A stretch of 64,000 nucleotides of DNA from assembly GCA_014240455.1 (NCBI GenBank), contig JAAZWY010000003.1, positions 1,327 to 65,326 of the forward strand, in the 5' to 3' direction. The number at the start of each line of letters is the position of its first letter. Positions within the stretch are counted from its first letter, which is position 1. Made by a program: the position numbers and the translations under genes. Positions 1 through 64,000 of the stretch are shown here, piece by piece. This DNA comes from Nanobdellota archaeon. GTDB taxonomy: Archaea; Nanobdellota; Nanobdellia; UBA10117; ARS21. The notes beneath the pieces are model-generated. The model did no database searches. It was not told where the DNA came from and was given only the letters and a program-made list of their open reading frames with translations.

Positions 1-103
1 GTGCAATAATCATTCCACCACCTGCAATAAGAATAACTAATGCAAGAATTCCCATACCTAATCGGCTTGCCAATTTATCTAAGGGAACCTCAATTTTACC
101 CAT
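1..103 (-). CDS. N-terminus of a membrane protein, truncated by window edge (MGKIEVPLDKLASRLGMGILALVILIAGGG...)
   Basis: ATG (cat on + strand) at 101-103 opens a hydrophobic reading frame running off the window start. Confidence 0.3.
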   Translation of the reverse strand, partial: MGKIEVPLDKLASRLGMGILALVILIAGGGMIIA

Positions 104-158
104 ACTCAATTAAGCCTTCAGTTCAATAAAAAGGTTTGTAGATAAAATATTTTAGCCT

Positions 159-177
159 CGCTTTTCAGAAAAGCGAG
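159..177 (-). terminator. hairpin immediately 3' of tRNA-Leu
   Basis: perfect inverted repeat ctcgcttttc/gaaaagcgag adjacent to tRNA 3' end, followed on minus strand by AT/T-rich tract. Confidence 0.35.
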
Positions 178-261
178 TGCACGAGGCAGGATTCGAACCT
201 GCGAAGGCACTAAGCCAATGGATCTTGAGTCCATCCCATTTGACCGCTCTGGAACTCGTGC
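178..261 (-). tRNA. tRNA-Leu (anticodon CAA)
   Basis: cloverleaf readable on minus strand: acceptor GCACGAG/CTCGTGC, anticodon stem ATGGA/TCCAT with loop CTCAAGA, long variable arm, T-arm GCAGG-TTCGAAT-CCTGC; no encoded CCA. Confidence 0.85.
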
Positions 262-307
262 GTAGATTTGATTAATTTAAATCGTTTTTAAGTCTTATCA
301 TTAAGAA

Positions 308-691
308 TTACTTCAAAGCACGGTTAATCTTTTTCAAATTCGCTTGCAAAGCCTTCATAGAATTTTTTGAACCAGCCTTCTTGGAAACTTTCTTCTTAGC
401 TACCTTTTTCCGAACAACCCTCTTCTTAGTTTTAATTTTCTTGGAAACGCTACGTTTCAAAGCCCCTTTCGGAGCAGTACTCTTGAGCATATATTTATTC
501 AAAGCATGCAATTCATTAATCAATGAAGTTGACAAAACTTTTGCTTCTGCGAACAACTTATGTTTCTCTTTAACTAACAAAGACAAACGAGCAGTACTCT
601 CAACAACATCATCACAAATTCCAGTCAAAGAATCAGTACAACTACTAACGCCCTGTTCATCCTCAATCTGTATATATTCGCCTTCAGACAT
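308..691 (-). CDS. hypothetical protein with acidic N-half and lysine-rich basic tail (possible nucleic-acid binding)
   Basis: 127-aa ORF; C-terminal ~45 aa dominated by K/R (KKIKTKKRVVRKKVAKKKVSKK). Confidence 0.45.
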   Translation of the reverse strand: MSEGEYIQIEDEQGVSSCTDSLTGICDDVVESTARLSLLVKEKHKLFAEAKVLSTSLINELHALNKYMLKSTAPKGALKRSVSKKIKTKKRVVRKKVAKKKVSKKAGSKNSMKALQANLKKINRALK

Positions 692-774
692 AAATAAACT
701 AAACTACAAGACAATAAAAAGATTTCTTGTGGTCCGCCACCGCAACTAATAAAAAGGACTGGTGTATCAAAATT

Positions 775-1320
775 ACAATGGGACTTTTTAGTAAAAAGAA
801 AGAGCAACCACAGCCAATGATGCCTAAACCAACAGCTCCATTCATCCCAACTCAACCTTCTCAAGGACCAAGTTTGAAAGATCAATTAACAATGAACAAA
901 TCACAACCAACAATGGCACCTCAAGGATTACCTCCACTACCTTCAGATATTTCAAAAGATGTAGGAAGCGTAGCAAAAAGAGTAAGCGCAATGAGTGATA
1001 AAGTTTCCAAACTTGAATCTGAATTACCTCCACTTCCTGAAGGAAATGCTTCAGAACCAACAGCTCAATCTACACCTGAAAAACCAACCGCATCACAACC
1101 AGGTGCAAAAGTATTTGTCCGACTTGACAAGTATTCTGATATTCTTAAAACAATAAACAATATGGAATCCAAGATCAATGAATTACAAAACGCTCTTGGA
1201 AAAATTACTTCAATAAAAGATTCTGAACAGCAAATAATCGGTTCTTGGAACAACCTGATTAATGAAGCAAGAGACAGAGTTGCAGAAGTAAACTCTAAAC
1301 TTCCACCATTAAATCGGTAA
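775..1320 (+). CDS. coiled-coil protein with N-terminal MGLFSKKK motif, Pro/Gln-rich linker and C-terminal helical domain
   Basis: ORF 727-1320; likely start at internal MGLF (775); shares N-terminal motif with 19191, 15558(-) and 21347(-) proteins. Confidence 0.5.
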   Translation, partial: TMGLFSKKKEQPQPMMPKPTAPFIPTQPSQGPSLKDQLTMNKSQPTMAPQGLPPLPSDISKDVGSVAKRVSAMSDKVSKLESELPPLPEGNASEPTAQSTPEKPTASQPGAKVFVRLDKYSDILKTINNMESKINELQNALGKITSIKDSEQQIIGSWNNLINEARDRVAEVNSKLPPLNR

Positions 1321-1371
1321 TAATTCTTTATCCGAAACCTTTTTAATCAAAATAAATCAGACCTACTTTAC

Positions 1372-1446
1372 GGTCCGATGGTCTAGTCTGGTTATGACGT
1401 CCCGTTTACACCGGGAAGATCCCAAGTTCGAATCTTGGTCGGACCA
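1372..1446 (+). tRNA. tRNA-Val (anticodon TAC)
   Basis: acceptor GGTCCGA/TCGGACC, anticodon stem TCCCG/CGGGA loop TTTACAC, T-arm CCAAG-TTCGAAT-CTTGG; no encoded CCA. Confidence 0.85.
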
Positions 1447-1496
1447 TACAATTTTTGTCACTTGCTATATATCTATCAAAAACACCTTCAAAAATT

Positions 1497-2318
1497 ATGA
1501 GACGAATCATAATACTATTACTTCTGCTACCAACAGTTTCAGCCCAGATTGAAATAACCGAAATCATGTATGATCTACCTGGCGCGGATGGAAAACGCGA
1601 ATGGTTTGAAATACACAATACTGGAAACAGCACTAATATCTCAGACTGGAGATTTTTTGAAAACGGGCAGCATCACAAATTCAAAAACTTTACAGACAAT
1701 TTAATTATCGGAACGGATGAATATGCAGTAATTGTAAACAAGCCAGAGGCGTTTCTCAATGACACAAACTTTACGGGAAAAATAATAGACAGCGCTTGGT
1801 CTTCACTAGCAAATTCAGGAGAACCTTTAGTTCTAAGAACTTCAAAAGATGGACCAGTCGTAGTAAACATAACTTACCTTCCAACAAATGCTTCAGACGG
1901 AAACGGCGCATCCTTACAATTAATTGAAGATTCTTGGCAGGCTTGCGAACCAACACCTGGAAAGTCAAACACATGTCCTGAACCCGAAATAGAAGAAATC
2001 TTTGAGTCAAATCAAACAGAGGAAACAAATGAATCAGAATATATAGTTGAGTCAGTACAATCGGAATTTCAACTCGTAGAAGAACCTGAAGAAATTACAG
2101 AACCAACGCTAGAATTCAATAATTCAATCGAACCAGAAATACAATTACTAACTACACTGCCTGCTGAGAAACCAACAACAGTTCAAGAACCAATAATAAA
2201 AAACAAGTTAGTAAAATTAGCATACGAGTCAGAAAATAAAGGCCACATCGTAACGGGGTTTTATCTATTTCTAATGGCCTCACTATTCTTAAACATAATG
2301 TTAGTCATGTTCAAATAG
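1497..2318 (+). CDS. secreted lamin-tail-domain (LTD) protein with acidic repeats and C-terminal TM anchor
   Basis: signal peptide MRRIIILLLLLPTVSA; LTD signature IEITEIMYDLPGADGKREWFEIHNTGN..ISDW; many NxS/T sequons; hydrophobic C-terminus. Confidence 0.6.
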   Translation: MRRIIILLLLLPTVSAQIEITEIMYDLPGADGKREWFEIHNTGNSTNISDWRFFENGQHHKFKNFTDNLIIGTDEYAVIVNKPEAFLNDTNFTGKIIDSAWSSLANSGEPLVLRTSKDGPVVVNITYLPTNASDGNGASLQLIEDSWQACEPTPGKSNTCPEPEIEEIFESNQTEETNESEYIVESVQSEFQLVEEPEEITEPTLEFNNSIEPEIQLLTTLPAEKPTTVQEPIIKNKLVKLAYESENKGHIVTGFYLFLMASLFLNIMLVMFK

Positions 2319-2351
2319 TCAAATTTAAAAGCTTGTACACAAATCAAAATT

Positions 2352-2831
2352 ATGAAACAGTCTGAAATCAAGAAATTGGTAAAAGAAGGACAAATTCAGA
2401 TCCTAATAAATCTCCAAGTTCAAGGAAATAATTCGGAAGCAATTGACAAAGCAACAAGAAAACAGATTGATGAAATAGTAGAACTAGGAAAAGAAATCCG
2501 AGCAAGAATCTCTGCTCCAGAATTAATCGACCAAGAAAAAGGTTGGTTTTCTCAATATGCAGAAATTGAGTTATTAGTTCCAAATTCAGATACAATATTT
2601 GACATAATGCTAGATTATATGGTAACTAATATAGAAATTCTAGCACCAAAGAAAATCGAACTAAAAGCAGAAACACACCAAGACCGATTAAATGATCTAA
2701 TTCTAAAATTCAGAGAATCCGAAAAAGCAATACTTCTTCTCGCAGCTCACAGAAAAATGCTTGAAGCTGAAGTAGAGACTCTAAAGAAACCTAAATCAAA
2801 AAAGAAAAAAAGCCCAAAGTCTAAGGAATAA
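2352..2831 (+). CDS. hypothetical coiled-coil protein with K-rich C-terminus
   Basis: 159-aa ORF, no recognisable motif. Confidence 0.4.
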   Translation: MKQSEIKKLVKEGQIQILINLQVQGNNSEAIDKATRKQIDEIVELGKEIRARISAPELIDQEKGWFSQYAEIELLVPNSDTIFDIMLDYMVTNIEILAPKKIELKAETHQDRLNDLILKFRESEKAILLLAAHRKMLEAEVETLKKPKSKKKKSPKSKE

Positions 2832-3114
2832 TTACGACTCTGAGCTTGTCTTTAACTGGTGTTGATAAAAGTGAACAAACATCGTTTGCATTCAAATCAG
2901 TACCAATTTCATTACATTTTATAACATTACTATCCGCATCCGAGGAAACCGAACAGTAAGTCGGCAGTTCTAGCTCCTTTAACGTTTGAGCTTCTCCAAG
3001 GCTCTGACCTATAAAAATCCCGAGTCCTAGAGATACAAATATACTAATCACAAAGATGACTAGCAACTTGTACATTGTTATTTCAAATCTTCCTGGTTTT
3101 CGTTCTTTCGCCAT
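2821..3114 (-). CDS. small membrane-anchored hypothetical protein
   Basis: 97-aa ORF with one N-terminal TM (LLVIFVISIFVSLGLGIFIG) and Cys-containing ectodomain. Confidence 0.35.
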   Translation of the reverse strand: MAKERKPGRFEITMYKLLVIFVISIFVSLGLGIFIGQSLGEAQTLKELELPTYCSVSSDADSNVIKCNEIGTDLNANDVCSLLSTPVKDKLRVVIIP

Positions 3115-3371
3115 TTTATAACAACTCGACTTTGAAGAAATTTCATTACGTTGAATTCATTAACTTCATATCTGACTTCCTTACCTTCGCCTTCTTTACG
3201 AACAAGACCCTGTGCTTCAAGCTCTTTAACTTTCTTTGAAGCAAATGATTTATCCGTATCTAAAAGTTTAGCTAAGTCTTTGTTTCGATTCTTACCAAGA
3301 GATATTGCTGTAATTATCTTAAGATCACGAACAATCTTCTTAGTTTCACGAGAACTATCTTCGTCAGACAT
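3078..3371 (-). CDS. winged helix-turn-helix transcriptional regulator (ArsR/MarR-like)
   Basis: start trimmed to internal M (MSDEDSSRETKKIVRDLKIITAISLG...LAKLLDTDKSFASKKVKELEAQGLV); divergent from S-layer gene. Confidence 0.5.
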   Translation of the reverse strand: MSDEDSSRETKKIVRDLKIITAISLGKNRNKDLAKLLDTDKSFASKKVKELEAQGLVRKEGEGKEVRYEVNEFNVMKFLQSRVVIKWRKNENQEDLK

Positions 3372-3568
3372 GATATCCTTAAGAAAGATACGAATAAAAA
3401 TGGTTTGTTCAACAGAAACTACAGTAAAAAACCGCAAAACGGAAAAATGTTCCAAAAATGGAAGGAATCGCGTCAGTCGAAAAATGACAATAATGTTTTT
3501 AAACCAATTACACATACGTAGATTACTTAGACATGGAACTATGTTCTATGTAAGTAAGGTGATTAAAA

Positions 3569-5782
3569 ATGCAGAAACAATTTGTCTTAAAGGCAAGAGA
3601 AACTGTAAAGAGAGTCGCAGCAATTACTGCTGGGGCTACATTGTTAGGAGCAACTGCAATGGGCGCAGTCGCTGCAGCAGACCTAGGTGACTATCCAGCA
3701 CCATTCGTCGCAGACGGAGATTTGGTTGGATTAGTTGTTGTAGGATCAGACGCAGCAGCAGGCGACATCGTAGGAGCAGGTGACATTATTTCTACACTAA
3801 CACAAGCAGCTGTTACAACTGTAGCAGGAACAGGAACAACCGAAGTTACGGGCGGGATATCGAAAGATGTACTAATCGGAACAGGTTTAAACGCAACAAC
3901 AGCATTCAGTCCGACTGGAGTAAACGATGATGACGTAGCAACTTTAATTGACGAAGAAATTAACATTGATGTTGGAAGCGATAAGAACTACGATGTTCAC
4001 GAAGCAATTTGGTTCAATGCAGGAGCCTCTGTTGAAACAGGTACAACTTCCGCAAGTCCATCTGAAAACTTTGGAGTGGACACATTCTTAGAATTGGATA
4101 AAGATTCCGTTAAGTACCAATACATCTTTGATGATTTGTTGGATACGAATAACTTCTTAGTAAACGCAACAAGTTCTAACCCAATCACATTAAATTTATT
4201 GGGACACGACCTTGAAATTACAGGTGCAACAGCAACAGGTATGACTGTTAACTTAGCTACAAAATATTTCATGCACGTTGGAGAATCCCAAACTGTAGGT
4301 GACAAGATTGTTACGTTAATGGAAGTAGGAAGTGCATCCGTAGTAGTTGATGTTAGCGGAACTACTGAAGTAGTTGACACAAACACAAAAACTGTTAATG
4401 GAATTAAAGTAAGAGGAGAAAGTTTCTTCAATAAAGATGAAGTCGGAGCAGGTTCTGCAACAATATCCATTGGAGAAGATATTTCCAAGACATACAAAAA
4501 CAATGATGAATTCATTGGTGAAGATGAAGATGATCCAAACTGGGTATGGGAATTAAGCGAACTTAATACAAACAAACCTAATATCAATATAAGTTGGGAC
4601 CAAATCGTTAACGACGCAGATGATGCACACTTGATTTCCGTAGAAAACGGTGAATCAATCGACTTACCAAACGACTACGCAACACTGTACCTAAATAAGT
4701 ATACACAAGCAGACAGACAAGAGTTCAAAATTTCCTTTGAAACAGGTGAAGAACTTATGGGATCTGGTGCATTAGTAACTGATGACACAAACGCATTTGT
4801 AATGCACTGGGAAGCTGTCGGAGCAACAGGTGATGACGCATTCACAGTTAACAGCCAAAAAACAGACGACATTTGGGTATCTATTGATGGATGGAATGGT
4901 ACAAAGACTCAAAATAATGCATACTTGTACTTCTACAATACTACAAACAACAAGATTGTATTTACCTCAAACATTTCAAACGATCTGACTACTGATGAAA
5001 GTACCGCGTTTACAATTAACTTCAAAGATACAACCATAAATGTAAACTACAACTACACAAATGCTACTACAAATGGAACAGCAGATATCGACTGGTATGT
5101 TGATGACGAGGGAGGACACTCCGATCTTGAAATTAACACCGAAACTTCAGCAGGTGCTTTGAAATATCTTGGAGAAACAGATTCAGATACAACAGTATCT
5201 AACGATATTATCTATGCAGATACTGATATTTCTGGTTGGAAAGAAGATACAAGAACTGAACGTGGATTCATTATTTCCTCGTACTACAATTCTGACTCAG
5301 CAGATGAGTTCAGTTTTTCAGTACCAGGTGACAATGCAGACTATGATGTTGAAGTTATTGTATCAGGAACAGCAGCAACAGTTACAACAACAGGTGGAAC
5401 AACAGTTGTTAACTCCGTAGCAGGTGTAAGCGTAATTAAGCTAGATTCAGAAATTACTGACCCAGCAAGCAAGAACTTAATCTTGGTTGGTGGACCAGCT
5501 GTAAACAGCTTAACAGCACAAGCACTTGGACTAAGTTATCCAACAACTGGAGCAGCATCTACAATCCCAGAAAACGCAGCAACTTTGAGAATGGTATCCA
5601 ACGCATTCGGCGGATCCAACTCAGCATTAGTTGTAGCAGGATGGGGAGCAGATGACACCCGAAACGCAGCAAGCGTACTACAAGACTACTCTTCACACGC
5701 ATCAGCATTAGCTGGTAACATGGAAGTAGAAGTTAGAGGAAGTACAGTTACTGCCGTTGGTGGCGACGTAACAACTGCTTAA
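3569..5782 (+). CDS. major cell-surface (S-layer-like) glycoprotein
   Basis: 737 aa, N-terminal signal peptide, ...AAADLGDYPAPFV motif, Thr/Asn/Asp-rich, dozens of N-glycosylation sequons, GGTGA RBS 7 nt upstream, strong terminator downstream. Confidence 0.55.
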   Translation: MQKQFVLKARETVKRVAAITAGATLLGATAMGAVAAADLGDYPAPFVADGDLVGLVVVGSDAAAGDIVGAGDIISTLTQAAVTTVAGTGTTEVTGGISKDVLIGTGLNATTAFSPTGVNDDDVATLIDEEINIDVGSDKNYDVHEAIWFNAGASVETGTTSASPSENFGVDTFLELDKDSVKYQYIFDDLLDTNNFLVNATSSNPITLNLLGHDLEITGATATGMTVNLATKYFMHVGESQTVGDKIVTLMEVGSASVVVDVSGTTEVVDTNTKTVNGIKVRGESFFNKDEVGAGSATISIGEDISKTYKNNDEFIGEDEDDPNWVWELSELNTNKPNINISWDQIVNDADDAHLISVENGESIDLPNDYATLYLNKYTQADRQEFKISFETGEELMGSGALVTDDTNAFVMHWEAVGATGDDAFTVNSQKTDDIWVSIDGWNGTKTQNNAYLYFYNTTNNKIVFTSNISNDLTTDESTAFTINFKDTTINVNYNYTNATTNGTADIDWYVDDEGGHSDLEINTETSAGALKYLGETDSDTTVSNDIIYADTDISGWKEDTRTERGFIISSYYNSDSADEFSFSVPGDNADYDVEVIVSGTAATVTTTGGTTVVNSVAGVSVIKLDSEITDPASKNLILVGGPAVNSLTAQALGLSYPTTGAASTIPENAATLRMVSNAFGGSNSALVVAGWGADDTRNAASVLQDYSSHASALAGNMEVEVRGSTVTAVGGDVTTA

Positions 5783-5795
5783 GTCTTAAAACGTA

Positions 5796-5830
5796 AGGAG
5801 GGGATTTTATCCCCTCTTTTTTCTTTTTTG
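5796..5830 (+). terminator. stem-loop plus T-tract after S-layer gene
   Basis: GGAGGGGA-tttta-TCCCCTCT followed by ttttttcttttttg. Confidence 0.55.
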
Positions 5831-5890
5831 CAAAATATTTACAAATCAAATTACCAAAACCTTTTTTAGTATAACTCATCCTATTCTATA

Positions 5891-6517
5891 ATGAAAATAA
5901 AGTTCAAAGGTGCTGACTTCATAACGTTCCTAGTCATATTCATACTTGTAACATCTATTTTCGGACTATACACAAACCGACCAGAACAACCACAACAAAC
6001 TGCACCAGAACCATCATTCTTCCACGGAGAAATAGCATTCTATGAACAAAGCGATGGTTTCTTTGGAGTATATTTACAGCGTTCTGATGGACAAGTTCAA
6101 CCAATATCATTTCGTTTAGATCCAAGAACAATGAATGATATCCTTATCGAATCCGATTTAAATCAGAAAGTACGAAACGCAACAAAGATTTACACAACAT
6201 ATAGTCCAAATTTAGATACTAGCTATGCAAAGATGGCAGTGGCAATCGGAGAGGTAACCAGATTATTACCGCTAATAACTGTAAATCGGGCAGTAAGTAA
6301 GAACGCATTCACGGAAGATGCAAACCCAATTGATCCAAATGTACCAATAAAAACTTGTGAAGATGCAACATTAGAATATCCAGTAATCGAATTCGAAATA
6401 GGAAATCAAAACAGAGTCAATTCAGAAGGATTTTGTATAAATGTAATCGGAAAGAATGCTGATGACTTAATACTCTCAGCAGATAGACTTGGCTATTCAT
6501 TTGTGGGAATTTATTAA
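5891..6517 (+). CDS. hypothetical N-terminally anchored membrane/secreted protein
   Basis: 208 aa; TM FITFLVIFILVTSIFGLY then Pro/Gln linker. Confidence 0.45.
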   Translation: MKIKFKGADFITFLVIFILVTSIFGLYTNRPEQPQQTAPEPSFFHGEIAFYEQSDGFFGVYLQRSDGQVQPISFRLDPRTMNDILIESDLNQKVRNATKIYTTYSPNLDTSYAKMAVAIGEVTRLLPLITVNRAVSKNAFTEDANPIDPNVPIKTCEDATLEYPVIEFEIGNQNRVNSEGFCINVIGKNADDLILSADRLGYSFVGIY

Positions 6518-7140
6518 GAATTATTAATTATTTCTTGAGTACCTAAAATACCCTCAAACTTTTTACCATTAATAACCAGTGTTGGAATTGTATCAACTTC
6601 ATAGTCCAACAATAATCTATCAATAACTGGCGAATCAACATTCCAATTAAATGAATAAACCATCAGTTCAGGCATCTGCTCCTTAACTTCAGTTAACAAT
6701 GCACCTTGTGCTGCACAGTTTGAACATTCAACTCGATCTGGAGAAAAGAAGTATAATACTGTAGAATATTGCTTTCCACACTCTTGATTAATCTCATTAA
6801 TCAAAAGGAAGTGCTTAACTTCAAGAGCAATATATTGCTCAGCAAGTAACTGAGCCTCTAAAGAACGAGACGCATCTTCTTCAATAATCGTAAGTTTAAT
6901 CCCCAATTCATTAAGTTGGTTATTAATTGGAATTAATCCCTTCGCATCACAAAGATTTTCAGATGCCAAATCAAACAAAGCATCCAAACTCAAGGACTGA
7001 GTATAAATCTCATTTTGTAATTCAGTCAACTGACTAACTTTACCTGAAGTTAGAAAATAACCTCCAACAAATCCAGAGAAGAATATAAGTAATGTAATTG
7101 ATAGTGCAGCAGTTATTCGCGAGTAATTAACTTTTGCCAT
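6514..7140 (-). CDS. membrane-anchored thioredoxin-fold-like protein with CxxC (CSNC)
   Basis: N-terminal TM, C-terminal FFSPDRVECSNCAAQG motif. Confidence 0.35.
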   Translation of the reverse strand: MAKVNYSRITAALSITLLIFFSGFVGGYFLTSGKVSQLTELQNEIYTQSLSLDALFDLASENLCDAKGLIPINNQLNELGIKLTIIEEDASRSLEAQLLAEQYIALEVKHFLLINEINQECGKQYSTVLYFFSPDRVECSNCAAQGALLTEVKEQMPELMVYSFNWNVDSPVIDRLLLDYEVDTIPTLVINGKKFEGILGTQEIINNS

Positions 7141-7142
7141 AT

Positions 7143-8441
7143 TTAGTTTTGTGGGAATAATTTATAACGATACTTATTCAGTACGCTGTTATTCCAAGTA
7201 ACACCTCCAAATCTAAGCACTCTTCCAAATAATTTATACCAAATTGCTCCGACCCACCATGAGGCAAAGATAATAATATAGAAAAAGATGTACACCAAAT
7301 ATCCAAAACCATACTCAGATTTATCGAGAGAATATTTCTTAGCTAAATAAAAAGTAAGTAAACCCATAATAATTATTGAGAATCCAGCAAACTCAATTGC
7401 TGAGAAATTAAAACTAAAGGGCGAAAGATTCAATAAATTCTTCAACACAGATACCTTCAAATTCGCAATACCAATAGTGCCACCGTCTACCAAGAACCAA
7501 TAAGCTATCAACAAACTTTCCTTAATCATCGAGAATGCAATAAATATTGTAAAGAAGATTGAGATAACTGCAGCAGGCATAACTAACCCACTAAGATAAC
7601 CGTGTTTGAATCCAAACAACATTCTCCGATATTGTATAAATGCATCAATAAAGCCTAAGAACCAACGAATTCTCTGCCAGAAAAGTTCCTTGAAAGTTCG
7701 AGGAGTAATTGTATAAACTGAGGCATCAATCGCATTTGCTAATCGATAACCTTCGGAATTTATACGCAGCGCAATTTCAAGATCTTCAGTAATATGTCTT
7801 TCATCATATGCTCCAAATTTATCAAAGAATGTTTTACGATAAGCAGTAAACGCTCCCGGAGTTACATACATTGCATCAAGAAATTCAAAAACTTTACGTG
7901 CGAAACCTCCCAATAGATATTCAACATTCTGAATCCTCTGAATCAAAGTTTTCTGATACTTAGATTTAATCGTCGGTGCAACAGCCATGACTTCTGGATC
8001 CTCAAAGTAACCCATCATTTTGTAGAGAACATCTGGCTCAGCAAAAGTATCCGCATCCATTGTAATAATAATATCTCCTTTGGCTCGCTTGATAATATAA
8101 TTCATAGCGTAACCTTTACCACCCTTCTTAAGTGAGAAAACTTTCACACCCTTTTTCTTATACTGATTAGAAATTTCAACAGTTCGATCCTTTGAACCGC
8201 CATTTTCAACTACAATGATCTCCAACTTATCTTTAGGATATTCAATCGCCAAAGCACTTTCAATAGTTCCGGCAATTCCTTTCTCCTCATTGTGAGCAGG
8301 AATTATTATTGTAACGGAAGGATATCTCTTGATTACTGGATTATGCATCTTTCCCAAATTATCCAAAAAAGTTAGTAAGAAGAACGTACCCGTAAATAGC
8401 GAAATAAATAAAGCTGAAAATATAATAAACGTTCCAAGCAT
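7143..8441 (-). CDS. family 2 glycosyltransferase, processive type (QxxRW), multi-TM
   Basis: IIIPAHNEE, DADT, WQRIRW motifs plus N- and C-terminal TM helices (cellulose/chitin-synthase-like architecture). Confidence 0.8.
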   Translation of the reverse strand: MLGTFIIFSALFISLFTGTFFLLTFLDNLGKMHNPVIKRYPSVTIIIPAHNEEKGIAGTIESALAIEYPKDKLEIIVVENGGSKDRTVEISNQYKKKGVKVFSLKKGGKGYAMNYIIKRAKGDIIITMDADTFAEPDVLYKMMGYFEDPEVMAVAPTIKSKYQKTLIQRIQNVEYLLGGFARKVFEFLDAMYVTPGAFTAYRKTFFDKFGAYDERHITEDLEIALRINSEGYRLANAIDASVYTITPRTFKELFWQRIRWFLGFIDAFIQYRRMLFGFKHGYLSGLVMPAAVISIFFTIFIAFSMIKESLLIAYWFLVDGGTIGIANLKVSVLKNLLNLSPFSFNFSAIEFAGFSIIIMGLLTFYLAKKYSLDKSEYGFGYLVYIFFYIIIFASWWVGAIWYKLFGRVLRFGGVTWNNSVLNKYRYKLFPQN

Positions 8442-8471
8442 ATTTACTCTTAATGCGTAATTTAATAAGAA

Positions 8472-9569
8472 TTATGATATCAAGTTGTCAAGCAACACTG
8501 TGGCATAAACACCCTTTCCCAATTCAAACTCAAACCATTCTTTCCCATCAAATTTCAACTTCTTAACTTCAGAAAAAACCTTCCGAGTTGCACCTCTTGA
8601 AGAAAGTTCAGGCATACTTTTAACTCTAAAAATCTCAAGACCAATCTCTTCAGCTTTTAATTCAGCACTCAAAAATTTACCAAATTCACCATCAAGTTTT
8701 GATTCATATCCAGGAATTTCTAACTCCGTCTCCAACTCAACTTCTTCAACCGGGAAAGCAATTTTGTGTCCAGGAAGTTCAATCCACGTTACTTTAACTT
8801 TAGATTCAATATATTTTGAAACCGCCCTATTCCAAATTTCAGATTGATAAGCATGAATAAAAATTCTACGAAGCGGTTTTGAAACATTCCTCAAAGCTCC
8901 AGCAAAGTCAGTCGGATAACGAATCAAATAATCAAGAACGGCTTTTTCATTTCCCAAGAATCCCGGAACAACTTTCATAATATCTTTCCAATGTTCCCAA
9001 TTATTTAGAACAAATTTATCAAACACTTCCCCGTCCGGACCGCTATGTTTTGACAATAATACTTTAACTGCTTCTTCAAAATTTCCTTTAACCATCGCTC
9101 TACCAATCAACGAAGTGCTTCCACTTGAAAATCTCTGAGTTCCAAAATAATTTACAAAACCTTGCTCCTTAATCAACGGTAAATTCTTATCAATATTCTT
9201 TTTCTCACTCGCACTTAAATTAGCACGAACTTTGAACCTATTCCCAAGCAAATTTCCAATATGAATATCAGTATCCGAATAACCTAAAAATTTAAATTCC
9301 ATATCTTTTAGAACAATATTTTCAACATCTTCTTTCTTGACTCCGAGAATAGAAATAACTTGACTAGTGACTGCTCGCTTATCTTTAATTCCTGCATAAT
9401 GAACTCGGACTTTACTAATTCTCAATCTCCGCGCAATTTGCATAACTGCTCGCTGAGTTGTCCAATTTGTTTTTGTTAATAACACAAGAGCATATTTACC
9501 TTCAGCCTTGGCATCAATTTCAAAAATTTCATCAACAACAAAGTCTTCAAACGCCTGCTTTATTTTCAT
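8472..9569 (-). CDS. truD: tRNA pseudouridine synthase TruD/Pus7
   Basis: AGIKDKRAVT and NYFGTQRF signature motifs. Confidence 0.75.
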   Translation of the reverse strand: MKIKQAFEDFVVDEIFEIDAKAEGKYALVLLTKTNWTTQRAVMQIARRLRISKVRVHYAGIKDKRAVTSQVISILGVKKEDVENIVLKDMEFKFLGYSDTDIHIGNLLGNRFKVRANLSASEKKNIDKNLPLIKEQGFVNYFGTQRFSSGSTSLIGRAMVKGNFEEAVKVLLSKHSGPDGEVFDKFVLNNWEHWKDIMKVVPGFLGNEKAVLDYLIRYPTDFAGALRNVSKPLRRIFIHAYQSEIWNRAVSKYIESKVKVTWIELPGHKIAFPVEEVELETELEIPGYESKLDGEFGKFLSAELKAEEIGLEIFRVKSMPELSSRGATRKVFSEVKKLKFDGKEWFEFELGKGVYATVLLDNLIS

Positions 9570-10015
9570 AACAAACTAATTATTCCCAAACTTAAAAGTA
9601 AAGCGATTGTTGTACTAATAATTACACCCAACCCAATAACAAATTTAGATTTACGTTTCTTCAAATTTAAAATGCGAGAAATCGCAATAGCAGTAAATGC
9701 TCCAGTAACTGGCAGAGGAACTGCAACAAATAACAATAATGCCAACTCTTCCCAAGTCTCAAACTGTTTAGTATATTTCTTTATTTTCCGTTCAAACCGT
9801 TTACCAAATAGTCGATAAACCCAATCAGAAAAATGAGCTAAATCCAACAACCAAAAAGTAATTGGAATAATAATTAAATTCCCCAAGATTGCAAGAGGAA
9901 AAACATACCACAAATTCAATCCAGATGCAGCAGCATAAGCAATAGCTCCACGCCCCTCAATAACTGGAGTTCCGCTCATGATAAATGCAATCAAGTATTC
10001 AATCATGATACTCAT
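9566..10015 (-). CDS. small polytopic membrane protein (possibly small multidrug-export family)
   Basis: ORF trimmed to internal M (MSIMIEYL...); 4 predicted TM. Confidence 0.4.
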   Translation of the reverse strand: MSIMIEYLIAFIMSGTPVIEGRGAIAYAAASGLNLWYVFPLAILGNLIIIPITFWLLDLAHFSDWVYRLFGKRFERKIKKYTKQFETWEELALLLFVAVPLPVTGAFTAIAISRILNLKKRKSKFVIGLGVIISTTIALLLSLGIISLL

Positions 10016-10057
10016 TACTTCAAAAGATTTATAAACCACTCTCAACAGACCAACCAC

Positions 10058-10216
10058 ATGGCAAAAACATGCATCACAACTGGAATGAATACAGTCAACG
10101 AAGAAGGAACAGTTAGTTTTACTTGTCCAAGTTGCAAAGAAGTAATCACTCGTTCTGGTTTTGCAAGAAAGAACGCACTGCCATACAAATGTAAGTGCGG
10201 TCACGAGGGACCATAA
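10058..10216 (+). CDS. small Zn-ribbon protein (COG2888-like, translation-associated) upstream of EF-1beta
   Basis: 52 aa MAKTCITTGM...CPSC...CKCGHEGP; stop overlaps EF1B ATG (taATGg); not in ORF track because <60 aa. Confidence 0.55.
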   Translation: MAKTCITTGMNTVNEEGTVSFTCPSCKEVITRSGFARKNALPYKCKCGHEGP

Positions 10217-10494
10217 TGGCAACAGTAGGAGTAATTATACAAGTAGTACCAGGAAGTCCTGATGCAGATTTTGATAAAATCTCAGAAGAATGTTCTAAAC
10301 TTATCAAGGCTTACGCTGAAACTGAAAGAGTAGACGTAAAGCTTGAACCTTTAGCTTTCGGATTAAAGGCAATCAAATTGCTTTTCTTAATGGAAGAAGA
10401 AAAAGGTGATACTGAACCTCTTGAAGATCAATTAAAGAAAGTTGATGGCGTACAAAACGCTGAAACAATTGATGTTCGAAGAACAATTGGATAG
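10216..10494 (+). CDS. ef1b: translation elongation factor 1-beta (aEF-1beta)
   Basis: MATVGVIIQVVPGSPDADFDKI...LAFGLKAI...VDVRR pattern of aEF1B. Confidence 0.8.
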   Translation: MATVGVIIQVVPGSPDADFDKISEECSKLIKAYAETERVDVKLEPLAFGLKAIKLLFLMEEEKGDTEPLEDQLKKVDGVQNAETIDVRRTIG

Positions 10495-10524
10495 ACTTTT
10501 ATCTTATTTCAACAAAGCAGTTTA

Positions 10525-11526
10525 ATGGGAATTCCTCTCAGAGATATAGTCTCAAAAAGAGAAATAGCTATCGACGAATTACACGGAAAGCGTTTAGCAT
10601 TTGACGGATACAATGTGCTATATCAATTTCTATCCGCAATTCGAGGACCAGACGGAACTCCATTAAAAAACTCAGACGGAAAAATAACTTCACATTTATT
10701 GGGACTTTTAGCACGAACAACAAAACTAATGGAATTAGGTGTCAAACCAGTTTTCGTTTTTGATGGAAAAGCTCCAGACTTAAAACTAGAAACAATAGAA
10801 AAACGTAAAGCCATAAAACTAGCTGCAGCAGAAAAATTAAAGAAAGCAACTGAAGACGGAGACACAGAATTAATGAAAAAATACGCTCAACAAACTTCAA
10901 GACTAACTGCAGACATGGTTTCAGAGTCAAGAGAAATGCTCCATGCGATGGGCGTTCCAACAGTCCAAGCACTGGGAGATGGGGAAGCTCAAGCAGCATT
11001 CATGGCAATCAAAGGAGACGTTTGGGGAGTAGCATCACAAGATTATGATTCATTACTTTTCGGAGCTCCAAGATTAATTAGAAACTTAACAATATCACAA
11101 AGAAGAAGAGTTGCAGGAACAAGATCAACAGTTGTAGTAAGACCAGAAATTGTAGATCTAACTGACACATTAACAAATCTTGAAATTGACCGAGGAAAAT
11201 TAATTGACGCAGCAATTTTAATCGGCACAGATTTCAATCAAGGAGTTAGAGGAATTGGACCAAAGACTTCAATGAAGATCGTAAGAGAAGATAACTTCAA
11301 TGAACACAAAGAAAAAGTTCCAAGATACCAACAAGTTAGAGACATATTTCTAAACTCTCCACAAGTTTCAGATTATTCATTGAAATGGCCGGGAGTAAAT
11401 AAAAAGAAATTAAGAGAACTTCTAACAGCAAATAGATTCTCGGAACAGAGAATTGACAAAGCAATAAAAGCACTTCAAAAAGCACACAAACAATTCAGTC
11501 AGTCAGGACTCGGAGAGTTTCTATAA
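10525..11526 (+). CDS. fen: flap endonuclease 1 (FEN-1)
   Basis: MGIPLRDIV..ELHGKRLAFDGYNVLYQFL... XPG N/I domains. Confidence 0.9.
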   Translation: MGIPLRDIVSKREIAIDELHGKRLAFDGYNVLYQFLSAIRGPDGTPLKNSDGKITSHLLGLLARTTKLMELGVKPVFVFDGKAPDLKLETIEKRKAIKLAAAEKLKKATEDGDTELMKKYAQQTSRLTADMVSESREMLHAMGVPTVQALGDGEAQAAFMAIKGDVWGVASQDYDSLLFGAPRLIRNLTISQRRRVAGTRSTVVVRPEIVDLTDTLTNLEIDRGKLIDAAILIGTDFNQGVRGIGPKTSMKIVREDNFNEHKEKVPRYQQVRDIFLNSPQVSDYSLKWPGVNKKKLRELLTANRFSEQRIDKAIKALQKAHKQFSQSGLGEFL

Positions 11527-11826
11527 CTTACCTTTCATAATCTCATAATTTCTAACATCCACAATAAGATAAGCAAGTCCGATTCCAATCAAAAAGTACA
11601 TTGCAATCTGAGAATCAATTGATTCAATAACTTTAATCAAACCGACAAGTATTCCAAAGGTAGCAATCTTGAAAAGAGTAAACGCAACCTTTCCACGCTT
11701 TACAAAATATCTCGCCAAAGGATTCAACTCACGTTTGATTCCAAACTTCTTCAAATCAATCCATGTTTCAACTTCATCAATAAACCAAAGAATTCCAAGG
11801 ACGAATAACAAAATATTATTTATCAT
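11521..11826 (-). CDS. hypothetical small membrane protein
   Basis: 101 aa, 3 TM. Confidence 0.4.
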   Translation of the reverse strand: MINNILLFVLGILWFIDEVETWIDLKKFGIKRELNPLARYFVKRGKVAFTLFKIATFGILVGLIKVIESIDSQIAMYFLIGIGLAYLIVDVRNYEIMKGKL

Positions 11827-12887
11827 ATCAAATAGTTCTCAATCTTAATTTTACTACGATTCTTTCTATGTTGAGCAAAGAACTTCTTAGCCTTAGAAAT
11901 TGTATAACTCTTCAACTCACCAGTCATCATTTCACCAGACTTATAGCTCTTGTAAATCTCAGCAAGTTTATTATCATCTTCTTCAAGGAAAAATTTCAAA
12001 TATTGGAAGCTAGCATCAATATCTGGATTTCCACCATATTTCTTATGTGCAGACAAAGTTTCTCGACCACCTGAAAATGCTCGTTTAATCTTTCTTTCAA
12101 TTTCAGCATCTGAATCATCAGCATACAACGCAGACTTAGGATCGCTTGAACTCATCTTAACTCCACCGCTTAATCCCGGTAAAAATTTAAGAGTTAAAGC
12201 CCCGGGTTTCTTCAGACCCATTCTTTCCGCAACATCTCTAGCCAATCTAACAAATGGATCTTGATCAATTGCAGTAATCATAATAGTGGGAACTTTACGT
12301 TTAAACGTAGGATATAAAATGTGAGCAATTTGAACTGCGGGATAAAAGAAACTGCCAATATTCTTACTATCTTTGAAACCCATAACTGCTTTCACAGTTG
12401 AAAGAGTAATCTTTGAACTTGCATTAATTGCAAGATTGTAAACATCTTGATTCATATGTTTCAAGTCAAACATAATTTTGGTCTTCTTAGGATCAAATCC
12501 TAATGCAAGAATATCTTTAGAATTCTCAATAGCCATCTTTTGAGTTTTAACATAATCAGTTCCTTTAACTAATATTTTCTCATCATCCGAGAACGGAATA
12601 AAAACAAAACAACCATGTTTCTTCTGCAAATCTGCAACAGCCTTGAACATAGCCAAATGTGCAATATGCATTTTTTCAGAAGGTCCTCGACCGGAAACAA
12701 TTGCAAACTTTCCTTTCAGAATTTTATTCAAATCTCGATGAGCGTAAAAAGCTCCACGTTTCAAAAGTAAATTCTCGGTTCCAAGTTTCTTCAAAATCCC
12801 CGGAGTCATTTTAGATACTCCAAATTGCTTAACCAATTTTTCATAATCAATGTTACCTGAAACCTCATAAGGATTTACTTTTGCCAT
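11823..12887 (-). CDS. trpS: tryptophanyl-tRNA synthetase (archaeal/eukaryotic type)
   Basis: GRGPSEKMHIAHL, KMSSSDP, AFSGGRET, GGNPDIDASFQYLKFFLEEDD, TGELK; ORF-track start is a TTG, ATG at 12887 preferred. Confidence 0.85.
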   Translation of the reverse strand: MAKVNPYEVSGNIDYEKLVKQFGVSKMTPGILKKLGTENLLLKRGAFYAHRDLNKILKGKFAIVSGRGPSEKMHIAHLAMFKAVADLQKKHGCFVFIPFSDDEKILVKGTDYVKTQKMAIENSKDILALGFDPKKTKIMFDLKHMNQDVYNLAINASSKITLSTVKAVMGFKDSKNIGSFFYPAVQIAHILYPTFKRKVPTIMITAIDQDPFVRLARDVAERMGLKKPGALTLKFLPGLSGGVKMSSSDPKSALYADDSDAEIERKIKRAFSGGRETLSAHKKYGGNPDIDASFQYLKFFLEEDDNKLAEIYKSYKSGEMMTGELKSYTISKAKKFFAQHRKNRSKIKIENYLI

Positions 12888-12958
12888 GAAAACATTAGAA
12901 ATTAGATGTTTAAATAACTTAGGACAACAATTAAATACAATCAACAATTTTCAATAAT

Positions 12959-13624
12959 ATGCGTAGGCGCAAAAGCAAGTCACAATTCAAAATACATCAA
13001 ATCTCAACAATAATTTTAGTATTAATAGCATTGTTTGTTCCATTTCAGGATTTTGATGACGATAGTCTTTCAACTTACAATGAATATCTAATACATAAGA
13101 CTGATCCATTTAATCCAGATTCAGATTTTGATCAATTGCTTGACGGAAAGGAAGTACTGTTACACTTGAGTAATCCAAATCTAAATGATTCTGATGGAGA
13201 TGGATTAACTGACGGCGAAGAAATACAAATTTACAGGACAGACCCAGCGTCAGACGATACAGATAGTGATGGTTTGGAAGACTATTATGAATTATTTGAA
13301 AGTTTAACAAACATAACAAATCCAGACTCTGACGGAGACGGTTTAACTGACGGAGCAGAAATAAAGATTCACAAAACTGATCCACTTGATCGAGATACAG
13401 ACAATGATCATCTTTCAGACAGTTATGAATTAGAACCAAAACCAATTGGACCTTCAGGTGGAGAAACCGTAGAATGTGAAGAAGGGTACTACGTTGGATC
13501 AGATCCACTAAATCCAAATACTTATGGAATAACTGGAGGAGATATAGAACTTGCAAATTCAAGAAACGCATGTATTAATCCGACGTGTGGAAAGATAACT
13601 AAGCGAGAAGGTTATTGTACTTAA
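12959..13624 (+). CDS. membrane-anchored protein with thrombospondin-type-3-like Ca-binding repeats
   Basis: N-terminal TM; three NPDSDGDGLTDGxEI.I..TDP repeats; Cys-rich C-terminus. Confidence 0.55.
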   Translation: MRRRKSKSQFKIHQISTIILVLIALFVPFQDFDDDSLSTYNEYLIHKTDPFNPDSDFDQLLDGKEVLLHLSNPNLNDSDGDGLTDGEEIQIYRTDPASDDTDSDGLEDYYELFESLTNITNPDSDGDGLTDGAEIKIHKTDPLDRDTDNDHLSDSYELEPKPIGPSGGETVECEEGYYVGSDPLNPNTYGITGGDIELANSRNACINPTCGKITKREGYCT

Positions 13625-13672
13625 TTTTTTAAAATTATATTTTTGGTACAGATTTTTATGAAAAAAATAATA

Positions 13673-13746
13673 TGGGGACACAGGGATTCGAACCCCGATC
13701 AGCCGGTCTGGAACCGGCTACACTAACCAGATTATGCTATGCCCCC
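13673..13746 (-). tRNA. tRNA-Trp (anticodon CCA)
   Basis: minus-strand cloverleaf: acceptor GGGGGCA/TGTCCCC, anticodon stem GCCGG/CCGGC loop TTCCAGA, T-loop TTCGAAT. Confidence 0.85.
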
Positions 13747-13781
13747 AGTAAAGAAATCACCAAATTCTTGATTTAAAAGCT

Positions 13782-14807
13782 TTAGGTTGACTGCATCTCA
13801 AAACAATATCGCCACATTTTAGGACCATACGCACCAGCTTTTACAACATCAAAAACCTTCAACGAATGCCTTTTTTCAAGTTTAACTTTGAACTTATCAA
13901 CTTCACTTTCATTCAAAATAGAATACATATGAATTATAGTCCCTTTCTTGGAAACCATCAATGCATCAACTAAGAATTCAGCATTATCAAAAGGAAGGAC
14001 CATTACAATTCTATCAAACTTTTTCTTTAATTTAGGAATAACTTTACGAACATCTCCACTAAGTGAATGAACTCTTTTTCCCAATTTATTCAACTTAATA
14101 TTTTCTTCAGCCAACTCCACTGCATGAGGATTCCACTCAACATTCCAAACTTCAACACCCGGATTCTTCTTAGCAATCACAATTCCATAAGGCGCAATTC
14201 CTGAAAACATAACTAATACCTTCTCTTTCTTTCCAACCAACTTTGAAATCCTTAATCTTTCTTTCCCAAGTCGCGGAGAAAAGTAAACAGTATTCAAATC
14301 AACTTTTAATCGAACTCCAGCTTCACGATGAATAGTTTCACTACGGTTTTCACCATCCAAAACCGTAATTGGTCTGATTCGATATTTACCAGAATATTTC
14401 TCAGCCCGTTTTGCAACAACATTTATACGGGGATTAATTCTACCTAAAGTTCGAGCAATAACTTTCTCATATTTTCCCAAACCTCGAGGAATTTCCAAAA
14501 CTGCAATATCACCGATCTGATCAAAACTGCGAGGGAACTTTCCAGCCAAAGAAGAAGGCAAGATTTTACCCAAAGCTTCCTTCAATCCAGTAACTGGTTT
14601 CGAAACTTTGCGAAGATTTCTATCAACAATTTTCCCGCCAAACTCCTTAACAATTCCGCGAGATTTCTTCAAAGGAAACAGCAAAAAATTCCCAGTCTTT
14701 CCGAGAACATAAGAATTATCCAAAGCGTCCATTTCTATCAATTTCTTTCGGACTTTCTCGCCACCAACTTTGGAGATCTTCAAGACTTTAACCATATTAG
14801 TAGTCAT
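13782..14807 (-). CDS. trm5: tRNA (m1G37) methyltransferase Trm5/Taw2 family
   Basis: class I SAM MTase (Met-10-like) architecture. Confidence 0.7.
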   Translation of the reverse strand: MTTNMVKVLKISKVGGEKVRKKLIEMDALDNSYVLGKTGNFLLFPLKKSRGIVKEFGGKIVDRNLRKVSKPVTGLKEALGKILPSSLAGKFPRSFDQIGDIAVLEIPRGLGKYEKVIARTLGRINPRINVVAKRAEKYSGKYRIRPITVLDGENRSETIHREAGVRLKVDLNTVYFSPRLGKERLRISKLVGKKEKVLVMFSGIAPYGIVIAKKNPGVEVWNVEWNPHAVELAEENIKLNKLGKRVHSLSGDVRKVIPKLKKKFDRIVMVLPFDNAEFLVDALMVSKKGTIIHMYSILNESEVDKFKVKLEKRHSLKVFDVVKAGAYGPKMWRYCFEMQST

Positions 14808-14845
14808 TTCACTACTCTTATAAAAGCTCTATTTCGGATATAAGC

Positions 14846-15571
14846 ATGCTAAACCTAGTAGGACTCGGATTAAGCTTGAAAGACATTTCAGTCAAAGGAA
14901 TCGAAGCTATAAACAAATCCGATGAAGTTTACATAGAAAGTTACACTTCTTTATCAGATTACACAATTAAAGAACTAGAATCTTTTCTTAAAAAAGAAAT
15001 AAAAATTCTACACCGTTCAGAAGTTGAAGAAGAAAAACCATTCTTCCAAAAAGACAAAAATATTACATTATTAATTTACGGAGATCCTTTATCTGCAACA
15101 ACTCACACAGAAATTTTACAAGAAGCAAAGAAACAAAATATAAAAACAAACATAATTCAAGCAGTATCAATTTTCACCGCAATTGCAAGAACAGGATTAC
15201 AATTATACAAGTTCGGAAAGACTGCATCAATTCCATTTTGGACTGAAAACTACAAACCAGAATCATTCTTTGATTTACTTGAACAAAATGCTTCAATCGG
15301 AGCACACACATTATTTTTACTAGATTTAAATCCAAAGGATAATAAGTTCCTATCAATCAAAGAAGCACTAGAAGTATTACAAAAAATAGCAGAAAAACGA
15401 AACTTTAAATTAACAAAAGCAATTGGCTGTGCACGTCTAGGATTGGAATCTGAAATAATCAAATATGATACAATTGAAAACCTCAAAAAACACGACTTTG
15501 GAAAAGCACCATTTTGCCTAATTTTGCCAGGCAAATTAAATTTCTCAGAAGAAGAATTTATTCCCAATTAA
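14846..15571 (+). CDS. dph5: diphthine synthase (Dph5)
   Basis: MLNLVGLGL..DISVKGIEAINKSDEVYIESYTS... tetrapyrrole-methylase fold typical of DphB. Confidence 0.85.
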   Translation: MLNLVGLGLSLKDISVKGIEAINKSDEVYIESYTSLSDYTIKELESFLKKEIKILHRSEVEEEKPFFQKDKNITLLIYGDPLSATTHTEILQEAKKQNIKTNIIQAVSIFTAIARTGLQLYKFGKTASIPFWTENYKPESFFDLLEQNASIGAHTLFLLDLNPKDNKFLSIKEALEVLQKIAEKRNFKLTKAIGCARLGLESEIIKYDTIENLKKHDFGKAPFCLILPGKLNFSEEEFIPN

Positions 15572-16397
15572 CTCCTTGTGAACCCCAAAAATCTTCATCT
15601 TTTTCTTCAGCTTCTTCAGAAGTATTTTCCATGGACAATTCTTCATCCATTAACTCAAACCAACCTTTAAGAAAGTTATCTCGAGCTTCGCGAGATTTTT
15701 CCAATTCAACTTCGTCCTTAACCAATTGCTGTTTTAATGAAGACATATTAAACTCAAGAGTCTTAAATAGCGAAATTATGGTTCCGCCACTTGACTTAAT
15801 TTTCCGTAGTTCTTCAATATGTTCCATCGTACGAGTTATGTTTCCATCAAGACTTTCTTTTACACTCTCAACCGTACGACGATGAGCCTCAATATATCTC
15901 TTCACTTTTCCAGAAATAAGCTCAACTTGATAAAAAATGTTATCCCATTGTTTACTGAAGATATCAACATTAGAACTCAATTTTTGTCTATATTCTTCCG
16001 ATTTATCTTTAGCCAATTCAATTTTCTGCTCCATATCTTCATCTTGCTGCTCTTCTCTTGTTAATATCTGATTCAATTGTTTTTCAAAAGCACCCAACTC
16101 CTTTTCAAACTCTTCCATCTTGAGAATCATTTCTTGTTCTTCTTTCTCAACTTCTTCAAGACTTTTACCAGACGCTTGACCAGATTCTTCAATCTTCTCA
16201 GCTTCCTCTCCAACTTTCTCCGCAATCTGAGCCTCACTCAGATCTTCAGCAACCTCGGCAATACGCTCTTCAACAAATTTTTCTTCCTTTTCCTCTTCTT
16301 TCAAATCTTTCTTAACTTCAGCCTCTTCTTTCTCCACAGGCTTCTTTCTCCTAAAAATTCCAAAAATCCACTTAAATAAGTTGGACAAAGTTCCCAT
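15558..16397 (-). CDS. acidic coiled-coil protein with N-terminal LFKWIFGIFRRKKP motif
   Basis: 279 aa, Glu/Lys-rich heptads; N-terminal motif shared with 775, 19191, 21347(-) genes. Confidence 0.5.
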   Translation of the reverse strand: MGTLSNLFKWIFGIFRRKKPVEKEEAEVKKDLKEEEKEEKFVEERIAEVAEDLSEAQIAEKVGEEAEKIEESGQASGKSLEEVEKEEQEMILKMEEFEKELGAFEKQLNQILTREEQQDEDMEQKIELAKDKSEEYRQKLSSNVDIFSKQWDNIFYQVELISGKVKRYIEAHRRTVESVKESLDGNITRTMEHIEELRKIKSSGGTIISLFKTLEFNMSSLKQQLVKDEVELEKSREARDNFLKGWFELMDEELSMENTSEEAEEKDEDFWGSQGVNWE

Positions 16398-16456
16398 ATT
16401 ATCTAAAAACCGTCTTCAAATATTAATCTTGCGAACACAAACTATTAAATTCTTGA

Positions 16457-16861
16457 GTGATTCAACTTTTTATGAGTATACATTTTGACAAAGTAACAAG
16501 AAGAACCAAACATATGCGAGAAGCAAAATTAAAAATGTCAGAATTTAAACTAGCATTAGATCAAATTGATCATTATACTCGAATAGAAAAAGATGCACTT
16601 CAAGCATTACAATCTTCACTCAGTCAAAAGAGAGCAGTTATGTCAAGATATGTTAGCGCAACTCGTCAAATGAAATCTGGACACATGGATGAACGAGAAT
16701 TCAAAGAGCTCAGAAACGAACTAAGACGAGAACTTAAAGCAATAAACTCTGAAGTAAAAGAAATGAAACGCACAGACAAGCGAGTTCACCAAAAACTAAG
16801 AGAACCAATGAGAAACTTCAAAGACTCATTCAAAGCATTCAAAAGACTTCTAAGATCTTAA
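16457..16861 (+). CDS. basic coiled-coil hypothetical protein
   Basis: 134 aa, K/R-rich helical. Confidence 0.4.
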   Translation: MIQLFMSIHFDKVTRRTKHMREAKLKMSEFKLALDQIDHYTRIEKDALQALQSSLSQKRAVMSRYVSATRQMKSGHMDEREFKELRNELRRELKAINSEVKEMKRTDKRVHQKLREPMRNFKDSFKAFKRLLRS

Positions 16862-16900
16862 CCGAGTAACCTTTTTATAGAAAAACAAACTAAGAAAACC

Positions 16901-17932
16901 ATGCGTAAGAAGCTAGCACTATTTTCATCACTCTTAGCACTTCCTGTAGCATTCGCACAACAACAAGACATATCACTATTTCATGACAGTCTACGTAATG
17001 TTTTTGAATTAATTCCTTTAGACATCGCAAACACACTGCTAGCATTCCTTACTGCAACAGCAATAATTCATGGAGCATTAAGTATGACTAAATTGGGAGG
17101 TGGAAACAACGAACCAATGAAGGGAGCAGGAATGATTGCAGGATCATTAGGTGGAACTTTTGGTATATTTGTGTATTTCACCGGATTTGATTTTATTACA
17201 TTTGTAATGCCATTCATTCTACTGCTGTTAGTAATTGTTCTTTTTGCAATAAGTATGGTTTGGTTAATGCCTCCAAATGATCCGCGGGCGGCAGACCGAC
17301 AACGAGGAATAGCACTATTAATTGCAGGAATATTATTAGTTTCATTAAACAGTTCAGTAGTAAAGTTCCAAGAATTTTTATCAGACTTCGCAGCACAAAC
17401 TGGCGCACCAGCATCAAGCAATGCAACTTTAGATATCTTGTTCATCGCAGCACCATTCACAACAATAATTGGAGGAGTTTTGATTATTTGGGGCGCAATT
17501 AAAATAAATAATGCAATGAGAGATGAAACTGAAAATCGAGCAGGAGGATTTATGCATGATTTATTTAATCGATTCACAGGACAAACAACAACGCCACCAC
17601 CACCAGGACCGGCAGCACTAACTGCAGAATTCACTGTACATGACGGAGTCGGTGGACCTGTAATCATACCTGGCGGAGCAGTTACAAGTATGCCAGGACT
17701 GCCAGTCGAATTCATAGGACTGCCAGCACCTGGAGGAACAGGTCCTTATGTTTATACTTGGGACTTCAGCGGAGCACCAGATCACAACGCAGGAATGGTT
17801 CCTGCAGCCGGACCAAATCCAACAATTCAAGTTGAGTTTACAGCACCGGGATTAAAAACAGTAGCATTACATTTAACAGATAGCACAGGAGGAGCTGGAT
17901 CGAATTTCACATTCGATTTCAACGTACTATAA
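16901..17932 (+). CDS. signal-peptide, multi-TM protein with C-terminal PKD domain
   Basis: SP MRKKLALFSSLLALPVAFAQQQ; ~4 TM; C-terminal PYVYTWDFSGAPD...TAPGLKTVALHLTDSTG PKD signature. Confidence 0.6.
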   Translation: MRKKLALFSSLLALPVAFAQQQDISLFHDSLRNVFELIPLDIANTLLAFLTATAIIHGALSMTKLGGGNNEPMKGAGMIAGSLGGTFGIFVYFTGFDFITFVMPFILLLLVIVLFAISMVWLMPPNDPRAADRQRGIALLIAGILLVSLNSSVVKFQEFLSDFAAQTGAPASSNATLDILFIAAPFTTIIGGVLIIWGAIKINNAMRDETENRAGGFMHDLFNRFTGQTTTPPPPGPAALTAEFTVHDGVGGPVIIPGGAVTSMPGLPVEFIGLPAPGGTGPYVYTWDFSGAPDHNAGMVPAAGPNPTIQVEFTAPGLKTVALHLTDSTGGAGSNFTFDFNVL

Positions 17933-17933
17933 A

Positions 17934-19145
17934 ATGACTCAAGTTAATAGAAGCATGACGGGAAAAGTAACTTTCGAGATCCCTACAAATACTCATCTTA
18001 CGAGTTGGTCCAGAAATCCAAACATTAATGCGCAGCTAACTTTGAAAGACAGTGCAGGTTCTGAAGTAAAATTCACTTCTGACGCAACCGGAAAGTTTGA
18101 GCTTGGAAAGCTAAATGAAGGAGATTACACTTATGAGATTGTAGGAATTATAGGCGGAGGAACAACAATAGCAAACAAAATCTCAGGTAGAATTAAAGTA
18201 AACGGTAGAAACGTTTCAGCAAGTGAGTCTCGATCATCCGCAGTCCCTCCAGCAATAGCGCCTCCACCGGGAACAACGCCAGGAACCACCTCGATTGGAT
18301 CTGCAGGAAGTTTGGAAGGAGTATCAATAGCTGAAAGAATGAACGCGCTTAATGACATGTTTCGCGAGAATGTTGCTCCACTGGAACAAGCAAGAGCAAA
18401 TATGGCAATAAGTGAAGAAGAGCAAGAAGCAATTTTAGCTATTTTGTCCGATACAGTAACTGCAGATAATATAAACACTCGAAGAATATCCTTACAAACA
18501 CATTTACAAAAACTAATCAAAGACATTAAGACTGAGGAAGGAACAATTAAAAGTTTAATGGAACATTATGAAATTCATGCAATTTCAGAAACAATCAAAG
18601 GATTAGAAAATGCAGAGCTCCCTCCAACTGAAGCTGAAATCAAAGCAAAGTTCGATTTTCCCAAGGTTGATTCAGGAAAATTCCCAGAGCTTGCGGCAAA
18701 AGCAGAAACGTTTGAGGAAGAAAAGTTAAAGTTAATTGATAACTCCAATTCACTAAAAGATAAAGTGGATGAAGCAAAGACTGCAACAAAAGCTTTTGAC
18801 AAAAAAACATTAAGTGATAACAAGGAAAATCTGAAAAGAATATCAAGATCAAAGGCAAAATATGAAGAAAAACTAACAAAAATCATTGCCGAACTAAATA
18901 GAGGTCCTAATGAAATCAGACTCAATAACCTACAAGGAAGAATTGGAGATTTAATTAGTAAGAATGATACTTCTGCAGACATAACTTCAATAACAAATTT
19001 TGGAACAAAAATGGATGAAGAGATAGAAAAACTAAACAACATTTCCCAAGAAATTGAAGAGTTAATAGAAGCACACAACGAACTTACGAATGGACTAGCA
19101 ATGATTATGAGCGAGTTAGCAGAATTAGCTGAACGCACATCCTAA
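17934..19145 (+). CDS. beta-sandwich (Ig/transthyretin-like) domain plus long coiled-coil protein
   Basis: GKVTFEI...LTLKDSAGSEVKFTSDATGKFELGKLNEGDYTYEIV then Pro/Gly linker and ~250 aa of heptads; start overlaps upstream stop. Confidence 0.5.
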   Translation: MTQVNRSMTGKVTFEIPTNTHLTSWSRNPNINAQLTLKDSAGSEVKFTSDATGKFELGKLNEGDYTYEIVGIIGGGTTIANKISGRIKVNGRNVSASESRSSAVPPAIAPPPGTTPGTTSIGSAGSLEGVSIAERMNALNDMFRENVAPLEQARANMAISEEEQEAILAILSDTVTADNINTRRISLQTHLQKLIKDIKTEEGTIKSLMEHYEIHAISETIKGLENAELPPTEAEIKAKFDFPKVDSGKFPELAAKAETFEEEKLKLIDNSNSLKDKVDEAKTATKAFDKKTLSDNKENLKRISRSKAKYEEKLTKIIAELNRGPNEIRLNNLQGRIGDLISKNDTSADITSITNFGTKMDEEIEKLNNISQEIEELIEAHNELTNGLAMIMSELAELAERTS

Positions 19146-19190
19146 AATAACTCAAGAAACTTTTATATAGTAAACAAGATATAAACTATC

Positions 19191-20072
19191 ATGGGACTTT
19201 TTAATAGGAAGAAACCAGCACCAATTTCAACACCCGCTGAAGACCTAACTCTACAAGAAAAAGTTCAACCGCTTCATGATCAAATAGTTGCCGATTTAAA
19301 TTCTGCAAAATTACATTTACAAAAAATAGCTGAAAAAGAAGAAGGACTAAGATATATTGTAGCACAAACAGATTTAACCGAAGATAATTTAGTCATAAGA
19401 AAAAATAGCATTTCAGAGTTACTTGATGGAGAAATTAAAGAGTTACAGGAAGAATTAATCGCAGTAAATAAACTTTCAGAAGATATACAGGCAAGCAATT
19501 ATGATTTATTATTACAACAGGCTTCAAACCAAACAACAGTAGATGAAACTAAATTTGATTCAATAAAGGACATGTCTGCAATGGCAGAGTCAACAGACAG
19601 CACAAGAAAAGAATTGGTAAAAAACGTAAAAGCAGCAGGAAGTGAGTACAAAAAATTAGCAACAGCGCTAAACACAAAAGTAGCGAGTCTAAAAACTCTT
19701 CTTGGAAGTTCAGACTCTAAGTTGATTGAATCTGAGAAGGCACACGTAGCTACGCTGATCAGTATGCTTGAAGCGCACAGAGATTTATTAACTCAAATAA
19801 AAGTACAAATGGACACAAATCCAAATATTGAACAAGTAAAACAAGCAAAGCAAAATATTCAAAATGCACTTGAGAAATATGATGCAAGAACAGAATCAGC
19901 AAAGTTAAACGAAATTCGAGAAGAAAACACTGCAATTGAAAAGAAGATAAGCAATTTCTTCACAGAATCCGCAGCAATCCTAGATTTAGAAAAACAAGTT
20001 GAAGCAAAAGCACACGCAATACAAGAAATTGCAGCAGAATTAAATGCAAATTCAAACCTTCTAGTTTTCTAA
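19191..20072 (+). CDS. coiled-coil protein with N-terminal MGLFNRKKP motif
   Basis: 293 aa; motif family member. Confidence 0.5.
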   Translation: MGLFNRKKPAPISTPAEDLTLQEKVQPLHDQIVADLNSAKLHLQKIAEKEEGLRYIVAQTDLTEDNLVIRKNSISELLDGEIKELQEELIAVNKLSEDIQASNYDLLLQQASNQTTVDETKFDSIKDMSAMAESTDSTRKELVKNVKAAGSEYKKLATALNTKVASLKTLLGSSDSKLIESEKAHVATLISMLEAHRDLLTQIKVQMDTNPNIEQVKQAKQNIQNALEKYDARTESAKLNEIREENTAIEKKISNFFTESAAILDLEKQVEAKAHAIQEIAAELNANSNLLVF

Positions 20073-20119
20073 CACAACCTAAGAAACCTTTATAATAATC
20101 ACACGACTTAAACTTACTA

Positions 20120-20698
20120 ATGGTAGAAATCGTAAATCCGTTAAGAAACGGTATTGAAATCATTGAAGCTTTCGGATTCTTTAATGTTGTACTTCCATTT
20201 ATTTTAGTATACGCATTAGTATATGGTGTCTTAATCAAAACAGACTTATTCAATTTCTCAAAATCCTCACAAGGACAGAATGTTTCAAATGTAATTGCTT
20301 TAGCAACAGCATTCTTTGTTGTAGCATCAACAGACGTAGTAAATCAAATGCTTGGAGTAATACCTCAGGCAACATTCATGCTTATTGTAATATTGTTTAT
20401 TCTAATGATTTTTGCAATGATGGGATTATCAAATGATAGTTGGTTTGGCGAAGGTTCAGTATTCGGAAAGTTAAAGGGAATTTTTGCACTAGTTATCGTA
20501 GGAATATTCCTATTAATGATTGACGCAGGTTCTCCAACCGGAATACCGGGATTACGTCAAATAAATGAAATTCTTCTAGGTCAGGGAGCGTTCGGATTAG
20601 CATCTCCTGAAGCACTAGGAACACTAATCGGAGTATCACTAGTTGTTCTCGTTCCAGTCGCAGTTGTATTGTTCCTAACTTGGAGCGGCAAGGATTAA
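20120..20698 (+). CDS. 4-TM membrane protein, paralog A
   Basis: 192 aa; conserved N-terminal GIEIIEAFGFFNVVLP. Confidence 0.5.
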   Translation: MVEIVNPLRNGIEIIEAFGFFNVVLPFILVYALVYGVLIKTDLFNFSKSSQGQNVSNVIALATAFFVVASTDVVNQMLGVIPQATFMLIVILFILMIFAMMGLSNDSWFGEGSVFGKLKGIFALVIVGIFLLMIDAGSPTGIPGLRQINEILLGQGAFGLASPEALGTLIGVSLVVLVPVAVVLFLTWSGKD

Positions 20699-20699
20699 A

Positions 20700-21350
20700 A
20701 TGGCAGCAGAAACACCACTCTTAGTAAAGGGAATAGAACTTCTAAGAGACCTGGGTTTCTACGATGTAATAATTCCTGGAGCATTAATAATCGCAGCAAC
20801 ATATGCGGTGTTAACAAAATTAGAGTTCTTCTCAGAGAATCGAGGAGTAAATATGGTCATTGCACTCTCAACAGGACTAATCATAATCTCATTCAGTCCA
20901 GCAGTAAAACTAATCTCATTATTTCTAGTATATTCTCTGATGTTGTTCTCGGCCGTGATGTTTCTAATGTTAATATTCGCATTCATGGGAGTAACAGAAA
21001 AGGACTTTGCAAATGTTGCAAAAGATTCAACAGTACATACTGCCATAATAGTAGGTTTAGTAATTATCGGAGTTATAGTTACGGCACAATCGCTACCTGC
21101 ATTCGGACAAGCACAAACAACTGAAGGAACAGAATTCGGATTTGAACCAATCGGAGGCGAGACCACAACAGATTCCGGAGATCTAAGAGAAGGAGACTTA
21201 CTATTAGCAGACGGACTAACTGGATCAAAAACAACAACAGAGGCAGGACTTGAAGTAATATTCAACCCTTCAGTATTATCAGTAATAATTATGTTTTTAA
21301 TATTTGCTGGAGCATCAATAATGATTTCCAGAGGAAAAAGAATAACTTAA
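20700..21350 (+). CDS. 4-TM membrane protein, paralog B with Thr-rich acidic tail
   Basis: 216 aa; GIELLRDLGFYDVIIP N-terminus parallels 20120 gene. Confidence 0.5.
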   Translation: MAAETPLLVKGIELLRDLGFYDVIIPGALIIAATYAVLTKLEFFSENRGVNMVIALSTGLIIISFSPAVKLISLFLVYSLMLFSAVMFLMLIFAFMGVTEKDFANVAKDSTVHTAIIVGLVIIGVIVTAQSLPAFGQAQTTEGTEFGFEPIGGETTTDSGDLREGDLLLADGLTGSKTTTEAGLEVIFNPSVLSVIIMFLIFAGASIMISRGKRIT

Positions 21351-21931
21351 ATTTCTGATTTTTCAGGAGAAACAGATTTTTTACCAACCATATCACTCAG
21401 CCTATTTACATTATCCGTAAATTGAGGAATAATCTTTTCAAAAACTTTACCCATTGCTTGGATTTCAACATTAACTCCTTGTAATGATTTATTGTATTCA
21501 TCAACTTTTCCAAGCATTGCATTTTGAGCATCACTAACTTTCTTATCTAATGCCTCAAGCTGAGATTTAAACTCTTTAACCTGTACATCAATTTCAGTTT
21601 TCCAAGACATAACCGAATCAAGTTCATCTTTAACAAGATTCCACTTTTCACCAATAATACTTTCAGCAATTTTTTCAATATCCTCAGTCAAAAGTTCTTG
21701 AGAAACGCCAACTCCAGACGGAGGCGCAGGAGTAGAATTTGGAATGCTAGGTGCAGCACTCAAACTTGTCTGAGGTCCAAAACTTGGAGGTGCTGACATT
21801 GGTCCGGGAGTGGAAGGAGCCGGCATTGGACCTGAAGGTGCTGGCGCGGAAGGACTAAATGAAGGAGGTTTAGGTAATTCAGGTAAGGCTCCACCTTTCT
21901 TTTCATCCTTTTTTCCAAAAATATCAACCAT
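21347..21931 (-). CDS. coiled-coil protein with N-terminal MVDIFGKKDEKKGG motif and Pro/Ser/Ala-rich linker
   Basis: 194 aa; same architecture as 775 gene. Confidence 0.5.
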   Translation of the reverse strand: MVDIFGKKDEKKGGALPELPKPPSFSPSAPAPSGPMPAPSTPGPMSAPPSFGPQTSLSAAPSIPNSTPAPPSGVGVSQELLTEDIEKIAESIIGEKWNLVKDELDSVMSWKTEIDVQVKEFKSQLEALDKKVSDAQNAMLGKVDEYNKSLQGVNVEIQAMGKVFEKIIPQFTDNVNRLSDMVGKKSVSPEKSEI

Positions 21932-22326
21932 TATCTTTCCTCATCTCCAGAAACGCTTTGAACACGCTTTTTGCCTTTCGATATATCCAGAGGGTTCCAG
22001 AAATTTATATATCTTTCCAAAACTTGGACATCTTGTTTAGTCGCAAAATTGCTCAATTGTGCATTCAGACGCACTATTTCATTTTTCAGATCAGTAATCT
22101 GTGAGTTAAAATCTTTAGTTTTAGTACTAAGTTCAGACAAACCAGAGGTAGCAGATTTATGTTTATCAACCAAATTATTCTCAATTAAATCAATTTGATC
22201 ACGCAAATCCCTCATTCGGTCTTCAATAAGCCCGACTCGCCTATTCAGTTTAGCTATTTCTCCAAGAACATTTCCAGAGGCTTCTTGAGACACCTTTTGT
22301 GGCATTTGAAAGGGTTTCGGTTCCAT
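21931..22326 (-). CDS. coiled-coil hypothetical protein
   Basis: ORF trimmed to MEPKPFQ...; start of 21347 gene shares its last stop base (operon). Confidence 0.45.
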   Translation of the reverse strand: MEPKPFQMPQKVSQEASGNVLGEIAKLNRRVGLIEDRMRDLRDQIDLIENNLVDKHKSATSGLSELSTKTKDFNSQITDLKNEIVRLNAQLSNFATKQDVQVLERYINFWNPLDISKGKKRVQSVSGDEER

Positions 22327-22373
22327 GATAAAGTATATATTATAAGTCGAGTTTATATTTAAGTATATCCACC
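22327..22373. promoter_or_regulatory. divergent AT-rich intergenic promoter region with TATA-like boxes
   Basis: tatatatt and tttatattta elements between divergent coiled-coil operon and secretion ATPase. Confidence 0.35.
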
Positions 22374-24629
22374 ATGGCTTCCAAAAATCCGTATCGAATT
22401 GTAGAAGAACCTGGTCAGAGAATTCTTGAGATTGATTATTCAAAAAATGTATTAACACCTTCAATTGAATCAAGCGAACCAGTTATGGCAGATACAATAA
22501 ACAAACTAATCAAAACTGGAAAGGTTTCTCAAATAATGTTCAAACAACAAGAAGATTACATTTATCCTCTTGATCAGACAACAATGCTATTAGAAATTGC
22601 AAACCTAATATCTGAATTCATAGATCGAACAAAACTACTATCTGAGGATTTCATAAAAGTTGCAGACGATACAAATCAATATTCAGACCGAATGGAATTT
22701 CTAAAATCTGCAATTAACTACGGATTAAGAGAAGATCCAATTGCATCATATCTAAGAGTAGTAACAAGATTACATTCTGAAAAAGCAAAGATGGATCTAA
22801 AAGACAATCTGAGAAAAGATTCACTACAAATATTTATCACAACTCTAGACACAATACGAGAACGACTAGAAACACTTTCCATACTAAAACTCGCTCAACC
22901 ATATCTACAAGAACACAAACCCGGAAGCAGAAAAATATATTCCAAGTTATTCAATCCAATAATAAAGCCAAATTTTCTCTATGCAAAATTAGTTACAAAA
23001 TTCCCAACTGGAGCTCAAGAATTAGATGCATACAAACTTCCGGACGGATCAAAAGTTGTAATCCTAAGATTACCTGATGAGATCAGACCAGTTTACCACC
23101 TAACACCTCCGGAATTTAATCTAACTGAAGATCGATATTCACTTTTAGGTGAAGCAAAAAGAATTGTGGCAGAACACAAACCACAACAATCAGAATTCAT
23201 AGATCCTCAAAGAACAAGAGAAATCTTCCAATCAGTAGAGCAAGATTTACTTCAAGATCTAAGTACTTCAAGAAGAGTCGAATTGAAAGATGGAGAAATT
23301 GAACAACTCGCACAGATTCTAGTAAGACACACGCTGGGTTTCGGACTGGCAGAAATAATCCTGGGAGATTCAAAAATCCAAGATATTTCAGTAAACGCAC
23401 CATCAAACCTAAATGAAATATCAGTTGTACATCAAGATCACGGAGAATGCATAACAAATATCACTCTAACAAACAAAGAAGTTGAAGGATGGGCAACAAA
23501 ACTCAGATTAATTAGTGGAAGACCTCTTGACGAGGCAAATCCAGTTCTTGATACAAGTCTAACTCTCGCAAATGCAATGGCAAGAGTATCAGCAATCCAA
23601 CCACCGCTTAGTCCTCAAGGATTAGCATTTTCATTCAGAAGACATAGAAGCAGGCCTTGGACTTTTCCATTATTCATAGAAAACAAAATGATGAATCCTC
23701 TGGCAGCAGCACTAATGAGTTTCTTAATCGACGGAGGAAGAACCATCCTGTTTGCAGGAACTCGTTCTTCAGGAAAGACTTCATTACTTTCTGCAGCAAT
23801 AGTAGAATTAATGCGATCTACTAGAATAATTACAGTCGAAGATACATTAGAACTCCCAATAACAAAATATCAAGATCTAAAATATGATATTCAATCCATG
23901 AAAGTTCAATCAGTAATAACTCAAGGAGAATCAGAATTAACTGCAACAGACGGAATCAGAACAAGTCTAAGACTTGGAGACTCAGCACTGATCGTAGGAG
24001 AAGTTCGTTCCAAAGAAGCAGTTGCATTATATGAAGCAATGAGAGTGGGAGCATTAGCAAACGTAGTCATGGGAACAATTCACGGAGATTCACCATATTC
24101 AATTTATGACAGAGTTGTAAACGATCTAGGAGTGCAAAAAACTTCATTCAAAGCAACAGATATAATTATAGTTTCAAATCCAGTAAAGTCCGCCTCAGGT
24201 ATTGGAAAACTAAGACGTGTAATTCAAATTTCAGAAGTTAGAAAAGAGTGGGAAGAGGATCCTCTAAGAGAACACGGGTTTGTAGACTTGATGGTTTATA
24301 ATCCAAAAACCGATACACTTGAACCAACCGATGCATTAATCCAAGGAGAAAGTGTTGTCCTAAAATCAATTGCATCAAGAGTTGCAGAATGGGTCGGTGA
24401 CTGGGACGCAGTTTGGGAAAACATCCAATTAAGAGCAAAAATAAAAGAAAAAATAGTTGAGCTCGGAAAAGAAAATCCAGAAATTCTAGAAGCAGAAATA
24501 ACTATCCAAGCCAATGACATGTTCCACAGAATTAGCGAAGACCTATTTGAAAAAGAAGGTCGTTCAGATCCAGAAAAAATCTATCAAGAATGGGAGGAAT
24601 GGCTGACTTCTAAACTCAGTAAATTATAA
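22374..24629 (+). CDS. type II/IV secretion ATPase (FlaI/GspE/VirB11 family), pilus or archaellum assembly ATPase
   Basis: Walker A GTRSSGKTS, Walker B-like ALIVGEVRSKEA, 751 aa with long N-terminal domain. Confidence 0.85.
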   Translation: MASKNPYRIVEEPGQRILEIDYSKNVLTPSIESSEPVMADTINKLIKTGKVSQIMFKQQEDYIYPLDQTTMLLEIANLISEFIDRTKLLSEDFIKVADDTNQYSDRMEFLKSAINYGLREDPIASYLRVVTRLHSEKAKMDLKDNLRKDSLQIFITTLDTIRERLETLSILKLAQPYLQEHKPGSRKIYSKLFNPIIKPNFLYAKLVTKFPTGAQELDAYKLPDGSKVVILRLPDEIRPVYHLTPPEFNLTEDRYSLLGEAKRIVAEHKPQQSEFIDPQRTREIFQSVEQDLLQDLSTSRRVELKDGEIEQLAQILVRHTLGFGLAEIILGDSKIQDISVNAPSNLNEISVVHQDHGECITNITLTNKEVEGWATKLRLISGRPLDEANPVLDTSLTLANAMARVSAIQPPLSPQGLAFSFRRHRSRPWTFPLFIENKMMNPLAAALMSFLIDGGRTILFAGTRSSGKTSLLSAAIVELMRSTRIITVEDTLELPITKYQDLKYDIQSMKVQSVITQGESELTATDGIRTSLRLGDSALIVGEVRSKEAVALYEAMRVGALANVVMGTIHGDSPYSIYDRVVNDLGVQKTSFKATDIIIVSNPVKSASGIGKLRRVIQISEVRKEWEEDPLREHGFVDLMVYNPKTDTLEPTDALIQGESVVLKSIASRVAEWVGDWDAVWENIQLRAKIKEKIVELGKENPEILEAEITIQANDMFHRISEDLFEKEGRSDPEKIYQEWEEWLTSKLSKL

Positions 24630-24631
24630 TT

Positions 24632-26656
24632 GTGGCAAACGAATTTGAAAAGCGACTAGAAAAAGCTGAAGGTACGTCGGAACAACAGCCACAAATATCT
24701 TACTCGCAAGCATATGAACAATTCAAAGCAGATCAAACAACTGCAATTACTTCAACTTACGAACGTGCAGCAAACTTCGCAGGAAAAATTCTAAAATTAA
24801 AAGTCAAAGAAGCAGACAGAGAAAAACTAGAGCGATACATACAAATGACTCACATGAATATCCAACCAGAGTATGTAAATTCTCTAGCACTACTTTCAGC
24901 AATTCCATTTCTGATCGCAGCAATTGCAACGTTCATCATTACAGACTCAATATTTTTCCCAGCACTTCTATTTGGCTCAGCAATATTTGCATTATATTAT
25001 TTTGCAAATACTCCAAAACACATATATGATTCTTGGAGAGCAAGAGCGTCAGACCAAATAATGCTTACTGTATTGTATATAGTCATTCACATGAAACGAG
25101 ATTCAAATCTCGAAAGAGCAATTTTGTTCGTAGCAAACCAAACAGCACCACCAATTTCATTAGATTTTATGAAAATTCTATGGGATTTTGAAACAAAAAA
25201 ATATAGCACAGTTCAAGAATCGCTTGATGTTTATTTGGAAACTTGGAAAGAATCAGAACCGGCATTTGTTGATGCCATGCATTTAGTAGAATCCTCCTTG
25301 GCTCAACCAAATTCAGAACAAGCAAGAAAAACATTGGATAAGGCCAATGATGTAATTACTCAAGGAATCCAAGATAACATGACTCACTTCGCGCACAATC
25401 TAAAAAACCCAGTACAAATGATTCACATGCTTGGAATCGTTCTTCCATTATTGATGCTTGTAATGCTTCCAATGATTGGTGCGTTCCTAGCAGATAGCAT
25501 TAATGCAGCACAGTTAATTACTATTTACAACGTAGTACTTCCAATATTCGTATTCATCACTGCGAGAAATATAATTGCAGTTCGGCCGGGCGGAGCAAGC
25601 GTACAAAACAAGCGATTAATTGAAGCAGCACCGAAAGCAGGAGCAAAACCGCTAGTATTCTCTGCAGCAGTATTTACAATAATTGTTCTACCTGCAATCT
25701 TAGTACTCGCATCAATAATAACTTCGGGAAACTGGGAAACATTAAAGTTTGAGAATTCAGTATTCTTTCTAACGCTCGCAATAATTTTTGCAACAGGTTT
25801 AGCAGCATATGTTTACTTCCATTTCAAAAATAAAGACTTAATTAAATTAAAAGGTAAGATTGAAAATATAGAAGATCAATTCTCCTCAGCAATATTCCAA
25901 CTTGGAAATAGAATCGGAGAAAACATTCCGGCAGAAGCAGCATTCGGACACGTAGCAGAAAACATGAAAGGTAGTGAAATAGCAAAATTCTTTGAAATAG
26001 TTGATTCAAATATACGACAGAGTGGAATGACTCTAGACGATGCAATTTTTGACCCAAAAAACGGAGCCAGTAATTTATACCCTTCAGAATTAATAGATTC
26101 TATCATGAAACTGCTCTTAGAAGCAGTTAAGAAAAGCCCAAAAGTGGCAGCAGAATCGATGACTTCTTTGTCAAAATACCTACAAAAAATGCATCAAGTT
26201 AAGGAAAGAATGACTGATTTGCTTTCAGATACACTTTCATCGATGAGAATGCAGGCCTCATTCCTCGCACCACTAGTTTCAGCACTAGTTGTAAGCCTTT
26301 CAGTACTAATAACTCGAGTATTAATGAATTTAACTTCTCAACTTGATACGCTCCAAACTTCAGGAACGGGAGATGCAGGACTTGGATTCGGAACAGGATT
26401 AGCCTCAATTTTCAAAGTTGAAGCGGCAATGCCTCCATATTTGTTACAATTAATGGTCGGATTTTATATAATTCAAGTAGTATTCTTGCTCAGCTATGCG
26501 CTCTCAGGAATTGTAAAGGGTCCAGGAAAGATAGATTTCCAATGGACTTTTTCTCAAAATATTCTAAGAAGTACGCTTCTCTACTGCGGACTAACATTAG
26601 TAGGAACAATAATATTCTCATCCCTAGCATTCATTGTAACAGCTGCAGTCGCATAA
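24632..26656 (+). CDS. FlaJ/TadC/GspF-family polytopic platform membrane protein
   Basis: 674 aa, two groups of TM helices separated by cytoplasmic domains, immediately downstream of ATPase. Confidence 0.8.
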   Translation: MANEFEKRLEKAEGTSEQQPQISYSQAYEQFKADQTTAITSTYERAANFAGKILKLKVKEADREKLERYIQMTHMNIQPEYVNSLALLSAIPFLIAAIATFIITDSIFFPALLFGSAIFALYYFANTPKHIYDSWRARASDQIMLTVLYIVIHMKRDSNLERAILFVANQTAPPISLDFMKILWDFETKKYSTVQESLDVYLETWKESEPAFVDAMHLVESSLAQPNSEQARKTLDKANDVITQGIQDNMTHFAHNLKNPVQMIHMLGIVLPLLMLVMLPMIGAFLADSINAAQLITIYNVVLPIFVFITARNIIAVRPGGASVQNKRLIEAAPKAGAKPLVFSAAVFTIIVLPAILVLASIITSGNWETLKFENSVFFLTLAIIFATGLAAYVYFHFKNKDLIKLKGKIENIEDQFSSAIFQLGNRIGENIPAEAAFGHVAENMKGSEIAKFFEIVDSNIRQSGMTLDDAIFDPKNGASNLYPSELIDSIMKLLLEAVKKSPKVAAESMTSLSKYLQKMHQVKERMTDLLSDTLSSMRMQASFLAPLVSALVVSLSVLITRVLMNLTSQLDTLQTSGTGDAGLGFGTGLASIFKVEAAMPPYLLQLMVGFYIIQVVFLLSYALSGIVKGPGKIDFQWTFSQNILRSTLLYCGLTLVGTIIFSSLAFIVTAAVA

Positions 26657-26695
26657 CACAAAAACTATATAAAAACCCGCGCGCATAATACAACA

Positions 26696-27133
26696 ATGTC
26701 AAAGCGCGCTCAAATTAGTATGAACACAATCGTGTATGTATCAATCGCACTACTTGTTCTAATATTAATTGTCGCATTTACGACTGGTGGACTTGGAAAC
26801 CTATTTGGGCAGGTTGGAGAGACAGGCCCGGGTGAACTTGATTCAGCAAAAGCTCGTTGTACGACAATATGTAACTCACTGAAAACTGAAGTAGCAACAA
26901 GCGGACATTCTGGATGGACAACTTCACAATACTGTACTGAAGAATTTAGCATCGACATCGACGGAAGCGGAGATATTGACGCTAATGAAATAATTAATTG
27001 TGACGATGTACCAATCTCAACAGCGTGTTCAACAACTTCTTCCACTGCACTTGGAACTTTGTCATTGACAGAAGTTGAATGTAATCCTGCCAAATATTCA
27101 GACGCACTAGACGGATTAAAGACCGGAGCATAA
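26696..27133 (+). CDS. class III signal peptide (type IV pilin-like) protein, Cys-rich
   Basis: MSKRAQ|ISMNTIVYVSIALLVLILIVAF prepilin-like N-terminus. Confidence 0.65.
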   Translation: MSKRAQISMNTIVYVSIALLVLILIVAFTTGGLGNLFGQVGETGPGELDSAKARCTTICNSLKTEVATSGHSGWTTSQYCTEEFSIDIDGSGDIDANEIINCDDVPISTACSTTSSTALGTLSLTEVECNPAKYSDALDGLKTGA

Positions 27134-27134
27134 T

Positions 27135-27482
27135 ATGAAAAAAGGTCAATTGAGTATCAATACAATTGTTGTAACAATAATCGCACTAGCAGTTTTAATC
27201 ACACTAATACTTTTCTTCACTGGAAAGTTCGCAGACTTTTCACAAGGAGTTTCGGAGTTCGACCAAGAAGATACAACATCTGAAGCAGGATGCCAAGTAG
27301 CTTGTAATCTTGAAAAGTCTGGAGCCGGAACACCGTTTACTGACAAGCCAGAATGTGCACCCTTAGTACCTGATTGTGATTTACCAGAAGATTCAGGACA
27401 ATCTTCAAGTCCTTCCGCGCCAGCACCTTCAGGTTCTTCACCTGATGATTCAGGCTCAACCTCCGAAACAATATCATCGTAA
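27135..27482 (+). CDS. class III signal peptide pilin-like protein with Ser/Pro-rich tail
   Basis: MKKGQ|LSINTIVVTIIALAVLITLILFF; C-terminal SSSPSAPAPSGSSPDDSGSTSE. Confidence 0.7.
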   Translation: MKKGQLSINTIVVTIIALAVLITLILFFTGKFADFSQGVSEFDQEDTTSEAGCQVACNLEKSGAGTPFTDKPECAPLVPDCDLPEDSGQSSSPSAPAPSGSSPDDSGSTSETISS

Positions 27483-27520
27483 CTGCCTAAACTATTTATA
27501 TCACAATAACTTCTCTAATT

Positions 27521-27625
27521 ATGAAAGGACAAACTAATCCAATGGCTTGGGTTTCAATGCTTATTCTCGCAATCGTTGTAGTAGTCATTGGTATAATGAT
27601 TGTAAAAAATGGATTATTTCAATAA
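27521..27625 (+). CDS. 34-aa class III signal peptide-only mini-pilin
   Basis: MKGQTNPMAWVSMLILAIVVVVIGIMIVKNGLFQ; below ORF-track size cutoff. Confidence 0.4.
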   Translation: MKGQTNPMAWVSMLILAIVVVVIGIMIVKNGLFQ

Positions 27626-28613
27626 ACGCGGAGGAGTAAATTTTCAAGTTGTAGCAATAGTTATGGCAATCGTTAGTTTCGGAGTTGCAATAATGATATA
27701 CGCAGGTGTTGGAGATGTTGTTATGGAGAATGCAGATTTTAATTGCATTGTCGGAAATCGACTAGCAAATTTAGCAGGATCAACATCAAATCCTTGCCGA
27801 ACAACCCTCGCAACAATTGAGCAAATTGATTTCAAGGAAGATTTAACTGTAAATCATTTAGAATGTCCTCAAATAAGTAGCACAGGTTGGGACATAAAAA
27901 CAGTAGCAAAGAATTGCGGAGCAGTAAAACTGGCAGACAAAGGAGTAATATGCTGGATAAATTATTTGAGTGGAGAAGGAACTCTCCAAACTTCAACCTG
28001 CTATAATTTATGTATGAAACCGTCTTACGGAAGTATTGAAGTCAAAGATTCCGAAGGAGTAATTCCACTGGAATTCACGGGATTAACTGCAGAAAATCTG
28101 AAGATATTTGAAGACGATGGATTTAATTCCAAAAATCCACAACATTTGAGAAATCTAAAAGACACATCTGAAAGATTAGAACTATCTCTAACTACCGAAG
28201 GAATAGAATACAAAAAACTTCGAAGCGGAGATTTAACAATAGTAGTTGAGATTCCATTCCAAGATATTTATGTTTCAGACATTGCTTATGTTTTTGAAGA
28301 AGAGCAAACAAGCACAGGCGGAAACCGAGGAGAACGCTACACAGATAAAATCAGCAAAGACAATCTTCGAATGAATACCGTTTCATATTATGATCAAGGA
28401 CCTTTTGACTTTGACACAAACACATTCAGACCAAGTACCGACAATGATGAACTGTTCACTTTCAACCAAGATGAATCTTGGATAATTCAGTATCAAGACT
28501 CCGAAGATTGGGCAAGAGTTCCTTTCCTTGGAGAAGCTTCAGACATAAGTGGTTATTGGGATACAGATATCTCTGAAGATTCTCTGAACTACGGATACAA
28601 CGGCGTCTGCTAA
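27609..28613 (+). CDS. pilin-like protein with large Cys-containing globular domain
   Basis: MDYFNKRGG|VNFQVVAIVMAIVSFGVAIMIYAG. Confidence 0.55.
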   Translation: MDYFNKRGGVNFQVVAIVMAIVSFGVAIMIYAGVGDVVMENADFNCIVGNRLANLAGSTSNPCRTTLATIEQIDFKEDLTVNHLECPQISSTGWDIKTVAKNCGAVKLADKGVICWINYLSGEGTLQTSTCYNLCMKPSYGSIEVKDSEGVIPLEFTGLTAENLKIFEDDGFNSKNPQHLRNLKDTSERLELSLTTEGIEYKKLRSGDLTIVVEIPFQDIYVSDIAYVFEEEQTSTGGNRGERYTDKISKDNLRMNTVSYYDQGPFDFDTNTFRPSTDNDELFTFNQDESWIIQYQDSEDWARVPFLGEASDISGYWDTDISEDSLNYGYNGVC

Positions 28614-28645
28614 AGTTTTTATATCTCAAAGGATTCTCATAATCT

Positions 28646-28795
28646 ATGCGACGAGCTCAAGCCAACTGGCAAGTTATCACTCTATTGATTGCAGTCATAT
28701 TTTTGCTAATTTTCATAGGATTCGTAGTTGCACTGAAAGGAGGTTCAACTGAGTTAGTAGATAAAATCGGAAACTCAATAAGAAATCTAATATAA
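28646..28795 (+). CDS. 49-aa class III signal peptide mini-pilin
   Basis: MRRAQ|ANWQVITLLIAVIFLLIFIGFVVAL; not in ORF track. Confidence 0.4.
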   Translation: MRRAQANWQVITLLIAVIFLLIFIGFVVALKGGSTELVDKIGNSIRNLI

Positions 28796-28947
28796 TGGAA
28801 CTAGCACTCAAGCAAATCATCATGATAATTATTGGAATTGTAATTGCAACACTAATAATTCTCTTCGTTCTAGGAAAAATCGGGGTTGAAGGAAGTATAA
28901 CTCAAACAATTCTTGATTTAATGAGCTCGGCAGGAGAAGGAGTATGA
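28795..28947 (+). CDS. 50-aa single-TM peptide
   Basis: MELALKQIIMIIIGIVIATLIILFVLG; 1-nt overlap with upstream stop and downstream start. Confidence 0.35.
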   Translation: MELALKQIIMIIIGIVIATLIILFVLGKIGVEGSITQTILDLMSSAGEGV

Positions 28948-29543
28948 TTAAAGATTTAATCGGAACAATATTAGGAAGAAAAGACCCAATGTACCGATTC
29001 ATTTATTATCATTCATTCAAACGATTCTTTCTAACATATTTCTTATTTGCAACAGTATTTGCCGCACTAAAAGTTATAGATGCGTATGCATTAGATCGCG
29101 TAGTTCCTGGAATCTGGTCACTAGATTTTTATTTATTATCCCTGAGCATAATACCTCTAACACTAATTGCATTGGGAATGATTGTATCAATTTCTTCAAT
29201 ACTTATATTCATAACAGCAAAAGTTCTAAAAAAACAAGTAAATTTTGCACAACTATTTTTTGCAATGCATTCAATAATCCCATTTTTCCTAATAATAAAA
29301 CTACTTATGACTTTATCAGTTCTAGCTTACGGAACAACATTCTTAGTATTATTCTTCAACATAATGATTATTCCAGCAGTTTTATACTTCCTATTCATAA
29401 TGGCAAAGACTACAAGTTATTTCACAACAATGTCACTAGGACTGTCAACTCTAACAATAATAACTATAATGCTAGTATTTGTCGTAGCACTATACTTGGC
29501 ATATATTTACATGACTGAGTTAGTAACAGCGAGTTTAATATGA
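28944..29543 (+). CDS. polytopic membrane protein of unknown function inside pilin operon
   Basis: 199 aa, ~6 TM; no GxGD/A24 peptidase motif. Confidence 0.45.
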   Translation: MIKDLIGTILGRKDPMYRFIYYHSFKRFFLTYFLFATVFAALKVIDAYALDRVVPGIWSLDFYLLSLSIIPLTLIALGMIVSISSILIFITAKVLKKQVNFAQLFFAMHSIIPFFLIIKLLMTLSVLAYGTTFLVLFFNIMIIPAVLYFLFIMAKTTSYFTTMSLGLSTLTIITIMLVFVVALYLAYIYMTELVTASLI

Positions 29544-30973
29544 AAAAAGGTCAACAAAATTACTTTATGATTGTAGTGATAATAGCAGTTTTATCACTTG
29601 TAGTTGGAATAATACTATTTGTGAATCTTGGAGGACAATTAAGAGAAAACCAAGATGTTAATGACGCATTTTGCAAATCAAAGATTGACGCACTAAGTAA
29701 AGACCTAGAACCTGAATTAACTTCAGCATGGGGTGACGCGCTACAAAACGTATTCAAGTCTTTCAGAGCATCATGTACGACACAAACAGAAGTAGTTGAT
29801 CCTCAGAACTGGGATGCTTGTGACTCATCATTCAAAGCATTGTCAAAAACAGAACCCACGGCAGCAGCAACAAATTGTGCAATGCAACAAGTTTCAGATA
29901 AGGTTCAACGATGTTGGGAAATGTCAGGAGAAGGAAGACGTACTGCATTTTCCTGGGCATGTTTCAATGTAGTAATTTCAGAAGCAAGTGAAACTCCTGA
30001 AGTAAGCAGTTATACTGAATTCAAAAATCAAATAATAAAATCATTCAACTGTCCACTATTTGACGGAACATGTAAAGACTATGCAAGAGACTCAATTGAT
30101 CCTGCAACAATTCTTGCAGCATATAATAATCTAATAGATATAACTGAATTATCAACTAAAAGTAAGATAGATTTCTGTAGAATAACAGAATTGAGTCAAG
30201 ATGATCTATCAACTGAACAAGAAATGTATGAAACTGAATTGATAAACAAACGCATTGAAGAAATTTATTCTGAATTAATTAATTCAAATGTAAACTCAGT
30301 ATTAGAAAAATACGTAGTGGATAAAATGGTTGAACACGGAGATTCAGAAATAGATTGCACTTTGAATACTCTAACTACTGAAGTAAAGTCAAACTTAGAA
30401 CAAATTGAGGAATATAATTCAGACCTAGAACCCTTTGAAAACTCAGTATTAAGAAAATATAATTCGGCACACAATTCTGAGTTATCGGAACTACCTTTCC
30501 AGCTAATGAAAGATACAAGACTTGAAACAGAAACTATAACCTTCACAGAACTCGAACTAAAAAACTTCATGAAGAACATACCAATTCAAGAACAAAGTAT
30601 AAGTTATTGTGATTCAATATCTTACAAGGGAAAAGATTGTGAAGATAGAGTAGAATATTATCCCAACGGATTTAAATTGAAACAAAATAAATTATTCTCA
30701 ATTGAATATTGTGGAGATAGACTCCCTTTCGGATCAAGCCTAGTGGCAACTTCAGTTTGTGAACAAGGAGATGACCAAAGAAGAATACTAATTTCAGATA
30801 GTCCCACAGGTGGAGGATCAAGACTAATAAATGAGAACTTGGACTACAATTGCCCAATCTTAGAAACTGCAGCAGGATTGGAATTACCTTTCATAGAAAC
30901 CGGAATATCAAATCCATTTGGCGCAGCAGAAACAATCTGTAAGAAAGGAGTAGTAAGAACACTAACTTCATAA
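29540..30973 (+). CDS. large Cys-rich class III signal peptide pilin-like protein
   Basis: MKKGQ|QNYFMIVVIIAVLSLVVGIILF; 477 aa, >20 Cys. Confidence 0.7.
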   Translation: MKKGQQNYFMIVVIIAVLSLVVGIILFVNLGGQLRENQDVNDAFCKSKIDALSKDLEPELTSAWGDALQNVFKSFRASCTTQTEVVDPQNWDACDSSFKALSKTEPTAAATNCAMQQVSDKVQRCWEMSGEGRRTAFSWACFNVVISEASETPEVSSYTEFKNQIIKSFNCPLFDGTCKDYARDSIDPATILAAYNNLIDITELSTKSKIDFCRITELSQDDLSTEQEMYETELINKRIEEIYSELINSNVNSVLEKYVVDKMVEHGDSEIDCTLNTLTTEVKSNLEQIEEYNSDLEPFENSVLRKYNSAHNSELSELPFQLMKDTRLETETITFTELELKNFMKNIPIQEQSISYCDSISYKGKDCEDRVEYYPNGFKLKQNKLFSIEYCGDRLPFGSSLVATSVCEQGDDQRRILISDSPTGGGSRLINENLDYNCPILETAAGLELPFIETGISNPFGAAETICKKGVVRTLTS

Positions 30974-31013
30974 CACAGTCATCTTTTTATAAAATCGAGA
31001 CAATAATTACACT

Positions 31014-31202
31014 ATGAAATCAAGGAAAGGAATGTCTCTACCGATTGAAACAGTAATAATTATGATTATCGCAATTGTTGTCCTAGCATTAGTATTACTA
31101 TTTGTTACAGGAAAATGGACGGATCTAACGGGAACGCTTGGAGGACTTGAAACTGGAATCTCAGACGGAGCAACAGAAAGCGTAGAACAAATATTCGAAT
31201 GA
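31014..31202 (+). CDS. 62-aa minor pilin-like protein
   Basis: MKSRKG|MSLPIETVIIMIIAIVVLALVLLFV. Confidence 0.55.
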   Translation: MKSRKGMSLPIETVIIMIIAIVVLALVLLFVTGKWTDLTGTLGGLETGISDGATESVEQIFE

Positions 31203-31735
31203 AAAAAGGAGACGCATTACTTACAATTGTTTTTAGTATAATTGGCGCAATCATGATTCTCATTATCGGAACTCATGTATTCTCAACAACACTAAATATC
31301 GTAGATGATGAAGCATTAGCAGTAACTTCAATGAGACAAATTGCAACAGCGGCAAATTCTGCAAAATCGTTTGACATTTGTGCATCAGCAGAACTAAATC
31401 TGGCAAGAAGTTATCAAATTATTGCAAAAGGTAACATGCTAGAATTATATGAACAGAAAATGGCAGAGGAAGAACCAACGCTAGTGGACAGCATAACCAT
31501 CAATTCAGAATCAAGAGTAATGTGTAATTATGATGATACTCCTCAATGTAGAAATGAACGGCAGTCAGCTGAACGAGGAATGTCAATAAATCCAAATTTC
31601 GATAGAGAAATAGATCAAGTATTTTGCGTTTGTAAATACGGAGCAATAGTTAACGGAAATCAAGATTTTATAGTATATCCAAAGTCTGGATGGGAACCAA
31701 CTTGTGATGATCCAGTAAGTAGTTATCAAGCATGA
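31199..31735 (+). CDS. class III signal peptide pilin-like protein
   Basis: MKKGD|ALLTIVFSIIGAIMILIIG. Confidence 0.65.
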   Translation: MKKGDALLTIVFSIIGAIMILIIGTHVFSTTLNIVDDEALAVTSMRQIATAANSAKSFDICASAELNLARSYQIIAKGNMLELYEQKMAEEEPTLVDSITINSESRVMCNYDDTPQCRNERQSAERGMSINPNFDREIDQVFCVCKYGAIVNGNQDFIVYPKSGWEPTCDDPVSSYQA

Positions 31736-33555
31736 AATTAAATAAACGAGGACAGGGAACAAACCTAGTTTTAATAGTCGGAGTTATACTGGCAACAGCA
31801 ATTTCAGTATTTGCAGTATATACAACTTTTGATGATGTAGTACAAAATATGGTAACTGGAGATCCAGAATTGGCAGCAAGAGAATTAGCGTCATATATGG
31901 ATATTGCATCCTCATCTCCAAATGAGATCACGATATATTCATCAACACCAATAACTGTTGCAGGATTTCCGGCATATGGAACTGTTTTATTTAACGCGGA
32001 AGACCGAGAAATCAGAGTACATCCATATCCTCAAGATTTAATGCAAGCTCAAATACTAAAAAGTATGTATGGAGAAATTTCAGCAGAGGAAGCTTATAGT
32101 GTAATGGCACTATATGGTTATCGAAGTAGCAATGTTGTTTTGAGAGCACAATCTAGATTAGCAGGAAGTATAGCTCAAGATTTGGGCGCAAGAGCTGCAA
32201 GAGATCAGGCACTGCGCGATGTACAAGAAGCACTTTCTGATGATTTCTTTGGAAATTTAGATATGATTGGAAGGGACGCAATATCTGACGCCGCTTACGA
32301 TCTCTCACCAACAAACGCGAAAAAATACTTAGATCTTGAAGAGAAATATGCCAACAAATTAGCAAAAAAACAAGCAAAAGCAATACGTGCGGCAAGAGCC
32401 GGATCAAGATTAAGTAAATTAAAAAGAGCGGCAGCATGGGTATGGCCACCAAGTCTAGCAAGAAAAGCAGTAACGGGTACATCATGGGTTTCAAGTAAAA
32501 TAGGACTCACCAAGTATGCTAGCGGAGTTGTAAGGAAACTAGAATCTAAAGCAGCTAGACGTGCAGCAGTAAAGGCAGAAAAAGCAGTTGCAAGAGGCGC
32601 ATCAGTTACAATAATGTTAGATATTGGTGAAACTGCAGAAGATGTTGCATGCGCAATCCCGACGCCACCTTCACAAGTAGTATGTAAGGCAAGTTCAGTA
32701 ATAAGGAGAGGAATATTTATGGTATTCATGTTAGCAGAAGGAGCGTGGACTTTCTGGCCAATACATCATTCAATAACTAATGCAAGAGATGCAACTGAAC
32801 AAATTGACGATAAATTCGGAACTTTCGAGTTTCATACTGGAAATATACCAATTCAAGCAGAATTACCTAATTGTGAAAGCGAACCTTATGCAGTAAATAT
32901 GGATTTACCGATGGGCGAAGCGCTAGAAGCAATAGGATTACAAGATATTCTAAGTGCACAAATGAATATGCCAATGTCCGAATCAACAGAGGAAATCAAA
33001 ACTTATTCAGGAATTAAAAATAGACAAAATGAATGTTTCGATTCACATAATTGGTATCTAGATGATGGCGGATTAATTACAGACATATTATTTCTGGACA
33101 ATTATGCAATAACGCATCCTTGGACTTTGGGCGTGGCAGCACCCTTCGCAGCATGTACTGGAATTGGAATTGTCAAGGAACCAAGCTCTGGAAGTTCATG
33201 TATTATGATGATGGAAGCAAGTCTACTTGGTGCATGGTCAAACCAAGAAAACTCATGGACTACTGGATGGAAAGAAAATTGGAAAGGAAACACTTTCATG
33301 CTCGCAATAACTGCAGCAATGGTAACTGGGAAACCAATAAAATTCTTCAAGAGTAAAGAAGGAGCAATAGCATTAGGGCTATACAATTTATTACCGATGG
33401 ATTCAGTAAACTTATTCTCCTACATTTCAGGAGCGGATGAATTAATAGATGCAGATAAAGAATATTATATGGAAGATCCATTAGTAATATCCATAAGCAA
33501 AGAATACGACGAGAGTTCAGATGAATACGTCTTGGTGGTGGACAAAGCAATATGA
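31732..33555 (+). CDS. 607-aa pilin-like protein (possible tip/adhesin) with basic Ala/Lys/Arg-rich segment
   Basis: MKLNKRGQ|GTNLVLIVGVILATAISVFAVY. Confidence 0.65.
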   Translation: MKLNKRGQGTNLVLIVGVILATAISVFAVYTTFDDVVQNMVTGDPELAARELASYMDIASSSPNEITIYSSTPITVAGFPAYGTVLFNAEDREIRVHPYPQDLMQAQILKSMYGEISAEEAYSVMALYGYRSSNVVLRAQSRLAGSIAQDLGARAARDQALRDVQEALSDDFFGNLDMIGRDAISDAAYDLSPTNAKKYLDLEEKYANKLAKKQAKAIRAARAGSRLSKLKRAAAWVWPPSLARKAVTGTSWVSSKIGLTKYASGVVRKLESKAARRAAVKAEKAVARGASVTIMLDIGETAEDVACAIPTPPSQVVCKASSVIRRGIFMVFMLAEGAWTFWPIHHSITNARDATEQIDDKFGTFEFHTGNIPIQAELPNCESEPYAVNMDLPMGEALEAIGLQDILSAQMNMPMSESTEEIKTYSGIKNRQNECFDSHNWYLDDGGLITDILFLDNYAITHPWTLGVAAPFAACTGIGIVKEPSSGSSCIMMMEASLLGAWSNQENSWTTGWKENWKGNTFMLAITAAMVTGKPIKFFKSKEGAIALGLYNLLPMDSVNLFSYISGADELIDADKEYYMEDPLVISISKEYDESSDEYVLVVDKAI

Positions 33556-34052
33556 AATCAAAAAGAGGAACAGGTCAGGCAGAAATGATATTATATTTAT
33601 TCTTCGCAGTGATCTTCATTATGGTAGGAATCTTATCTGTAAAAGCATATTTACTAAATGCGGAATTGGATAAAGAATTACATCTTTCAAATCTAGATTT
33701 TGGAATAATTGGGAACAGAATGATTGCATCAGATAATTGTCTAAGTGCAAGACAAACCATAACACTAACAGACGGAGAAGACAGTTACAATGTTAATTTT
33801 GTAGAAACTGGAACGCTTATAAAAAACAGAATAACAGATCCAATAATAAACGAATGTCTAAGAGGCTTTGATAAAGAAAAGTATCACTTAACTTTTTCTG
33901 AACTTTCAGAAGACGGAACAAGAACGGTTCTTGGAAATGAAGAAGGGTATGGTTCACTGGATTGTAAGAAATCAAATAGAAAAGGAGAGTTCTTAATTGG
34001 ACTTAAAGGTTCATCAACAAGATTGGGAGTATTTGAAATATGTATAGATTGA
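33552..34052 (+). CDS. class III signal peptide pilin-like protein
   Basis: MKSKRGTGQ|AEMILYLFFAVIFIMVGILSV. Confidence 0.6.
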   Translation: MKSKRGTGQAEMILYLFFAVIFIMVGILSVKAYLLNAELDKELHLSNLDFGIIGNRMIASDNCLSARQTITLTDGEDSYNVNFVETGTLIKNRITDPIINECLRGFDKEKYHLTFSELSEDGTRTVLGNEEGYGSLDCKKSNRKGEFLIGLKGSSTRLGVFEICID

Positions 34053-34582
34053 AAAAAGGACAAATAAATTTCATGGTAGAATTAATTATCGGCGCTGTGC
34101 TAATTCTACTAATTGTAGCAAGTAGTTATTATTTTGCTGAGAATTCAAACATAAAAGCAACAGCAAAAGTATATGCAGAGAATACTGAAACAAACTGCTA
34201 TACTACACTAAATACTTTAACGCAATCAGATCAATTCCTGAATGGAAAAACATCAACTGAACTGTCTGACCGAACAAACACTATTGAAAAATTAAAGACT
34301 ATCCGAGACAAATTAGAATTGTTTCTTCCCAACTCAGACTTCAGTCTCACGCTATTTGATAAATGCGAAGATTTCAGAGGTGAGTGCGACAAAGATGAAG
34401 AGAGCATAATAATGTCTGGACAAGAACGAGCAAAAGCAAGTTCTACAGGATTTAATCCACCACCTTCCCAGTCAGAATCATGTAACTATCCAATCCCAAT
34501 TGAATGCGATCCTCAAGATTATGTGGATGCTCCAACAGAAACACAATGTAAAATGTTTATAGAAATGAGGTTGAATTACTAA
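34040..34582 (+). CDS. class III signal peptide pilin-like protein
   Basis: MYRLKKGQ|INFMVELIIGAVLILLIVA. Confidence 0.65.
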   Translation: MYRLKKGQINFMVELIIGAVLILLIVASSYYFAENSNIKATAKVYAENTETNCYTTLNTLTQSDQFLNGKTSTELSDRTNTIEKLKTIRDKLELFLPNSDFSLTLFDKCEDFRGECDKDEESIIMSGQERAKASSTGFNPPPSQSESCNYPIPIECDPQDYVDAPTETQCKMFIEMRLNY

Positions 34583-35277
34583 TGAAAAGAGGACAGATGC
34601 TAATCATCACTGCAATCGTTTTACTGGTCTCCTTAGGCGCAGTTCTAATGTGGAATGAAGGAGGTGTAACAAAAACTGTAACAATAGGACAAACTCAATC
34701 AGAAATATTTGAGACGTTCTCAATCGGGCAAATAATTAATAATTACATAATTGATTCATCTGAAATTTCAAGATGTAATGCAATGCACTCAACAGCTAAA
34801 GCTTGGGAGGACGGGACTTTGCCAACATCATCAAAAATAAAAGAATACTTTGAAGACAGATATAGAGAATCTCTGTTAGTATATATGGCAGATTTTCCTC
34901 CAATATCTGACACGTCCTTACAATCTGAGAACTCATTATATACAAACTTATTTTTCCAAACAGAGTTTGATTATGAAAATAATTTAATCAAAGGAGGACC
35001 GCAGAAAGTAAGATATAGTGGTGAAGAAGAAACAGAAATTTTCATAGATTTCCTAGAAATACTTAGCAAGGACGGATATATGTATAAAATAAGACCTGTT
35101 TATTCAATAGAATTTCAAACTGAATACTTCGATTATTTTGAAACAATGAGAGAATGGTCTTCCGGAACACCACAAGGATTCAAAGACGTAGGAATGATTG
35201 GAGAAACAAACCAAGTTCTTGCAACAACCGATTTGAAGTGTTTAGGGAAAAATGTACAGATAATTTTCACTCCTTAA
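34582..35277 (+). CDS. class III signal peptide pilin-like protein
   Basis: MKRGQ|MLIITAIVLLVSLGAVLMW. Confidence 0.65.
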   Translation: MKRGQMLIITAIVLLVSLGAVLMWNEGGVTKTVTIGQTQSEIFETFSIGQIINNYIIDSSEISRCNAMHSTAKAWEDGTLPTSSKIKEYFEDRYRESLLVYMADFPPISDTSLQSENSLYTNLFFQTEFDYENNLIKGGPQKVRYSGEEETEIFIDFLEILSKDGYMYKIRPVYSIEFQTEYFDYFETMREWSSGTPQGFKDVGMIGETNQVLATTDLKCLGKNVQIIFTP

Positions 35278-35314
35278 TCACAACTTTTAAAAACCTCAAT
35301 TATTACCCAAACGC

Positions 35315-35989
35315 ATGGCAAAGCTCAGACCTGCAAGTTGTCACCGAAGAATTAAACGAGCATACACTCGTACATCGAAGTATAGACGACTATCTTACAT
35401 CAAGGGAGCGCCAAACCATAAAATTATTCACTTTGACTCAGGAAACAGACGATATGAAATGTTTCCAAAAACTATAGTTCTAAATGGAACTAAAGCAATA
35501 AATCTAAGACACAATGCAATTGAAGCAGCAAGAATTGTAGTCACAAGACAGATGTCAAAGACTGTTGGAAAATTCGCATTTGGATTAAAGCTAAAAGTTT
35601 TCCCACATCATATTATTAGAGAAAATCCAATCGCTATGGGAGCAGGAGCAGACCGAATGTCTCAAGGAATGCGTTCAGCTTTTGGTAAAACTATATCTCG
35701 TGCAGCAAGATTAAAACCAGATCAAACAATAATTCAACTTTATGTTCAAGAAGAAAATATTAAAGATGCAAAACGAGCATTAGAAAAAGCATCAAAGAAA
35801 TTTGGAATTTCTTGCACAATTAGAACACTAGATAATCCATTATATGTTGGAGCAGAAGCAGCAGCATTAATTAAACCTAAACTCAGAGAAGCAGCACCAA
35901 AAGCAGAAGAAGAAGCTACTGAAGAAACAGAAACAGCTGAAGAATCTGAAACTGAGACTGAAGAAAAACCAGCAAAAGCAACTGCTTAA
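35315..35989 (+). CDS. rpl10e: ribosomal protein L10e (uL16) with acidic C-terminal extension
   Basis: MAKLRPASCHRRIKRAYTRTSKYRRLSYIKGAP...IRENPIAMGAGADRM. Confidence 0.9.
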   Translation: MAKLRPASCHRRIKRAYTRTSKYRRLSYIKGAPNHKIIHFDSGNRRYEMFPKTIVLNGTKAINLRHNAIEAARIVVTRQMSKTVGKFAFGLKLKVFPHHIIRENPIAMGAGADRMSQGMRSAFGKTISRAARLKPDQTIIQLYVQEENIKDAKRALEKASKKFGISCTIRTLDNPLYVGAEAAALIKPKLREAAPKAEEEATEETETAEESETETEEKPAKATA

Positions 35990-36034
35990 TTTTTTACCTA
36001 AATGTTTTTAATGAATACCTAAACCCATATATTA

Positions 36035-37597
36035 ATGGTTAGATGGCTGAATGAAGTTTCAAAATCCAACACGGAAGAAGTTGGGGAGAAGGCAGCACTT
36101 TTGGGTGAGATGATTAAATTCGGTTTTCCAGTCCCACGTGGTTTTGTAATTTCTTACGATGAGTTTGATAAAGCCATGGTTGAGCTTGGACCAGAAATAC
36201 AATCAATTTTATCTATAGCAAATCCAGACAACTTCAACTCAATTCTTACAGCATCATCAAAAATAAAAGAACTATTCAAAAACTATCAATTTTCAAATGA
36301 TTTTGAAAGAGAAGTAAAAGATTATTATTCAAAACTTCACATTGATAAGAACGAATACGGAAATGTAAATTCTGACGCATTCAATTTCATCAAAGCAGGA
36401 AGGGAACTACCGTTTGTATCTGTCAGAGTTTCAAATGCATCATCAACACCAAAACATTATTCAACTTCATTAAACGTAAAACAAACTCAAGAAATTCTTT
36501 CAGCAATAAGAAAAGCATGGGCATCAATTTATTCACCATACTCTATTCTTTACCGAAGATCAAACAACTCACCCTTTCCAAGAGCAGCAATACTAATTCA
36601 GGAAATGATTAACTCATCAAAATCCGGAGATTTATTTTCAATAAATCCTATAACTGGAAACAAAGATCAGACTGTAATTCAAGGACGTTGGGGACTAAGT
36701 CTAAAAAGTTCTCCGGGAGCAAGCATATTTATTTGCGACAAACAATCATCAAAAATTCTAGAATCTTATGAATCAAAACCAACAAAATATTACACAAAAG
36801 ATCCGCAACATGGAAACACGGCAATAAGAACTCTTGAAGAAGAATTCAAAGACCTCCCAGTTTTAGGATCAAGAGAAGTAGAGTTACTAACAAGAATTGC
36901 AACAGATGCAGAAAACAAATTAGGTTTTCCAGTAAATATTGAATGGTCAATAGAAAAGAGAAAGTTTCATCTGATTCAAGTCAGACCAGCATCAAACTTT
37001 TTCAAAGGACCGGTATTTTCAAATCAGTTTCCAAACCAATTCGATAAAACAATGGCACGAGGATTACCTGCTTCACCAGGATTTGTTACAAATAAAACCG
37101 TAATAATAAATTCACCAAACGATTTTCACAAATTCCAACCAAACAATATTCTAATAACAGATTCTTTCAACGGACAAATACTTCCACTAATGCTTCAATC
37201 TTCAGGAGTAATTTTCAAGAATGAAGATCTTTCATCCTTCGGAGCAGTAATTGCAAGAGACTTTGAAAAGCCATGTATAGTAAAAGCCAAAATAGACATC
37301 AGTTCAGACCTTGAGCAAGCAGAATTAAACGCATCAACTGGAAAGTTATACGGACCGGAGCAAGCTACAGAAACTCAATTTGAATCCGAAGAATCAACTG
37401 AGACAATAAACTTGGAAGGAATATACAAAAGTCTGGAGGAAGTAGAGCGAGAGCTAACGACACTAAATGCACAATTAACTGAAGCAAGAAGTCAAAATCT
37501 CCTATCGGAATCAGACAGAGAAAAGTCAAAACTAATTTCAGATTTAGAATGGGAAGTAAGAGAACTAAAAGAAAAACTTAGTCGGCATCTACAGTAA
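36035..37597 (+). CDS. PEP synthase/PPDK-like protein (ATP-grasp N-domain + swivel-like domain), catalytic His absent, C-terminal coiled coil
   Basis: VGEKAALLGEM..GFPVPRGFVI nucleotide-binding motif; swivel region reads LSSFGAVIARDFEKPCIV where canonical TxHAAIxARExGIPxVVG has His (F in place of H); no PEP/pyruvate TIM-barrel domain. Confidence 0.65.
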   Translation: MVRWLNEVSKSNTEEVGEKAALLGEMIKFGFPVPRGFVISYDEFDKAMVELGPEIQSILSIANPDNFNSILTASSKIKELFKNYQFSNDFEREVKDYYSKLHIDKNEYGNVNSDAFNFIKAGRELPFVSVRVSNASSTPKHYSTSLNVKQTQEILSAIRKAWASIYSPYSILYRRSNNSPFPRAAILIQEMINSSKSGDLFSINPITGNKDQTVIQGRWGLSLKSSPGASIFICDKQSSKILESYESKPTKYYTKDPQHGNTAIRTLEEEFKDLPVLGSREVELLTRIATDAENKLGFPVNIEWSIEKRKFHLIQVRPASNFFKGPVFSNQFPNQFDKTMARGLPASPGFVTNKTVIINSPNDFHKFQPNNILITDSFNGQILPLMLQSSGVIFKNEDLSSFGAVIARDFEKPCIVKAKIDISSDLEQAELNASTGKLYGPEQATETQFESEESTETINLEGIYKSLEEVERELTTLNAQLTEARSQNLLSESDREKSKLISDLEWEVRELKEKLSRHLQ

Positions 37598-37919
37598 ACA
37601 AGACATCATCACCGTCAACATCAAATATTTTTACTATTGCACCTGCATCTAACCACGCATGAGCATAATTTACTGCTGCAAAAGAATTAACCCAATCATT
37701 ACTTTCTTTGAAGTGATTAGCATCAGATAAATAACTACGTGCCATTTCCAGATACTTTTCACCAATCTTAACTTCACGCGAAGACAAACCTTCAGAAAGT
37801 TTAACCTTTTCAAGAGCTTGAGCTGTAAGATTCAAATATTTATCCAATTTCTCAGCAGTTATTTCTTTCATAACAGAACTCCCGCTTTCACCATTATAAA
37901 TCCTCCGAAGAGCTAACAT
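37578..37919 (-). CDS. conserved-looking hypothetical protein (alpha/beta)
   Basis: 113-aa ORF, clean start; no motif recognised. Confidence 0.35.
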   Translation of the reverse strand: MLALRRIYNGESGSSVMKEITAEKLDKYLNLTAQALEKVKLSEGLSSREVKIGEKYLEMARSYLSDANHFKESNDWVNSFAAVNYAHAWLDAGAIVKIFDVDGDDVLFTVDAD

Positions 37920-37947
37920 TTAAATAAAACAAGAACATTACTACAAC

Positions 37948-38268
37948 ATGAAGAAATTTGATTATCATCAATATGTTTCAATGACTGTAATAATTGTGGC
38001 ATTACTAATAATTACATTCTTTGTGTTTGGACCAAATGCGAATTTCTTCCAAGGATTTGATACACCGATTGATTGTGATAACATTCCCGATGCAACAAAC
38101 GCAGTTACTTTCTACAAAAATGCAGACACAGATAATGATGGATTAAGTGATTACAATGAATGCATCTTCGGAACAAATCCAGCAGTTGCAGACACTGATG
38201 GAGATCACAAATCTGACGGAAAAGAAGTAAATGCAAGATTCCCAACAGATCCTTTAACAGTAAATTAA
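37948..38268 (+). CDS. membrane-anchored thrombospondin-type-3-like Ca-binding repeat protein (small paralog of 12959 gene)
   Basis: TM then NADTDNDGLSDYNECIFGTNPAVADTDGDHKSDGKEV. Confidence 0.5.
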   Translation: MKKFDYHQYVSMTVIIVALLIITFFVFGPNANFFQGFDTPIDCDNIPDATNAVTFYKNADTDNDGLSDYNECIFGTNPAVADTDGDHKSDGKEVNARFPTDPLTVN

Positions 38269-38311
38269 GCCAAATAAAAACACTTTTAACCAAACTTCAA
38301 ACACTAAGACT

Positions 38312-38578
38312 ATGATCGAGAAATATGATATCGAGGTTCAGAAGATTGTCGACGAAGCAAAGAAAATCGAAGCAAAGACAATTGTAATTCAACTACCTGA
38401 CGGTCTCAAAAATGACGCAACAAAACTTCAAACTCAATTAGAAGAATTAACTGGAGCAACAATAGTTTTCTGGGCAGGTTCAAATTTCGGAGCATGCGAC
38501 ATTCCAACAAATTTACCAAAAGAATACGATATGTTGGTGGCAATCGGTCATGCGTTTGCGTACAACATTAAAGATTGA
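38312..38578 (+). CDS. dph2: Dph2 N-terminal domain (2-(3-amino-3-carboxypropyl)histidine synthase), split gene part 1
   Basis: YDIEVQKIVDEAKKIEAKTIVIQLPDGLK...FWAGSNFGACDIP...VAIGH matches first Cys-bearing domain of archaeal Dph2; ends TGA at 38576-38578. Confidence 0.65.
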   Translation: MIEKYDIEVQKIVDEAKKIEAKTIVIQLPDGLKNDATKLQTQLEELTGATIVFWAGSNFGACDIPTNLPKEYDMLVAIGHAFAYNIKD

Positions 38579-38620
38579 ATTCTACAAAACCTTTAAATAA
38601 AATCACCCTTAAGACTAGTT

Positions 38621-38914
38621 ATGGCTTTTCTAGGAATGGAAGGAACACTTGGAACCGGAATCGGTCTCCTCCTAGGATTAGCGTTGCTTAAGTATAGCGG
38701 ATATGTTGATGCTGTACGAAAGGAGCTTAGTTATATCGCGGCTGGTGCAATGTTTTTGCTACTTAGCTCAGTGACTGGAACTGGGCTTGACGGAATTGCA
38801 GGCTTCGAACAAGCCATTCTTTACATAAATATAATTTTTGTAGTAGTTGCATTCCTGTTAACGTTAATCGGTGCATTGTTAATGGCAGTGCAAATATTTT
38901 CAAAGATCAGATAA
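38621..38914 (+). CDS. small 3-TM membrane protein inserted between the Dph2 halves
   Basis: 97 aa hydrophobic ORF with its own terminator hairpin. Confidence 0.45.
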   Translation: MAFLGMEGTLGTGIGLLLGLALLKYSGYVDAVRKELSYIAAGAMFLLLSSVTGTGLDGIAGFEQAILYINIIFVVVAFLLTLIGALLMAVQIFSKIR

Positions 38915-38940
38915 ACTCTGATCTTTGTTTTTCTTTTTTG
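38903..38940 (+). terminator. hairpin + T-tract
   Basis: aagatcag-ataaact-ctgatctt then tgtttttcttttttg; stop codon lies in loop. Confidence 0.5.
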
Positions 38941-39016
38941 AATATTATTTTTAGTCAACGTTTTTTTCAAAAAGGCTGTTCGAAACCCTTTTAATCCGAA
39001 AACTTGCCCACAAACT

Positions 39017-39766
39017 ATGAGAACTCTATTTATTGAGGCATACATAAAAGAAGATCTTGAACCACTTTTAGATAATATAATCAAGACAGTAAAAGAAAAT
39101 AAAATTGGATTAGTAACCACAGTTCAACATATCAAAAATCTCGAAAAAGCAAAAGAGTATCTTGAGAAAGCAGGAAAGAATGTTCATGTCGGAACTCCGG
39201 CAAAGAACCTCAAACCAAAACAAGGAATATACGCATTCCATCCAGGTCAACTTTTAGGTTGCGACGCATCAGCAGCAATCGATATCGAAGAAGATGTAGA
39301 TGCTTTCATATTCTTGGGAACGGGAGAATTCCATCCTTTATTCATCGCATTCAATTCAGAGAAACCAATTTGGCTAGCAAACCCGCTAACTCAAACAGTA
39401 GAACTTCTTCCAGAGGAACGCAGACGAAAATTCTTTGCAAAACAAGCAGCAAGAATGCATCACGCAGAAGAATCCAAATGCTACGGAATAATCGTATCAA
39501 CCAAACCAGGTCAAGTATATTTGAATATGGCAAAACGGATGAAAGAACAAGCAGAAAAACTCGGTAAAAAGGCAGTAATCCTTCTTTCAGATACCATTAC
39601 TCCAAACGATTTGATGAATTATCACGAAGTAGATTGTTTTGTTAATACGGCATGCCCAAGAATCGTCGAAGACCAACCCTTCTATCCAAAAACAATGGTG
39701 AATGGCACCGAATTAAAGCAGATTTTCAACAAGCTAAGCGCTGAAACCAAAGCAAAATCTTTATAA
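39017..39766 (+). CDS. dph2: Dph2 domains 2-3, split gene part 2
   Basis: LLGCDASA and NTACPRI Cys motifs of Dph2 [4Fe-4S] domains 2 and 3. Confidence 0.7.
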   Translation: MRTLFIEAYIKEDLEPLLDNIIKTVKENKIGLVTTVQHIKNLEKAKEYLEKAGKNVHVGTPAKNLKPKQGIYAFHPGQLLGCDASAAIDIEEDVDAFIFLGTGEFHPLFIAFNSEKPIWLANPLTQTVELLPEERRRKFFAKQAARMHHAEESKCYGIIVSTKPGQVYLNMAKRMKEQAEKLGKKAVILLSDTITPNDLMNYHEVDCFVNTACPRIVEDQPFYPKTMVNGTELKQIFNKLSAETKAKSL

Positions 39767-39790
39767 ACCTACTAACCAGAATTAAACACA

Positions 39791-40048
39791 ATGGAAATCC
39801 TATCCAAACAAAAGACATTATTGAAGATTAGTTTCAAACCTATTGATCAAGGTATCTTGAATGCAGTTAACGATAAGATCTGGGAAGAAAAAGATGTAGA
39901 ATCCTCAGGATTCCAAGTTACTCACCCAGAAGTCGGAGAGGCAATTTTTACAGTAAGAACAAAATCAAAAGACGCAAAAGCAGTTTGGAACGCAGCAATT
40001 GCAAATTTAACAAAAGAGTTTGCATCCCTAGCTAAACAAAAGCTGTAA
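39791..40048 (+). CDS. small hypothetical protein
   Basis: 85 aa; no confident family assignment. Confidence 0.35.
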   Translation: MEILSKQKTLLKISFKPIDQGILNAVNDKIWEEKDVESSGFQVTHPEVGEAIFTVRTKSKDAKAVWNAAIANLTKEFASLAKQKL

Positions 40049-40079
40049 GCTTTTTATTCTAATACCTTTTAGACTTTAT

Positions 40080-40682
40080 ATGAAGATTAATAGTGAACTC
40101 AGAGTTCTAGGTATAGATGATCTTCCACACAAAAGAACTCAAGCAGGTGATAAAATTCTCGCAATTGGAACGATCTTTCGTGGAGGAAAGTTTATGGATG
40201 GACTTCTAACCACTCACATTACTTGCGACGGAGACGATTCAACATCTTGTTTCATAAATATGATAAACAAAAGTAAGAACAAAAGTCAACTAAGAGTAAT
40301 TTTAACAGACGGAATAACGTTTGGAGGTTTCAATGTAATCGATCTCCACAAAATCAACAAGAAGACAAACATTCCAGTAATTTCAGTAGTAAGACACAAA
40401 CCACATTATGATAAAATAAAGAGAGCAGTAAAGAACGTCTCGCACTGGGAACATAAATGGCATCTAATTGAAAAGGCAGGAAAAATACATGAGACAATAA
40501 TTACTAACAAAACTTTAAACAAACCAGATAATATTTTCTTCCAATGCGCAGGAATAACTCCCGCAAAAGCAGCAAAGATTCTACAACTCACAACTAAACA
40601 CGGAGTAATTCCGGAACCGTTAAGAATGTCACACATCATTGGTTCAGGATTATATTTCGGAGAATCTAGAGGACACGCATGA
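40080..40682 (+). CDS. DUF99/UPF0215 family protein
   Basis: LRVLGIDDLPH...ILAIGTIFRGG..DGLL...ITCDGDDST...LTDGITFGGFNVIDL pattern. Confidence 0.55.
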   Translation: MKINSELRVLGIDDLPHKRTQAGDKILAIGTIFRGGKFMDGLLTTHITCDGDDSTSCFINMINKSKNKSQLRVILTDGITFGGFNVIDLHKINKKTNIPVISVVRHKPHYDKIKRAVKNVSHWEHKWHLIEKAGKIHETIITNKTLNKPDNIFFQCAGITPAKAAKILQLTTKHGVIPEPLRMSHIIGSGLYFGESRGHA

Positions 40683-41242
40683 AAAAAACTTGGAAAGAAA
40701 TTTGGCATTTTCTATGGAAAGATGATAGTTGGGAATCCCTAATTGCAAGTGCAGCAATTGTATTAGTTGTAGGAAAATTCATTATTCTCCCAGTACTCGG
40801 ATTCATTCTAGGAACACAACTCCCAGTTGTTGCAGTAGTTTCAAGTTCAATGGATCACGGAGTCTTAGATTTCGACCAATGGTGGGAACAAAACCAAGAG
40901 CATTATAGAACTTTTGAAATAGATAAAACAGAATTTCAAGAATTTCCACTAAATAATGGTTTCAAGAAAGGAGATGCGATAGCAGCGATTGGAAAAGACT
41001 TTGAAGATCTAAAAGTTGGAGATATAATCATGTTCAAAACTTCTGCAAGAAGCGAACCAATAATTCATAGAATCGTAGAGATTGGAGACAATTGGGTAAG
41101 CACAAAGGGAGACAACAATATAAATCAATTTTCTTTCGAATATAGAATTCCTTCAGAAAACATACTTGGCGTGGCAAAAGTACGTGCACCACTGCTTGGA
41201 TGGGTAAAAGTAGGATTTTTACAACTAATCAATAAACTTTGA
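40679..41242 (+). CDS. signal peptidase I (archaeal/ER type)
   Basis: TM anchor, VVSSSMDHG (Ser), IHR (His), STKGDNN boxes. Confidence 0.75.
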   Translation: MKKTWKEIWHFLWKDDSWESLIASAAIVLVVGKFIILPVLGFILGTQLPVVAVVSSSMDHGVLDFDQWWEQNQEHYRTFEIDKTEFQEFPLNNGFKKGDAIAAIGKDFEDLKVGDIIMFKTSARSEPIIHRIVEIGDNWVSTKGDNNINQFSFEYRIPSENILGVAKVRAPLLGWVKVGFLQLINKL

Positions 41243-41550
41243 TTTCCACAAACTTTTTTAAGTTGACTATACATAAATCAGGAATGGTTTCAAGTTTATT
41301 TAATCCGGACGGATCTATCAAGATCCCAAAAAAGTCAGTTAAGATAAAAGAGAAGACTAAGCGTGAAGAAAAAGGAAAAGGCGCAAGCACACAAGAAGAA
41401 AGCACAATGGCAACAGTTAACGAAGATTGTGAAAAGTGCAGTCACACTGAAGCTTATTGGTGGACAGAACAAACACGTTCATCTGATGAACCCGAAACAC
41501 AATTCTTTAGATGTACCAAATGTAAACACACTTGGAGAGAATATAGCTAA
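41239..41550 (+). CDS. tfs: TFIIS-type Zn-ribbon protein (TFS/RpoM-like) with non-canonical N-domain
   Basis: C-terminal CEKCSHTEAYWWTEQTRSSDEPETQFFRCTKCKHTWRE; N-terminal half lacks Cys4. Confidence 0.6.
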   Translation: MISTNFFKLTIHKSGMVSSLFNPDGSIKIPKKSVKIKEKTKREEKGKGASTQEESTMATVNEDCEKCSHTEAYWWTEQTRSSDEPETQFFRCTKCKHTWREYS

Positions 41551-41590
41551 GAATATAATTTCTTTTAAATCAATACAATCTTTCTAGCCC

Positions 41591-41926
41591 ATGGCAGAAG
41601 AAAAGAAAGAAGAAAAAACAGTTTTCAAGAGATACCCATTTCAAACTACAAAAATTGCAGATTTAACAACGGAAACAAAGAGCATTGCAATAACCGGCGT
41701 AGTACTAAGCAAGGACAATGAAATCCAATCTTTCATAGTTGATGACAGTACTGGAAAGATAAACGTAATCACAAATAATTCAGATGCTTTCAAATCATTT
41801 CAAGAAGGAAAAGTTGTAAGAGTTCTAGGAAAAACTTGGGGAGAAGGAGACGACTTAGAAATCCAATCAGACTTAATTCAAGATTTCTCACAACTTGACA
41901 TGGAACTTTACAAGAAAGTAATATAA
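41591..41926 (+). CDS. putative OB-fold nucleic-acid-binding protein
   Basis: 111 aa, beta-rich central region after acidic/basic N-tail; assignment tentative. Confidence 0.35.
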   Translation: MAEEKKEEKTVFKRYPFQTTKIADLTTETKSIAITGVVLSKDNEIQSFIVDDSTGKINVITNNSDAFKSFQEGKVVRVLGKTWGEGDDLEIQSDLIQDFSQLDMELYKKVI

Positions 41927-41948
41927 ACTTCCAATTTATCAATTAAAC

Positions 41949-42161
41949 ATGGGACTATTCAAACGAGTAAACCAAATTCGACCAAACTATTCCATATTTA
42001 TTATTCTAATAATTGCACTTTCATTATACGCAGGAAACCTAACTTCTGAATTTATAGATTTTCCAACATTCGGATTTTCAAAACCAATGCTAATCGGAGC
42101 AGCGTTAGGAATTTCTGCAATAATTACAGTAATTACTAGTTACGTAGCAACCCGACTCTAA
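41949..42161 (+). CDS. small 2-TM membrane protein
   Basis: 70-aa hydrophobic ORF. Confidence 0.3.
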   Translation: MGLFKRVNQIRPNYSIFIILIIALSLYAGNLTSEFIDFPTFGFSKPMLIGAALGISAIITVITSYVATRL

Positions 42162-42203
42162 ATTGAATAAATCTTTATAAATTACTAAACAGAGAGGTGA
42201 TTG

Positions 42204-42950
42204 ATGTTCACTCTAAAACTAAATGATCCAAAAATTCTAAACAATACAATCGGAACAATTTCCGAATTTATTTCAGATGCAACATTCCAAATAACAAATG
42301 AAGGATTAAAACTAGTAGCAATGGATCCAGCAAACATTTCAATGGTAATTCTAACACTTCTACCTTCAGCATTCACAGAATATCAAGTAAATGAACCTTC
42401 AAAAATAACAATCAATCTTGACGGCTTCCGCCAAGCATTGAGACGAGTTCGCGGAGGAGAATCAATTACTCTAACTCATTCAACAAACAAACTAAATATA
42501 ACAATTACTGGTTCTTCAACAAAACGATTCTCAATTCCACTTTTAGAGGATGAAGAAGTTGAAAGAAAGATTCCAGAGTTAGACTTTAAAGTCAACATAG
42601 AAATGGATTCAAAAGAATTCAGAGATTTTGTAGATGATGCAAGTATAGTCAGCGAAGCAGTCGGACTCAAAGCAGCAGAAAATCTTCTAATTCTAACTGC
42701 AGGTGATACAGGAAGAAAAGTAGATATTGAATTAGCAAAAGGATCAGCTGCGTTAGTAAGCATGAGTATCAAAGAACCAGCAAGCTCAATCTACTCAGTA
42801 GAATATTTGAAGAAGATGTCAAAAGCAGCATCTTTCGCAGACTCAGTAAAAGTAAACTTCTCATCAGAATATCCTTTGAGACTAGATTTCAAGGCATTAA
42901 ACCAAGCACAAATGTCTTTTATTTTAGCGCCAAGAATTGAGAATAAATAA
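42204..42950 (+). CDS. pcn: DNA polymerase sliding clamp PCNA
   Basis: MFTLKLNDPKILNNTIGTISEFISDATFQITNEGLKLVAMDPANISMV... two-domain PCNA fold length. Confidence 0.85.
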   Translation: MFTLKLNDPKILNNTIGTISEFISDATFQITNEGLKLVAMDPANISMVILTLLPSAFTEYQVNEPSKITINLDGFRQALRRVRGGESITLTHSTNKLNITITGSSTKRFSIPLLEDEEVERKIPELDFKVNIEMDSKEFRDFVDDASIVSEAVGLKAAENLLILTAGDTGRKVDIELAKGSAALVSMSIKEPASSIYSVEYLKKMSKAASFADSVKVNFSSEYPLRLDFKALNQAQMSFILAPRIENK

Positions 42951-43853
42951 TCAAACTGCTGCAGAACCAAAATCAATCCGGCCGTGATTTTCATAACCAA
43001 TTACTTTTGAGTCAGTATATTCCCAATCAAAAATTGAAGTAAAGTTATCAGTTTCTATTTTAGGCAAAGTAAGTGGAACTCTTGAAAGTTGATTTAACAA
43101 ACCTTCTCGGTGGTTCTCATAAATATGAATGTCTCCAAGATGTCCAACAAGCTTTCCTTCTTCATATCCGGTTTCCTTCGCAAGCAAATGCAACAACAAA
43201 CCGTAACTTGCAATATTAAATGGAAGTCCCAGTGCAGTATCGACAGATCTCTGATTCCACATCAAATTCAATTTACCTTTCTTTTCACCAGTTTCTTCAT
43301 CAATAGACGGATCAGTAACCGTAACTTGGAATGAATAATGACAAGGAGGTAGAGCCATTTCCCCAACTTGTTTAGGATTCCACGCACTAACAATCATTCT
43401 TCGATTTCCAGGATTTGTATTAATATCCTTGATTAAATTCTCAAGCTGATCGACTCCCTGTCCACGATATTCAAAATCATATCCGTGATAATTTGCATCA
43501 AAGTGTCGCCATTGAAAACCATAGATTGGACCAAGATCTCGCTCTTCAGCCATAGCCTTCTTAGTCTCAAGATCATGACCGTAAGGAACCTTCTTTTCCC
43601 AACACCACGAATCCCAAATATGATTATCGCGATCTTGTAACCATTTCTTATCAGTAATTCCTTTGATGAAAAACTCTAACTCTGAGGCAACCAATCTAAG
43701 TGGAACACTTTTAGTTGTAAGAAGCGGAAAGCCATAAGACATATCATGTTTAAATATCGCTCCAGGAACAGAGTAAGCAGGAATTCCAGTCCTATTTTCA
43801 CTAAGCGTTCCTTTAACAATAATATCTCTAACAAGCGCAGTGTATGGTCGCAT
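42951..43853 (-). CDS. thyA: thymidylate synthase ThyA (folate-dependent)
   Basis: NRTGIPAYSVPGAIFKHDM..GFPLLTTK, PPCH, DIHIYENH. Confidence 0.9.
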   Translation of the reverse strand: MRPYTALVRDIIVKGTLSENRTGIPAYSVPGAIFKHDMSYGFPLLTTKSVPLRLVASELEFFIKGITDKKWLQDRDNHIWDSWCWEKKVPYGHDLETKKAMAEERDLGPIYGFQWRHFDANYHGYDFEYRGQGVDQLENLIKDINTNPGNRRMIVSAWNPKQVGEMALPPCHYSFQVTVTDPSIDEETGEKKGKLNLMWNQRSVDTALGLPFNIASYGLLLHLLAKETGYEEGKLVGHLGDIHIYENHREGLLNQLSRVPLTLPKIETDNFTSIFDWEYTDSKVIGYENHGRIDFGSAAV

Positions 43854-43936
43854 AAATAATCATTTAACTGAAATTTAAATAGATATCACCAATTAAATGA
43901 ACAATTGCTTAAATAACAAATTACAGAAATTAATCC

Positions 43937-44578
43937 GTGGAGCGAGGAAAACTAATAGTCATTGACGGAACTGACGGAGCAGGAAAAGAAACTCAAACCA
44001 AACTTCTAGAAACACGACTAAACGAAGAAGGAATTCACGTAATAAAATATTCTTTCCCAAACTACGACTCAGTTTATGGACAAATGATTTCTCAATATCT
44101 AAAAGGAGAGTTTGGAACATCAACAGAAGTACACCCAAAATTAGCTTCCATTCTTTATGCACTTGACAGAGGAATGGTTGCAGATGAAATGATAGGACAT
44201 CTAGAAAGCGGACATTACATTTTATGTGATCGATTTATTGAATCAAATATTGCATATCAGCAAGCAAAACTTCCAGAAAAAGAACGAAAAGAATTCTTTG
44301 ATTGGTTAACCGAGTTAGAACATAATGAACTAAGAGTTCCTGAATCTGATGCAGTTCTTTTCTTACGTGTACCTGTAAATATCTCACGAACGAACATGGA
44401 TAACCGAGAAGAACTTGACGGTCATGAAGAAAATCAAAATTATCAACAAGAAGTTCTGAAAAGTTACGAAGCACTATCTGAGGACAGCGACAAATGGACA
44501 ATAATCGATTGTTCTGACAATGGAGAAATGCGTAGCCGAGAAGAAATCCACGAAGAAATTTATCAAGCAATCCAATAA
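43937..44578 (+). CDS. tmk: thymidylate kinase
   Basis: KLIVIDGTDGAGKETQTKLL P-loop, DRF motif. Confidence 0.85.
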   Translation: MERGKLIVIDGTDGAGKETQTKLLETRLNEEGIHVIKYSFPNYDSVYGQMISQYLKGEFGTSTEVHPKLASILYALDRGMVADEMIGHLESGHYILCDRFIESNIAYQQAKLPEKERKEFFDWLTELEHNELRVPESDAVLFLRVPVNISRTNMDNREELDGHEENQNYQQEVLKSYEALSEDSDKWTIIDCSDNGEMRSREEIHEEIYQAIQ

Positions 44579-44598
44579 GTTTTAATTATATTCTACCA

Positions 44599-45300
44599 AT
44601 GATTAACATGGTCAAAGCAAAAATTCGCGAAATTATCCAAGAAACTCCAGACATAAAAAGATTGATTCTAGAATTGGACAAAAATATGCCATTCAAAGCA
44701 GGACAATTTGTGATGCTAAAAATCGATTCAGAACGATTTGATAAACTTATTCCTACAAGAGCATATTCAATCGCAAATGCACCAAACGATAAATTCGAGA
44801 TTCAAATCATTGCAAAAATAATCCCAGATAGCAATTTTAGTCAATATTTAGATCAACTTGAAACTCACGAAGAGATTGAAGTACAAGGACCTTACGGACG
44901 TTTCACGCTTTCAGATAAAGACAAAACAACAGAAGTAACTCTGTTAGGAGCTGGAACGGGAGTCGCACCACTGGTTGGAATAATGGAATATGCTTTACAA
45001 AACAACATAAAATCACATTTAATTTACTGCGATAAAACGGATGAAGATCTAATTAACATAAAACAATTTGATGAACTAACTCAAAATAGAAAAATTACAA
45101 GTAAAATATTAACAACTCGAGATAAAGATTCAAAGAGAATTAAATGTCACGTAACAAAAGAATTTCTGAAAGAAAATCTACCAACTCGAAAAGGATTATT
45201 CTATGTTTGCGGACCTCTTGAGTTTGTAAACAACGTTGTAGGATATTTAGAAGAATTAGGAATAGAAAAAGATAATATCAAAACTGAAAGATATGGATAG
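44599..45300 (+). CDS. FNR-like FAD/NAD(P)-binding oxidoreductase (no Fe-S C-domain)
   Basis: RAYSIAN (RxYS FAD motif), LLGAGTGVAPL. Confidence 0.6.
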   Translation: MINMVKAKIREIIQETPDIKRLILELDKNMPFKAGQFVMLKIDSERFDKLIPTRAYSIANAPNDKFEIQIIAKIIPDSNFSQYLDQLETHEEIEVQGPYGRFTLSDKDKTTEVTLLGAGTGVAPLVGIMEYALQNNIKSHLIYCDKTDEDLINIKQFDELTQNRKITSKILTTRDKDSKRIKCHVTKEFLKENLPTRKGLFYVCGPLEFVNNVVGYLEELGIEKDNIKTERYG

Positions 45301-45922
45301 AAATCATAAAATTCTAAACGAGCTTGAAAGGCTTTACAAAGGAGGACCTTTCCTAAGTGGACGAACACCCTTCGAAAGACTAATCGCAGTTATACTTTCA
45401 GCACAATGTACAGACAAACAAGTAAACAAAGTTACAAAAGAATTATTCAAAAAATACCGAACTCCGAAAGCATTCGCAAACGCAGATATCAAAGAGTTGG
45501 AAAAGCTAGTTTACTCAACAGGATTCTACCGTGCAAAAGCCAGGTATCTAAAAGAAACTTCTCAAATAATTCTTGACAGATTCGGAGGAAAAGTTCCAGA
45601 TAAAATGGAAGAGCTACTCGAACTTCGAGGTGTTGCAAGAAAAGTTGCAAACATTGTAATGTGGGAAGCACACAACACAATTTCAGGAATTCCAGTAGAC
45701 ACACATGTAAAAAGAGTTTCATATAGATTGGGATTAACAAAAAATACAGACCCAAACAAAATCGAGCAAGATTTAATTAATACTTATCCAAAAGAAAAAT
45801 GGCCAAATGTTTCATATATGTTAATCGAACACGGACGAGCAGTTTGCGATGCAAGAAATCCAAATTGTAAGAATTGTACCTTGAGAGATACTTGTCCCAA
45901 GACTGGCGTAAAGTTTAAATAA
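45293..45922 (+). CDS. nth: endonuclease III (Nth), HhH-GPD with [4Fe-4S]
   Basis: HhH-GPD core, LRGVARKVAN, CDARNPNCKNCTLRDTC. Confidence 0.9.
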   Translation: MDRNHKILNELERLYKGGPFLSGRTPFERLIAVILSAQCTDKQVNKVTKELFKKYRTPKAFANADIKELEKLVYSTGFYRAKARYLKETSQIILDRFGGKVPDKMEELLELRGVARKVANIVMWEAHNTISGIPVDTHVKRVSYRLGLTKNTDPNKIEQDLINTYPKEKWPNVSYMLIEHGRAVCDARNPNCKNCTLRDTCPKTGVKFK

Positions 45923-45941
45923 TTTCTTCCAAGCACAACTT

Positions 45942-46469
45942 ATGGAAAATCAAAATACAATCTCAATAGGACAAAAAGCACCAGACTTTGAAACTGATAC
46001 TTATGAAAATGGAGAATTCAAGAAATTCAAACTATCAAACAATAACGGAAAATGGACCGTTCTATTTTTCTATCCTTTAGATTTTACCTTTATTTGCCCA
46101 ACTGAAATTAACGCGTTCGCAAAACACGAAAGCAGATTTAACGAACTCGGAGCACAAGTAATTGGAGCAAGTACGGATTCAGTACATTCACATAAAGCAT
46201 GGTTCCAACGAGATTTACCTGAAGTTAAATTCCCAATCATTGCAGACACAACTCACAAAGTATCAAGAATATTTGGAGTACTCAAAGAAGATGAAGGAAT
46301 TGCATATAGAGGAACATTCATACTTGATCCTGAAGGAGTTCTAAGATATTCAGTAATTTCAGATTTAGATGTTGGACGTTCAGTTGAAGAAACAGTCCGA
46401 GCATTAGAAGCACTAAAAAATGGAGGACTTTGTCCTGTTGAATGGAAACCGGGAGAAGAAACACTCTAA
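45942..46469 (+). CDS. peroxiredoxin (AhpC/TSA family)
   Basis: FFYPLDFTFICPTEI peroxidatic Cys; C-terminal GGLCPVEW. Confidence 0.9.
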   Translation: MENQNTISIGQKAPDFETDTYENGEFKKFKLSNNNGKWTVLFFYPLDFTFICPTEINAFAKHESRFNELGAQVIGASTDSVHSHKAWFQRDLPEVKFPIIADTTHKVSRIFGVLKEDEGIAYRGTFILDPEGVLRYSVISDLDVGRSVEETVRALEALKNGGLCPVEWKPGEETL

Positions 46470-46673
46470 GCTTTTTTCTTACCATTCTTAGTTACTCCGT
46501 TCCAGTTCTGTTTTTCCATATCTCCAAACCAGATTAGAAATTCTTCAACACGGAGTCTGTCTGAAGTAAATTTATTACAAATTTCAAAAAGTTTCTTAGC
46601 AACCATCGCCTGTTTGGGCTCAAGATCTTTCATCGGAAAACGATATAATCACACCTTATAATTCTTGCGACAA

Positions 46674-47351
46674 CTAACCATAATATTTGTCTTTATAGAA
46701 TTCAATTAATTCCTTTACTCGAGGAATACAAGTTTTATCCTGAACTCCTACTTTAGTTTTCTTTTGAACTGCTTCAAAATCATGAGCACCTTCAAGAACT
46801 GCTTCCTCAATATCTTTATCAGTAATCTTCAAAATTTTGTCAACAATTTCAGCACCCTTTGAAACAATTATTCTATCTTTCTGTCCAGACTTGAAGAAGT
46901 AATTATTAATAGCAGCACTCAAAGCCTTATCACCAAGAACCGAACAGTGAAACTTTCGTGCAGGCAAACCATGCAATCTTTCAACAATATCGTGAGGTTT
47001 CAAAGCAAGAGCCTGAGTGATAGTCATACCACCATTTTCAATAACCATCTCAGACATTATAGATGTGCTTGCAATTGCGCTAGCACAACCGAAAGTTTGC
47101 CACTTACATTCTTTGATTTTATCAGAATCAGAATCAACTTTAATCCAGATCTTCATCATGTCTCCGCAAGCTGGACTACCAACCTCACCAACACCATCTG
47201 ATATCGCTTCGTATTCAGTAGCTTCTTTTTGAGTTTTCAAAATATTCTTTGGATTGAAAAAGTGATCTCTAACTTCATCCGTGTAAAACCAAGATTTAGC
47301 ATCAACTTTTGCCTTTACATCTGGGTGAACCGTTCCTTTAACTTCTATCAT
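46674..47351 (-). CDS. iscU: IscU/NifU-like Fe-S scaffold with C-terminal extension
   Basis: GSPACGD, FGCASAIAS, KFHCSV cysteines. Confidence 0.85.
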   Translation of the reverse strand: MIEVKGTVHPDVKAKVDAKSWFYTDEVRDHFFNPKNILKTQKEATEYEAISDGVGEVGSPACGDMMKIWIKVDSDSDKIKECKWQTFGCASAIASTSIMSEMVIENGGMTITQALALKPHDIVERLHGLPARKFHCSVLGDKALSAAINNYFFKSGQKDRIIVSKGAEIVDKILKITDKDIEEAVLEGAHDFEAVQKKTKVGVQDKTCIPRVKELIEFYKDKYYG

Positions 47352-48517
47352 CTTATTTCCTCCGCTTTCAAGTGAACTGGTGAAATACCTCGAAGTTTTT
47401 CAATAATGTCTGGCAAAACTTCCATCAACTTATCAACATCTTTCTTAGTATTTCGTTTACCTAAAGTGAATCTAATACTTCCGTGAGCTGCCTCATAAGG
47501 CATACCCATCGCAACAATTACGTGAGAAGGATCAAGAGTCTTAGAAGTACAAGCGCTTCCGCTTGAAACATAAATCTCATGCTCATTCATCAACAAAATA
47601 ATTGCCTCTCCTTCAATATTCAAAAAAGTAATATTTGCATTATTTGCTAACCGTTTTTCTGCATGACCATTTAACCACGATTCAGGAATTTCATCAACAA
47701 CTCGTTTAATCAGATAATCTCGAATTTCTTTCAACCGAGCACTCTCAGAATCTTTTTCAGCTTGAGCTAATTCCAAAGCCTCAGCAAATCCAATAATCCC
47801 TGGAACATTTTCAGTTCCACTTCTTCGATTATTTTCTTGACCTCCACCATGGATCAAAGGAACCAATCGAATTCCCTTTCGAACATAAAGAAGTCCAACT
47901 CCTTTTGGACCATAAATCTTGCTTGCGTTCAGAGTCATCATATCAACACCAATATTTCTAACATCAATATCTAAGCTTCCTGAAGCTTGACATGCATCAG
48001 TGTGGAATACAATACCTTTATCTTTTGCAATCTCGGAAATTTCCTTAATTGGTTGAATTGTTCCAATCTCGTTATTTGCATACATGATTGAAATCAAAAT
48101 TGTATCTTCTCGAATTGCTTTTCTAACTTGTTCAACATCAACAATCCCATCCTTATCAACACCAACATAAGTTACATCAAAACCTTCGTGTCTTTCAAGA
48201 TAATCACAAGTGTCAGTAACTGCATGATGCTCAATTGAAGAAGTAATAATGTGACCTTTCTTCTTTGATTTAGTCAAACCTTTAATTGCTAAATTACAAC
48301 TCTCAGTTCCACCACCAGTAAATATAATTTCACTAGGATCGCAACCAATTATCTTGGCAATCTTTTCCCGTGCTGCACCTAAAGCTAATTTAGCTTTCAA
48401 ACCTTTATAGTGAAAGCTTCCAGGATTTCCATATTCATCCTCAAGATATTTGTTCATAACTTGAGTTACTTCTGGTCTCAAATATGTAGTTGCCGAGTGA
48501 TCAAAGTACGTTTCCAT
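47348..48517 (-). CDS. iscS: cysteine desulfurase IscS/NifS
   Basis: YFDHSATT, PLP Lys region LNASKIYGPKGVGLLY, SGSACTS; start trimmed to METYFDHSATT. Confidence 0.9.
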   Translation of the reverse strand: METYFDHSATTYLRPEVTQVMNKYLEDEYGNPGSFHYKGLKAKLALGAAREKIAKIIGCDPSEIIFTGGGTESCNLAIKGLTKSKKKGHIITSSIEHHAVTDTCDYLERHEGFDVTYVGVDKDGIVDVEQVRKAIREDTILISIMYANNEIGTIQPIKEISEIAKDKGIVFHTDACQASGSLDIDVRNIGVDMMTLNASKIYGPKGVGLLYVRKGIRLVPLIHGGGQENNRRSGTENVPGIIGFAEALELAQAEKDSESARLKEIRDYLIKRVVDEIPESWLNGHAEKRLANNANITFLNIEGEAIILLMNEHEIYVSSGSACTSKTLDPSHVIVAMGMPYEAAHGSIRFTLGKRNTKKDVDKLMEVLPDIIEKLRGISPVHLKAEEIR

Positions 48518-48518
48518 T

Positions 48519-48947
48519 TTATAGATGCTCCACGCAAACTCCACAATCTTCTGGAACATTTTCGTCCAGAATTTGATGAATTTTGCAAATTGTCAAATCA
48601 TTCCGAATTTCTCTCAACAATCTTTGAGTTTCAGCAAAAACACTTGCTTCTTGAGAATTGATTTTCTTAGCACTTATTTTCAATTCTGAAATAACATGCT
48701 CAGGCAATTCAGCAAGTTTTCCTCGCTTGTCTTTTTTGTATTGAGAAACTGCAGCTTCACTTATTCCCATTAACTTAGCAATCTCTTTTTGAGATAACGC
48801 ATGTTCATTCAAAAGTTCCAGAGTTAAGCACTTTCGAATTGCTGGAATGATGTAAACTGCTTCAATTTCTTGAGGATGCTTTAACATGCCCGACTTAACG
48901 GCCGTTAATTTAAAAGAACTTCGATTGAACAACTTATAAGTTTTCAT
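48519..48947 (-). CDS. HTH transcriptional regulator with C-terminal Cys cluster (possible Fe-S-sensing regulator of isc operon)
   Basis: LSQKEIAKLMGISEAAVSQY HTH; C...PEDCGVC at C-terminus; directly upstream of iscS-iscU. Confidence 0.5.
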   Translation of the reverse strand: MKTYKLFNRSSFKLTAVKSGMLKHPQEIEAVYIIPAIRKCLTLELLNEHALSQKEIAKLMGISEAAVSQYKKDKRGKLAELPEHVISELKISAKKINSQEASVFAETQRLLREIRNDLTICKIHQILDENVPEDCGVCVEHL

Positions 48948-48960
48948 ACAAAATATAACC

Positions 48961-49593
48961 ATGCAACCTTCTCCAAAAATCTACAAAGAAAGATTTATAC
49001 AAAAATTCCAAGAGCGAAAGGAAAAAATTGACGATCATCTGGAAAAATATGACCAAATTGACAAATCGAACCGAGAACAACTCTTCGAAGAACTTGCATT
49101 CTGTCTTCTCACTCCCCAGTCAAAAGCTCGCTCGGCAGATCAAGCAATACAATTACTAAAGGAAAACAATCTTTTAACTCAAGGAACACCTGAACAACTA
49201 GAACCGCATCTAAAGAGCATCCGTTTTCACATTACGAAAGCAAAGAGAATCGTCGAGGCAAGAGAAAAATTTCAGGATTTCGAGTTCAATTTTGATGATA
49301 TTAAAGAGCTCAGAGACAAAATAGTACAAACTTTCAAAGGTTTAGGGTACAAGGAAGCATCTCACTATCTGAGAAACATAGGTCATGGAAGAGATTTAGC
49401 AATTCTCGACAGACATATTCTAAAAAATCTAGTAAATATGGGATTAATTGAAGAAATTCCCAAAACTTTAACTCCAAAACGATATTTTGAGATAGAAAAT
49501 ACCATGAAAAACTTCTGCAAAAACAATAAAATGAACATGGGACACATTGATTTAATTCTCTGGAGTACAGAAACTGGAGAAATGTTTAAGTAA
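48961..49593 (+). CDS. ogg: archaeal 8-oxoguanine DNA glycosylase (Ogg2-type HhH-GPD)
   Basis: KEASHYLRNIGHGRDLAILDRHI. Confidence 0.7.
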   Translation: MQPSPKIYKERFIQKFQERKEKIDDHLEKYDQIDKSNREQLFEELAFCLLTPQSKARSADQAIQLLKENNLLTQGTPEQLEPHLKSIRFHITKAKRIVEAREKFQDFEFNFDDIKELRDKIVQTFKGLGYKEASHYLRNIGHGRDLAILDRHILKNLVNMGLIEEIPKTLTPKRYFEIENTMKNFCKNNKMNMGHIDLILWSTETGEMFK

Positions 49594-49640
49594 AAATCGA
49601 CCATCGAAGCCCTTAAATATTATCAAAGGTCTAAAAAACC

Positions 49641-49913
49641 ATGGCAAGAGCAGGCACTATGCGGTACTTCGTACTGCAAGAAAACAATAGAGACACAAGC
49701 CATGTCTTTACTGGACGGCAACCTAGACAGGCTGCACTGAAGGCCGCAACCCGAGGATTCACCAGTATTACCCTTAGAGAGCGAGGTACAAAGAAACTTC
49801 ACATCTTTGAAGGTAAGCGAGTAAAAACCTCTGCACCTTCAAATGCACCAGACTGGATGCCAGCTCAAATCTGGAGGGCGCAAGTCCGAAAGAAAGGTAT
49901 AAGACATTTGTAA
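49641..49913 (+). CDS. chromosomal protein MC1
   Basis: RYFVLQENNRDTSHVFTGRQPRQAALKAATRG...LRERGTKKLHIFEG...APDWMPAQI closely matches Methanosarcina MC1. Confidence 0.85.
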   Translation: MARAGTMRYFVLQENNRDTSHVFTGRQPRQAALKAATRGFTSITLRERGTKKLHIFEGKRVKTSAPSNAPDWMPAQIWRAQVRKKGIRHL

Positions 49914-49922
49914 GACAACCTC

Positions 49923-49972
49923 GGGCGGTGTAAACCAGCACCGTCCTTATATTCAAACCAATTCTTTTTTAT
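49923..49972 (+). terminator. hairpin + T-tract after MC1
   Basis: GGGCGGTG-taaaccag-CACCGTCC then ..aattctttttta. Confidence 0.4.
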
Positions 49973-49994
49973 ACTTTAAGATGAAAAAACTATT

Positions 49995-51212
49995 ATGGCG
50001 GAGAAGTTAAGACATAATGATCATCGAGTTATTGGACCAAAGCTAAATTTATATCAGCAATCTGAACTGGTTGGTCCAGGATTACCTCTATTTCCTTGGC
50101 AAGGAGAAGTAGTAATTAATGAATTACAAACATTTCTGAGAGATTTACTAAACAAAAATGATTATAAATTTGTCAAAACTCCTCATCTTGCAAAAATAGG
50201 TTTATTCAAAAAATCAGGACATTGGGACAATTATCGCGATGATATGTTTCTAACAAAGTCAGGAAACGAAAAACTAGCAGTAAAGCCAATGTCATGTCCA
50301 CTTCATACAATTATTTTCAAGCAAGAGTCACATTCCTACAAAGATTTACCAAAACGTTACGCAGAATTTGCAACAGTTTATCGAAATGAAGCATCAGGAG
50401 CATTAACTGGACTTTCCAGAGTTAGAATGATTACTCAAGATGATGCACATATTTTTTGTGATGTTAATTCTTTAGATCAAGAACTTTCAAACTTAGTTGA
50501 ACTTGTCAAAAAAGTTTACGAAGTATTAGGTTTCAAAAAAATGAATGTTGAACTATCAACCAGACCAAAAAAATATGTTGGAAATATAGAAACCTGGAAT
50601 CGTGCTGAAGAAATCCTTGGAGAAGTTATGAAAAAAAACAGAATGAAATTCAAAATCAACAAAGGTGATGGTGCTTTCTACGGTCCAAAAATTGATTTCC
50701 ATGCTGAAGATGCAAATCGAAAATCATGGCAACTCGCAACAATCCAACTTGACTTCAATTTAGGTCCAAGATTAGATGCAACATACACAAATAGCCAAGA
50801 CAAGAAAGAACACCCAATCATAATTCATCGAGCCCTTTTAGGTTCATTCGAAAGAATGTTCGGAATTCTAATCGAGCATTACAACGGAGCATTCCCGACG
50901 TGGTTATCACCAACTCAAGTAAAAGTCATCAGTTTCAATGATGAACTGGAAATGTACACAAAATCTATCGAGAAAAAGATTAGAGCAGCAGGAATCAGAG
51001 TTGAAGGAGATTATAGATCGGAAACAGTTCAACTAAAAGTGCGAGATGCAGAAAAGCAAAAAATTCCATATATAGTTGTAATTGGAGGAAAAGAAAAAGC
51101 AAACAAAACTCTTGCAGTTCGACCAAGAGGTTCAAAGCCAAAGTTCGGAGTCAAGATGCCCGACTTCTTGAAAAAAATCAAGAAGGAAATTAATGAACGA
51201 ACTATAGCTTAG
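49995..51212 (+). CDS. thrS: threonyl-tRNA synthetase, catalytic+anticodon-binding domains only (ThrRS-cat)
   Basis: begins at DHRVIGPKLNLY; class II motifs YRNEASGALTGLSRVRMITQDDAHIFC; no N-terminal editing domain. Confidence 0.9.
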   Translation: MAEKLRHNDHRVIGPKLNLYQQSELVGPGLPLFPWQGEVVINELQTFLRDLLNKNDYKFVKTPHLAKIGLFKKSGHWDNYRDDMFLTKSGNEKLAVKPMSCPLHTIIFKQESHSYKDLPKRYAEFATVYRNEASGALTGLSRVRMITQDDAHIFCDVNSLDQELSNLVELVKKVYEVLGFKKMNVELSTRPKKYVGNIETWNRAEEILGEVMKKNRMKFKINKGDGAFYGPKIDFHAEDANRKSWQLATIQLDFNLGPRLDATYTNSQDKKEHPIIIHRALLGSFERMFGILIEHYNGAFPTWLSPTQVKVISFNDELEMYTKSIEKKIRAAGIRVEGDYRSETVQLKVRDAEKQKIPYIVVIGGKEKANKTLAVRPRGSKPKFGVKMPDFLKKIKKEINERTIA

Positions 51213-51214
51213 CG

Positions 51215-51775
51215 CTACCACAATTCCTCAAAATATCTCTCAAACTTTTCAGCGCTTTCTCTATCATTAAAAATTACATTTGATTCATGATTTTTGGAAA
51301 AAGAATAATAACTCCAATTCGTCGAACCAATCAATACAATTCTACCGTCGACAATCATCAATTTGTTGTGTGTAGTAACTGAAGTGGAATCCCATTTAAT
51401 ATCGACTCCTGTTTTCTCCAAAATCTCAACAGCTCGCACATCAGTCAAAAATTGATCAACAATAATTTTAACATCAACACCCTCCGCATTTTTTTGAATA
51501 AGTTTCTCAACTAATTGATTAACTTCAGAGTCCGGATACTTTTCATAATATTTAATCTCAAACATCACTAAATGAATAGATTCATCTGCAGAATCAATTA
51601 ACTCAAAAACTCGATCAAAATATTCTCTATCATTTACAACTTCAATTCCTTCAACACCTGAATCTGCCAGAGAAACATATGCAGGACCAACATAAAAACT
51701 AATAATCAAACCACCAAGAAAAATTCCAATAGCAAAAACAATGCTTCTACTTATTTTTCTTTTGCCGATATCCAT
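51215..51775 (-). CDS. membrane-anchored single-HKD phospholipase D-family protein (Nuc-like nuclease or phospholipase)
   Basis: N-terminal TM; HNKLMIVDGRIVLIGSTNWS HKD motif. Confidence 0.75.
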   Translation of the reverse strand: MDIGKRKISRSIVFAIGIFLGGLIISFYVGPAYVSLADSGVEGIEVVNDREYFDRVFELIDSADESIHLVMFEIKYYEKYPDSEVNQLVEKLIQKNAEGVDVKIIVDQFLTDVRAVEILEKTGVDIKWDSTSVTTHNKLMIVDGRIVLIGSTNWSYYSFSKNHESNVIFNDRESAEKFERYFEELW

Positions 51776-52049
51776 AACGAGTTACTTTTTTACAATCAGA
51801 ACAAGTATATTCAATCGCTTTGTTTTTTGAATTAGTTCTAATAGTAACTCTATTCAGTTTAAAGTAAATATAACAGTGGTGACAAAATTTCTTCTTCAAG
51901 TTTTGAGAAATTTTCAAAGTATATCGCATTGCAATTTTTCTAGCAAGATAAACATACCTGTCTGCGAATTTGTCATCAGATTTAGAAGCCAACTCAAAAA
52001 GAATCTCAATTCTTTCAAGAGCAATTTTTCGATTTGAATCTCGTTGCAT
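51747..52049 (-). CDS. rnp4: RNase P protein subunit Rpp21/Rpr2 (Rnp4)
   Basis: IALERIEILFELASK...ADRYVYLARKIAMRY...CHHCYIY...CSDCKKVTRY Zn-ribbon; ORF-track N-terminus (to 52214) overlaps 5S rRNA and is rejected. Confidence 0.75.
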   Translation of the reverse strand: MQRDSNRKIALERIEILFELASKSDDKFADRYVYLARKIAMRYTLKISQNLKKKFCHHCYIYFKLNRVTIRTNSKNKAIEYTCSDCKKVTRYGYRQKKNK

Positions 52050-52096
52050 AGAAAACTGTAAATTAATAGAATAAAAGTTTATTTGAATGAATATAA

Positions 52097-52214
52097 ATGC
52101 CAGCAGCTTTCCCGCTTTCCCGCCATTAGGCAGTACCGACGAGTACGTGAAACAGCTTAACTTCCGTGTTCGGAAAGGGAACGGGTGTGACCTGTTTGCT
52201 GTGACCGCTGACAA
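52097..52214 (-). rRNA. 5S ribosomal RNA
   Basis: minus-strand read contains ...ACACCCGTTCCCTTTCCGAACACGGAAGTTAAGCTG...GTACTGCC...; terminal helix TGTCAGCGG/CTGCTGGCA; ends +/- 3 nt. Confidence 0.8.
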
Positions 52215-52227
52215 CTTTCCCTAATTT

Positions 52228-52250
52228 TGTGTATTTAAATACTTTACTAA
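52228..52250 (-). promoter_or_regulatory. BRE/TATA promoter for 5S rRNA
   Basis: tatttaaata box ~20-25 nt upstream of 5S 5' end with purine-rich BRE-like gtaaag upstream. Confidence 0.4.
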
Positions 52251-52303
52251 CAGTCAAGCATAGCTAAGAAAACCTATATAAAAAACTAAACACTTCTCTA
52301 CGT

Positions 52304-53020
52304 ATGGAGCTAGTTCTGGATAAAAAGCCTAAACGGCCAACAATAATTGAAGGATTCCCTGGAGTAGGTTTTGTTGGAACAATTGCCACAGAATTCATGC
52401 TTAATCATTTGAATGCAAAATCCATAGGATATTTATTTAATCCAGCACTTCCACCAATTGCAATTCTTCACGGAAAAGAAACGCGAAGACTTCTAGAAAT
52501 ATTCCATGCCCCAAAAGAAAATTTGGTTTTCATTCATGCAATCTCAGGAACAAAAGGTTTGGAATGGGAAGTTGCAAAAGCAATAGTCGAGCTTTCAAAA
52601 CTTCTAAATGCCAAGCAAATAATCAGCCTCGAAGGAGTAGTATCTCCAGATAATGCAGAAACTTCAAGAATTTTTGTAAAGTCAAATGACTACAAATCAG
52701 AAAAAGAACTTCTAAAACTTGGTGCCGAGAGACTAGATCGAGGAGCGGTGACTGGAGTAACAGGTGCATTAATGCTCACTGCTGAAACTGTAAACTCAAC
52801 ATTTCTATTTGCAGAAACACATTCAAGAATGCCCGATTCTCGTGCAGCAGCAGAATTAATTAGAATGCTGGATGTTTACCTAAATCTAAAGGTAGATCCA
52901 AAACCACTAATAAAACAAGCGGAAGATTTTGAAAACAAGATTAAAGACATGATCAAGTTAGGAATAGATTCTCAAAAACCAGAAGATGATGAATCACAAA
53001 AAGTAAATTATCTAGGGTGA
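52304..53020 (+). CDS. PAC2-family (proteasome assembly chaperone-like, COG1938) protein
   Basis: PTIIEGFPGVGFVGTIATEFMLNHL N-terminal signature. Confidence 0.55.
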   Translation: MELVLDKKPKRPTIIEGFPGVGFVGTIATEFMLNHLNAKSIGYLFNPALPPIAILHGKETRRLLEIFHAPKENLVFIHAISGTKGLEWEVAKAIVELSKLLNAKQIISLEGVVSPDNAETSRIFVKSNDYKSEKELLKLGAERLDRGAVTGVTGALMLTAETVNSTFLFAETHSRMPDSRAAAELIRMLDVYLNLKVDPKPLIKQAEDFENKIKDMIKLGIDSQKPEDDESQKVNYLG

Positions 53021-53875
53021 ACTTGCAGCAGCCAAAATAACATTAACATCTGAAATAACTACATTCGAAGGTATTGCAAATCCAAGACCTTCATAACCTT
53101 GAAGCTTGGCATTAACGATTCCAATAACTTCCCCATCAGTGTTCAAAAGAGGACCGCCTGAATTGCCGGGATTCACCGCAACATCAGTTTGAATTAAACC
53201 TGCAGCACCCGAAGTAATAACTCGATCTTTTGCAGAAACAATTCCTTCAGTAACGGTAAAACTTAAACCAAGAGGATTTCCAAGGGCGACCACTTTTTGA
53301 CCAATTTTAACATCATTACTATTTCCAAAATCAAGTTCATTCAAATTACTCAATCCAACCCTAAGCAAAGCAACATCGTTAACTTGATCAGCACCAATTA
53401 AGACTGCATCAACTCTCGCACCATTACTAAATAATATGTCAATATCTGTAGCAGTTTTTACTACATGATAATTTGTAACAATATAACCATCATCACTATA
53501 TATTGCTCCCGAACCTTGTCCATCATCAGTCAAAACTGAGACAACTCCATGAACTGCATCTTCAACGATACTACTAAAGTCTCCAGAAACTGCACTCAAT
53601 TCCGCAAGACTTTCTGAAGTACTTGTCAAATCAGCCTCAACAGTTTTAATTGAACTCCGAAGTTCGCTAGCCGTCAAACCCAACTCACTTGCCAAAGCAT
53701 CAACATCAGCCTTCAAATTAATATTATCATTTTTTAACTCACTAACTTTCAATTCAAAATCTTGAATAACTGAATAATCAACACCAATAGATACGGCAGC
53801 AACAATAACTATCAAAGTGAATAAATATTTGCCAGAATGCCGACTTAAGTGCTCTCTCATAAAATAAAAAAACAA
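53012..53875 (-). CDS. membrane-anchored trypsin-like serine protease (HtrA/DegP catalytic domain, no PDZ)
   Basis: TNYHVV (His), D in DIDILF, GNSGGPLLN (Ser); N-terminal TM + coiled coil. Confidence 0.8.
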   Translation of the reverse strand: MFFYFMREHLSRHSGKYLFTLIVIVAAVSIGVDYSVIQDFELKVSELKNDNINLKADVDALASELGLTASELRSSIKTVEADLTSTSESLAELSAVSGDFSSIVEDAVHGVVSVLTDDGQGSGAIYSDDGYIVTNYHVVKTATDIDILFSNGARVDAVLIGADQVNDVALLRVGLSNLNELDFGNSNDVKIGQKVVALGNPLGLSFTVTEGIVSAKDRVITSGAAGLIQTDVAVNPGNSGGPLLNTDGEVIGIVNAKLQGYEGLGFAIPSNVVISDVNVILAAASSP

Positions 53876-53891
53876 TCAGAATATAAAAAAC

Positions 53892-53965
53892 TGCCCCAGA
53901 CAGGAGTTGAACCTGCGACCCCCTGATTACGAATCAGGTGCTCTACCGAACTGAGCTACTGAGGC
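53892..53965 (-). tRNA. tRNA-Thr (anticodon CGT)
   Basis: acceptor GCCTCAG/CTGGGGC, anticodon stem CCTGA/TCAGG loop TTCGTAA, T-loop TTCAACT. Confidence 0.85.
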
Positions 53966-54027
53966 GCGAAAAACCCAATTCTCAGCCATATATAAGTTTT
54001 TATATCTGAATTTCAAAAAAGAGACAT

Positions 54028-54498
54028 ATGGAGAACTATCACGAACTAATAAACAAGGCTCAAAAAGAAATAGATTCTTCAGATCATTTACTTTTTGTAA
54101 CTTATAATATCGTAAAAGATTCAAAATTTGTTTTCTCCGTAACAAACCAATTAATTGATGCAGTAAAGTATGCACTAGAAGCATTACTTGAATTTGAAAG
54201 AAAGTCAAAATTAATTGAACCATATCCAAAACAATTCAACTTCATGGTGGAGACTTTCAAAAAGAAAGTAGCAGAACGAAGAGAGTTTGAAGAAAAAACA
54301 CTAACTTTTCTAAACAAACTTGTGACGATGGAGCAAACAATTGACTCGAGTTCACTAAATTTCAGGCGAGGAGATACATATGTTTTAGCAGACGAAGATT
54401 TCGGTACTCAATCCATTGAACTCCAAACAATAAAATCATATTTCTCATCAGCACAAGAATTCGTAACTAAGGTAGGTGATATTATTGAGCAAGATTGA
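54028..54498 (+). CDS. alpha-helical hypothetical protein, tandem paralog 1
   Basis: 156 aa. Confidence 0.4.
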   Translation: MENYHELINKAQKEIDSSDHLLFVTYNIVKDSKFVFSVTNQLIDAVKYALEALLEFERKSKLIEPYPKQFNFMVETFKKKVAERREFEEKTLTFLNKLVTMEQTIDSSSLNFRRGDTYVLADEDFGTQSIELQTIKSYFSSAQEFVTKVGDIIEQD

Positions 54499-54826
54499 AG
54501 AAGCCAGAAAGAAAATAACGTTTGCAGAATACTTGCTATCACAAGATGATTCAAGCGAATTTTCAGTTGGAGCAATGAAACATATTATTGATGCGGCACA
54601 ACTTGCAATGGAAGAATTAACTAAATTTGACTCAGAGCAAGTAAAAAATATTCCTCTAATAACTCAACACTTCAAAAAATTCAAGAATGAACCATACAAA
54701 GACTTCCACAGATTTTATATCAAGATGATGGATTCTGAATACAACAGTCTACAAGTTTCGACGAATGCCTTAAAAACTGTGACGGACTTTGTAAATCAGG
54801 TGGAAGAAAATCGCCAAGTTAAGTAA
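54476..54826 (+). CDS. alpha-helical hypothetical protein, tandem paralog 2
   Basis: 116 aa; N-terminal ~45 aa parallel paralog 1 (K.I...(A/S)..LL....S.EFSV.....IIDAA.LA.EEL.KF). Confidence 0.4.
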   Translation: MILLSKIEEARKKITFAEYLLSQDDSSEFSVGAMKHIIDAAQLAMEELTKFDSEQVKNIPLITQHFKKFKNEPYKDFHRFYIKMMDSEYNSLQVSTNALKTVTDFVNQVEENRQVK

Positions 54827-54827
54827 A

Positions 54828-56408
54828 CTTATTCCAGATACGAGTGCTATAATTAATCAGACAATTAGTGAACAGCTCGAAGCAAAAAAGATTTCTTTCT
54901 CAGAATTAATAGTTCACCGCGCACTTCTTTCTGAACTTGAAAATCAAGCCAACCAAGGAAAAGATACAGGATTTTTAGGATTTAATGAACTTAAACTTCT
55001 AAAAGAACTTTCAAAGAAACACAAATTCAAAATAACTCATGCGGGAGATACGCCGTCATTACAACAAATAAAGATGGCAAAACGCGGAGCAATAGATGAG
55101 ATGATTAGAAATCTAGCACTAGATGAAAACGGAACATTATTTACTTCCGACAAAGTTCAAGCAGAAGTTGCACAAGTTTCAGATATAAAAGTAATTTATG
55201 TTGCATCAGTACAAGTTGGTGGAAAACTAACCTTTGAAAGATATTTTAAAGAAGGATATATGTCTGTACATCTAAAACAAGACACCGTACCACGAGCAAA
55301 AGCCGGATCACCAGGACAGTGGGAATTCTTAGATCTTGCAAAAAAGAAACTGAAAGAAAAAGATCTGGAAAAAATCAGTTCAGAAATAGTAGATGCTGCA
55401 AGAACACTCGAACACTCATTTTTAGAGAGATCAAAAAGAGGACATGTAATTGCACAGATAAGAAAGTATAGAATTGTAATAACAAGACCTCCACTTTCAG
55501 ACGCATGGGAAATAACAATTGTTCGACCAGTAAAGAAATTAGAATTAAATGATTATAATTTATCTCAAAGAGTTCAAAACAGACTCGGTGGTCGAGCAGA
55601 AGGAATGCTTATTGCCGGAAGTCCAGGTTCAGGTAAATCTACTTTCGCACAGGCTTTAGCAAAAACATATGCAGATTCAAACAAAGTTGTCAAGTCTTTA
55701 GAATCTCCAAGAGATATGCAACTTCCGCCGTCAGTCACACAATATTCATTAACTAAAGCTTCACACAATGAACTCAGAGACATCTTACTTCTAACAAGAC
55801 CTGACTACACAATCTATGATGAAGTCAGAAATCTGGAAGATTTTAGTCTATTTGCAGACTTAAGACTCGCAGGAGTAGGAATGGCAGGAGTTGTTCACGC
55901 ATCAAACCCAATTGATTCAATTCAAAGATTCATTGGAAAAATTGAAGTCGGAATGATCCCCTCAATTATTGACACAGTGATTTTTGTAAAAGAAGGTCAA
56001 GTACAAAAAGTCTACGGATTAAGAATGGGAGTAAAAGTGCCATCCGGATTAAGAGAAAAAGATCTGGCTCGACCAGTTGTTGATATTTATGATTTTGATA
56101 CTGAAGAATTAGAATATGAAATCTATTCGTTCGGAGATTCAACAGTCGTCATGCCAATAAAAAAATTAAAACAAAAAAGCAGAAAAGGTGATCGAACAGA
56201 ATTAAGATGGCGAATGCTTGAGAATTCAAAATATTTCGAGTTTATGTTTTTCACACCAACAAAAAGAGTTTCAGTTGTAATTAATAATATTCTAGTTACA
56301 AAACTTCCAGTACAAAAAGGACGTTCATTAAGAATAATGAAGAAGTCAAGTCTCGGAAAAGAAATAAAACACGCTTTAAGAAACCGTTTAGAACTCAGGT
56401 TTGAATAA
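54828..56408 (+). CDS. PIN-domain + PilT/PhoH-like P-loop ATPase + KH-like C-domain (COG1855 family); start codon unresolved
   Basis: ATG ORF 55074-56408 (GSPGSGKST Walker A); same frame is open back to 54795 and encodes PIN N-terminus LIPDTSAIINQ...ELENQANQGKDTGFLG with no ATG/GTG/TTG. Confidence 0.6.
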   Translation, partial: LIPDTSAIINQTISEQLEAKKISFSELIVHRALLSELENQANQGKDTGFLGFNELKLLKELSKKHKFKITHAGDTPSLQQIKMAKRGAIDEMIRNLALDENGTLFTSDKVQAEVAQVSDIKVIYVASVQVGGKLTFERYFKEGYMSVHLKQDTVPRAKAGSPGQWEFLDLAKKKLKEKDLEKISSEIVDAARTLEHSFLERSKRGHVIAQIRKYRIVITRPPLSDAWEITIVRPVKKLELNDYNLSQRVQNRLGGRAEGMLIAGSPGSGKSTFAQALAKTYADSNKVVKSLESPRDMQLPPSVTQYSLTKASHNELRDILLLTRPDYTIYDEVRNLEDFSLFADLRLAGVGMAGVVHASNPIDSIQRFIGKIEVGMIPSIIDTVIFVKEGQVQKVYGLRMGVKVPSGLREKDLARPVVDIYDFDTEELEYEIYSFGDSTVVMPIKKLKQKSRKGDRTELRWRMLENSKYFEFMFFTPTKRVSVVINNILVTKLPVQKGRSLRIMKKSSLGKEIKHALRNRLELRFE

Positions 56409-56409
56409 A

Positions 56410-56484
<75 letters not shown>

Positions 56485-56488
56485 AGTA

Positions 56489-57601
56489 TTAATCTTCAAA
56501 AGTTCTTTTTAAGTCGTTCGCAATATCATTCCAATTTCTCGAATCAGTAAATAATTTTGCACCAACAGCTTTCAGTTTAGATTTAACGGGAGAGTTGTGA
56601 ACTATCTCAATTGCTTTAGCAACATAACCTTTTTTCAGCTGAGATTTCTTCAAGATAATTCCTCGTCTCGAAGTAACATAAGTTGGAATCAATCCAGCGT
56701 CAGAAGTTATAACTGGAACTCCAGTTGCAATAGCTTCCATCAAGCTGAGCGCAGAAGTTTCAGTTTTAGAAAGAAGAACATAAACATCCATTGCTCGCAA
56801 ATATTTTTCAGGATCAGAAACAAAACCTGTAGATATAATTCCTTCACCCTTTAACTTGTCTCGTTCAGGACCATCACCTAAAATTAACAAAGAAGACTTA
56901 GGATGGTTCTTCTTGAACTGTTTGAATGAATCAACCAGCAATCGAATGTTTTTCTCTTTACTAAGTCGACCATGAAAACCAACTACAAATTTTCCAGTGA
57001 TTCCAAGATCTTTTCGAACTCTCAAACGATCGAACAAATTTTCTTTGAACCGAGTTTGATCGGCATTCAATGGAACAATCTTAAAGTTTGATTTAATTCC
57101 AGCTTTTTTATATTTCGCAACAATAGATTTATCGGGTGCCAGAATAATATCTATTTTTGAATAAATTCTCCTGAACAATGGTTTCAAAATTCTACCAACA
57201 CTTTTTCGACCAATTGCAAACGGAAATAATTCCCAATCAATAGTGTGAGCATAACCAATTAATTTTTTCTTACCGCTTGCTGAATAAACTGCACTTGCTC
57301 CCAAAGGTCCACCAGGAGTATTTACAAAAACAACATCTGCCCAATCAACAGCATCATTAATTGTTTTACTCTTAGGTCTTCCAGGTTTAAATTCAGCAAT
57401 AGTAAATTTGAAAGTTGGAGTATAAATCACATTAAGTTTCCGAGAAGAAATCATTCCTTCTCCCCCGTCAAGACGCGGAACCAAGAACTTAATATCAAAA
57501 TCATTTTTCAGATGTTTGTAAGTCTCCTCCATGAAACGAACAATTCCATCAACACGAGGATAAAATGTATCTGAGACAAAGAGAACTTTTTTCTTTACCA
57601 T
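56489..57601 (-). CDS. GT4 family glycosyltransferase
   Basis: GFHGRLSKEKN...LLILGDGPE...E..SLMEAIATGVPVITSD. Confidence 0.85.
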   Translation of the reverse strand: MVKKKVLFVSDTFYPRVDGIVRFMEETYKHLKNDFDIKFLVPRLDGGEGMISSRKLNVIYTPTFKFTIAEFKPGRPKSKTINDAVDWADVVFVNTPGGPLGASAVYSASGKKKLIGYAHTIDWELFPFAIGRKSVGRILKPLFRRIYSKIDIILAPDKSIVAKYKKAGIKSNFKIVPLNADQTRFKENLFDRLRVRKDLGITGKFVVGFHGRLSKEKNIRLLVDSFKQFKKNHPKSSLLILGDGPERDKLKGEGIISTGFVSDPEKYLRAMDVYVLLSKTETSALSLMEAIATGVPVITSDAGLIPTYVTSRRGIILKKSQLKKGYVAKAIEIVHNSPVKSKLKAVGAKLFTDSRNWNDIANDLKRTFED

Positions 57602-58236
57602 TTGTAAAATACCTCTGCAGTCGTATTACCGTGTCTTGCACCATTCCAATAATCCTTAACAAAAGTCAGAGCAACATTATAGCTCCAACCAAGCGTTTTG
57701 GATTGACTCTTAAATTCCTTCAGAGCACGCTTCTTTTTGTTGAAAAACTTGCTAGTATCAACAACCAATTTTGGCTTTTTCAAATTCTTATGACGAATTG
57801 GAGACCAATTATTGAATGTGTAAATCCGAGCCTTCAAGTTTTGAGAACGAACCTGTTTCTTAACGAGTTTAGCAACACTAGTATGAGCCGGATGACCGTC
57901 ATCAATAGAGTGAGTCAGAATAATATCAGGATTATATTTCTTTAAAATACCTGCAACTTTTTTCTTAGTTTCCTCTGTTCGACGCTCACGCCGAAGTGTT
58001 GTGTCTGGAAGACCCAAAAAATGAAGATTCTTAACGCCAAGAATTTTACAAGCACGAGTTGATTCAGCAATACGTTCACGAGCAAGCTGAGAACGAGGTT
58101 TAACTAAGCTTGAATTCTCACCGTAAGTAAAGATAATTGAAGCTACTTCATCACCATTCTTAGCATATGAAGCAATAGCTCCACCTGCACCAAGAACTTC
58201 ATCGTCAGGATGAGCTACACAGATTAGTACTTTCAT
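57595..58236 (-). CDS. LmbE/PIG-L family N-acetylglucosaminyl deacetylase
   Basis: VLICVAHPDDEVLGAGG motif. Confidence 0.8.
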   Translation of the reverse strand: MKVLICVAHPDDEVLGAGGAIASYAKNGDEVASIIFTYGENSSLVKPRSQLARERIAESTRACKILGVKNLHFLGLPDTTLRRERRTEETKKKVAGILKKYNPDIILTHSIDDGHPAHTSVAKLVKKQVRSQNLKARIYTFNNWSPIRHKNLKKPKLVVDTSKFFNKKKRALKEFKSQSKTLGWSYNVALTFVKDYWNGARHGNTTAEVFYKW

Positions 58237-58303
58237 ACACAAAACAAAGGTCTACAGGTTTTAAAGGTTAACTTTTTAAAGCAAAACAAATCAAGAAAGA
58301 CAC

Positions 58304-58376
58304 GCGTCGATGGTGTAGTCTGGTATCATTCTAGCCTTCCAAGCTGGTGACCCGGGTTCAAATCCCGGTCGGCGCA
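58304..58376 (+). tRNA. tRNA-Gly (anticodon TCC)
   Basis: acceptor GCGTCGA/TCGGCGC, anticodon stem CTAGC/GCTGG loop CTTCCAA, T-arm CCGGG-TTCAAAT-CCCGG. Confidence 0.85.
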
Positions 58377-58421
58377 TTTCGCATTGAAAAGTCTTTTAAA
58401 GGCTACATACACAAAAGAACC

Positions 58422-58652
58422 ATGAAACTTAAGAAACTAGCATCAGCAGGTCGTTTCGGAGCACGTTACGGAAGACGAATTAAGCAAAGATTACTTACTT
58501 CAGAAATTCCACAACGAGCAAAACATAAATGTCCATACTGTATGAAAAAAAATGTTAGACGAGTTTCAACAGGGATTTGGCAATGCCGATCCTGCGAAGT
58601 CAAGTTCACTGGGAAAGCTTATACTCCCGGAGAACAGAAGGCGGTAATATAA
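58422..58652 (+). CDS. rpl37ae: ribosomal protein L37ae (eL43)
   Basis: GRFGARYGRRIKQ...KHKCPYCMKKNVRRVSTGIWQCRSC; ORF-track 5' part overlaps tRNA-Gly, trimmed to MKLKKL. Confidence 0.85.
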   Translation: MKLKKLASAGRFGARYGRRIKQRLLTSEIPQRAKHKCPYCMKKNVRRVSTGIWQCRSCEVKFTGKAYTPGEQKAVI

Positions 58653-58789
58653 TGGCTTACACATGTCAAAAATGTTCACATGAAGTAAAACCTGAACAGG
58701 TAAAGTTCAGAGTAATTTGCCCTTACTGCAGTTCAAGAGTTTTAGCAAAACAACGGAGCGCAGAGGCAAAACCTACTTTAGCACGCTAA
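58652..58789 (+). CDS. rpoP: RNA polymerase subunit P (RpoP/Rpb12)
   Basis: 45 aa MAYTCQKCSHEV...VICPYCSSRVLAKQR Zn ribbon; 1-nt overlaps with neighbours. Confidence 0.7.
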   Translation: MAYTCQKCSHEVKPEQVKFRVICPYCSSRVLAKQRSAEAKPTLAR

Positions 58790-59055
58790 TGTTTCAATCC
58801 AAAATAGAAATTAAAGGTAAAAAAGAATTACTCGAAGCCTACAAAGTGGCACTCGAACCCGAGCAAAACTTTGAAACGCAAAGAGCAGGATACAAACTAA
58901 AACCCTCAAAAGACAAACTCACAATCAACATAACTGCCCAAGATGCAACATCTTTCAGAGCAGTTAACTCAACACTTACCGGACTGATGTCAATTGTCTG
59001 GAGAGTATGGAATTTAAAAAATGAAACCAGAAGCACTTCAAGAAAAACTAAATGA
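58789..59055 (+). CDS. pcc1: KEOPS subunit Pcc1
   Basis: IEIKGKKELLEAYKVALEPE...ITAQDATSFRAVNSTL matches Pcc1 pattern; conserved archaeal neighbourhood L37ae-RpoP-Pcc1-PfdB. Confidence 0.55.
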   Translation: MFQSKIEIKGKKELLEAYKVALEPEQNFETQRAGYKLKPSKDKLTINITAQDATSFRAVNSTLTGLMSIVWRVWNLKNETRSTSRKTK

Positions 59056-59362
59056 ACTTAATGTTCTACAACAAAGATTGTCTATTTTTACACAACAAAG
59101 ACAACAATTAGAGCTTTCTAATGCAGAAATAACAACTTCTGCAGAAGAAGTATCAAAAGCTAAGGGAAAAGTATATTCTCTGACTGGAAACGTTATTTTG
59201 GAAAAAGATGCTAAAACTCTAAAAACAGAGCTGGAAACACAAAAAAAGGAAATCAGCAAGCATTTGAAGACCATCGGCGCACAAGAAGAAAAGTTAAAAA
59301 ATAAAGCGTTAGAATTACAAAAAGAAGTAACTGAAGGTTTACAAAATGACAACGCTAAATGA
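59021..59362 (+). CDS. pfdB: prefoldin beta subunit
   Basis: two coiled-coil helices flanking beta-hairpin GKVYSLTGNVILEKDAK. Confidence 0.75.
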   Translation: MKPEALQEKLNELNVLQQRLSIFTQQRQQLELSNAEITTSAEEVSKAKGKVYSLTGNVILEKDAKTLKTELETQKKEISKHLKTIGAQEEKLKNKALELQKEVTEGLQNDNAK

Positions 59363-59594
59363 AGCAATTGAACTCATCGATGAAATTTGCGAAGAGCAAG
59401 GAATGCCAAAAAACATCAAAAATATTCTAATTGAAGTTAGAGGAAGTTTACAAGACAATTCCCGTGACGTCAAACTAATTCTAGATGAAGCAAAAGAAAA
59501 AATTTCAAACTTATCTGAAGATCCAAACTTACAATCCTTCTCAAGAACCCAAATTTGGAACTTATCAAGTGCTTTGGAAGAAGTACAAAGCTAA
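59346..59594 (+). CDS. UPF0147 family protein
   Basis: 82 aa; MPKNIKNILIEV...DPNLQSFSRTQIWNLSSALEEV. Confidence 0.55.
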   Translation: MTTLNEAIELIDEICEEQGMPKNIKNILIEVRGSLQDNSRDVKLILDEAKEKISNLSEDPNLQSFSRTQIWNLSSALEEVQS

Positions 59595-59652
59595 TTTTCT
59601 TTATTCATCAAATCATCTAAAACTTTATAATTGGACAGTAATAAAAAACCGT

Positions 59653-60084
59653 ATGCCAATGAACAAATTAAGGAACAGATTTGGGAGAATCCTAAAGAAT
59701 CCTGGTGATGTAATTTTAACTGAAGATTATGTTGAATTAAACCAAGAGGCAAGAAAGAAACATGCTCCAAGAATTCTAGTCAGAACCTTTAGACTGCACG
59801 ACTTTGAATCAGTAAAAGAAATTCTAGACTCAATTAGAGAAGGATATACTATTGGACTGATTAACATGCTTCCTTTGAAGGACAAAGATTCAATCGGATT
59901 AAAGCGAGCAATTGATAAGCTAAAAAAGACAATTGAAGCAAATGATGGAGATATTGCAGCATTCGGAGAACACTGGCTTGTAGTCACTCCAGGAATTGCA
60001 AAAGTTTATCGCGCATCAATGGCAAAAGCAGAAGAAGCTGAAGGAATGGAAGATGGCACATCAGAGCCAGTTCAACCTTATTAG
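59653..60084 (+). CDS. sepF: SepF-like cell-division protein (DUF552)
   Basis: ORF trimmed to MPMNKLRN; FESVKEILDSIREGYTIGLINMLPL...GDIAAFGEHWLVVTP. Confidence 0.55.
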   Translation: MPMNKLRNRFGRILKNPGDVILTEDYVELNQEARKKHAPRILVRTFRLHDFESVKEILDSIREGYTIGLINMLPLKDKDSIGLKRAIDKLKKTIEANDGDIAAFGEHWLVVTPGIAKVYRASMAKAEEAEGMEDGTSEPVQPY

Positions 60085-60121
60085 ACAAAACTTATTTATA
60101 TGATTGAACATATACTGAGAT

Positions 60122-60286
60122 ATGGCAGTTTCACCTGACGAGTTCATTCTTTTTGCAGCAATAATCGGTCTTTTAATTGGAGTAATTTGGGGATTAAGAT
60201 ATATTGTAAAACTTGAAAAGAGAATTGAATCTCTCGACAAAACAATAAGAAAAGCTGTAGCTCCGGCAAGAAAACGAAAGAGATAA
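60122..60286 (+). CDS. 54-aa single-TM small protein
   Basis: MAVSPDEFILFAAIIGLLIGVIWGL...KRKR; below ORF-track cutoff. Confidence 0.3.
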   Translation: MAVSPDEFILFAAIIGLLIGVIWGLRYIVKLEKRIESLDKTIRKAVAPARKRKR

Positions 60287-60309
60287 AACTCTCTCAGACT
60301 ATTTCTACT

Positions 60310-61074
60310 ATGATTTACACGTTTAAACTATCTGGCGAAAATCTAAATCTATCAAAATTCGAAGTTGAAACTCTTTTCAAAACCAAGTGTACTCGAAGAG
60401 GAAAGATTGCTACTTGTAACTTAACTCAATCTCCAAAGAAACTCAAAGAGATTGCAGAACGTTCCGCACTTATCAAAAAGATTTACAAAAACAATGTTAA
60501 AGTTTGGGAATTCAAACAAGGCAGATACAAACTTAGAGAACCAACCGCACGCCCAGCATTCCATCCAACTGGAATGAAACCAAAAATGGCAAGGATGCTT
60601 GTAAATTTGACTGGAGCTAAAAAAGAAATTCTAGATCCTTTTTGCGGAATCGGAGCAACATTAATTGAAGCAGGAGTATTGGGACTCAAAGTAAGCGGTT
60701 CAGATTATGATCCAAGAATGCTGGATCGAACAAAAACAAATTTAAAATACTACAAAATAAAACCAAAGAAAATTTTCAAAGCAGATGCAACAAAATTATC
60801 AGAACACCTAAGGAAAAATTCACTTGAAGCAATAACTTGTGATCCGCCATATGGACAATCCTCAACTACTTCAGATAAAAATCTAAGAAATCTTTTCAGA
60901 TCTTTCATGAACGAAGCACACAAAGTCCTAAAGAAGAAAGGACGACTTGTAATAATAATTCCAAGCAAGCTAAAAATTCCGGGATTAATTCCAAAAGAAT
61001 TCAAACGGTTAGGAAAGTTTGACTGGTATGTTCATGGAGGATTAACTCGACAAATAGTCGTTCTAGAAAAATGA
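60310..61074 (+). CDS. tRNA (guanine-N2) methyltransferase, Trm11/Trm-G10 family
   Basis: DPFCGIG and DPPYG motifs with THUMP-like N-region. Confidence 0.7.
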   Translation: MIYTFKLSGENLNLSKFEVETLFKTKCTRRGKIATCNLTQSPKKLKEIAERSALIKKIYKNNVKVWEFKQGRYKLREPTARPAFHPTGMKPKMARMLVNLTGAKKEILDPFCGIGATLIEAGVLGLKVSGSDYDPRMLDRTKTNLKYYKIKPKKIFKADATKLSEHLRKNSLEAITCDPPYGQSSTTSDKNLRNLFRSFMNEAHKVLKKKGRLVIIIPSKLKIPGLIPKEFKRLGKFDWYVHGGLTRQIVVLEK

Positions 61075-61955
61075 AGTTCAAATCACGTTTCTTTGCAGCA
61101 CCAATGGTTAGGGTTTCAGATACAGCATTCAGAATAATGTGTTACAAATACGGTGCGGGTTTAGTGTTCACTGAAATGACTTACGCTGCAGCATTAGCAA
61201 GAGGGATTGACAAAGTAAATATTGATCGAAGACAAGAAAAGTCAGTAGGAATTCAATTAGCAGGAACAGACTTGAAAGAATTAGAATCTGCAGTAAAATT
61301 CATTGAAGACAAAGTTGATGTTTTTGATTACAATCTAGGATGCCCGGTGGATAAAGCTCAAAAACAAAAAGTGGGAGCAATTCTACTTGAGGAACCAAGA
61401 TTAGTTAGAAAAATTCTAAACAAAATTGTATCATCAACAAACAAACCGGTCTTTGCAAAAATTCGTTCAGGTTATTCGGACAAAAATATTAATTATCTAA
61501 AAATTGGGAAGATTGCTCAAGATGTTGGTTGTGCAGCAGTAACGCTTCATCCAAGAACTGCAGCAACAAAAAGAGGCGGTGGCGCAAACTGGGAACATAT
61601 TAAGAAATTGAAAAGCAAACTAGATATTCCAGTAATCGGAAACGGAGACGTCAACTCTCCAGAAGATGCATTACAATTAATGAGTACAACTGATTGTGAT
61701 TATGTAATGCTGGGAAGGGCTGCTGCAAAAAACCCAGCGATTTTCAAGCAATGTAATGATTTCATAAAAACTGGAAAATACAAAGAATCAAATCAAATCA
61801 AACTTGCAAACGAATATATTGAACTAACAACGAAATACAACATAAAATTCTCAACAATTAAGAGTCATGTAACATATTTCCTGAAACCTCACGCAGGAAT
61901 AATAAACAAAACCAAAGACCTTAATACTCTAAAAAAGACCTTGAAATCACTATGA
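61071..61955 (+). CDS. dus: tRNA-dihydrouridine synthase
   Basis: FAAPMVRVSDTAFR, FMN-binding TIM barrel pattern, catalytic Cys in LGCP. Confidence 0.85.
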   Translation: MKFKSRFFAAPMVRVSDTAFRIMCYKYGAGLVFTEMTYAAALARGIDKVNIDRRQEKSVGIQLAGTDLKELESAVKFIEDKVDVFDYNLGCPVDKAQKQKVGAILLEEPRLVRKILNKIVSSTNKPVFAKIRSGYSDKNINYLKIGKIAQDVGCAAVTLHPRTAATKRGGGANWEHIKKLKSKLDIPVIGNGDVNSPEDALQLMSTTDCDYVMLGRAAAKNPAIFKQCNDFIKTGKYKESNQIKLANEYIELTTKYNIKFSTIKSHVTYFLKPHAGIINKTKDLNTLKKTLKSL

Positions 61956-62707
61956 ACTTAGTAGACGTACATGCGCATTACACTTACAAGAACTTCCAGA
62001 AAGATATAGATGAAACTATATCACGAATGGAAAAAGCCGGAGTAAAGAAAGTAATTACAAACGGACTCAGTCCAAAAGACAACAAAGAAGTTCTAAAACT
62101 TGCAAGCAAATACAAGATTGTAGATGCTGCTTTAGGAATTTATCCAACAGAAGCAGGAAGTTTATCTGACAAAGAACTCAAAGAGATTCTAAAGCAAATC
62201 GAAGATAACAAAGATAAAATTGTAGCAATCGGCGAAGTTGGTTTAGATCATCATTGGACAAAAGATAAGAAAAAACAAGACAGACAAAAAGAAGTTCTCA
62301 GAGAAATAATCAAATTAGCAAACAAAATTAAGAAACCAATTATCGTTCATTCAAGAAAAGCAGAAGGAGAAACAGTAGAAATAATGAAGGAAGCAAAAGT
62401 TCCAGTAATTATGCATTGTTTTTGTGGAAAAGCGGAACCAACAAAAGAAGCAATTGAAGCAGGATTCTATTTCTCAATTCCAACAATGATTGTGCGAAGT
62501 AAAACATTCAAGAAACTTGTAAAGCGAGCAGGATTAAACAGACTCTTAACTGAAACGGACGCACCTTTCCTTGCACCAAAAGCGGGAGAAAGAAACGATG
62601 CATCAAATATAACTCAGTCAATTACAAAGATTTCAGAAGTTTTAGAAAAGACTGAAAAAGAAGTCACACAAAAAATCTATTCAAACTACAAGAAACTTTT
62701 TACTTAG
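61952..62707 (+). CDS. tatD: TatD-family metal-dependent DNase
   Basis: VDVHAH, GEVGLDHHW, HSR, HCF, TDAP. Confidence 0.85.
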   Translation: MNLVDVHAHYTYKNFQKDIDETISRMEKAGVKKVITNGLSPKDNKEVLKLASKYKIVDAALGIYPTEAGSLSDKELKEILKQIEDNKDKIVAIGEVGLDHHWTKDKKKQDRQKEVLREIIKLANKIKKPIIVHSRKAEGETVEIMKEAKVPVIMHCFCGKAEPTKEAIEAGFYFSIPTMIVRSKTFKKLVKRAGLNRLLTETDAPFLAPKAGERNDASNITQSITKISEVLEKTEKEVTQKIYSNYKKLFT

Positions 62708-63548
62708 TAACATCCCTTTTACCTGAAAAGAACTTTGAAGGCGAAACTCTAAAATCCCAAACCAAGAGAAGTAATACTAACATAACAGTTGCAGCAACCA
62801 ACGAACTCATAAACACATCTAGAATATGAAGATTCATCTGCAACCCAATTCCCCAAAACAGAGACAAAGTTCCAAAGAATATCCACATTCTTCGGTTTGC
62901 AAATAACATTTTAGTTCCTCCAGTTTCAGGAACCATTGCTCTAGCATTTTTCCAAGCAGTACCACCCAACATAAGAAATGCACTAAATATTGCAGACGTT
63001 GGAATTGCACTCCAAATAAGAGTCCAAGATAAAATGCTCAATAAATAATAAGTAACAACACTCTCAAAAGAATTATGAATTAGATAAACAATTGAAGAAA
63101 GCAAAATCAAGAAAACCAACAAAGCACTTCGATAAGCAGTTTCATAGCCCAATCCAGATCGCCACCCTTCTTTCAAGAAAGGTCTATAACTTCGCTTAAA
63201 TTTCAAATCAAAATTCATCAAATCCAAGAATAATACACTTCCATTTGTCAAGATTGCCAAGACAATAATAAAGAAATAATTTACAGGATTATGATTCTTA
63301 GTCATCTCGGCATTTTTGTAAAATAAGAATTTGCTAAACACTCGATAGATAGAAATCAAAAGTAAATAAGAAACAAGTACTGCCAATACAAAACTATACA
63401 GTCCTGCTGAAATACTTGAAGAGTTATAGAATTTCGAATAAGAGATTGCAAAACCAAATAATATTGAAGAAATTAAAACAGGACGCATTTCTGAATCAAC
63501 CTTAGGAATAGTAAATTTACGCTTAGAAGATTTACGACGTCTAGCCAT
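62700..63548 (-). CDS. polytopic membrane protein, unknown function
   Basis: 282 aa, ~8 TM. Confidence 0.45.
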   Translation of the reverse strand: MARRRKSSKRKFTIPKVDSEMRPVLISSILFGFAISYSKFYNSSSISAGLYSFVLAVLVSYLLLISIYRVFSKFLFYKNAEMTKNHNPVNYFFIIVLAILTNGSVLFLDLMNFDLKFKRSYRPFLKEGWRSGLGYETAYRSALLVFLILLSSIVYLIHNSFESVVTYYLLSILSWTLIWSAIPTSAIFSAFLMLGGTAWKNARAMVPETGGTKMLFANRRMWIFFGTLSLFWGIGLQMNLHILDVFMSSLVAATVMLVLLLLVWDFRVSPSKFFSGKRDVTK

Positions 63549-63617
63549 AAGAAGAACTTCAACTACTCAAATAAATATCTTCCCAAAACATATAAACTTC
63601 AAGATATAGTAAAACTC

Positions 63618-63968
63618 ATGAGCGAATTAAAACAGGTTATTCTAGTAAATATGGAACTTGGAATGAGTCGCGGGAAAATAGCAGCCCAAGTTGCACACGC
63701 AGCAGTCGAAGCATCACTTCTTTCAATTAACAGAAAAGAATTTTCAGAATGGCGAAAAAGAGGGATGGCAAAAGTTGTATTGAAATGTCCAGATCTAAAG
63801 ACATTACTTCAAACTCATCGAAATGCAAAAAGAGAAAAACTAATTACTGCATTAATTACCGATGCCGGAAGAACCGAGATTCCTGCAGGAAGCAAAACTT
63901 GTTTAGCAATTGGACCAAATTCAAACGTAAAAATCGACAAAATAATCAAAGATTTCAAGCTTTTATGA
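63618..63968 (+). CDS. pth2: peptidyl-tRNA hydrolase Pth2 (archaeal type)
   Basis: KQVILVNMELGMSRGKIAAQVAHAAV. Confidence 0.85.
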   Translation: MSELKQVILVNMELGMSRGKIAAQVAHAAVEASLLSINRKEFSEWRKRGMAKVVLKCPDLKTLLQTHRNAKREKLITALITDAGRTEIPAGSKTCLAIGPNSNVKIDKIIKDFKLL

Positions 63969-64000
63969 ATTCAGAAATAACCCATTCATTTCTAACTTCA

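Follow-up and report, generated by a model that had tools for sequence, protein, structure and literature searches.

Genes at the locus

A 64 kb stretch of a contig from a Woesearchaeota (DPANN) MAG, referred to here as the window, was examined, and a locus at 22374-35277 was found to include an ATPase gene followed by a gene for a 674-aa, 9-TM protein and then by 14 co-directional ORFs. Twelve of the 14 encode proteins with a class III-like N-terminus predicted to be cut after [KR][GA], the other two being an atypical 50-aa ORF and a gene for a 199-aa polytopic membrane protein. This gene order is common to 10 related loci (designated L007-L011, L013 and L015-L018), in which ATPase identity ranges from 46 to 96%. 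The genes of the locus and those directly upstream are as follows, with a slash marking the predicted cleavage site.

20120-20698, + strand: 5-TM membrane protein, paralog A, candidate accessory component (family HMM, synteny; no Pfam family)
20700-21350, + strand: 5-TM membrane protein, paralog B, same family as 20120-20698 (family HMM, synteny)
21347-21931, - strand: divergent cytoplasmic protein, Pro-rich N-terminus and coiled-coil C-terminus, neighbour of the ATPase gene (synteny)
21931-22326, - strand: 131-aa coiled-coil protein, second of the divergent pair (also called in L001-L006)
22374-24629, + strand: secretion/assembly ATPase of the archaeal FlaI/TadA/GspE2 (VirB11-superfamily) type, 751 aa (Pfam, NCBIfam and PDB matches)
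24632-26656, + strand: platform protein of the PilC/GspF/TadC/FlaJ type, 674 aa, ~9 TM, single gene (structure comparison)
26696-27133, + strand: pilin-like protein, 145 aa, MSKRA/QISMNT, own TATA-like element, candidate abundant pilin (motif scan)
27135-27482, + strand: pilin-like paralog, 115 aa, MKKG/QLSINT, Ser/Pro-rich tail (motif scan)
27521-27625, + strand: mini pilin-like ORF, 34 aa, MKG/QTNP (motif scan; a 33-34-aa ORF is kept in L007-L011)
27609-28613, + strand: pilin-like protein, 334 aa, KRG/GVNF, 8 Cys (motif scan)
28646-28795, + strand: mini pilin-like ORF, 49 aa, MRRA/QANW (motif scan)
28795-28947, + strand: 50-aa single-TM protein, MELALKQ, atypical (conserved in L007-L011; fails the motif scan)
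28944-29543, + strand: 199-aa polytopic membrane protein, ~6 TM, inside the array (no Pfam/NCBIfam match)
29540-30973, + strand: large pilin-like protein, 477 aa, MKKG/QQNY, 16 Cys (motif scan, Cys count)
31014-31202, + strand: mini pilin-like ORF, 62 aa, MKSRKG/MSLPIE, own TATA-like element (motif scan)
31199-31735, + strand: pilin-like protein, 178 aa, MKKG/DALL (motif scan)
31732-33555, + strand: largest pilin-like protein, 607 aa, KRG/QGTN (motif scan)
33552-34052, + strand: pilin-like protein, 166 aa, KRG/TGQAE (motif scan)
34040-34582, + strand: pilin-like protein, 180 aa, KKG/QINF (motif scan)
34582-35277, + strand: pilin-like protein, 231 aa, MKRG/QMLI, last of the array (motif scan)

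These genes are likely to specify a machine for the assembly of a type IV filament (TFF). The ORFs lie where an initial annotation of this DNA had placed them, and its core reading of a type IV pilus-like ATPase, platform protein and pilin array was supported; its description of the source as a symbiont-like archaeon also agrees with the Woesearchaeota being a DPANN lineage. Many neighbouring ORFs in the array overlap by 1-17 nt or are 1-2 nt apart. TATA-like motifs were found 5' of every intergenic gap in the array, and the consecutive, co-directional ORFs therefore probably form ~5 transcription units and not the one overlapping operon proposed earlier.

ATPase and platform protein

The 751-aa product was found to match T2SSE in Pfam (7.7e-18) and both FlaI (4.5e-39) and TadA (3.5e-36) in NCBIfam, each under its model's cutoff. 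Matches in the PDB were to 2OAP, the archaeal GspE of Archaeoglobus fulgidus (1.9e-29), CpaF (2.4e-23) and FlaI (7.6e-19), and relative to 2OAP the protein carries extensions of ~200 aa at the N-terminus and ~100 aa at the C-terminus. Walker A (GTRSSGKT, 462), the Asp box (486), Walker B (LIVGEVR, 539) and the His box (GTIH, 567) are all intact, and these four motifs, with the T2SSE and PDB matches, place it in the VirB11/GspE superfamily to which the ATPases of TFF machinery belong.

As FlaI is the best NCBIfam match, and the JGI name for the protein is 'archaeal flagellar protein FlaI' (the NCBI name being 'type II/IV secretion system ATPase subunit'), the possibility that the locus encodes an archaellum, the rotary motility filament, was considered. 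The locus shares with the archaellum (FlaI/FlaJ/FlaH/FlaB) a homologous ATPase and platform pair and subunits with class III signal peptides. However, the match to FlaI scores 134.6 bits, far under the 550-bit cutoff, 2OAP and CpaF are better PDB matches than FlaI, and the large terminal extensions differ from the minimal form described for archaellum ATPases. In addition, no FlaH/KaiC-like ATPase, archaellin (FlaB), FlaF/G, FlaCDE or FlaX was found among the proteins of the locus and its flanks using Pfam and NCBIfam. An archaellum is thus extremely unlikely, and a type IV pilus-like system is the supported reading.

The 674-aa protein was identified as a platform of the PilC/GspF/TadC type by structure comparison, and a polytopic protein of the T2SSF fold hence adjoins the ATPase. 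It is too divergent for T2SSF and was not recognised by Pfam, and a sequence-profile search against the PDB returned only noise. Comparison of the N- and C-terminal halves using hhalign detected no internal repeat.

Class III-like N-termini in the pilin-like array

All six frames of the 64 kb were scanned, from all starts, for [KR][GA] in residues 1-16 ahead of a hydrophobic stretch of at least 17 aa. This identified 12 consecutive ORFs in 26696-35277, and outside this region only one real gene (5891-6517). Among proteins with an N-terminal TM segment, the motif was present in 12 of 13 in the locus versus 1 of 7 elsewhere in the window (Fisher p = 0.0012). Twelve ORFs hence have, at the sequence level, the class III-like N-terminus and predicted cleavage site of filament subunits, in agreement with the earlier count of at least 11. 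The upper end of the range first given (11-14 pilins in a row) was not retained, as the 28795-28947 product lacks G/A at -1 and may not be a substrate of the peptidase, and 28944-29543 encodes a 6-TM protein that is not a pilin.

A stricter FlaFind-type expression was passed by only 4 of the 12 ORFs. The start M-(K/R)(K/R)-G-(Q/D), previously ascribed to every ORF, is exact in only four, the others having a longer n-region or Ala at -1. Gln at +1, also reported earlier, is found in 8 of the 12, with G, M, D or T in the rest, and this position varies in the pilin-like proteins of the relatives (M, E, G, D, I, A). The G/A at -1 and the basic n-region are strongly conserved. No pilin or class III signal-peptide family was matched by the pilin-like ORFs in Pfam, even at E<=10, or in NCBIfam.

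Conservation and composition of the pilin-like proteins

The family of the 26696-27133 product includes 34 homologues, in which the hydrophobic N-terminus is nearly invariant and six Cys are conserved. An AF2 model of this protein (pLDDT 74, moderate confidence) has two helices, the first of them a TM helix, and four short strands that make up a small sheet, and a Foldseek search of the PDB with this model found no match, including among the solved pilins. The 62-aa ORF (31014-31202) is the best-conserved pilin of the set, sharing 66% identity with its counterpart in L007 and 85% with that in L011, and is a candidate helix-only (Flp/EpdE-like) filament subunit. The 477-aa protein is the product of the fastest-evolving gene of the locus (63% identity to the L011 counterpart versus 96% for the ATPase) and is a candidate exposed or adhesive subunit.

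The 13 pilin-like proteins include no N-x-S/T glycosylation sequons, where ~20 would be expected, and each of the nine that contain Cys has an even number of Cys residues. These even counts, together with the six conserved Cys of the 26696 family, suggest that the pilin-like proteins are exposed outside the cell.

Most of the coding capacity of the array lies in large globular proteins (166-607 aa) and there is no one obvious major pilin, which could indicate a pseudopilus or bindosome-like device that forms no long pilus and either displays or anchors the large class III-signal proteins on the cell surface or serves secretion or uptake, with the mini-pilins forming a short stalk. Archaeal TFF machines that do not build filaments are known, such as the Sulfolobus bindosome BasEF (10.64898/2026.04.22.720090), and the ATPase has a weak match to BasE in NCBIfam (2.5e-15). 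However, FlaI and TadA are both matched far more strongly than BasE, the locus was found to contain neither a substrate-binding-protein domain nor an ABC transporter, and the helix-only mini-pilins, all four of them conserved, look like filament subunits, as does the 26696 protein with its highly conserved N-terminus. A device of this type is therefore unlikely, and assembly of a filament is the preferred reading.

Accessory genes

The module upstream of the ATPase gene, made up of 5-TM paralogs and two coiled-coil proteins, is present in every related locus for which upstream sequence is covered, with 2-3 of the 5-TM paralogs 5' of the ATPase gene in each. The HMM for the 5-TM family also matched L017 and L018, both outside its training set (3e-40 to 2e-19). 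L007-L011, L013, L015 and L016 each have an orthologue of the 21347-21931 gene at this position and in this orientation, and in L017 and L018 a gene that is alike in size, placement and orientation is a candidate counterpart. Genes similar in size, position and orientation to that for the 131-aa coiled-coil protein (21931-22326) also occur in related loci. Pfam searches with the two divergent coiled-coil proteins, and with the upstream coiled-coil/TM proteins of the distant relatives, returned only coiled-coil noise. In L013 and L018, the Pfam scan also identified a PRC-barrel protein encoded at a greater distance upstream.

Similarity to the 199-aa 6-TM protein was detectable in L007 and L011. 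At the same position in L008-L010 there is a polytopic ORF of similar size, with no blastp match and 20-23% aligned identity. Both membrane families were examined as hidden A24-like peptidases and rejected; the alignment of the 5-TM paralogs shows no conserved Asp, and in that of the 199-aa protein there is no conserved Asp pair and only H23 is conserved. Weak matches of both to the A24 HMM (E 0.03-0.2) reflect hydrophobic bias.

Prepilin peptidase

No A24 prepilin peptidase was found in the 64 kb window using phmmer and an HMM built from 120 DPANN A24 sequences applied to all six frames, which bears out the initial annotation for the window. The absence is nevertheless not peculiar to the system, as in the distant relatives L013 and L018 the homologous pilin array was found to end, on its 3' side, with a gene for a canonical FlaK-like A24 peptidase. 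The L018 gene product matches PF01478 (Peptidase_A24; 7.9e-13) and that of L013 the DPANN A24 HMM (1.5e-122). These peptidases are ~280 aa and align to FlaK (3S0X) across both Asp motifs, the motif in the GxGD region of the L013 protein being AGGDAK. In the window, a gene for ribosomal protein L10e (35315) directly follows the array, at the place where L013 and L018 have the peptidase gene.

A total of 2,346 A24 homologues were found, and those with a taxon name were from Pace-/Nanoarchaeota or 'archaeon'. As L013 and L018 carry an A24 gene and A24 peptidases are abundant in the phylum, it is most likely that the peptidase gene is located elsewhere in the source genome. In archaea, it is common for PibD/FlaK genes to lie apart from the pilus loci.

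Alternatively, the A24 peptidase may have been lost from this lineage, the [KR][GA]-TM proteins then being uncleaved and held by N-terminal anchors or else cut by a different protease. L10e in the peptidase position is consistent with this, as is the lack of an A24 gene in the covered sequence of L007-L011 and L017, of which only L017 covers 10 kb downstream of the platform gene, the sequence in L007-L011 running no further than the end of the pilin array. There is also a precedent in two nanoarchaea that lack an A24 peptidase although they have a secretion ATPase (Makarova et al. 2016, PMC4858521), and the polytopic proteins conserved in the locus (the 199-aa 6-TM protein and the 5-TM paralogs) would be candidate proteases. 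However, no Asp pair and no other catalytic-looking set of residues is conserved in either membrane family, the search covered ~64 kb of a genome in which the peptidase gene could well be unlinked, and the strong conservation of G/A at -1 and of the basic n-region is as expected under maintained A24 cleavage. Loss of the peptidase is thus very unlikely, and an A24 gene at another location is the favoured explanation.

Relationship to known type IV filament systems

The locus best fits archaeal TFF 'System 2', as judged by its architecture and the best PDB match of the ATPase. System 2 is described as combining multiple SPIII pilins with a single platform gene and an ATPase extended at both termini, together with membrane and large adhesin-like proteins (10.64898/2026.04.22.720090). 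Examples of this type (clade 2) are the PilB3-PilC3 adhesion pili of Haloferax volcanii and the A. fulgidus GspE (2OAP) locus, and clade 2 of the archaeal secretion ATPases takes in a few nanoarchaea (Makarova et al. 2016, PMC4858521). Shared features are the extended ATPase with A. fulgidus GspE as its best match among solved structures, one platform gene directly 3', several class III pilins, and membrane and adhesin-like proteins. However, the platform is too divergent for the Pfam T2SSF model, the pilins match none of the PilA, DUF361 or Pilin_N profiles, and no module with 5-TM paralogs and coiled-coil proteins, like the one upstream of the ATPase gene here, is described for System 2 in the literature examined. 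The haloarchaeal PilA pilins are N-glycosylated, whereas the pilins encoded here have no sequons.

In having a large cluster of many genes, with numerous minor pilins and a putative helix-only major pilin, the locus resembles the Epd pilus of Methanococcus maripaludis (System 1), and Gln at +1 and the Q-x-S-x-(E/N) start resemble the DUF361 substrates of EppA. This resemblance is the part of the proposed EppA-type assignment that held, as the peptidase of the relatives is FlaK-like and ~280 aa and no class III or pilin family was matched. System 1 has two platform genes, the 9-TM EppA and DUF361 pilins, whereas the locus has one platform gene and neither EppA nor DUF361 pilins were found in it.

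The bacterial Tad/Flp pilus (CpaF-TadB/TadC, Flp, CpaA/TadV) is similar in the matches of the ATPase to CpaF and TadA and in having very short helix-only pilins beside larger pseudopilin-like proteins, and JGI names for some homologues are 'TadB' and 'CpaA'. However, the host is an archaeon, no secretin or outer-membrane parts are present, and the platform is single and fused whereas TadB and TadC are separate proteins in Tad. The pilin-like proteins have the leader [KR]G/Q, and the Flp leader motif is G/XXXXEY.

Predicted assembly and role of the filament

In the filament assembly machine predicted here, a hexameric FlaI/TadA-family ATPase (22374-24629) would dock on the single-gene PilC/TadC-type platform (24632-26656) and power the extraction of class III signal proteins from the membrane and their polymerisation into a surface filament. 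The substrates would be the 12 proteins encoded directly downstream of the platform gene, and a canonical FlaK/PibD-like A24 aspartic peptidase, with its gene at another place in the genome, would cleave off their short basic leader behind the [KR][GA] site. The filament body may be built from the four helix-only mini-pilins (34-62 aa) and the two ~130-aa paralogs, and the large, fast-evolving, disulfide-rich members (334, 477 and 607 aa) may be minor, tip or adhesive subunits. The 6-TM protein encoded within the array, and the 2-3 5-TM paralogs and two divergent coiled-coil proteins encoded upstream, are candidate accessory parts.

A groundwater study that took the components of type IV pili to be "missing in DPANN genomes" separated CPR bacteria from DPANN by pili (10.1101/2020.05.14.094862). 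As routine annotation recognises only the ATPase of the locus, this would account for the impression that DPANN have no pili, and, as judged from its genes, a full machine is present and conserved across Woese-/Pacearchaeota. A tentative interpretation is that the locus represents a DPANN-specific (Woese-/Pacearchaeal) TFF subsystem that has largely been missed by profile and arCOG censuses, with a platform invisible to Pfam, pilin families that have no profile, a dedicated accessory module (2-3 5-TM, two coiled-coil and one 6-TM protein) and, in this sublineage, pilins that have been cleared of sequons and gain stability from disulfides, a design perhaps adapted for contact with or insertion into the host envelope. 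Its strongest form would be one in which the sublineage had also lost the in-locus A24 peptidase. In other respects, the locus is what would be expected of a member of the archaeal type IV filament superfamily, which is very diverse.

DPANN are thought to live attached to hosts, and the literature examined describes no cultured Woesearchaeota. The fast-evolving 477-aa and 607-aa subunits are candidate host-contact proteins, and the absence of N-glycosylation sequons is a testable oddity of the locus.

Identification of a type IV filament locus

The region at 22374-35277 had been described in the initial annotation as a type IV pilus-like locus. Its coordinates and gene content were found to be as described, and the reading is correct: the locus is genuine, well conserved and of the archaeal type IV filament kind, and comes from a DPANN archaeon. 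The genes of the locus, and others referred to below, are:

6514-7140 (-): thioredoxin-like protein with a membrane anchor and a CSNC motif, 20 kb upstream
20120-21350: paralogous 5-TM proteins of ~190 aa, upstream of the ATPase gene
21347-22326: divergently transcribed gene pair for coiled-coil proteins, upstream of the ATPase gene
22374-24629 (+): ATPase, 751 aa
24632-26656 (+): platform protein, 674 aa, ~9 predicted TM segments, starting 2 nt after the ATPase ORF
up to 35277 (+): array of 14 co-directional ORFs downstream of the platform gene
from 35315: ribosomal protein L10e, 3' of the array (Pfam Ribosomal_L16, 1.5e-25)

The 64 kb was scanned in six frames, from every possible start, for [KR][GA] in the first 16 residues with a hydrophobic segment of 17 aa or more after it. 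This identified 12 consecutive ORFs in 26696-35277, with predicted cut sites KRA|Q, KKG|Q, KG|Q, KRG|G, RRA|Q, KKG|Q, RKG|M, KKG|D, KRG|Q, KRG|T, KKG|Q and RG|Q. Elsewhere the scan gave a single credible gene, and the other matches began at start codons internal to other genes. The motif was present in 12 of the 13 locus proteins that have an N-terminal TM helix and in 1 of 7 such proteins outside it (Fisher p = 0.0012). The proposed run of consecutive prepilin-like genes stands for these 12 ORFs but not for two further array members, 28795-28947 (MELALKQ...), which lacks G/A at -1, and 28944-29543, which is polytopic (~6 TM), neither of which is pilin-like. The single gene outside the locus (5891-6517, +) encodes a stand-alone 208-aa protein with the class III-like N-terminus MKIKFKG|ADFITFLVIF..., which the same machinery may also use as a substrate.

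TATA-like elements, found at 5% of random positions, were located at -45 to -15 before exactly those genes that follow a gap, namely 22374, 26696, 27521, 28646 and 31014. In the corresponding gaps (22330-22373, 26657-26695, 27483-27520, 28614-28645 and 30974-31013) they lie 25-32 nt 5' of the next start codon, so the array is probably divided into about five predicted transcription units, with the genes within each unit translationally coupled. The spacing from TATA to start codon suggests that leaders would be short or absent.

Relationship to known filament systems

The ATPase matched Pfam T2SSE; its matches to the FlaI and TadA models of NCBIfam fell short of the equivalog cutoffs. Its best solved relatives were Archaeoglobus fulgidus GspE (2OAP; 1.9e-29), CpaF (2.4e-23) and FlaI (7.6e-19). 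The Walker A, Asp-box, Walker B and His-box motifs are intact, and relative to 2OAP there are ~200 extra N-terminal and ~100 extra C-terminal residues. Pfam and NCBIfam domain scans of the locus and its flanks found no archaellum-specific components (FlaH, archaellin, FlaF/G, FlaCDE or FlaX).

[quoted passage not shown] Some nanoarchaea have already been placed in clade 2 (Makarova et al., PMC4858521). When compared by architecture, System 2 is the best match for the locus, which adds a member to an already known archaeal type IV filament machinery.

Conservation in related genomes

The ATPase sequence is present on many metagenome contigs and has the NCBI entry MBT4134729.1 ('type II/IV secretion system ATPase subunit [Candidatus Woesearchaeota archaeon]'), and the platform protein is named only 'hypothetical protein' in the databases. 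Ten related loci were found in species-representative genomes, nearly all labelled Woesearchaeota or Nanoarchaeota, with ATPase identities of 46-96%. The gene order 3' of the ATPase gene is kept gene for gene in five of these (L007-L011) and in kind in L013, L017 and L018, where a platform gene is followed by an array encoding [KR][GA]-TM proteins. At least 251 members of the platform family were found in Woese-, Pace- and Nanoarchaeota, and nearly all of them lack annotation. Divergence is much faster in the pilin-like genes than in the motor genes: identity to L011 is 96% for the ATPase and 89% for the platform protein but only 63% for the 477-aa protein.

Two relatives carry additional sequence. 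In the distant relative L018, an ABC transporter pair (ABC_tran and ABC2_membrane; 7378-9826) lies between the ATPase and platform genes. In L016 (RIFOXYD1_FULL_32_9; 9166-12942), the orthologous ATPase is 1,258 aa long, enlarged by an insertion of ~500 aa that immediately follows the Walker B motif GE[IV]R; as LAGLIDADG-like blocks are present, the insertion is probably an intein.

Prepilin peptidase

The initial annotation had reported that no A24 (FlaK/PibD-type) prepilin peptidase was visible. This holds within the window, where Pfam scans identified none among the polytopic proteins. However, it does not hold as a trait of the system, as a gene of 278 aa matching Pfam Peptidase_A24 (7.9e-13) is found at the end of the pilin array in L018, the locus of P0046 on a 539-kb contig, and a homologue occupies the same position in L013. 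Both products align to FlaK (3S0X) over the two catalytic Asp motifs (EDLKxRE~QDFRSRE and AGGDAK~GGGDGK). They belong to a ~280-aa family with 2,346 members detected, of which all 120 listed carry PF01478; members with a taxon name are from Pacearchaeota, Nanoarchaeota or 'archaeon'. An HMM built from 120 of the 2,346 members matched L013 (1.5e-122) and L018 (6e-104), but all six translated frames of the window were negative (best E 0.67). The 5-TM paralogs and the 199-aa polytopic protein (28944-29543) were considered as cryptic peptidases and ruled out, as alignments revealed no conserved aspartates.

Real loss of the A24 peptidase in this sublineage is improbable; it would have a parallel in two nanoarchaea noted by Makarova et al. 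(PMC4858521) to be without one. Most simply, the system would use a canonical FlaK/PibD-like peptidase whose gene lies elsewhere in the genome in this sublineage, and the apparent absence is most likely an effect of the window limits. The likening of the prepilins to EppA-type substrates survives as a resemblance, but System 1/EppA loci, another published class, have a pair of platform genes and a peptidase with 9 TM segments, whereas the locus here has a single platform gene.

Properties of the pilin-like proteins

No pilin-like ORF matched a pilin profile in Pfam and NCBIfam scans. In the family of the 26696 protein (34 homologues), the N-terminus QISMNTIVYV...TTGG is nearly invariant and six cysteines are conserved. 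The predicted structure, modelled with moderate confidence (pLDDT 74), comprises two helices, one of them a TM helix, and a small sheet; structure search of the PDB with this model found no neighbour, so a pilin fold is putative. Several database gene calls for homologues of 26696-27133 (P0245, P0246, P0253, P0257 and others) begin at the internal Met of QISMNTIVYV; a start at this position removes the basic leader, and a class III signal peptide would be hidden from predictors. The locus is of interest for the annotation blind spot that surrounds DPANN pili (10.1101/2020.05.14.094862), and also for its sequon-free pilins.

The 12 motif-bearing proteins and the atypical 50-aa product of 28795-28947, taken together (26696-35277; 2,628 aa, 133 Asn), contain no N-x-S/T sequons against 19.8 ± 3.9 expected, and 5,000 shuffles never gave zero. 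The count for the reversed motif [ST]-x-N is a normal 22, and the remainder of the window has 113 sequons (103 expected). Among relatives compared, which include L007, L008-L010, L011, L017 and L018, the purge is shared by L011 (1 versus 18.6 expected) and L007 (1 versus 16.1). Relatives at 70% ATPase identity show it in part, and L017 does not show it. An LTD-domain surface protein (1455-2318, +) has 10 sequons (3.0 expected) and an S-layer-like protein (3569-5782, +; Pfam S_layer_C) has 9, suggesting that the organism probably N-glycosylates other surface proteins. The cysteine counts of the Cys-containing mature pilin-like proteins are all even (6, 4, 8, 16, 6, 6, 4, 6 and 2), and the thioredoxin-like protein with the CSNC motif could be an extracytoplasmic disulfide oxidoreductase. 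Together, these sequence features point to pilus proteins in this sublineage that would be non-N-glycosylated and disulfide-stabilised.

Upstream candidate accessory module

Wherever upstream sequence is available, the ATPase gene is preceded by genes for 2-3 paralogous 5-TM proteins (~190 aa) and a divergent gene pair. This conserved, uncharacterised module, a candidate accessory part of the system, is a further point of interest. Domain scans, including Pfam, found no informative domain in it. An HMM of the 5-TM family matched the copies in L017 and L018 (3e-40 to 2e-19), both outside its building set. Sequenced members of the divergent pair are coiled-coil proteins, with homology shown for L007-L011, L013, L015 and L016, and the pair in L017 and L018 matched by position and size only. 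A PRC-barrel protein precedes the module in L013, L016 and L018 (in L016 by sequence resemblance only). In the window, three genes lie 5' of the module (16901-20072, +), encoding a signal-peptide/5-TM/PKD-like protein, a CarboxypepD_reg-like and coiled-coil protein, and a 293-aa coiled-coil protein; in close relatives the genes at these positions are larger and only weakly similar.

Follow-up and report, generated by a model that had tools for sequence, protein, structure and literature searches.

A probable pseudoenzyme derived from PEP synthase, with a family-specific two-helix tail, in DPANN archaea

Known relatives and domain content

PEP synthase (PpsA, EC 2.7.9.2; structures 8a8e and 2ols, models TIGR01418 and NF005057) combines an ATP-grasp domain, a swivel domain with a phospho-accepting histidine and a PEP/pyruvate TIM barrel. 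In archaeal PEP synthases (PPS) the PEP-binding domain, together with a C-terminal helix, builds the dimer and the 24-mer (bioRxiv 10.1101/2022.08.11.503304). Rifampin phosphotransferase (RPH) and the small-molecule dikinase HpeHI belong to the same superfamily and have ATP-grasp and swivel domains with no PEP/pyruvate TIM barrel. Both need the swivel histidine and have a dedicated substrate-binding domain (PMC4844700, PMC12167813). HpeI is the ATP-grasp domain as a separate polypeptide of the two-component dikinase HpeHI, and substitution of the swivel histidine of HpeH abolishes activity (PMC12167813). Lys22, Arg117, Thr136 and Glu297 of RPH are experimentally important (PMC4844700). DPANN archaea also encode full-length dead PPS proteins. 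Examples are P0060, P0062 and P0068 of Candidatus Aenigmatarchaeota, which are annotated merely as "PEP/pyruvate-binding domain-containing protein". Pseudokinases have a fold unrelated to PPS and serve here as an analogy; some of them keep nucleotide binding without transfer.

The gene described here lies in the window, which is the whole 64-kb stretch of DNA that was analysed. The coding sequence and its two recognisable domains are as follows.

36035..37597, + strand: complete coding sequence of a PEP-synthase relative, 520 aa plus stop (ORF list, contig matches, dN/dS)
36074..36994, + strand: ATP-grasp domain (PPDK_N, PF01326), residues 14-320, with the fold kept and the catalytic set partly lost (Pfam, Foldseek, site table)
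37133..37327, + strand: swivel (PEP-utilizers mobile) domain, Pfam residues 367-431; the strands and helices of the AlphaFold2 (AF2) model span ~338-440

PF01326 matched residues 14-320 with an E value of 2.9e-46 (158.7 bits against a cut-off of 27). PF00391 (PEP-utilizers) matched residues 367-431 with an E value of 5.6e-7 (29.5 bits against a cut-off of 23.1). The original prediction described an ATP-grasp and a swivel-like domain and named these two profiles as a check; both domains matched above cut-off. As folds the two domains are present in Pfam, Foldseek and AF2, but the catalytic equipment of the ATP-grasp domain is partly lost. In the Pfam search the 520-aa protein had no match to PF02896, the PEP/pyruvate TIM barrel with the N-D motif and the catalytic Cys. 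The NCBIfam equivalogs for PEP synthase scored far below their cut-offs (192 bits against 598 for NF005057, 186 against 740 for TIGR01418) and were aligned only over model positions 1-468 of ~790. The protein thus fails the curated equivalog cut-off for PpsA.

The best solved relative found by phmmer was Pyrococcus furiosus PPS (8a8e). An AF2 model built from 45 sequences had a pLDDT of 86.5 and a pTM of 0.76; it was used instead of a run with 21 close sequences, which gave a pLDDT of 56. In the model the ATP-grasp and swivel domains are followed by a disordered acidic stretch (444-457) and a pair of long helices. Its top Foldseek matches were PPS 2ols, HpeI 9goj and RPH 5hv*, and PPDK was also matched.

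The catalytic histidine position is occupied by phenylalanine.

37238..37240, + strand: codon of Phe402 at the catalytic phospho-histidine position (phmmer and multiple alignments)

Residues 399-410 read L-S-S-F-G-A-V-I-A-R-D-F. In the phmmer alignment SSFGAVIARDF pairs with TSHAAIVSREL of 8a8e, which places Phe402 at the phospho-histidine position, and the multiple alignments also put it there. The claim that Phe stands in place of the catalytic His therefore held in both kinds of alignment, neither of which put a His at the catalytic site. Phe402 was invariant across the close clade of 21 sequences. The swivel domain is thus without the phospho-accepting His of T-S-H-A-A that PpsA requires.

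Compared with PpsA, the 520-aa protein is homologous in its ATP-grasp and swivel domains over residues 1-446. It differs in the absence of the His (Phe402), the TIM barrel and the phosphate loop, and in the presence of a new acidic linker and a two-helix tail. Judged from its sequence, the protein is beyond making PEP from pyruvate or performing any His-relay dikinase reaction, since the phospho-His, the ATP-grasp phosphate loop and the entire PEP/pyruvate domain are all missing.

Nucleotide site and C-terminal tail

Two segments distinguish the ATP-grasp domain.

36347..36412, + strand: lineage-specific insertion with FIKAGRE, residues 105-126 (alignments, translation)
36425..36475, + strand: degenerate phosphate-binding loop RVSNASSTPKHYSTSLN, residues 131-147, with a 6-residue deletion and SFAGQ lost (alignments)

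The loop that covers the phosphates reads R-V-S-N-A-S-S-T-P-K-H-Y-S-T. It is 6 residues shorter than the canonical loop and SFAGQ is absent. The catalytic set has changed as well: Tyr169 stands for the Arg of P-R-A-I, Gln216 for the Glu of I-I-E-A and Asn301 for the Asp of Q-D-I-E-W, and G-L-G-E has become G-L-S-L (E to L223). Canonical relatives retain the full catalytic set in a residue table of 98 relatives. An intact phosphate loop and the full ATP-grasp set (K, R, T, R, E, E, D, E, Q, R) are required of PpsA, and the 520-aa protein has neither. Other positions are kept. In an alignment with 5fbs the RPH residues Lys22, Arg117, Thr136 and Glu297 correspond to Lys19, Arg131, Thr144 and Glu303, all of which are present in the 520-aa protein. 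The close clade keeps Lys19, Arg131, Gln189, Met191, Glu303 and Gln315, and the replacements Tyr169 and Phe402 are fixed at 41-95% identity. Active-site positions were more often invariant in this clade (7/13) than positions overall (100/520; Fisher p=0.005). This enrichment suggests that ligand binding may persist in the clade of the window gene, where the old nucleotide pocket would be kept as a binding site without phosphotransfer.

The C-terminal part consists of a linker and a tail.

37355..37408, + strand: acidic, variable, disordered linker, ~residues 441-458 (AF2 pLDDT, charge, alignments, dN/dS)
37409..37594, + strand: two-helix tail, residues 459-520 (~60-62 aa) (AF2, family alignments, dN/dS)

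In the AF2 model the pLDDT was below 50 at residues 444-457, and residues 432-458 have a net charge of -5. The length of the acidic linker differs among family members and its dN/dS was the highest of all segments. The tail helices, at 460-486 and 492-519, were confidently predicted by AF2 and have a regular 3-4 (heptad) hydrophobic spacing. The claim that the C-terminal TIM barrel is replaced by helices was borne out by these two helices together with the missing PF02896 match. Arg485, Glu505, Trp506 and Arg509 are invariant in the tail, and its motif is K-x-K-L-I-S-E-L-E-W-x-I-R-x-x-K-x-K-L (SELEWxIRxxKxKL). The dN/dS of the tail was 0.06-0.16, and it is conserved to ~28% identity among family members. 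MAFFT had paired LEWEVRELK of the tail with the helix LEVEAIKKVR of PPS.

Two origins for the tail were considered and rejected. As a relic of the TIM barrel, it was compared with full-length relatives by profile-profile alignment in hhalign, which gave a probability of 0.2%. As a module of other proteins, it was searched for with an HMM over six-frame ORFs of the window and 19 loci, where only the tail family matched. Among 5.8 billion proteins searched with a profile, the tail matched nothing but three fragments at contig edges, all of the same family. A profile search of the PDB with the tail gave chance coiled-coil matches and none that was significant. The PEP-binding domain builds the oligomer in real PPS, and once it had been lost the new tail may have assumed the task of oligomerising or of binding a partner. 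Oligomerisation driven by the tail is suggested by its heptads.

Locus, origin and wider family

The window gene is flanked by a ribosomal protein gene and a gene of a DUF357 protein.

35315..35989, + strand: rpl10e (uL16), the immediate upstream neighbour, which is also the neighbour of canonical ppsA in locus L015
37578..37919, - strand: DUF357 protein, convergent neighbour whose 3' end overlaps the coding sequence by 20 nt (ORF list, related loci)

The MAGs with related loci bear the labels Candidatus Woesearchaeota, Nanoarchaeota or "DHVE6 group"; these are marine DPANN archaea of ~35% G+C. The uL16 gene was adjacent or nearby in L001-L014, L021 and L022 and directly upstream in loci of the window type. 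Elsewhere the window holds a locus resembling that of a type IV pilus as well as genes for information processing, and none of its 20 largest other ORFs was found to encode a central-carbon enzyme. By tblastn no second PPS-like, swivel or TIM-barrel gene was present in the 64-kb window, and no full-length ppsA was found within it. Inherited synteny accounts for most of the uL16/Dph2/RpoL/TFS surroundings, which point to no functional partner.

DUF357 was convergent and adjacent in the clade of the window gene. It was also adjacent to a distant member of the tail family (L018), and in Aenigmatarchaeota it was divergent and 47 nt from a dead full-length PPS (L023). It does not adjoin the canonical PPS in L015. 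The PDB relatives of DUF357, 2oo2 and 2pmr, are uncharacterised hypothetical proteins, and a literature search on DUF357 function found nothing relevant. Either shared descent of the gene order or a real link could explain the adjacency. A role in a defence system was rejected, as neither the dead PPS nor its DUF357 neighbour matched the anti-phage models of PADLOC.

The original prediction called the window gene a paralog. In L015, a Woesearchaeota MAG, a canonical PPS of 770 aa (TSHAAIVSRE, SFAGQQ, GSNDLTQ, SICGQ) lies directly downstream of rpl10e. This PPS shares the unusual LNFIKAGRE insertion before the R-S-S strand. On the strength of the common uL16 neighbour and the common insertion, the window gene is most likely a degenerate descendant of ppsA and not an additional copy, and "paralog" was probably the wrong word.

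A profile search covering 1.84 billion representatives added relatives of 517-638 aa, 26-36% identical, that share the architecture and the tail (P0048-50, 52, 54, 55, 57, 58 and 71). A repeat protein search with a broad profile found nothing new. A tail-bearing family of dead PPS proteins is defined here by the FIKAGR insertion, the shortened phosphate loop, the swivel domain, the absence of a TIM barrel and the helix pair with SELEWxIR. All of these features were present in the 520-aa protein, in P0001-P0022 and in the relatives from the profile search. The relatives of 517-638 aa were all without the SFAGQ loop and all without the TIM barrel. Four of them have kept the His, and in the others its position is taken by Phe, Leu, Tyr, Asn or Pro. 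The equivalents of Lys22, Arg117, Thr136 and Glu297 and the Gln positions of the ATP site were lost in scattered lineages of the family. Arg123 of the FIKAGRE insertion is invariant in the whole family and is also found in canonical PPS of the Woesearchaeota type. Since the Lys, Arg, Glu and Gln positions decay in the wider family, ligand binding, as read from the alignments, cannot be the function of the family as a whole.

This family differs from RPH and HpeHI in that the His is absent or variable and no substrate domain or partner gene was seen; the equivalents of Lys22, Arg117 and Thr136, which matter in RPH, are not conserved across it. The full-length dead DPANN PPS proteins share the FIKAGR-type insertion and the loss of the His, and like the window gene they have uL16 or DUF357 neighbours in places. 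They differ in their length of 700-790 aa, in a TIM barrel that persists in degenerate form without N-D and Cys, and in the absence of the ELEW tail. Unlike the 520-aa protein, they mostly keep the ATP-grasp catalytic set and the SFAGQ loop. In the table of 98 relatives, ~19 full-length proteins (700-790 aa), one of them from Candidatus Aenigmatarchaeota, were also without the His and without the Asn-Asp and Cys of the TIM barrel. Relatives of 420-428 aa with only the N-domain were found in L016 and L017. In a rough neighbour-joining tree, which has no support values and is indicative, the tail-bearing proteins group together inside a star-like set of degenerate relatives. In a literature search that was not exhaustive, dead derivatives of PPS turned up in no paper on DPANN or Woesearchaeota.

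Selection, likely role and significance

The best explanation of these data, and one judged to be probably right, is a conserved pseudoenzyme, encoded by the window gene and derived from ppsA of Woesearchaeota (DPANN). Its tail would serve oligomerisation or partner binding, and the protein would be a nucleotide-sensing or purely structural scaffold and not a metabolic enzyme. In this sequence of events ppsA would have lost the phospho-His, the phosphate loop and the PEP/pyruvate domain while the ATP-grasp and swivel folds stayed. The two-helix tail would have replaced the lost PEP-binding domain in oligomerisation or partner binding. In the clade of the window gene the old nucleotide pocket would bind a ligand without phosphotransfer, and the product would be a nucleotide-sensing or purely structural scaffold assembling through its tail. 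A pseudoenzyme, and not an enzyme with a new substrate, is expected from the conservation of fold and tail while the catalytic positions drift. Pseudokinases are similar in that the fold is under selection, the catalytic residues are lost and a role in ligand binding or as a scaffold may remain.

The protein could instead be a purely structural remnant without any function of the pocket, for example a building block of an assembly, and the conserved pocket of the close clade would then reflect a short divergence time. In the wide family the only invariant residues are Gly, Pro, Ser, Arg123 and those of the tail, and the catalytic and nucleotide-contact positions vary freely, as this reading would have it. 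The still more reduced N-domain-only relatives in L016 and L017 also fit it. However, the invariant sites of the close clade are enriched for active-site positions, among them the new residues Tyr169 and Phe402, and no assembly partner is known. A purely structural remnant is considered unlikely.

Somewhat less likely again is a protein that is still an enzyme, either as a direct ATP-grasp kinase or ligase with a new substrate or as a subunit of a split dikinase like HpeHI. Stand-alone ATP-grasp subunits do exist and HpeI (9goj) was the second-best match in both structure and sequence. The conservation of Lys19, Arg131, Gln189/Met191, Glu303 and Gln315 in its own clade is consistent with an enzyme, as is the complete ATP-grasp catalytic set of several His-less full-length relatives. 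Against an enzyme stand the deletion of the phosphate loop and the substitutions at the E of IIEA, the E of GLGE and the D of QDIEW. Scattered lineages of the tail family have lost the Lys, Arg, Glu and Gln residues but kept fold and tail, which fits a non-catalytic protein. The protein has a swivel domain of its own, but without the His. No second swivel or PEP-utilizer gene was found in the 64-kb window or adjoining the gene in 20 related loci. An HpeI-like protein would have conserved catalytic residues and an adjacent partner gene for the His-swivel and substrate domain; the catalytic residues are not conserved, and no such partner gene was found in the window or the 20 related loci.

The window gene is under purifying selection. 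The 520-aa protein was found, identical, on 23 contigs of independent assemblies including GCA_018650895.1, and the gene sits mid-contig on long contigs. Intact orthologs were present in 22 clusters at 41-95% identity with a shared architecture of 474-528 aa. Pairwise dN/dS was 0.06-0.2 for the gene as a whole, and values for the ATP-grasp, inter-domain linker, swivel and tail segments lay at 0.03-0.4; by this measure the acidic spacer before the tail was the sole looser segment. Where the dead PPS proteins were ~50% identical, uL16, DUF357 and Dph2 were 57-75% identical and the pilins 25-38%. The gene thus evolves somewhat faster than housekeeping genes, yet is clearly constrained.

A conserved element lies between rpl10e and the start codon.

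36000..36012, + strand: promoter-like element AAATGTTTTTAAT, with the TATA-like sequence TTTTTAAT centred ~27 nt before the ATG, conserved in 10 loci

The AA..TTTT core of this 13-nt box was invariant in the 10 loci, two of which have a different upstream gene, and AAAT[GA][TC]TTTTAAT was its commonest form. An oligo-T run follows the stop codon of rpl10e. The position of the TATA-like box ~27 nt upstream of the ATG suggests that the gene has its own TATA-type promoter and would be transcribed into a leaderless mRNA, a reading that draws on general knowledge of archaeal promoters.

A broken gene would likewise show lost catalytic residues and a lost C-terminal domain, but a pseudogene in decay, or a truncated ppsA that is an artefact of assembly or annotation, is so improbable as to be set aside, refuted by the dN/dS values, the intact ORF of constant architecture in many independent assemblies, the tail preserved to 28% identity, the conserved promoter-like box and the mid-contig position on long contigs.

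A conserved pseudoenzyme stays the preferred account. The original prediction of a non-catalytic or repurposed protein agrees with the missing His, PEP/pyruvate domain and phosphate loop, with purifying selection and with a C-terminal module of its own that is conserved to 28% identity. The family would form a branch of pseudoenzymes within the PEP-synthase/dikinase superfamily, marked by a tail of its own. A broader proposal is put forward tentatively, as possible but doubtful. DPANN archaea (Woesearchaeota, Aenigmatarchaeota and probably others) may hold a large undescribed radiation of dead PPS derivatives of full-length, tail-bearing and N-domain-only type, in which the N-terminal module of PPS has a second, non-metabolic role in reduced symbionts. 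In the window protein this role would have parted completely from catalysis, leaving a scaffold, nucleotide-sensing or structural, whose assembly depends on the new helical tail and which possibly works with the DUF357 protein so often found next to it.

Automatic annotation pipelines label proteins with PF01326 and PF00391 as "PEP synthase" or "PEP/pyruvate-binding protein", and Woesearchaeota and other DPANN genomes would in this way be wrongly credited with the first step of gluconeogenesis. Claims on the metabolic dependence or independence of DPANN symbionts rest on such PEP-synthase annotations. The window gene should not count as a PEP synthase in metabolic reconstructions. The series at this locus runs from canonical ppsA beside rpl10e to a full-length dead protein, a truncated protein with a new tail and an N-domain-only form, and is a good case of enzyme repurposing in reduced genomes. 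Strong conservation in organisms with genomes of ~1 Mb means that the dead PPS must be useful, and its function could reveal something specific to DPANN archaea.

Genes near the dead PPS-like gene

Genes for catalytically dead PEP synthase (PPS)-like proteins repeatedly adjoin a gene of the DUF357 family, in Woesearchaeota and in one Aenigmatarchaeota MAG. Relative to the dead PPS-like gene, one of these DUF357 genes is convergent, another divergent. No DUF357 gene adjoins the canonical PPS gene of the Woesearchaeota locus L015. DUF357 is an uncharacterised archaeal family with relatives in the PDB (2oo2 and 2pmr).

Window 37578-37919 (-), DUF357 gene
Related locus L018, 301-615, DUF357 gene
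Related locus L023, 4207-4530, DUF357 gene

Downstream in the window, the diphthamide synthase Dph2 (PF01866) is encoded as two ORFs with a hydrophobic ORF in between.

Window 38312-38578, Dph2 part 1 (88 aa)
Window 38621-38914, hydrophobic ORF (97 aa)
Window 39017-39766, Dph2 part 2 (249 aa)

The split recurs in the majority of the related loci examined, namely those of the window clade and L018, L020 and L021. Dph2 is in one piece of at least 310 aa in L022.

Pilus-like locus and surface-protein candidates

A type IV pilus-like locus was located at window 22374-35277. It includes a 674-aa ORF with no Pfam match and a row of four ORFs whose N-termini resemble class-III signal peptides (MK..KRGQ or KKGQ with a hydrophobic helix); these four ORFs also gave no Pfam matches. 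These four are fast-evolving, at 25-38% identity compared to 57-75% for their neighbours. Two further proteins are probably cell-surface proteins of this DPANN archaeon, as listed last.

Window 22374-24629, T2SSE-family ATPase of the pilus-like locus
Window 31732, 33552, 34040 and 34582, signal-peptide-like ORFs
Window 3569-5782, 737-aa protein with S-layer C-terminal domain (PF05124)
Window 1455-2318, 287-aa protein with lamin-tail domain (PF00932)

Other PPS-related architectures

In two proteins from Woesearchaeota (420-428 aa), all that remains of PPS is a highly degenerate N-domain. They still have the LNFIKAGRD motif; KSG..F..NP and the swivel domain are lost. Both have another, conserved C-terminus (...KVPISFDIKITD..ELK.KL.AIKEFIN.EF).

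L016 2506-3768, N-domain-only protein
L017 78-1364, N-domain-only protein
L022 6001-8316, full-length PPS-like P0060
L023 4578-6857, full-length PPS-like P0068

Giant proteins of 1000-2300 aa (P0059, P0063, P0069 and many more profile-search matches) combine a single PPDK_N domain with a tandem array of three or four swivel domains of the PEP-utilizers type. P0056 (1281 aa) is a canonical PPS with its ATP-grasp domain interrupted by an intein containing a LAGLIDADG homing endonuclease.

PPS-like proteins of 700-790 aa that lack the His of the swivel domain as well as the Asn-Asp and Cys of the TIM barrel include P0060, P0062, P0065, P0067, P0068, P0070, P0073, P0079, P0094, P0099 and others, at least one being from Candidatus Aenigmatarchaeota. 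The ATP-grasp catalytic set is intact in most of these full-length proteins. They may have retained the ability to hydrolyse ATP.

Follow-up and report, generated by a model that had tools for sequence, protein, structure and literature searches.

Two-gene forms of the diphthamide synthase Dph2 have been described several times in DPANN archaea. A split DPH2 was reported in the nanoarchaeon Nst1 (genes Nst 222-440) (Podar 2013, PMC3655853), a split Dph1/2 was noticed in several DPANN genomes (Narrowe 2018, PMC6143161), and the same enzyme was found split in Parv-, Pace-, Woese- and Altiarchaeota (Dombrowski 2019, PMC6349945). In all three reports two genes are mentioned and gene order is not described. 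It has also been noted in the literature that split Dph2 is unreliable as a single-copy marker, and that automated annotation tends to label the pieces as partial or hypothetical. Other split genes of Nanoarchaeum equitans and Nst1, such as those for reverse gyrase, AlaRS and RNA polymerase B, are likewise housekeeping genes of reduced DPANN genomes that were broken at linkers between domains; both halves have been kept and are assumed to associate (PMC3655853).

The canonical archaeal enzyme is a homodimer of single-chain Dph2, represented by the structures from P. horikoshii (3LZD) and Ca. Methanoperedens (6BXM) as well as by 6Q2D, and the [4Fe-4S] ligands of the P. horikoshii protein (PhDph2) are Cys-59 and Cys-163 together with Cys-287 (PMC11048331). 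In eukaryotes, the first diphthamide step also depends on two different gene products, Dph1 and Dph2. These two proteins are full-length paralogues, each containing all three domains.

Here, we examined a dph2 locus in a 64-kb window, by which we mean the whole stretch of archaeal DNA analysed. Its two-gene Dph2 is an instance of the already published hallmark of DPANN archaea, with the same enzyme, the same organisation and matching lineage labels: the closest genome match is 98% identical and comes from a MAG named 'Candidatus Woesearchaeota archaeon', and other close ones are Woese-, Pace- or Nanoarchaeota (labels being the depositors' own), lineages for which the split has been reported. 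It is very probable that the locus derives from an old, lineage-wide gene fission, that both halves have been kept by selection, and that a small membrane-protein gene now lying between them is a passenger.

Two complementary pieces of Dph2

Three open reading frames (ORFs) are found in a row on the forward strand, and their boundaries had been given exactly to the base in an earlier note on this DNA. The first (dph2-N, 38312-38578) encodes a stand-alone N-terminal Dph2 piece of 88 aa and ends at a TGA, the second (designated S, 38621-38914) a small membrane protein of 97 aa, and the third (dph2-C, 39017-39766) a stand-alone C-terminal Dph2 piece of 249 aa; the two Dph2 pieces were assigned by profile matches and S by its predicted helices. 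The halves are in order and 438 nt apart, with S in the same orientation exactly inside the gap, whereas those of the N. equitans and Nst1 split genes are usually scattered. Unlike single-chain archaeal Dph2, in which all domains belong to one polypeptide, two ORFs are needed here. The next enzyme of the pathway, the diphthine synthase Dph5, is intact as the earlier note had stated (14846-15571, forward strand; equivalog TIGR00522, 249 bits vs cut-off 114.3, residues 1-238 covered), and genes for EF-2 and Dph6 are not within the 64-kb window.

Family membership was assessed with the Dph2 models PF01866, TIGR00322, TIGR03682 and arCOG04112. The N-piece matched positions 1-57 of PF01866 (E 2e-8, 34.4 bits, cut-off 33.2) and positions 1-84 of TIGR00322 (E 7e-16, 58.5 bits, cut-off 35), and the C-piece matched positions 64-296 of the 302 positions in PF01866 (E 2e-51, 175.9 bits); together they gave a significant match over the whole model length. 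When concatenated, the pieces formed a single HMMER domain against 6bxm, 6q2d and 3lzc, colinear with the whole chain of these archaeal Dph2 structures (E 1e-55 to 3e-37) and with a junction gap of only 0-2 residues. The check proposed in the earlier note, an alignment confirming all three Cys and no missing residues, was thus borne out against all three solved archaeal structures.

The first Fe-S ligand is C62 of the N-piece (codon 38495-38497, GACD motif), which aligns with PhDph2 Cys-59. The second and third are located in the C-piece, C82 (39260-39262, LGCD) aligning with Cys-163 and C213 (39653-39655, ACPR) aligning with Cys-287. The ligands and the Cys-Asp motif are thus those of the single-chain enzyme. 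C62 and the following D63 were invariant among 39 diverse N-pieces, as were C82 and C213 in 84 of 84 stand-alone C-pieces. An AF2 model of the concatenated pieces, computed without an alignment, had a pLDDT of 41 and was too poor to show where in the fold the break lies.

Two features could be taken to mean that dph2 was interrupted by an insertion and is now a decaying pseudogene in an organism without diphthamide, namely the interruption itself and the scores of the pieces under TIGR03682, which are each below the equivalog cut-off of 202.8 bits (56.6 for N and 189.8 for C), the sum of 246.4 being above it. We consider such a decay very improbable, because no residue is missing, the ligands are all intact, strong purifying selection acts on both pieces alike (dN/dS 0.05-0.25 for dph2-N and 0.06-0.19 for dph2-C), this pair of ORFs persists in hundreds of species, and Dph5 is retained. 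That a chimeric join or a frameshift error in assembly or sequencing has split a contiguous gene is scarcely credible: evidence in favour of such an artefact was looked for and none was found, and the layout of dph2-N, S and dph2-C (N-S-C) is shared without change by independently assembled NCBI, JGI (two samples) and ENA contigs and recurs in dozens of metagenome contigs. Both a damaged gene and an assembly artefact, the two alternatives that the earlier note had kept in view, are excluded.

Distribution of the split and a common breakpoint

The earlier note had also asked whether relatives have the same split, and hundreds of them do, with the break in an identical position. Among 226 homologues of dph2-N, nearly all of the best 120 were 82-92 aa long, and 88 of the best 120 homologues of dph2-C were shorter than 261 aa. 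In the 80 closest GTDB species no full-length dph2 was detected; the halves were unlinked in 52 species and abutted, with a gap of 2-139 nt and without S, in 10, and S was located between them in only 7. Other genes also occupied the interval between the halves in some relatives, including those for a 313-aa protein (locus L116), a 126-aa ORF (L006) and an 837-aa protein (L125). Having a conserved gene for a small membrane protein in the interval is a property of this locus and of one clade, in contrast to Nst1 and most of the surveyed relatives, in which the halves are unlinked. A suspected coexistence of a stand-alone N-piece (L098) with an uninterrupted Dph2 (P0195) in one genome proved to be a coincidence, P0195 being an ordinary full-length gene on a different contig.

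In all aligned split genes, the alignment having left out Nst1, Parvarchaeota and Altiarchaeota sequences, the break lies after GH and before the strand F(I/L)(E/D)A ('LFIEA' here). The alignment column was the same in four divergent lineages, and in relatives with abutting halves as well as in those with halves more than 10 kb apart. Some relatives have just 2-5 nt between the stop of the N-piece and the start of the C-piece, again at this column and with no gene between. This common breakpoint indicates common descent of the split, and in a neighbour-joining tree of N plus C the split genes were monophyletic with respect to full-length ones in 99 of 100 bootstraps. The series of arrangements (abutting, one gene between, several genes between and fully unlinked) is newly described here, and the breakpoint that they have in common is an added detail. 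Such details, together with those on S, should be useful for studies of DPANN genome evolution, although they are unsurprising.

A Dph2 that probably works from two polypeptides

Based on the conservation described above, it is strongly favoured that Dph2 works from two polypeptides, which was one of two possibilities raised in the earlier note. The fission would have occurred in the linker that follows the conserved GH motif and precedes the next beta-strand (LFIEA), giving dph2-N and dph2-C, and the resulting 88-aa and 249-aa polypeptides would pair non-covalently to rebuild one Dph2 protomer whose [4Fe-4S] cluster is held by Cys62 of the N-piece and Cys82 and Cys213 of the C-piece. Two such protomers would then associate as in the archaeal Dph2 homodimer to form an (N+C)2 enzyme, which is expected to cleave SAM and to move the 3-amino-3-carboxypropyl group onto the diphthamide histidine of EF-2; the product would be methylated by the Dph5 encoded in the same window. 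The description 'heterodimer-like' used in the earlier note does not apply in the eukaryotic sense, because the two products here are complementary fragments of one protomer, unlike the full-length eukaryotic paralogues.

Since two polypeptides are involved, the Fe-S cluster would be ligated across a subunit interface. The Cys ligands of a radical-SAM-type [4Fe-4S] cluster would then belong to two polypeptides, which gives the split some biochemical interest. No reconstitution of a cluster ligated across two Dph2 polypeptides was found in the literature.

The halves might instead be rejoined after transcription or translation: S could lie inside an archaeal intron of the bulge-helix-bulge type, or the joining could be by trans-splicing, a split intein or TGA recoding. 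Archaeal mRNA introns and split inteins do occur in DPANN relatives, yet we regard any rejoining as extremely improbable here. The lengths of N and C add up to a normal Dph2 without an intein-sized surplus, and no extra residues were found at the junction; pairing between the two junctions does not exceed that of shuffled sequence (duplex energy, z = -0.4), which argues against an intron of the bulge-helix-bulge type; readthrough cannot join the pieces because a TAA lies within a few codons past the TGA; and in most relatives over 10 kb separate the halves.

Putative signals for separate transcription

A TATA/BRE-like motif, CTTT[AT]{1,3}A, was identified by a motif scan in 20 of the 83 genes in the window, starting between -32 and -28 relative to the ATG, as compared with a chance expectation of about 2. 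Each gene of the locus has it at this position: CTTTTAA at 38283-38289 (29 nt 5' of the dph2-N ATG), CTTTAAA at 38591-38597 (30 nt 5' of the S ATG) and CTTTTAA at 38988-38994 (29 nt 5' of the dph2-C ATG), all on the forward strand. The motif of S sits in the 42-nt spacer 3' of the dph2-N stop codon. As the earlier note had recognized, S is also followed by a terminator-like hairpin: an 11-bp stem with a 5-nt loop (38901-38927) spans the stop codon of S, which lies inside the loop, and is followed by TTTTTCTTTT, the whole element with its T-run extending over 38901-38937 of the forward strand. Archaeal transcription terminates at oligo-T. The motifs presumably act as promoters and the hairpin with its T-run as a terminator, in which case dph2-N, S and dph2-C would be separate transcription units.

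A narrow family of small membrane proteins

S contains neither Cys nor His. AF2 predicts three long helices (3-24, 29-55 and 63-95; pLDDT 81.7), in agreement with the three transmembrane segments assigned to this 97-aa ORF in the earlier note. No Pfam family was matched by S, and a Foldseek search of the PDB with the model returned nothing with E below 1. A MARVEL domain (PF01284) was considered and rejected: the protein in the window had no match, those of 10 of 31 family members were below the Pfam threshold (best E 1.3e-4), and the model has three helices vs the four required.

Homologues of S comprised 44 clusters of 90-97 aa. A profile search of 1.84 billion proteins yielded only 26 representatives, all of the same narrow family; three giant repeat proteins that it also returned were compositional matches and not homologues. 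The signature LLKYSGY..KEL..QIFSK is near-invariant, 22 alignment columns are invariant, and S, with a dN/dS of 0.0-0.14, is under stronger constraint than either dph2-N or dph2-C. Judged from these searches, the S family appears narrow, strongly conserved and DPANN-restricted, and it is present in a far narrower set of genomes than split Dph2. An unnamed and very conserved three-helix membrane family beside dph2-N is a modest new point.

The surroundings of S were examined in 56 evaluable loci, which had been retrieved with S alone. In 54 of them dph2-N was located within 1.5 kb upstream on the same strand. S remained beside dph2-N where dph2-C was displaced by 3-5 kb, some loci had S duplicated in tandem in place (N-SS..C), and at L116 other genes sit between dph2-N and S. 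A functional link would also predict a conservation of S above that of the Dph2 pieces and its persistence beside a dph2-N with displaced dph2-C.

Relationship between S and the split

It is most likely that S is a real and independently transcribed gene that entered the spacer between already separate halves, and that it is a passenger and not a Dph2 subunit. It would have been kept beside dph2-N within a slowly decaying syntenic block consisting of a PEP-synthase-like gene, DUF357, dph2-N, S, dph2-C and rpoL. Four observations point in this direction: the halves abut in 10 species and are unlinked in 52 without S; genes other than S have landed in the same interval (L116, L006 and L125); the adjacency of dph2-N and S (54/56) is little above that of other pairs in the block (44/53 for DUF357 and dph2-N, 25/28 for dph2-C and rpoL); and S lacks Cys and His.

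On the other hand, S might be a functional partner of the split enzyme; it could, for example, anchor it to the membrane or assist its assembly by binding the N-piece through a conserved cytoplasmic loop (LLKYSGY..KEL), the linkage then being selected and not simply inherited. The close and co-oriented dph2-N at nearly all S loci, the persistence of this linkage where dph2-C is displaced, the lowest dN/dS of the three genes and the tandem duplication in place would all fit such a role. We nevertheless find it quite unlikely, given that neighbouring pairs of the block are nearly as conserved (83-89%), that most genomes with split Dph2 have no S near the N-piece, that S has a promoter-like motif of its own, and that other genes can separate it from dph2-N; moreover, its sequence and model offer no Cys or His, no recognisable domain (the MARVEL matches being sub-threshold) and no structural neighbour with E below 1.

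The earlier note had proposed that Dph2 was split by the inserted membrane-protein gene. If so, S would have come as a cassette, complete with a promoter and a terminator, into the inter-domain linker of Dph2 in the ancestor of the split lineages, and the adjacent and unlinked forms would have arisen by later loss of S or by rearrangement. The position of S exactly in the gap, its orientation and its own promoter- and terminator-like elements agree with such an event, as does the N+C neighbour-joining tree, in which the earliest branches were N-S-C, which would make S ancestral, and the adjacent-type genes were nested in S-bearing lineages (S monophyly in 1 of 100). However, this tree is contradicted by a shared insertion of 8-10 residues, a clade-specific feature of the C-piece located before the second Cys and unlike single-chain archaeal Dph2, which all 32 N-S-C loci have and which full-length, adjacent and N-SS..C genes lack. 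In a neighbour-joining tree of N only, the S-bearers instead formed one nested clade, with weak support (14/88). The 2-5 nt between stop and start in some relatives are much more readily explained by a frameshift or point mutation than by an exact removal of S, and the split occurs in other DPANN phyla (PMC3655853, PMC6349945) vs the few representatives of S in the 1.84 billion proteins.

We therefore regard a fission caused by S as unlikely. Considering that the same break is found in abutting halves and in halves more than 10 kb apart, and that the S family is narrower than the split, the causal claim of the earlier note is unsupported; it is not refuted, because the phylogenies, in which placements of the S-bearing lineages conflict, did not settle the order of events. 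The readings that make S more than a passenger, as a partner dedicated to the split enzyme or as a remnant of the insertion behind the fission, are something of a long shot; under either of them the locus would serve as a model for an Fe-S radical-SAM enzyme cut into working fragments.

Dph2 is complete in two pieces

In the window, diphthamide synthase Dph2 is encoded by two forward-strand genes, dph2-N (38312-38578, 88 aa, ending at a TGA stop) and dph2-C (39017-39766, 249 aa), with a small membrane-protein ORF, S (38621-38914, forward strand, 97 aa), between them. Our own ORF check agreed exactly with the positions of all three in the earlier note. In searches against diphthamide-synthase models, the N-piece matched positions 1-57 of PF01866 and 1-84 of TIGR00322 (E 7e-16), and the C-piece matched positions 64-296 of the 302 in PF01866 (E 2e-51). 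On the structure 6bxm (Dph2 from Ca. Methanoperedens), the N-piece aligns with residues 4-84 and the C-piece from residue 92 onward. When concatenated, the two pieces formed one continuous HMMER domain against 6bxm, 6q2d and 3lzc, with a junction gap of two residues for 6bxm and none for the other two. This colinearity implies that no residues were lost at the junction.

In P. horikoshii Dph2, the Fe-S cluster is ligated by Cys-59, which belongs to a Cys-Asp motif, and by Cys-163 and Cys-287 (PMC11048331). Alignment with the three structures identified all three Cys, namely C62 (GACD) of the N-piece and C82 (LGCD) and C213 (ACPR) of the C-piece. C62 and D63 were invariant among 39 diverse N-pieces, and so were C82 and C213 in 84/84 stand-alone C-pieces, among which the remaining two Cys of the window C-piece were variable. 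The Dph5 gene (14846-15571) is intact, as had been noted.

The earlier note had left room for a disrupted gene or an assembly error. An artefact is ruled out by the identical order of N-piece, small ORF, C-piece and flanking genes in independently assembled NCBI, JGI and ENA contigs, and the 88-aa N-piece protein is present on at least 24 contigs. Decay into a pseudogene is contradicted by the completeness of the pieces, the invariant Fe-S Cys and the dN/dS values, which, computed where synonymous sites were unsaturated, were 0.05-0.25 for the N-piece and 0.06-0.19 for the C-piece. The same split was found in relatives, stand-alone homologues of both pieces being widespread: the N-piece had 226 database homologues, the best 120 of which were nearly all 82-92 aa, and in the C-piece search many stand-alone proteins of 218-260 aa ranked ahead of full-length Dph2 (298-354 aa), which first appeared at ~41% identity. 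Because of this conservation of the pieces, we conclude that the Dph2 enzyme is most probably made from two polypeptides. Ways of rejoining the pieces were also considered and rejected: TGA readthrough would run into a TAA a few codons on, extra sequence of intein size is absent, and pairing between the junctions does not exceed that of shuffled sequence (z = -0.4).

Arrangements of the split gene in relatives

From GTDB species genomes we took the 80 loci with the closest N-pieces, including 10 kb on either side, and classed them by HMMs for N-piece, C-piece and S. A full-length Dph2 gene was found in 0/80 species. The N-piece stood alone, the C-piece being absent from the flanks, in 52 species; the halves abutted with a gap of 2-139 nt in 10, often with only 2-5 nt from stop to start (e.g. 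locus L009). The order N-S-C was present in seven species, other sequence lay between the halves in four, S followed the N-piece without a C-piece in one, and six loci were too short for classing. The breakpoint column was the same in every split lineage, past the GH motif and ahead of the F(I/L)(E/D)A strand, and split genes were monophyletic with respect to full-length genes (99/100 bootstraps). The shared breakpoint and this monophyly fit a single old fission, after which the halves would have been kept together, parted by insertions, or dispersed.

Split Dph2 is a published trait of this lineage. A MAG labelled 'Candidatus Woesearchaeota' is the genome that best matches the window, at 98% identity. 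The split is reported from nanoarchaeon Nst1 (Podar et al., 2013; PMC3655853) and from Parvarchaeota, Pacearchaeota, Woesearchaeota and Altiarchaeota (Dombrowski et al., 2019; PMC6349945); Narrowe et al. (2018; PMC6143161), who report it in several DPANN genomes, advise against its use as a marker gene. Neither gene order nor an intervening gene is described in these three papers. The new part is modest, consisting of an unnamed conserved membrane-protein family that accompanies dph2-N and a graded series of arrangements.

Many of the GTDB genomes of loci L022-L101 with a DPANN-type N-piece are binchicken co-assemblies that bear the deposited name 'uncultured Methanosarcinales archaeon', and one is named 'Candidatus Aminicenantes bacterium'; such bins are probably mislabelled or contaminated. 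The contig of locus L049 (JAZDLQ010000009.1, 29286 nt) has the same length as that of P0229, a 299-aa Dph2-like protein. A placement of locus L098 and Dph2 protein P0195 on one contig was rejected, as P0195 sits on a different contig.

The intervening gene and the origin of the split

No Pfam family matched S, and its sole family matches were sub-threshold hits to MARVEL in 10 of 31 members. The three-helix protein with its own hairpin described earlier was recovered: the predicted fold, obtained with the family alignment, consists of three long helices (pLDDT 81.7), and an 11-bp hairpin plus T-run spans the S stop codon. The predicted fold had no structural neighbours with E below 1. Its topology appears to obey the positive-inside rule, which would place the invariant loop in the cytoplasm. 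The S family is narrow, with homologues in 44 clusters of a 5.8-billion-protein collection and 26 representatives in an exhaustive search of 1.84 billion, 3 of these 26 being spurious giant repeat proteins. Members are 90-97 aa, lack both Cys and His, and share 22 invariant alignment columns, including LLKYSGY, KEL and QIFSK. With a dN/dS of 0-0.14, S is under the strongest constraint among the three genes.

The claim in the title of the earlier note, that a membrane-protein gene split Dph2, is unsupported. The trees conflict. In the N-only tree (84 columns), S-bearing loci formed one nested clade with weak bootstrap support (14 of 88). In the N+C tree (304 columns), the abutting-type clade fell inside the S-bearers (S monophyly 1/100), so that S would be ancestral, as expected if S had caused the fission. 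However, this topology is contradicted by an insertion of 8-10 residues ahead of the second Cys, which was present in 32/32 N-S-C loci and absent from full-length genes, abutting genes, those with other intervening sequence and those with tandem S and a distant C-piece. Moreover, the 2-5 nt stop-to-start spacing looks like the trace of fission by point mutation and would not be left by deletion of S, the distribution of S is far narrower than that of the split, and the split is also reported from other DPANN phyla. These last three observations favour fission first and S later, and it is unlikely that S caused the fission.

A metagenome search by S alone yielded 80 loci. Of the 56 with enough upstream sequence, 54 had the N-piece on the strand of S and within 1.5 kb 5' of it. 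Two layouts were observed: N-S-C, and N followed by a tandem pair of S paralogues, after which the C-piece came 3-5 kb later or lay past the flank. This N-S linkage is notable, yet the entire neighbourhood is syntenic: DUF357 was upstream of dph2-N in 44/53 S loci, a PEP-synthase-like gene was present in 32/38 and rpoL followed dph2-C in 25/28. The only often-broken junction was S-C (C directly after S in 22/59). Genes besides S have likewise inserted between N and C: locus L116 has one for a 313-aa secreted-like protein, situated between N and S, L006 has a 126-aa ORF, and L125 has a gene for an 837-aa protein. Given the block-wide synteny and these intruders, we regard S as a passenger that has long resided in a permissive spacer, and a true functional link with Dph2 is unlikely.

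The tandem S pair marks one sub-clade, with L017 (3042-3332 and 3501-3788), L019 (3093-3380 and 3501-3788) and many loci in the range L122-L175. There the two paralogues lie directly 3' of dph2-N with 27-39% identity to the window S, and a very large gene for a surface protein precedes the C-piece, which is 3-5 kb downstream.

Expression signals

The motif CTTT[AT]{1,3}A begins between -32 and -28 relative to the ATG in 20 of the 83 window genes (~2 expected by chance for an interval of this width) and was almost absent from other upstream positions, implying that 5' leaders may be very short or absent in this organism. It precedes dph2-N, S and dph2-C at -29, -30 and -29, respectively. Together with the hairpin and T-run 3' of S, these positioned motifs suggest three separate, near-leaderless transcription units. 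The motif also occurs elsewhere in the window, for example at 16901, 19191, 20120, 39791, 40080, 41284 and 42204.

Other features of the window

The gene immediately 5' of dph2-N (37948-38268, forward strand) encodes a small secreted protein, in which a bacterial TSP3 calcium-binding repeat was recognised; in relatives of ~50% identity, its slot holds a 249-aa CARDB-domain protein. The PEP-synthase-like gene (36035-37597, forward strand) encodes only 520 aa. Its product contains the domains PPDK_N and PEP-utilizers, and its match to PEP synthase models extends over approximately residues 1-450 of ~790. The more distant relatives L017 and L019 have proteins of 762-771 aa that also include the C-terminal PEP-utilizers_C domain, and the window gene may be a further truncated or split gene in the clade.

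ARAGORN flagged none of the six tRNA genes dispersed over the window as split or intron-containing. The 5S rRNA gene (52098-52212, reverse strand) stands alone, apart from 16S and 23S. A FlaI/VirB11-type secretion ATPase of 751 aa (22374-24629, forward strand) is followed, to ~35277, by an extended series of large ORFs on the same strand (e.g. 24845-26656 and 31732-33555) that had no family matches; together they may form a pilus- or archaellum-like surface-structure operon.
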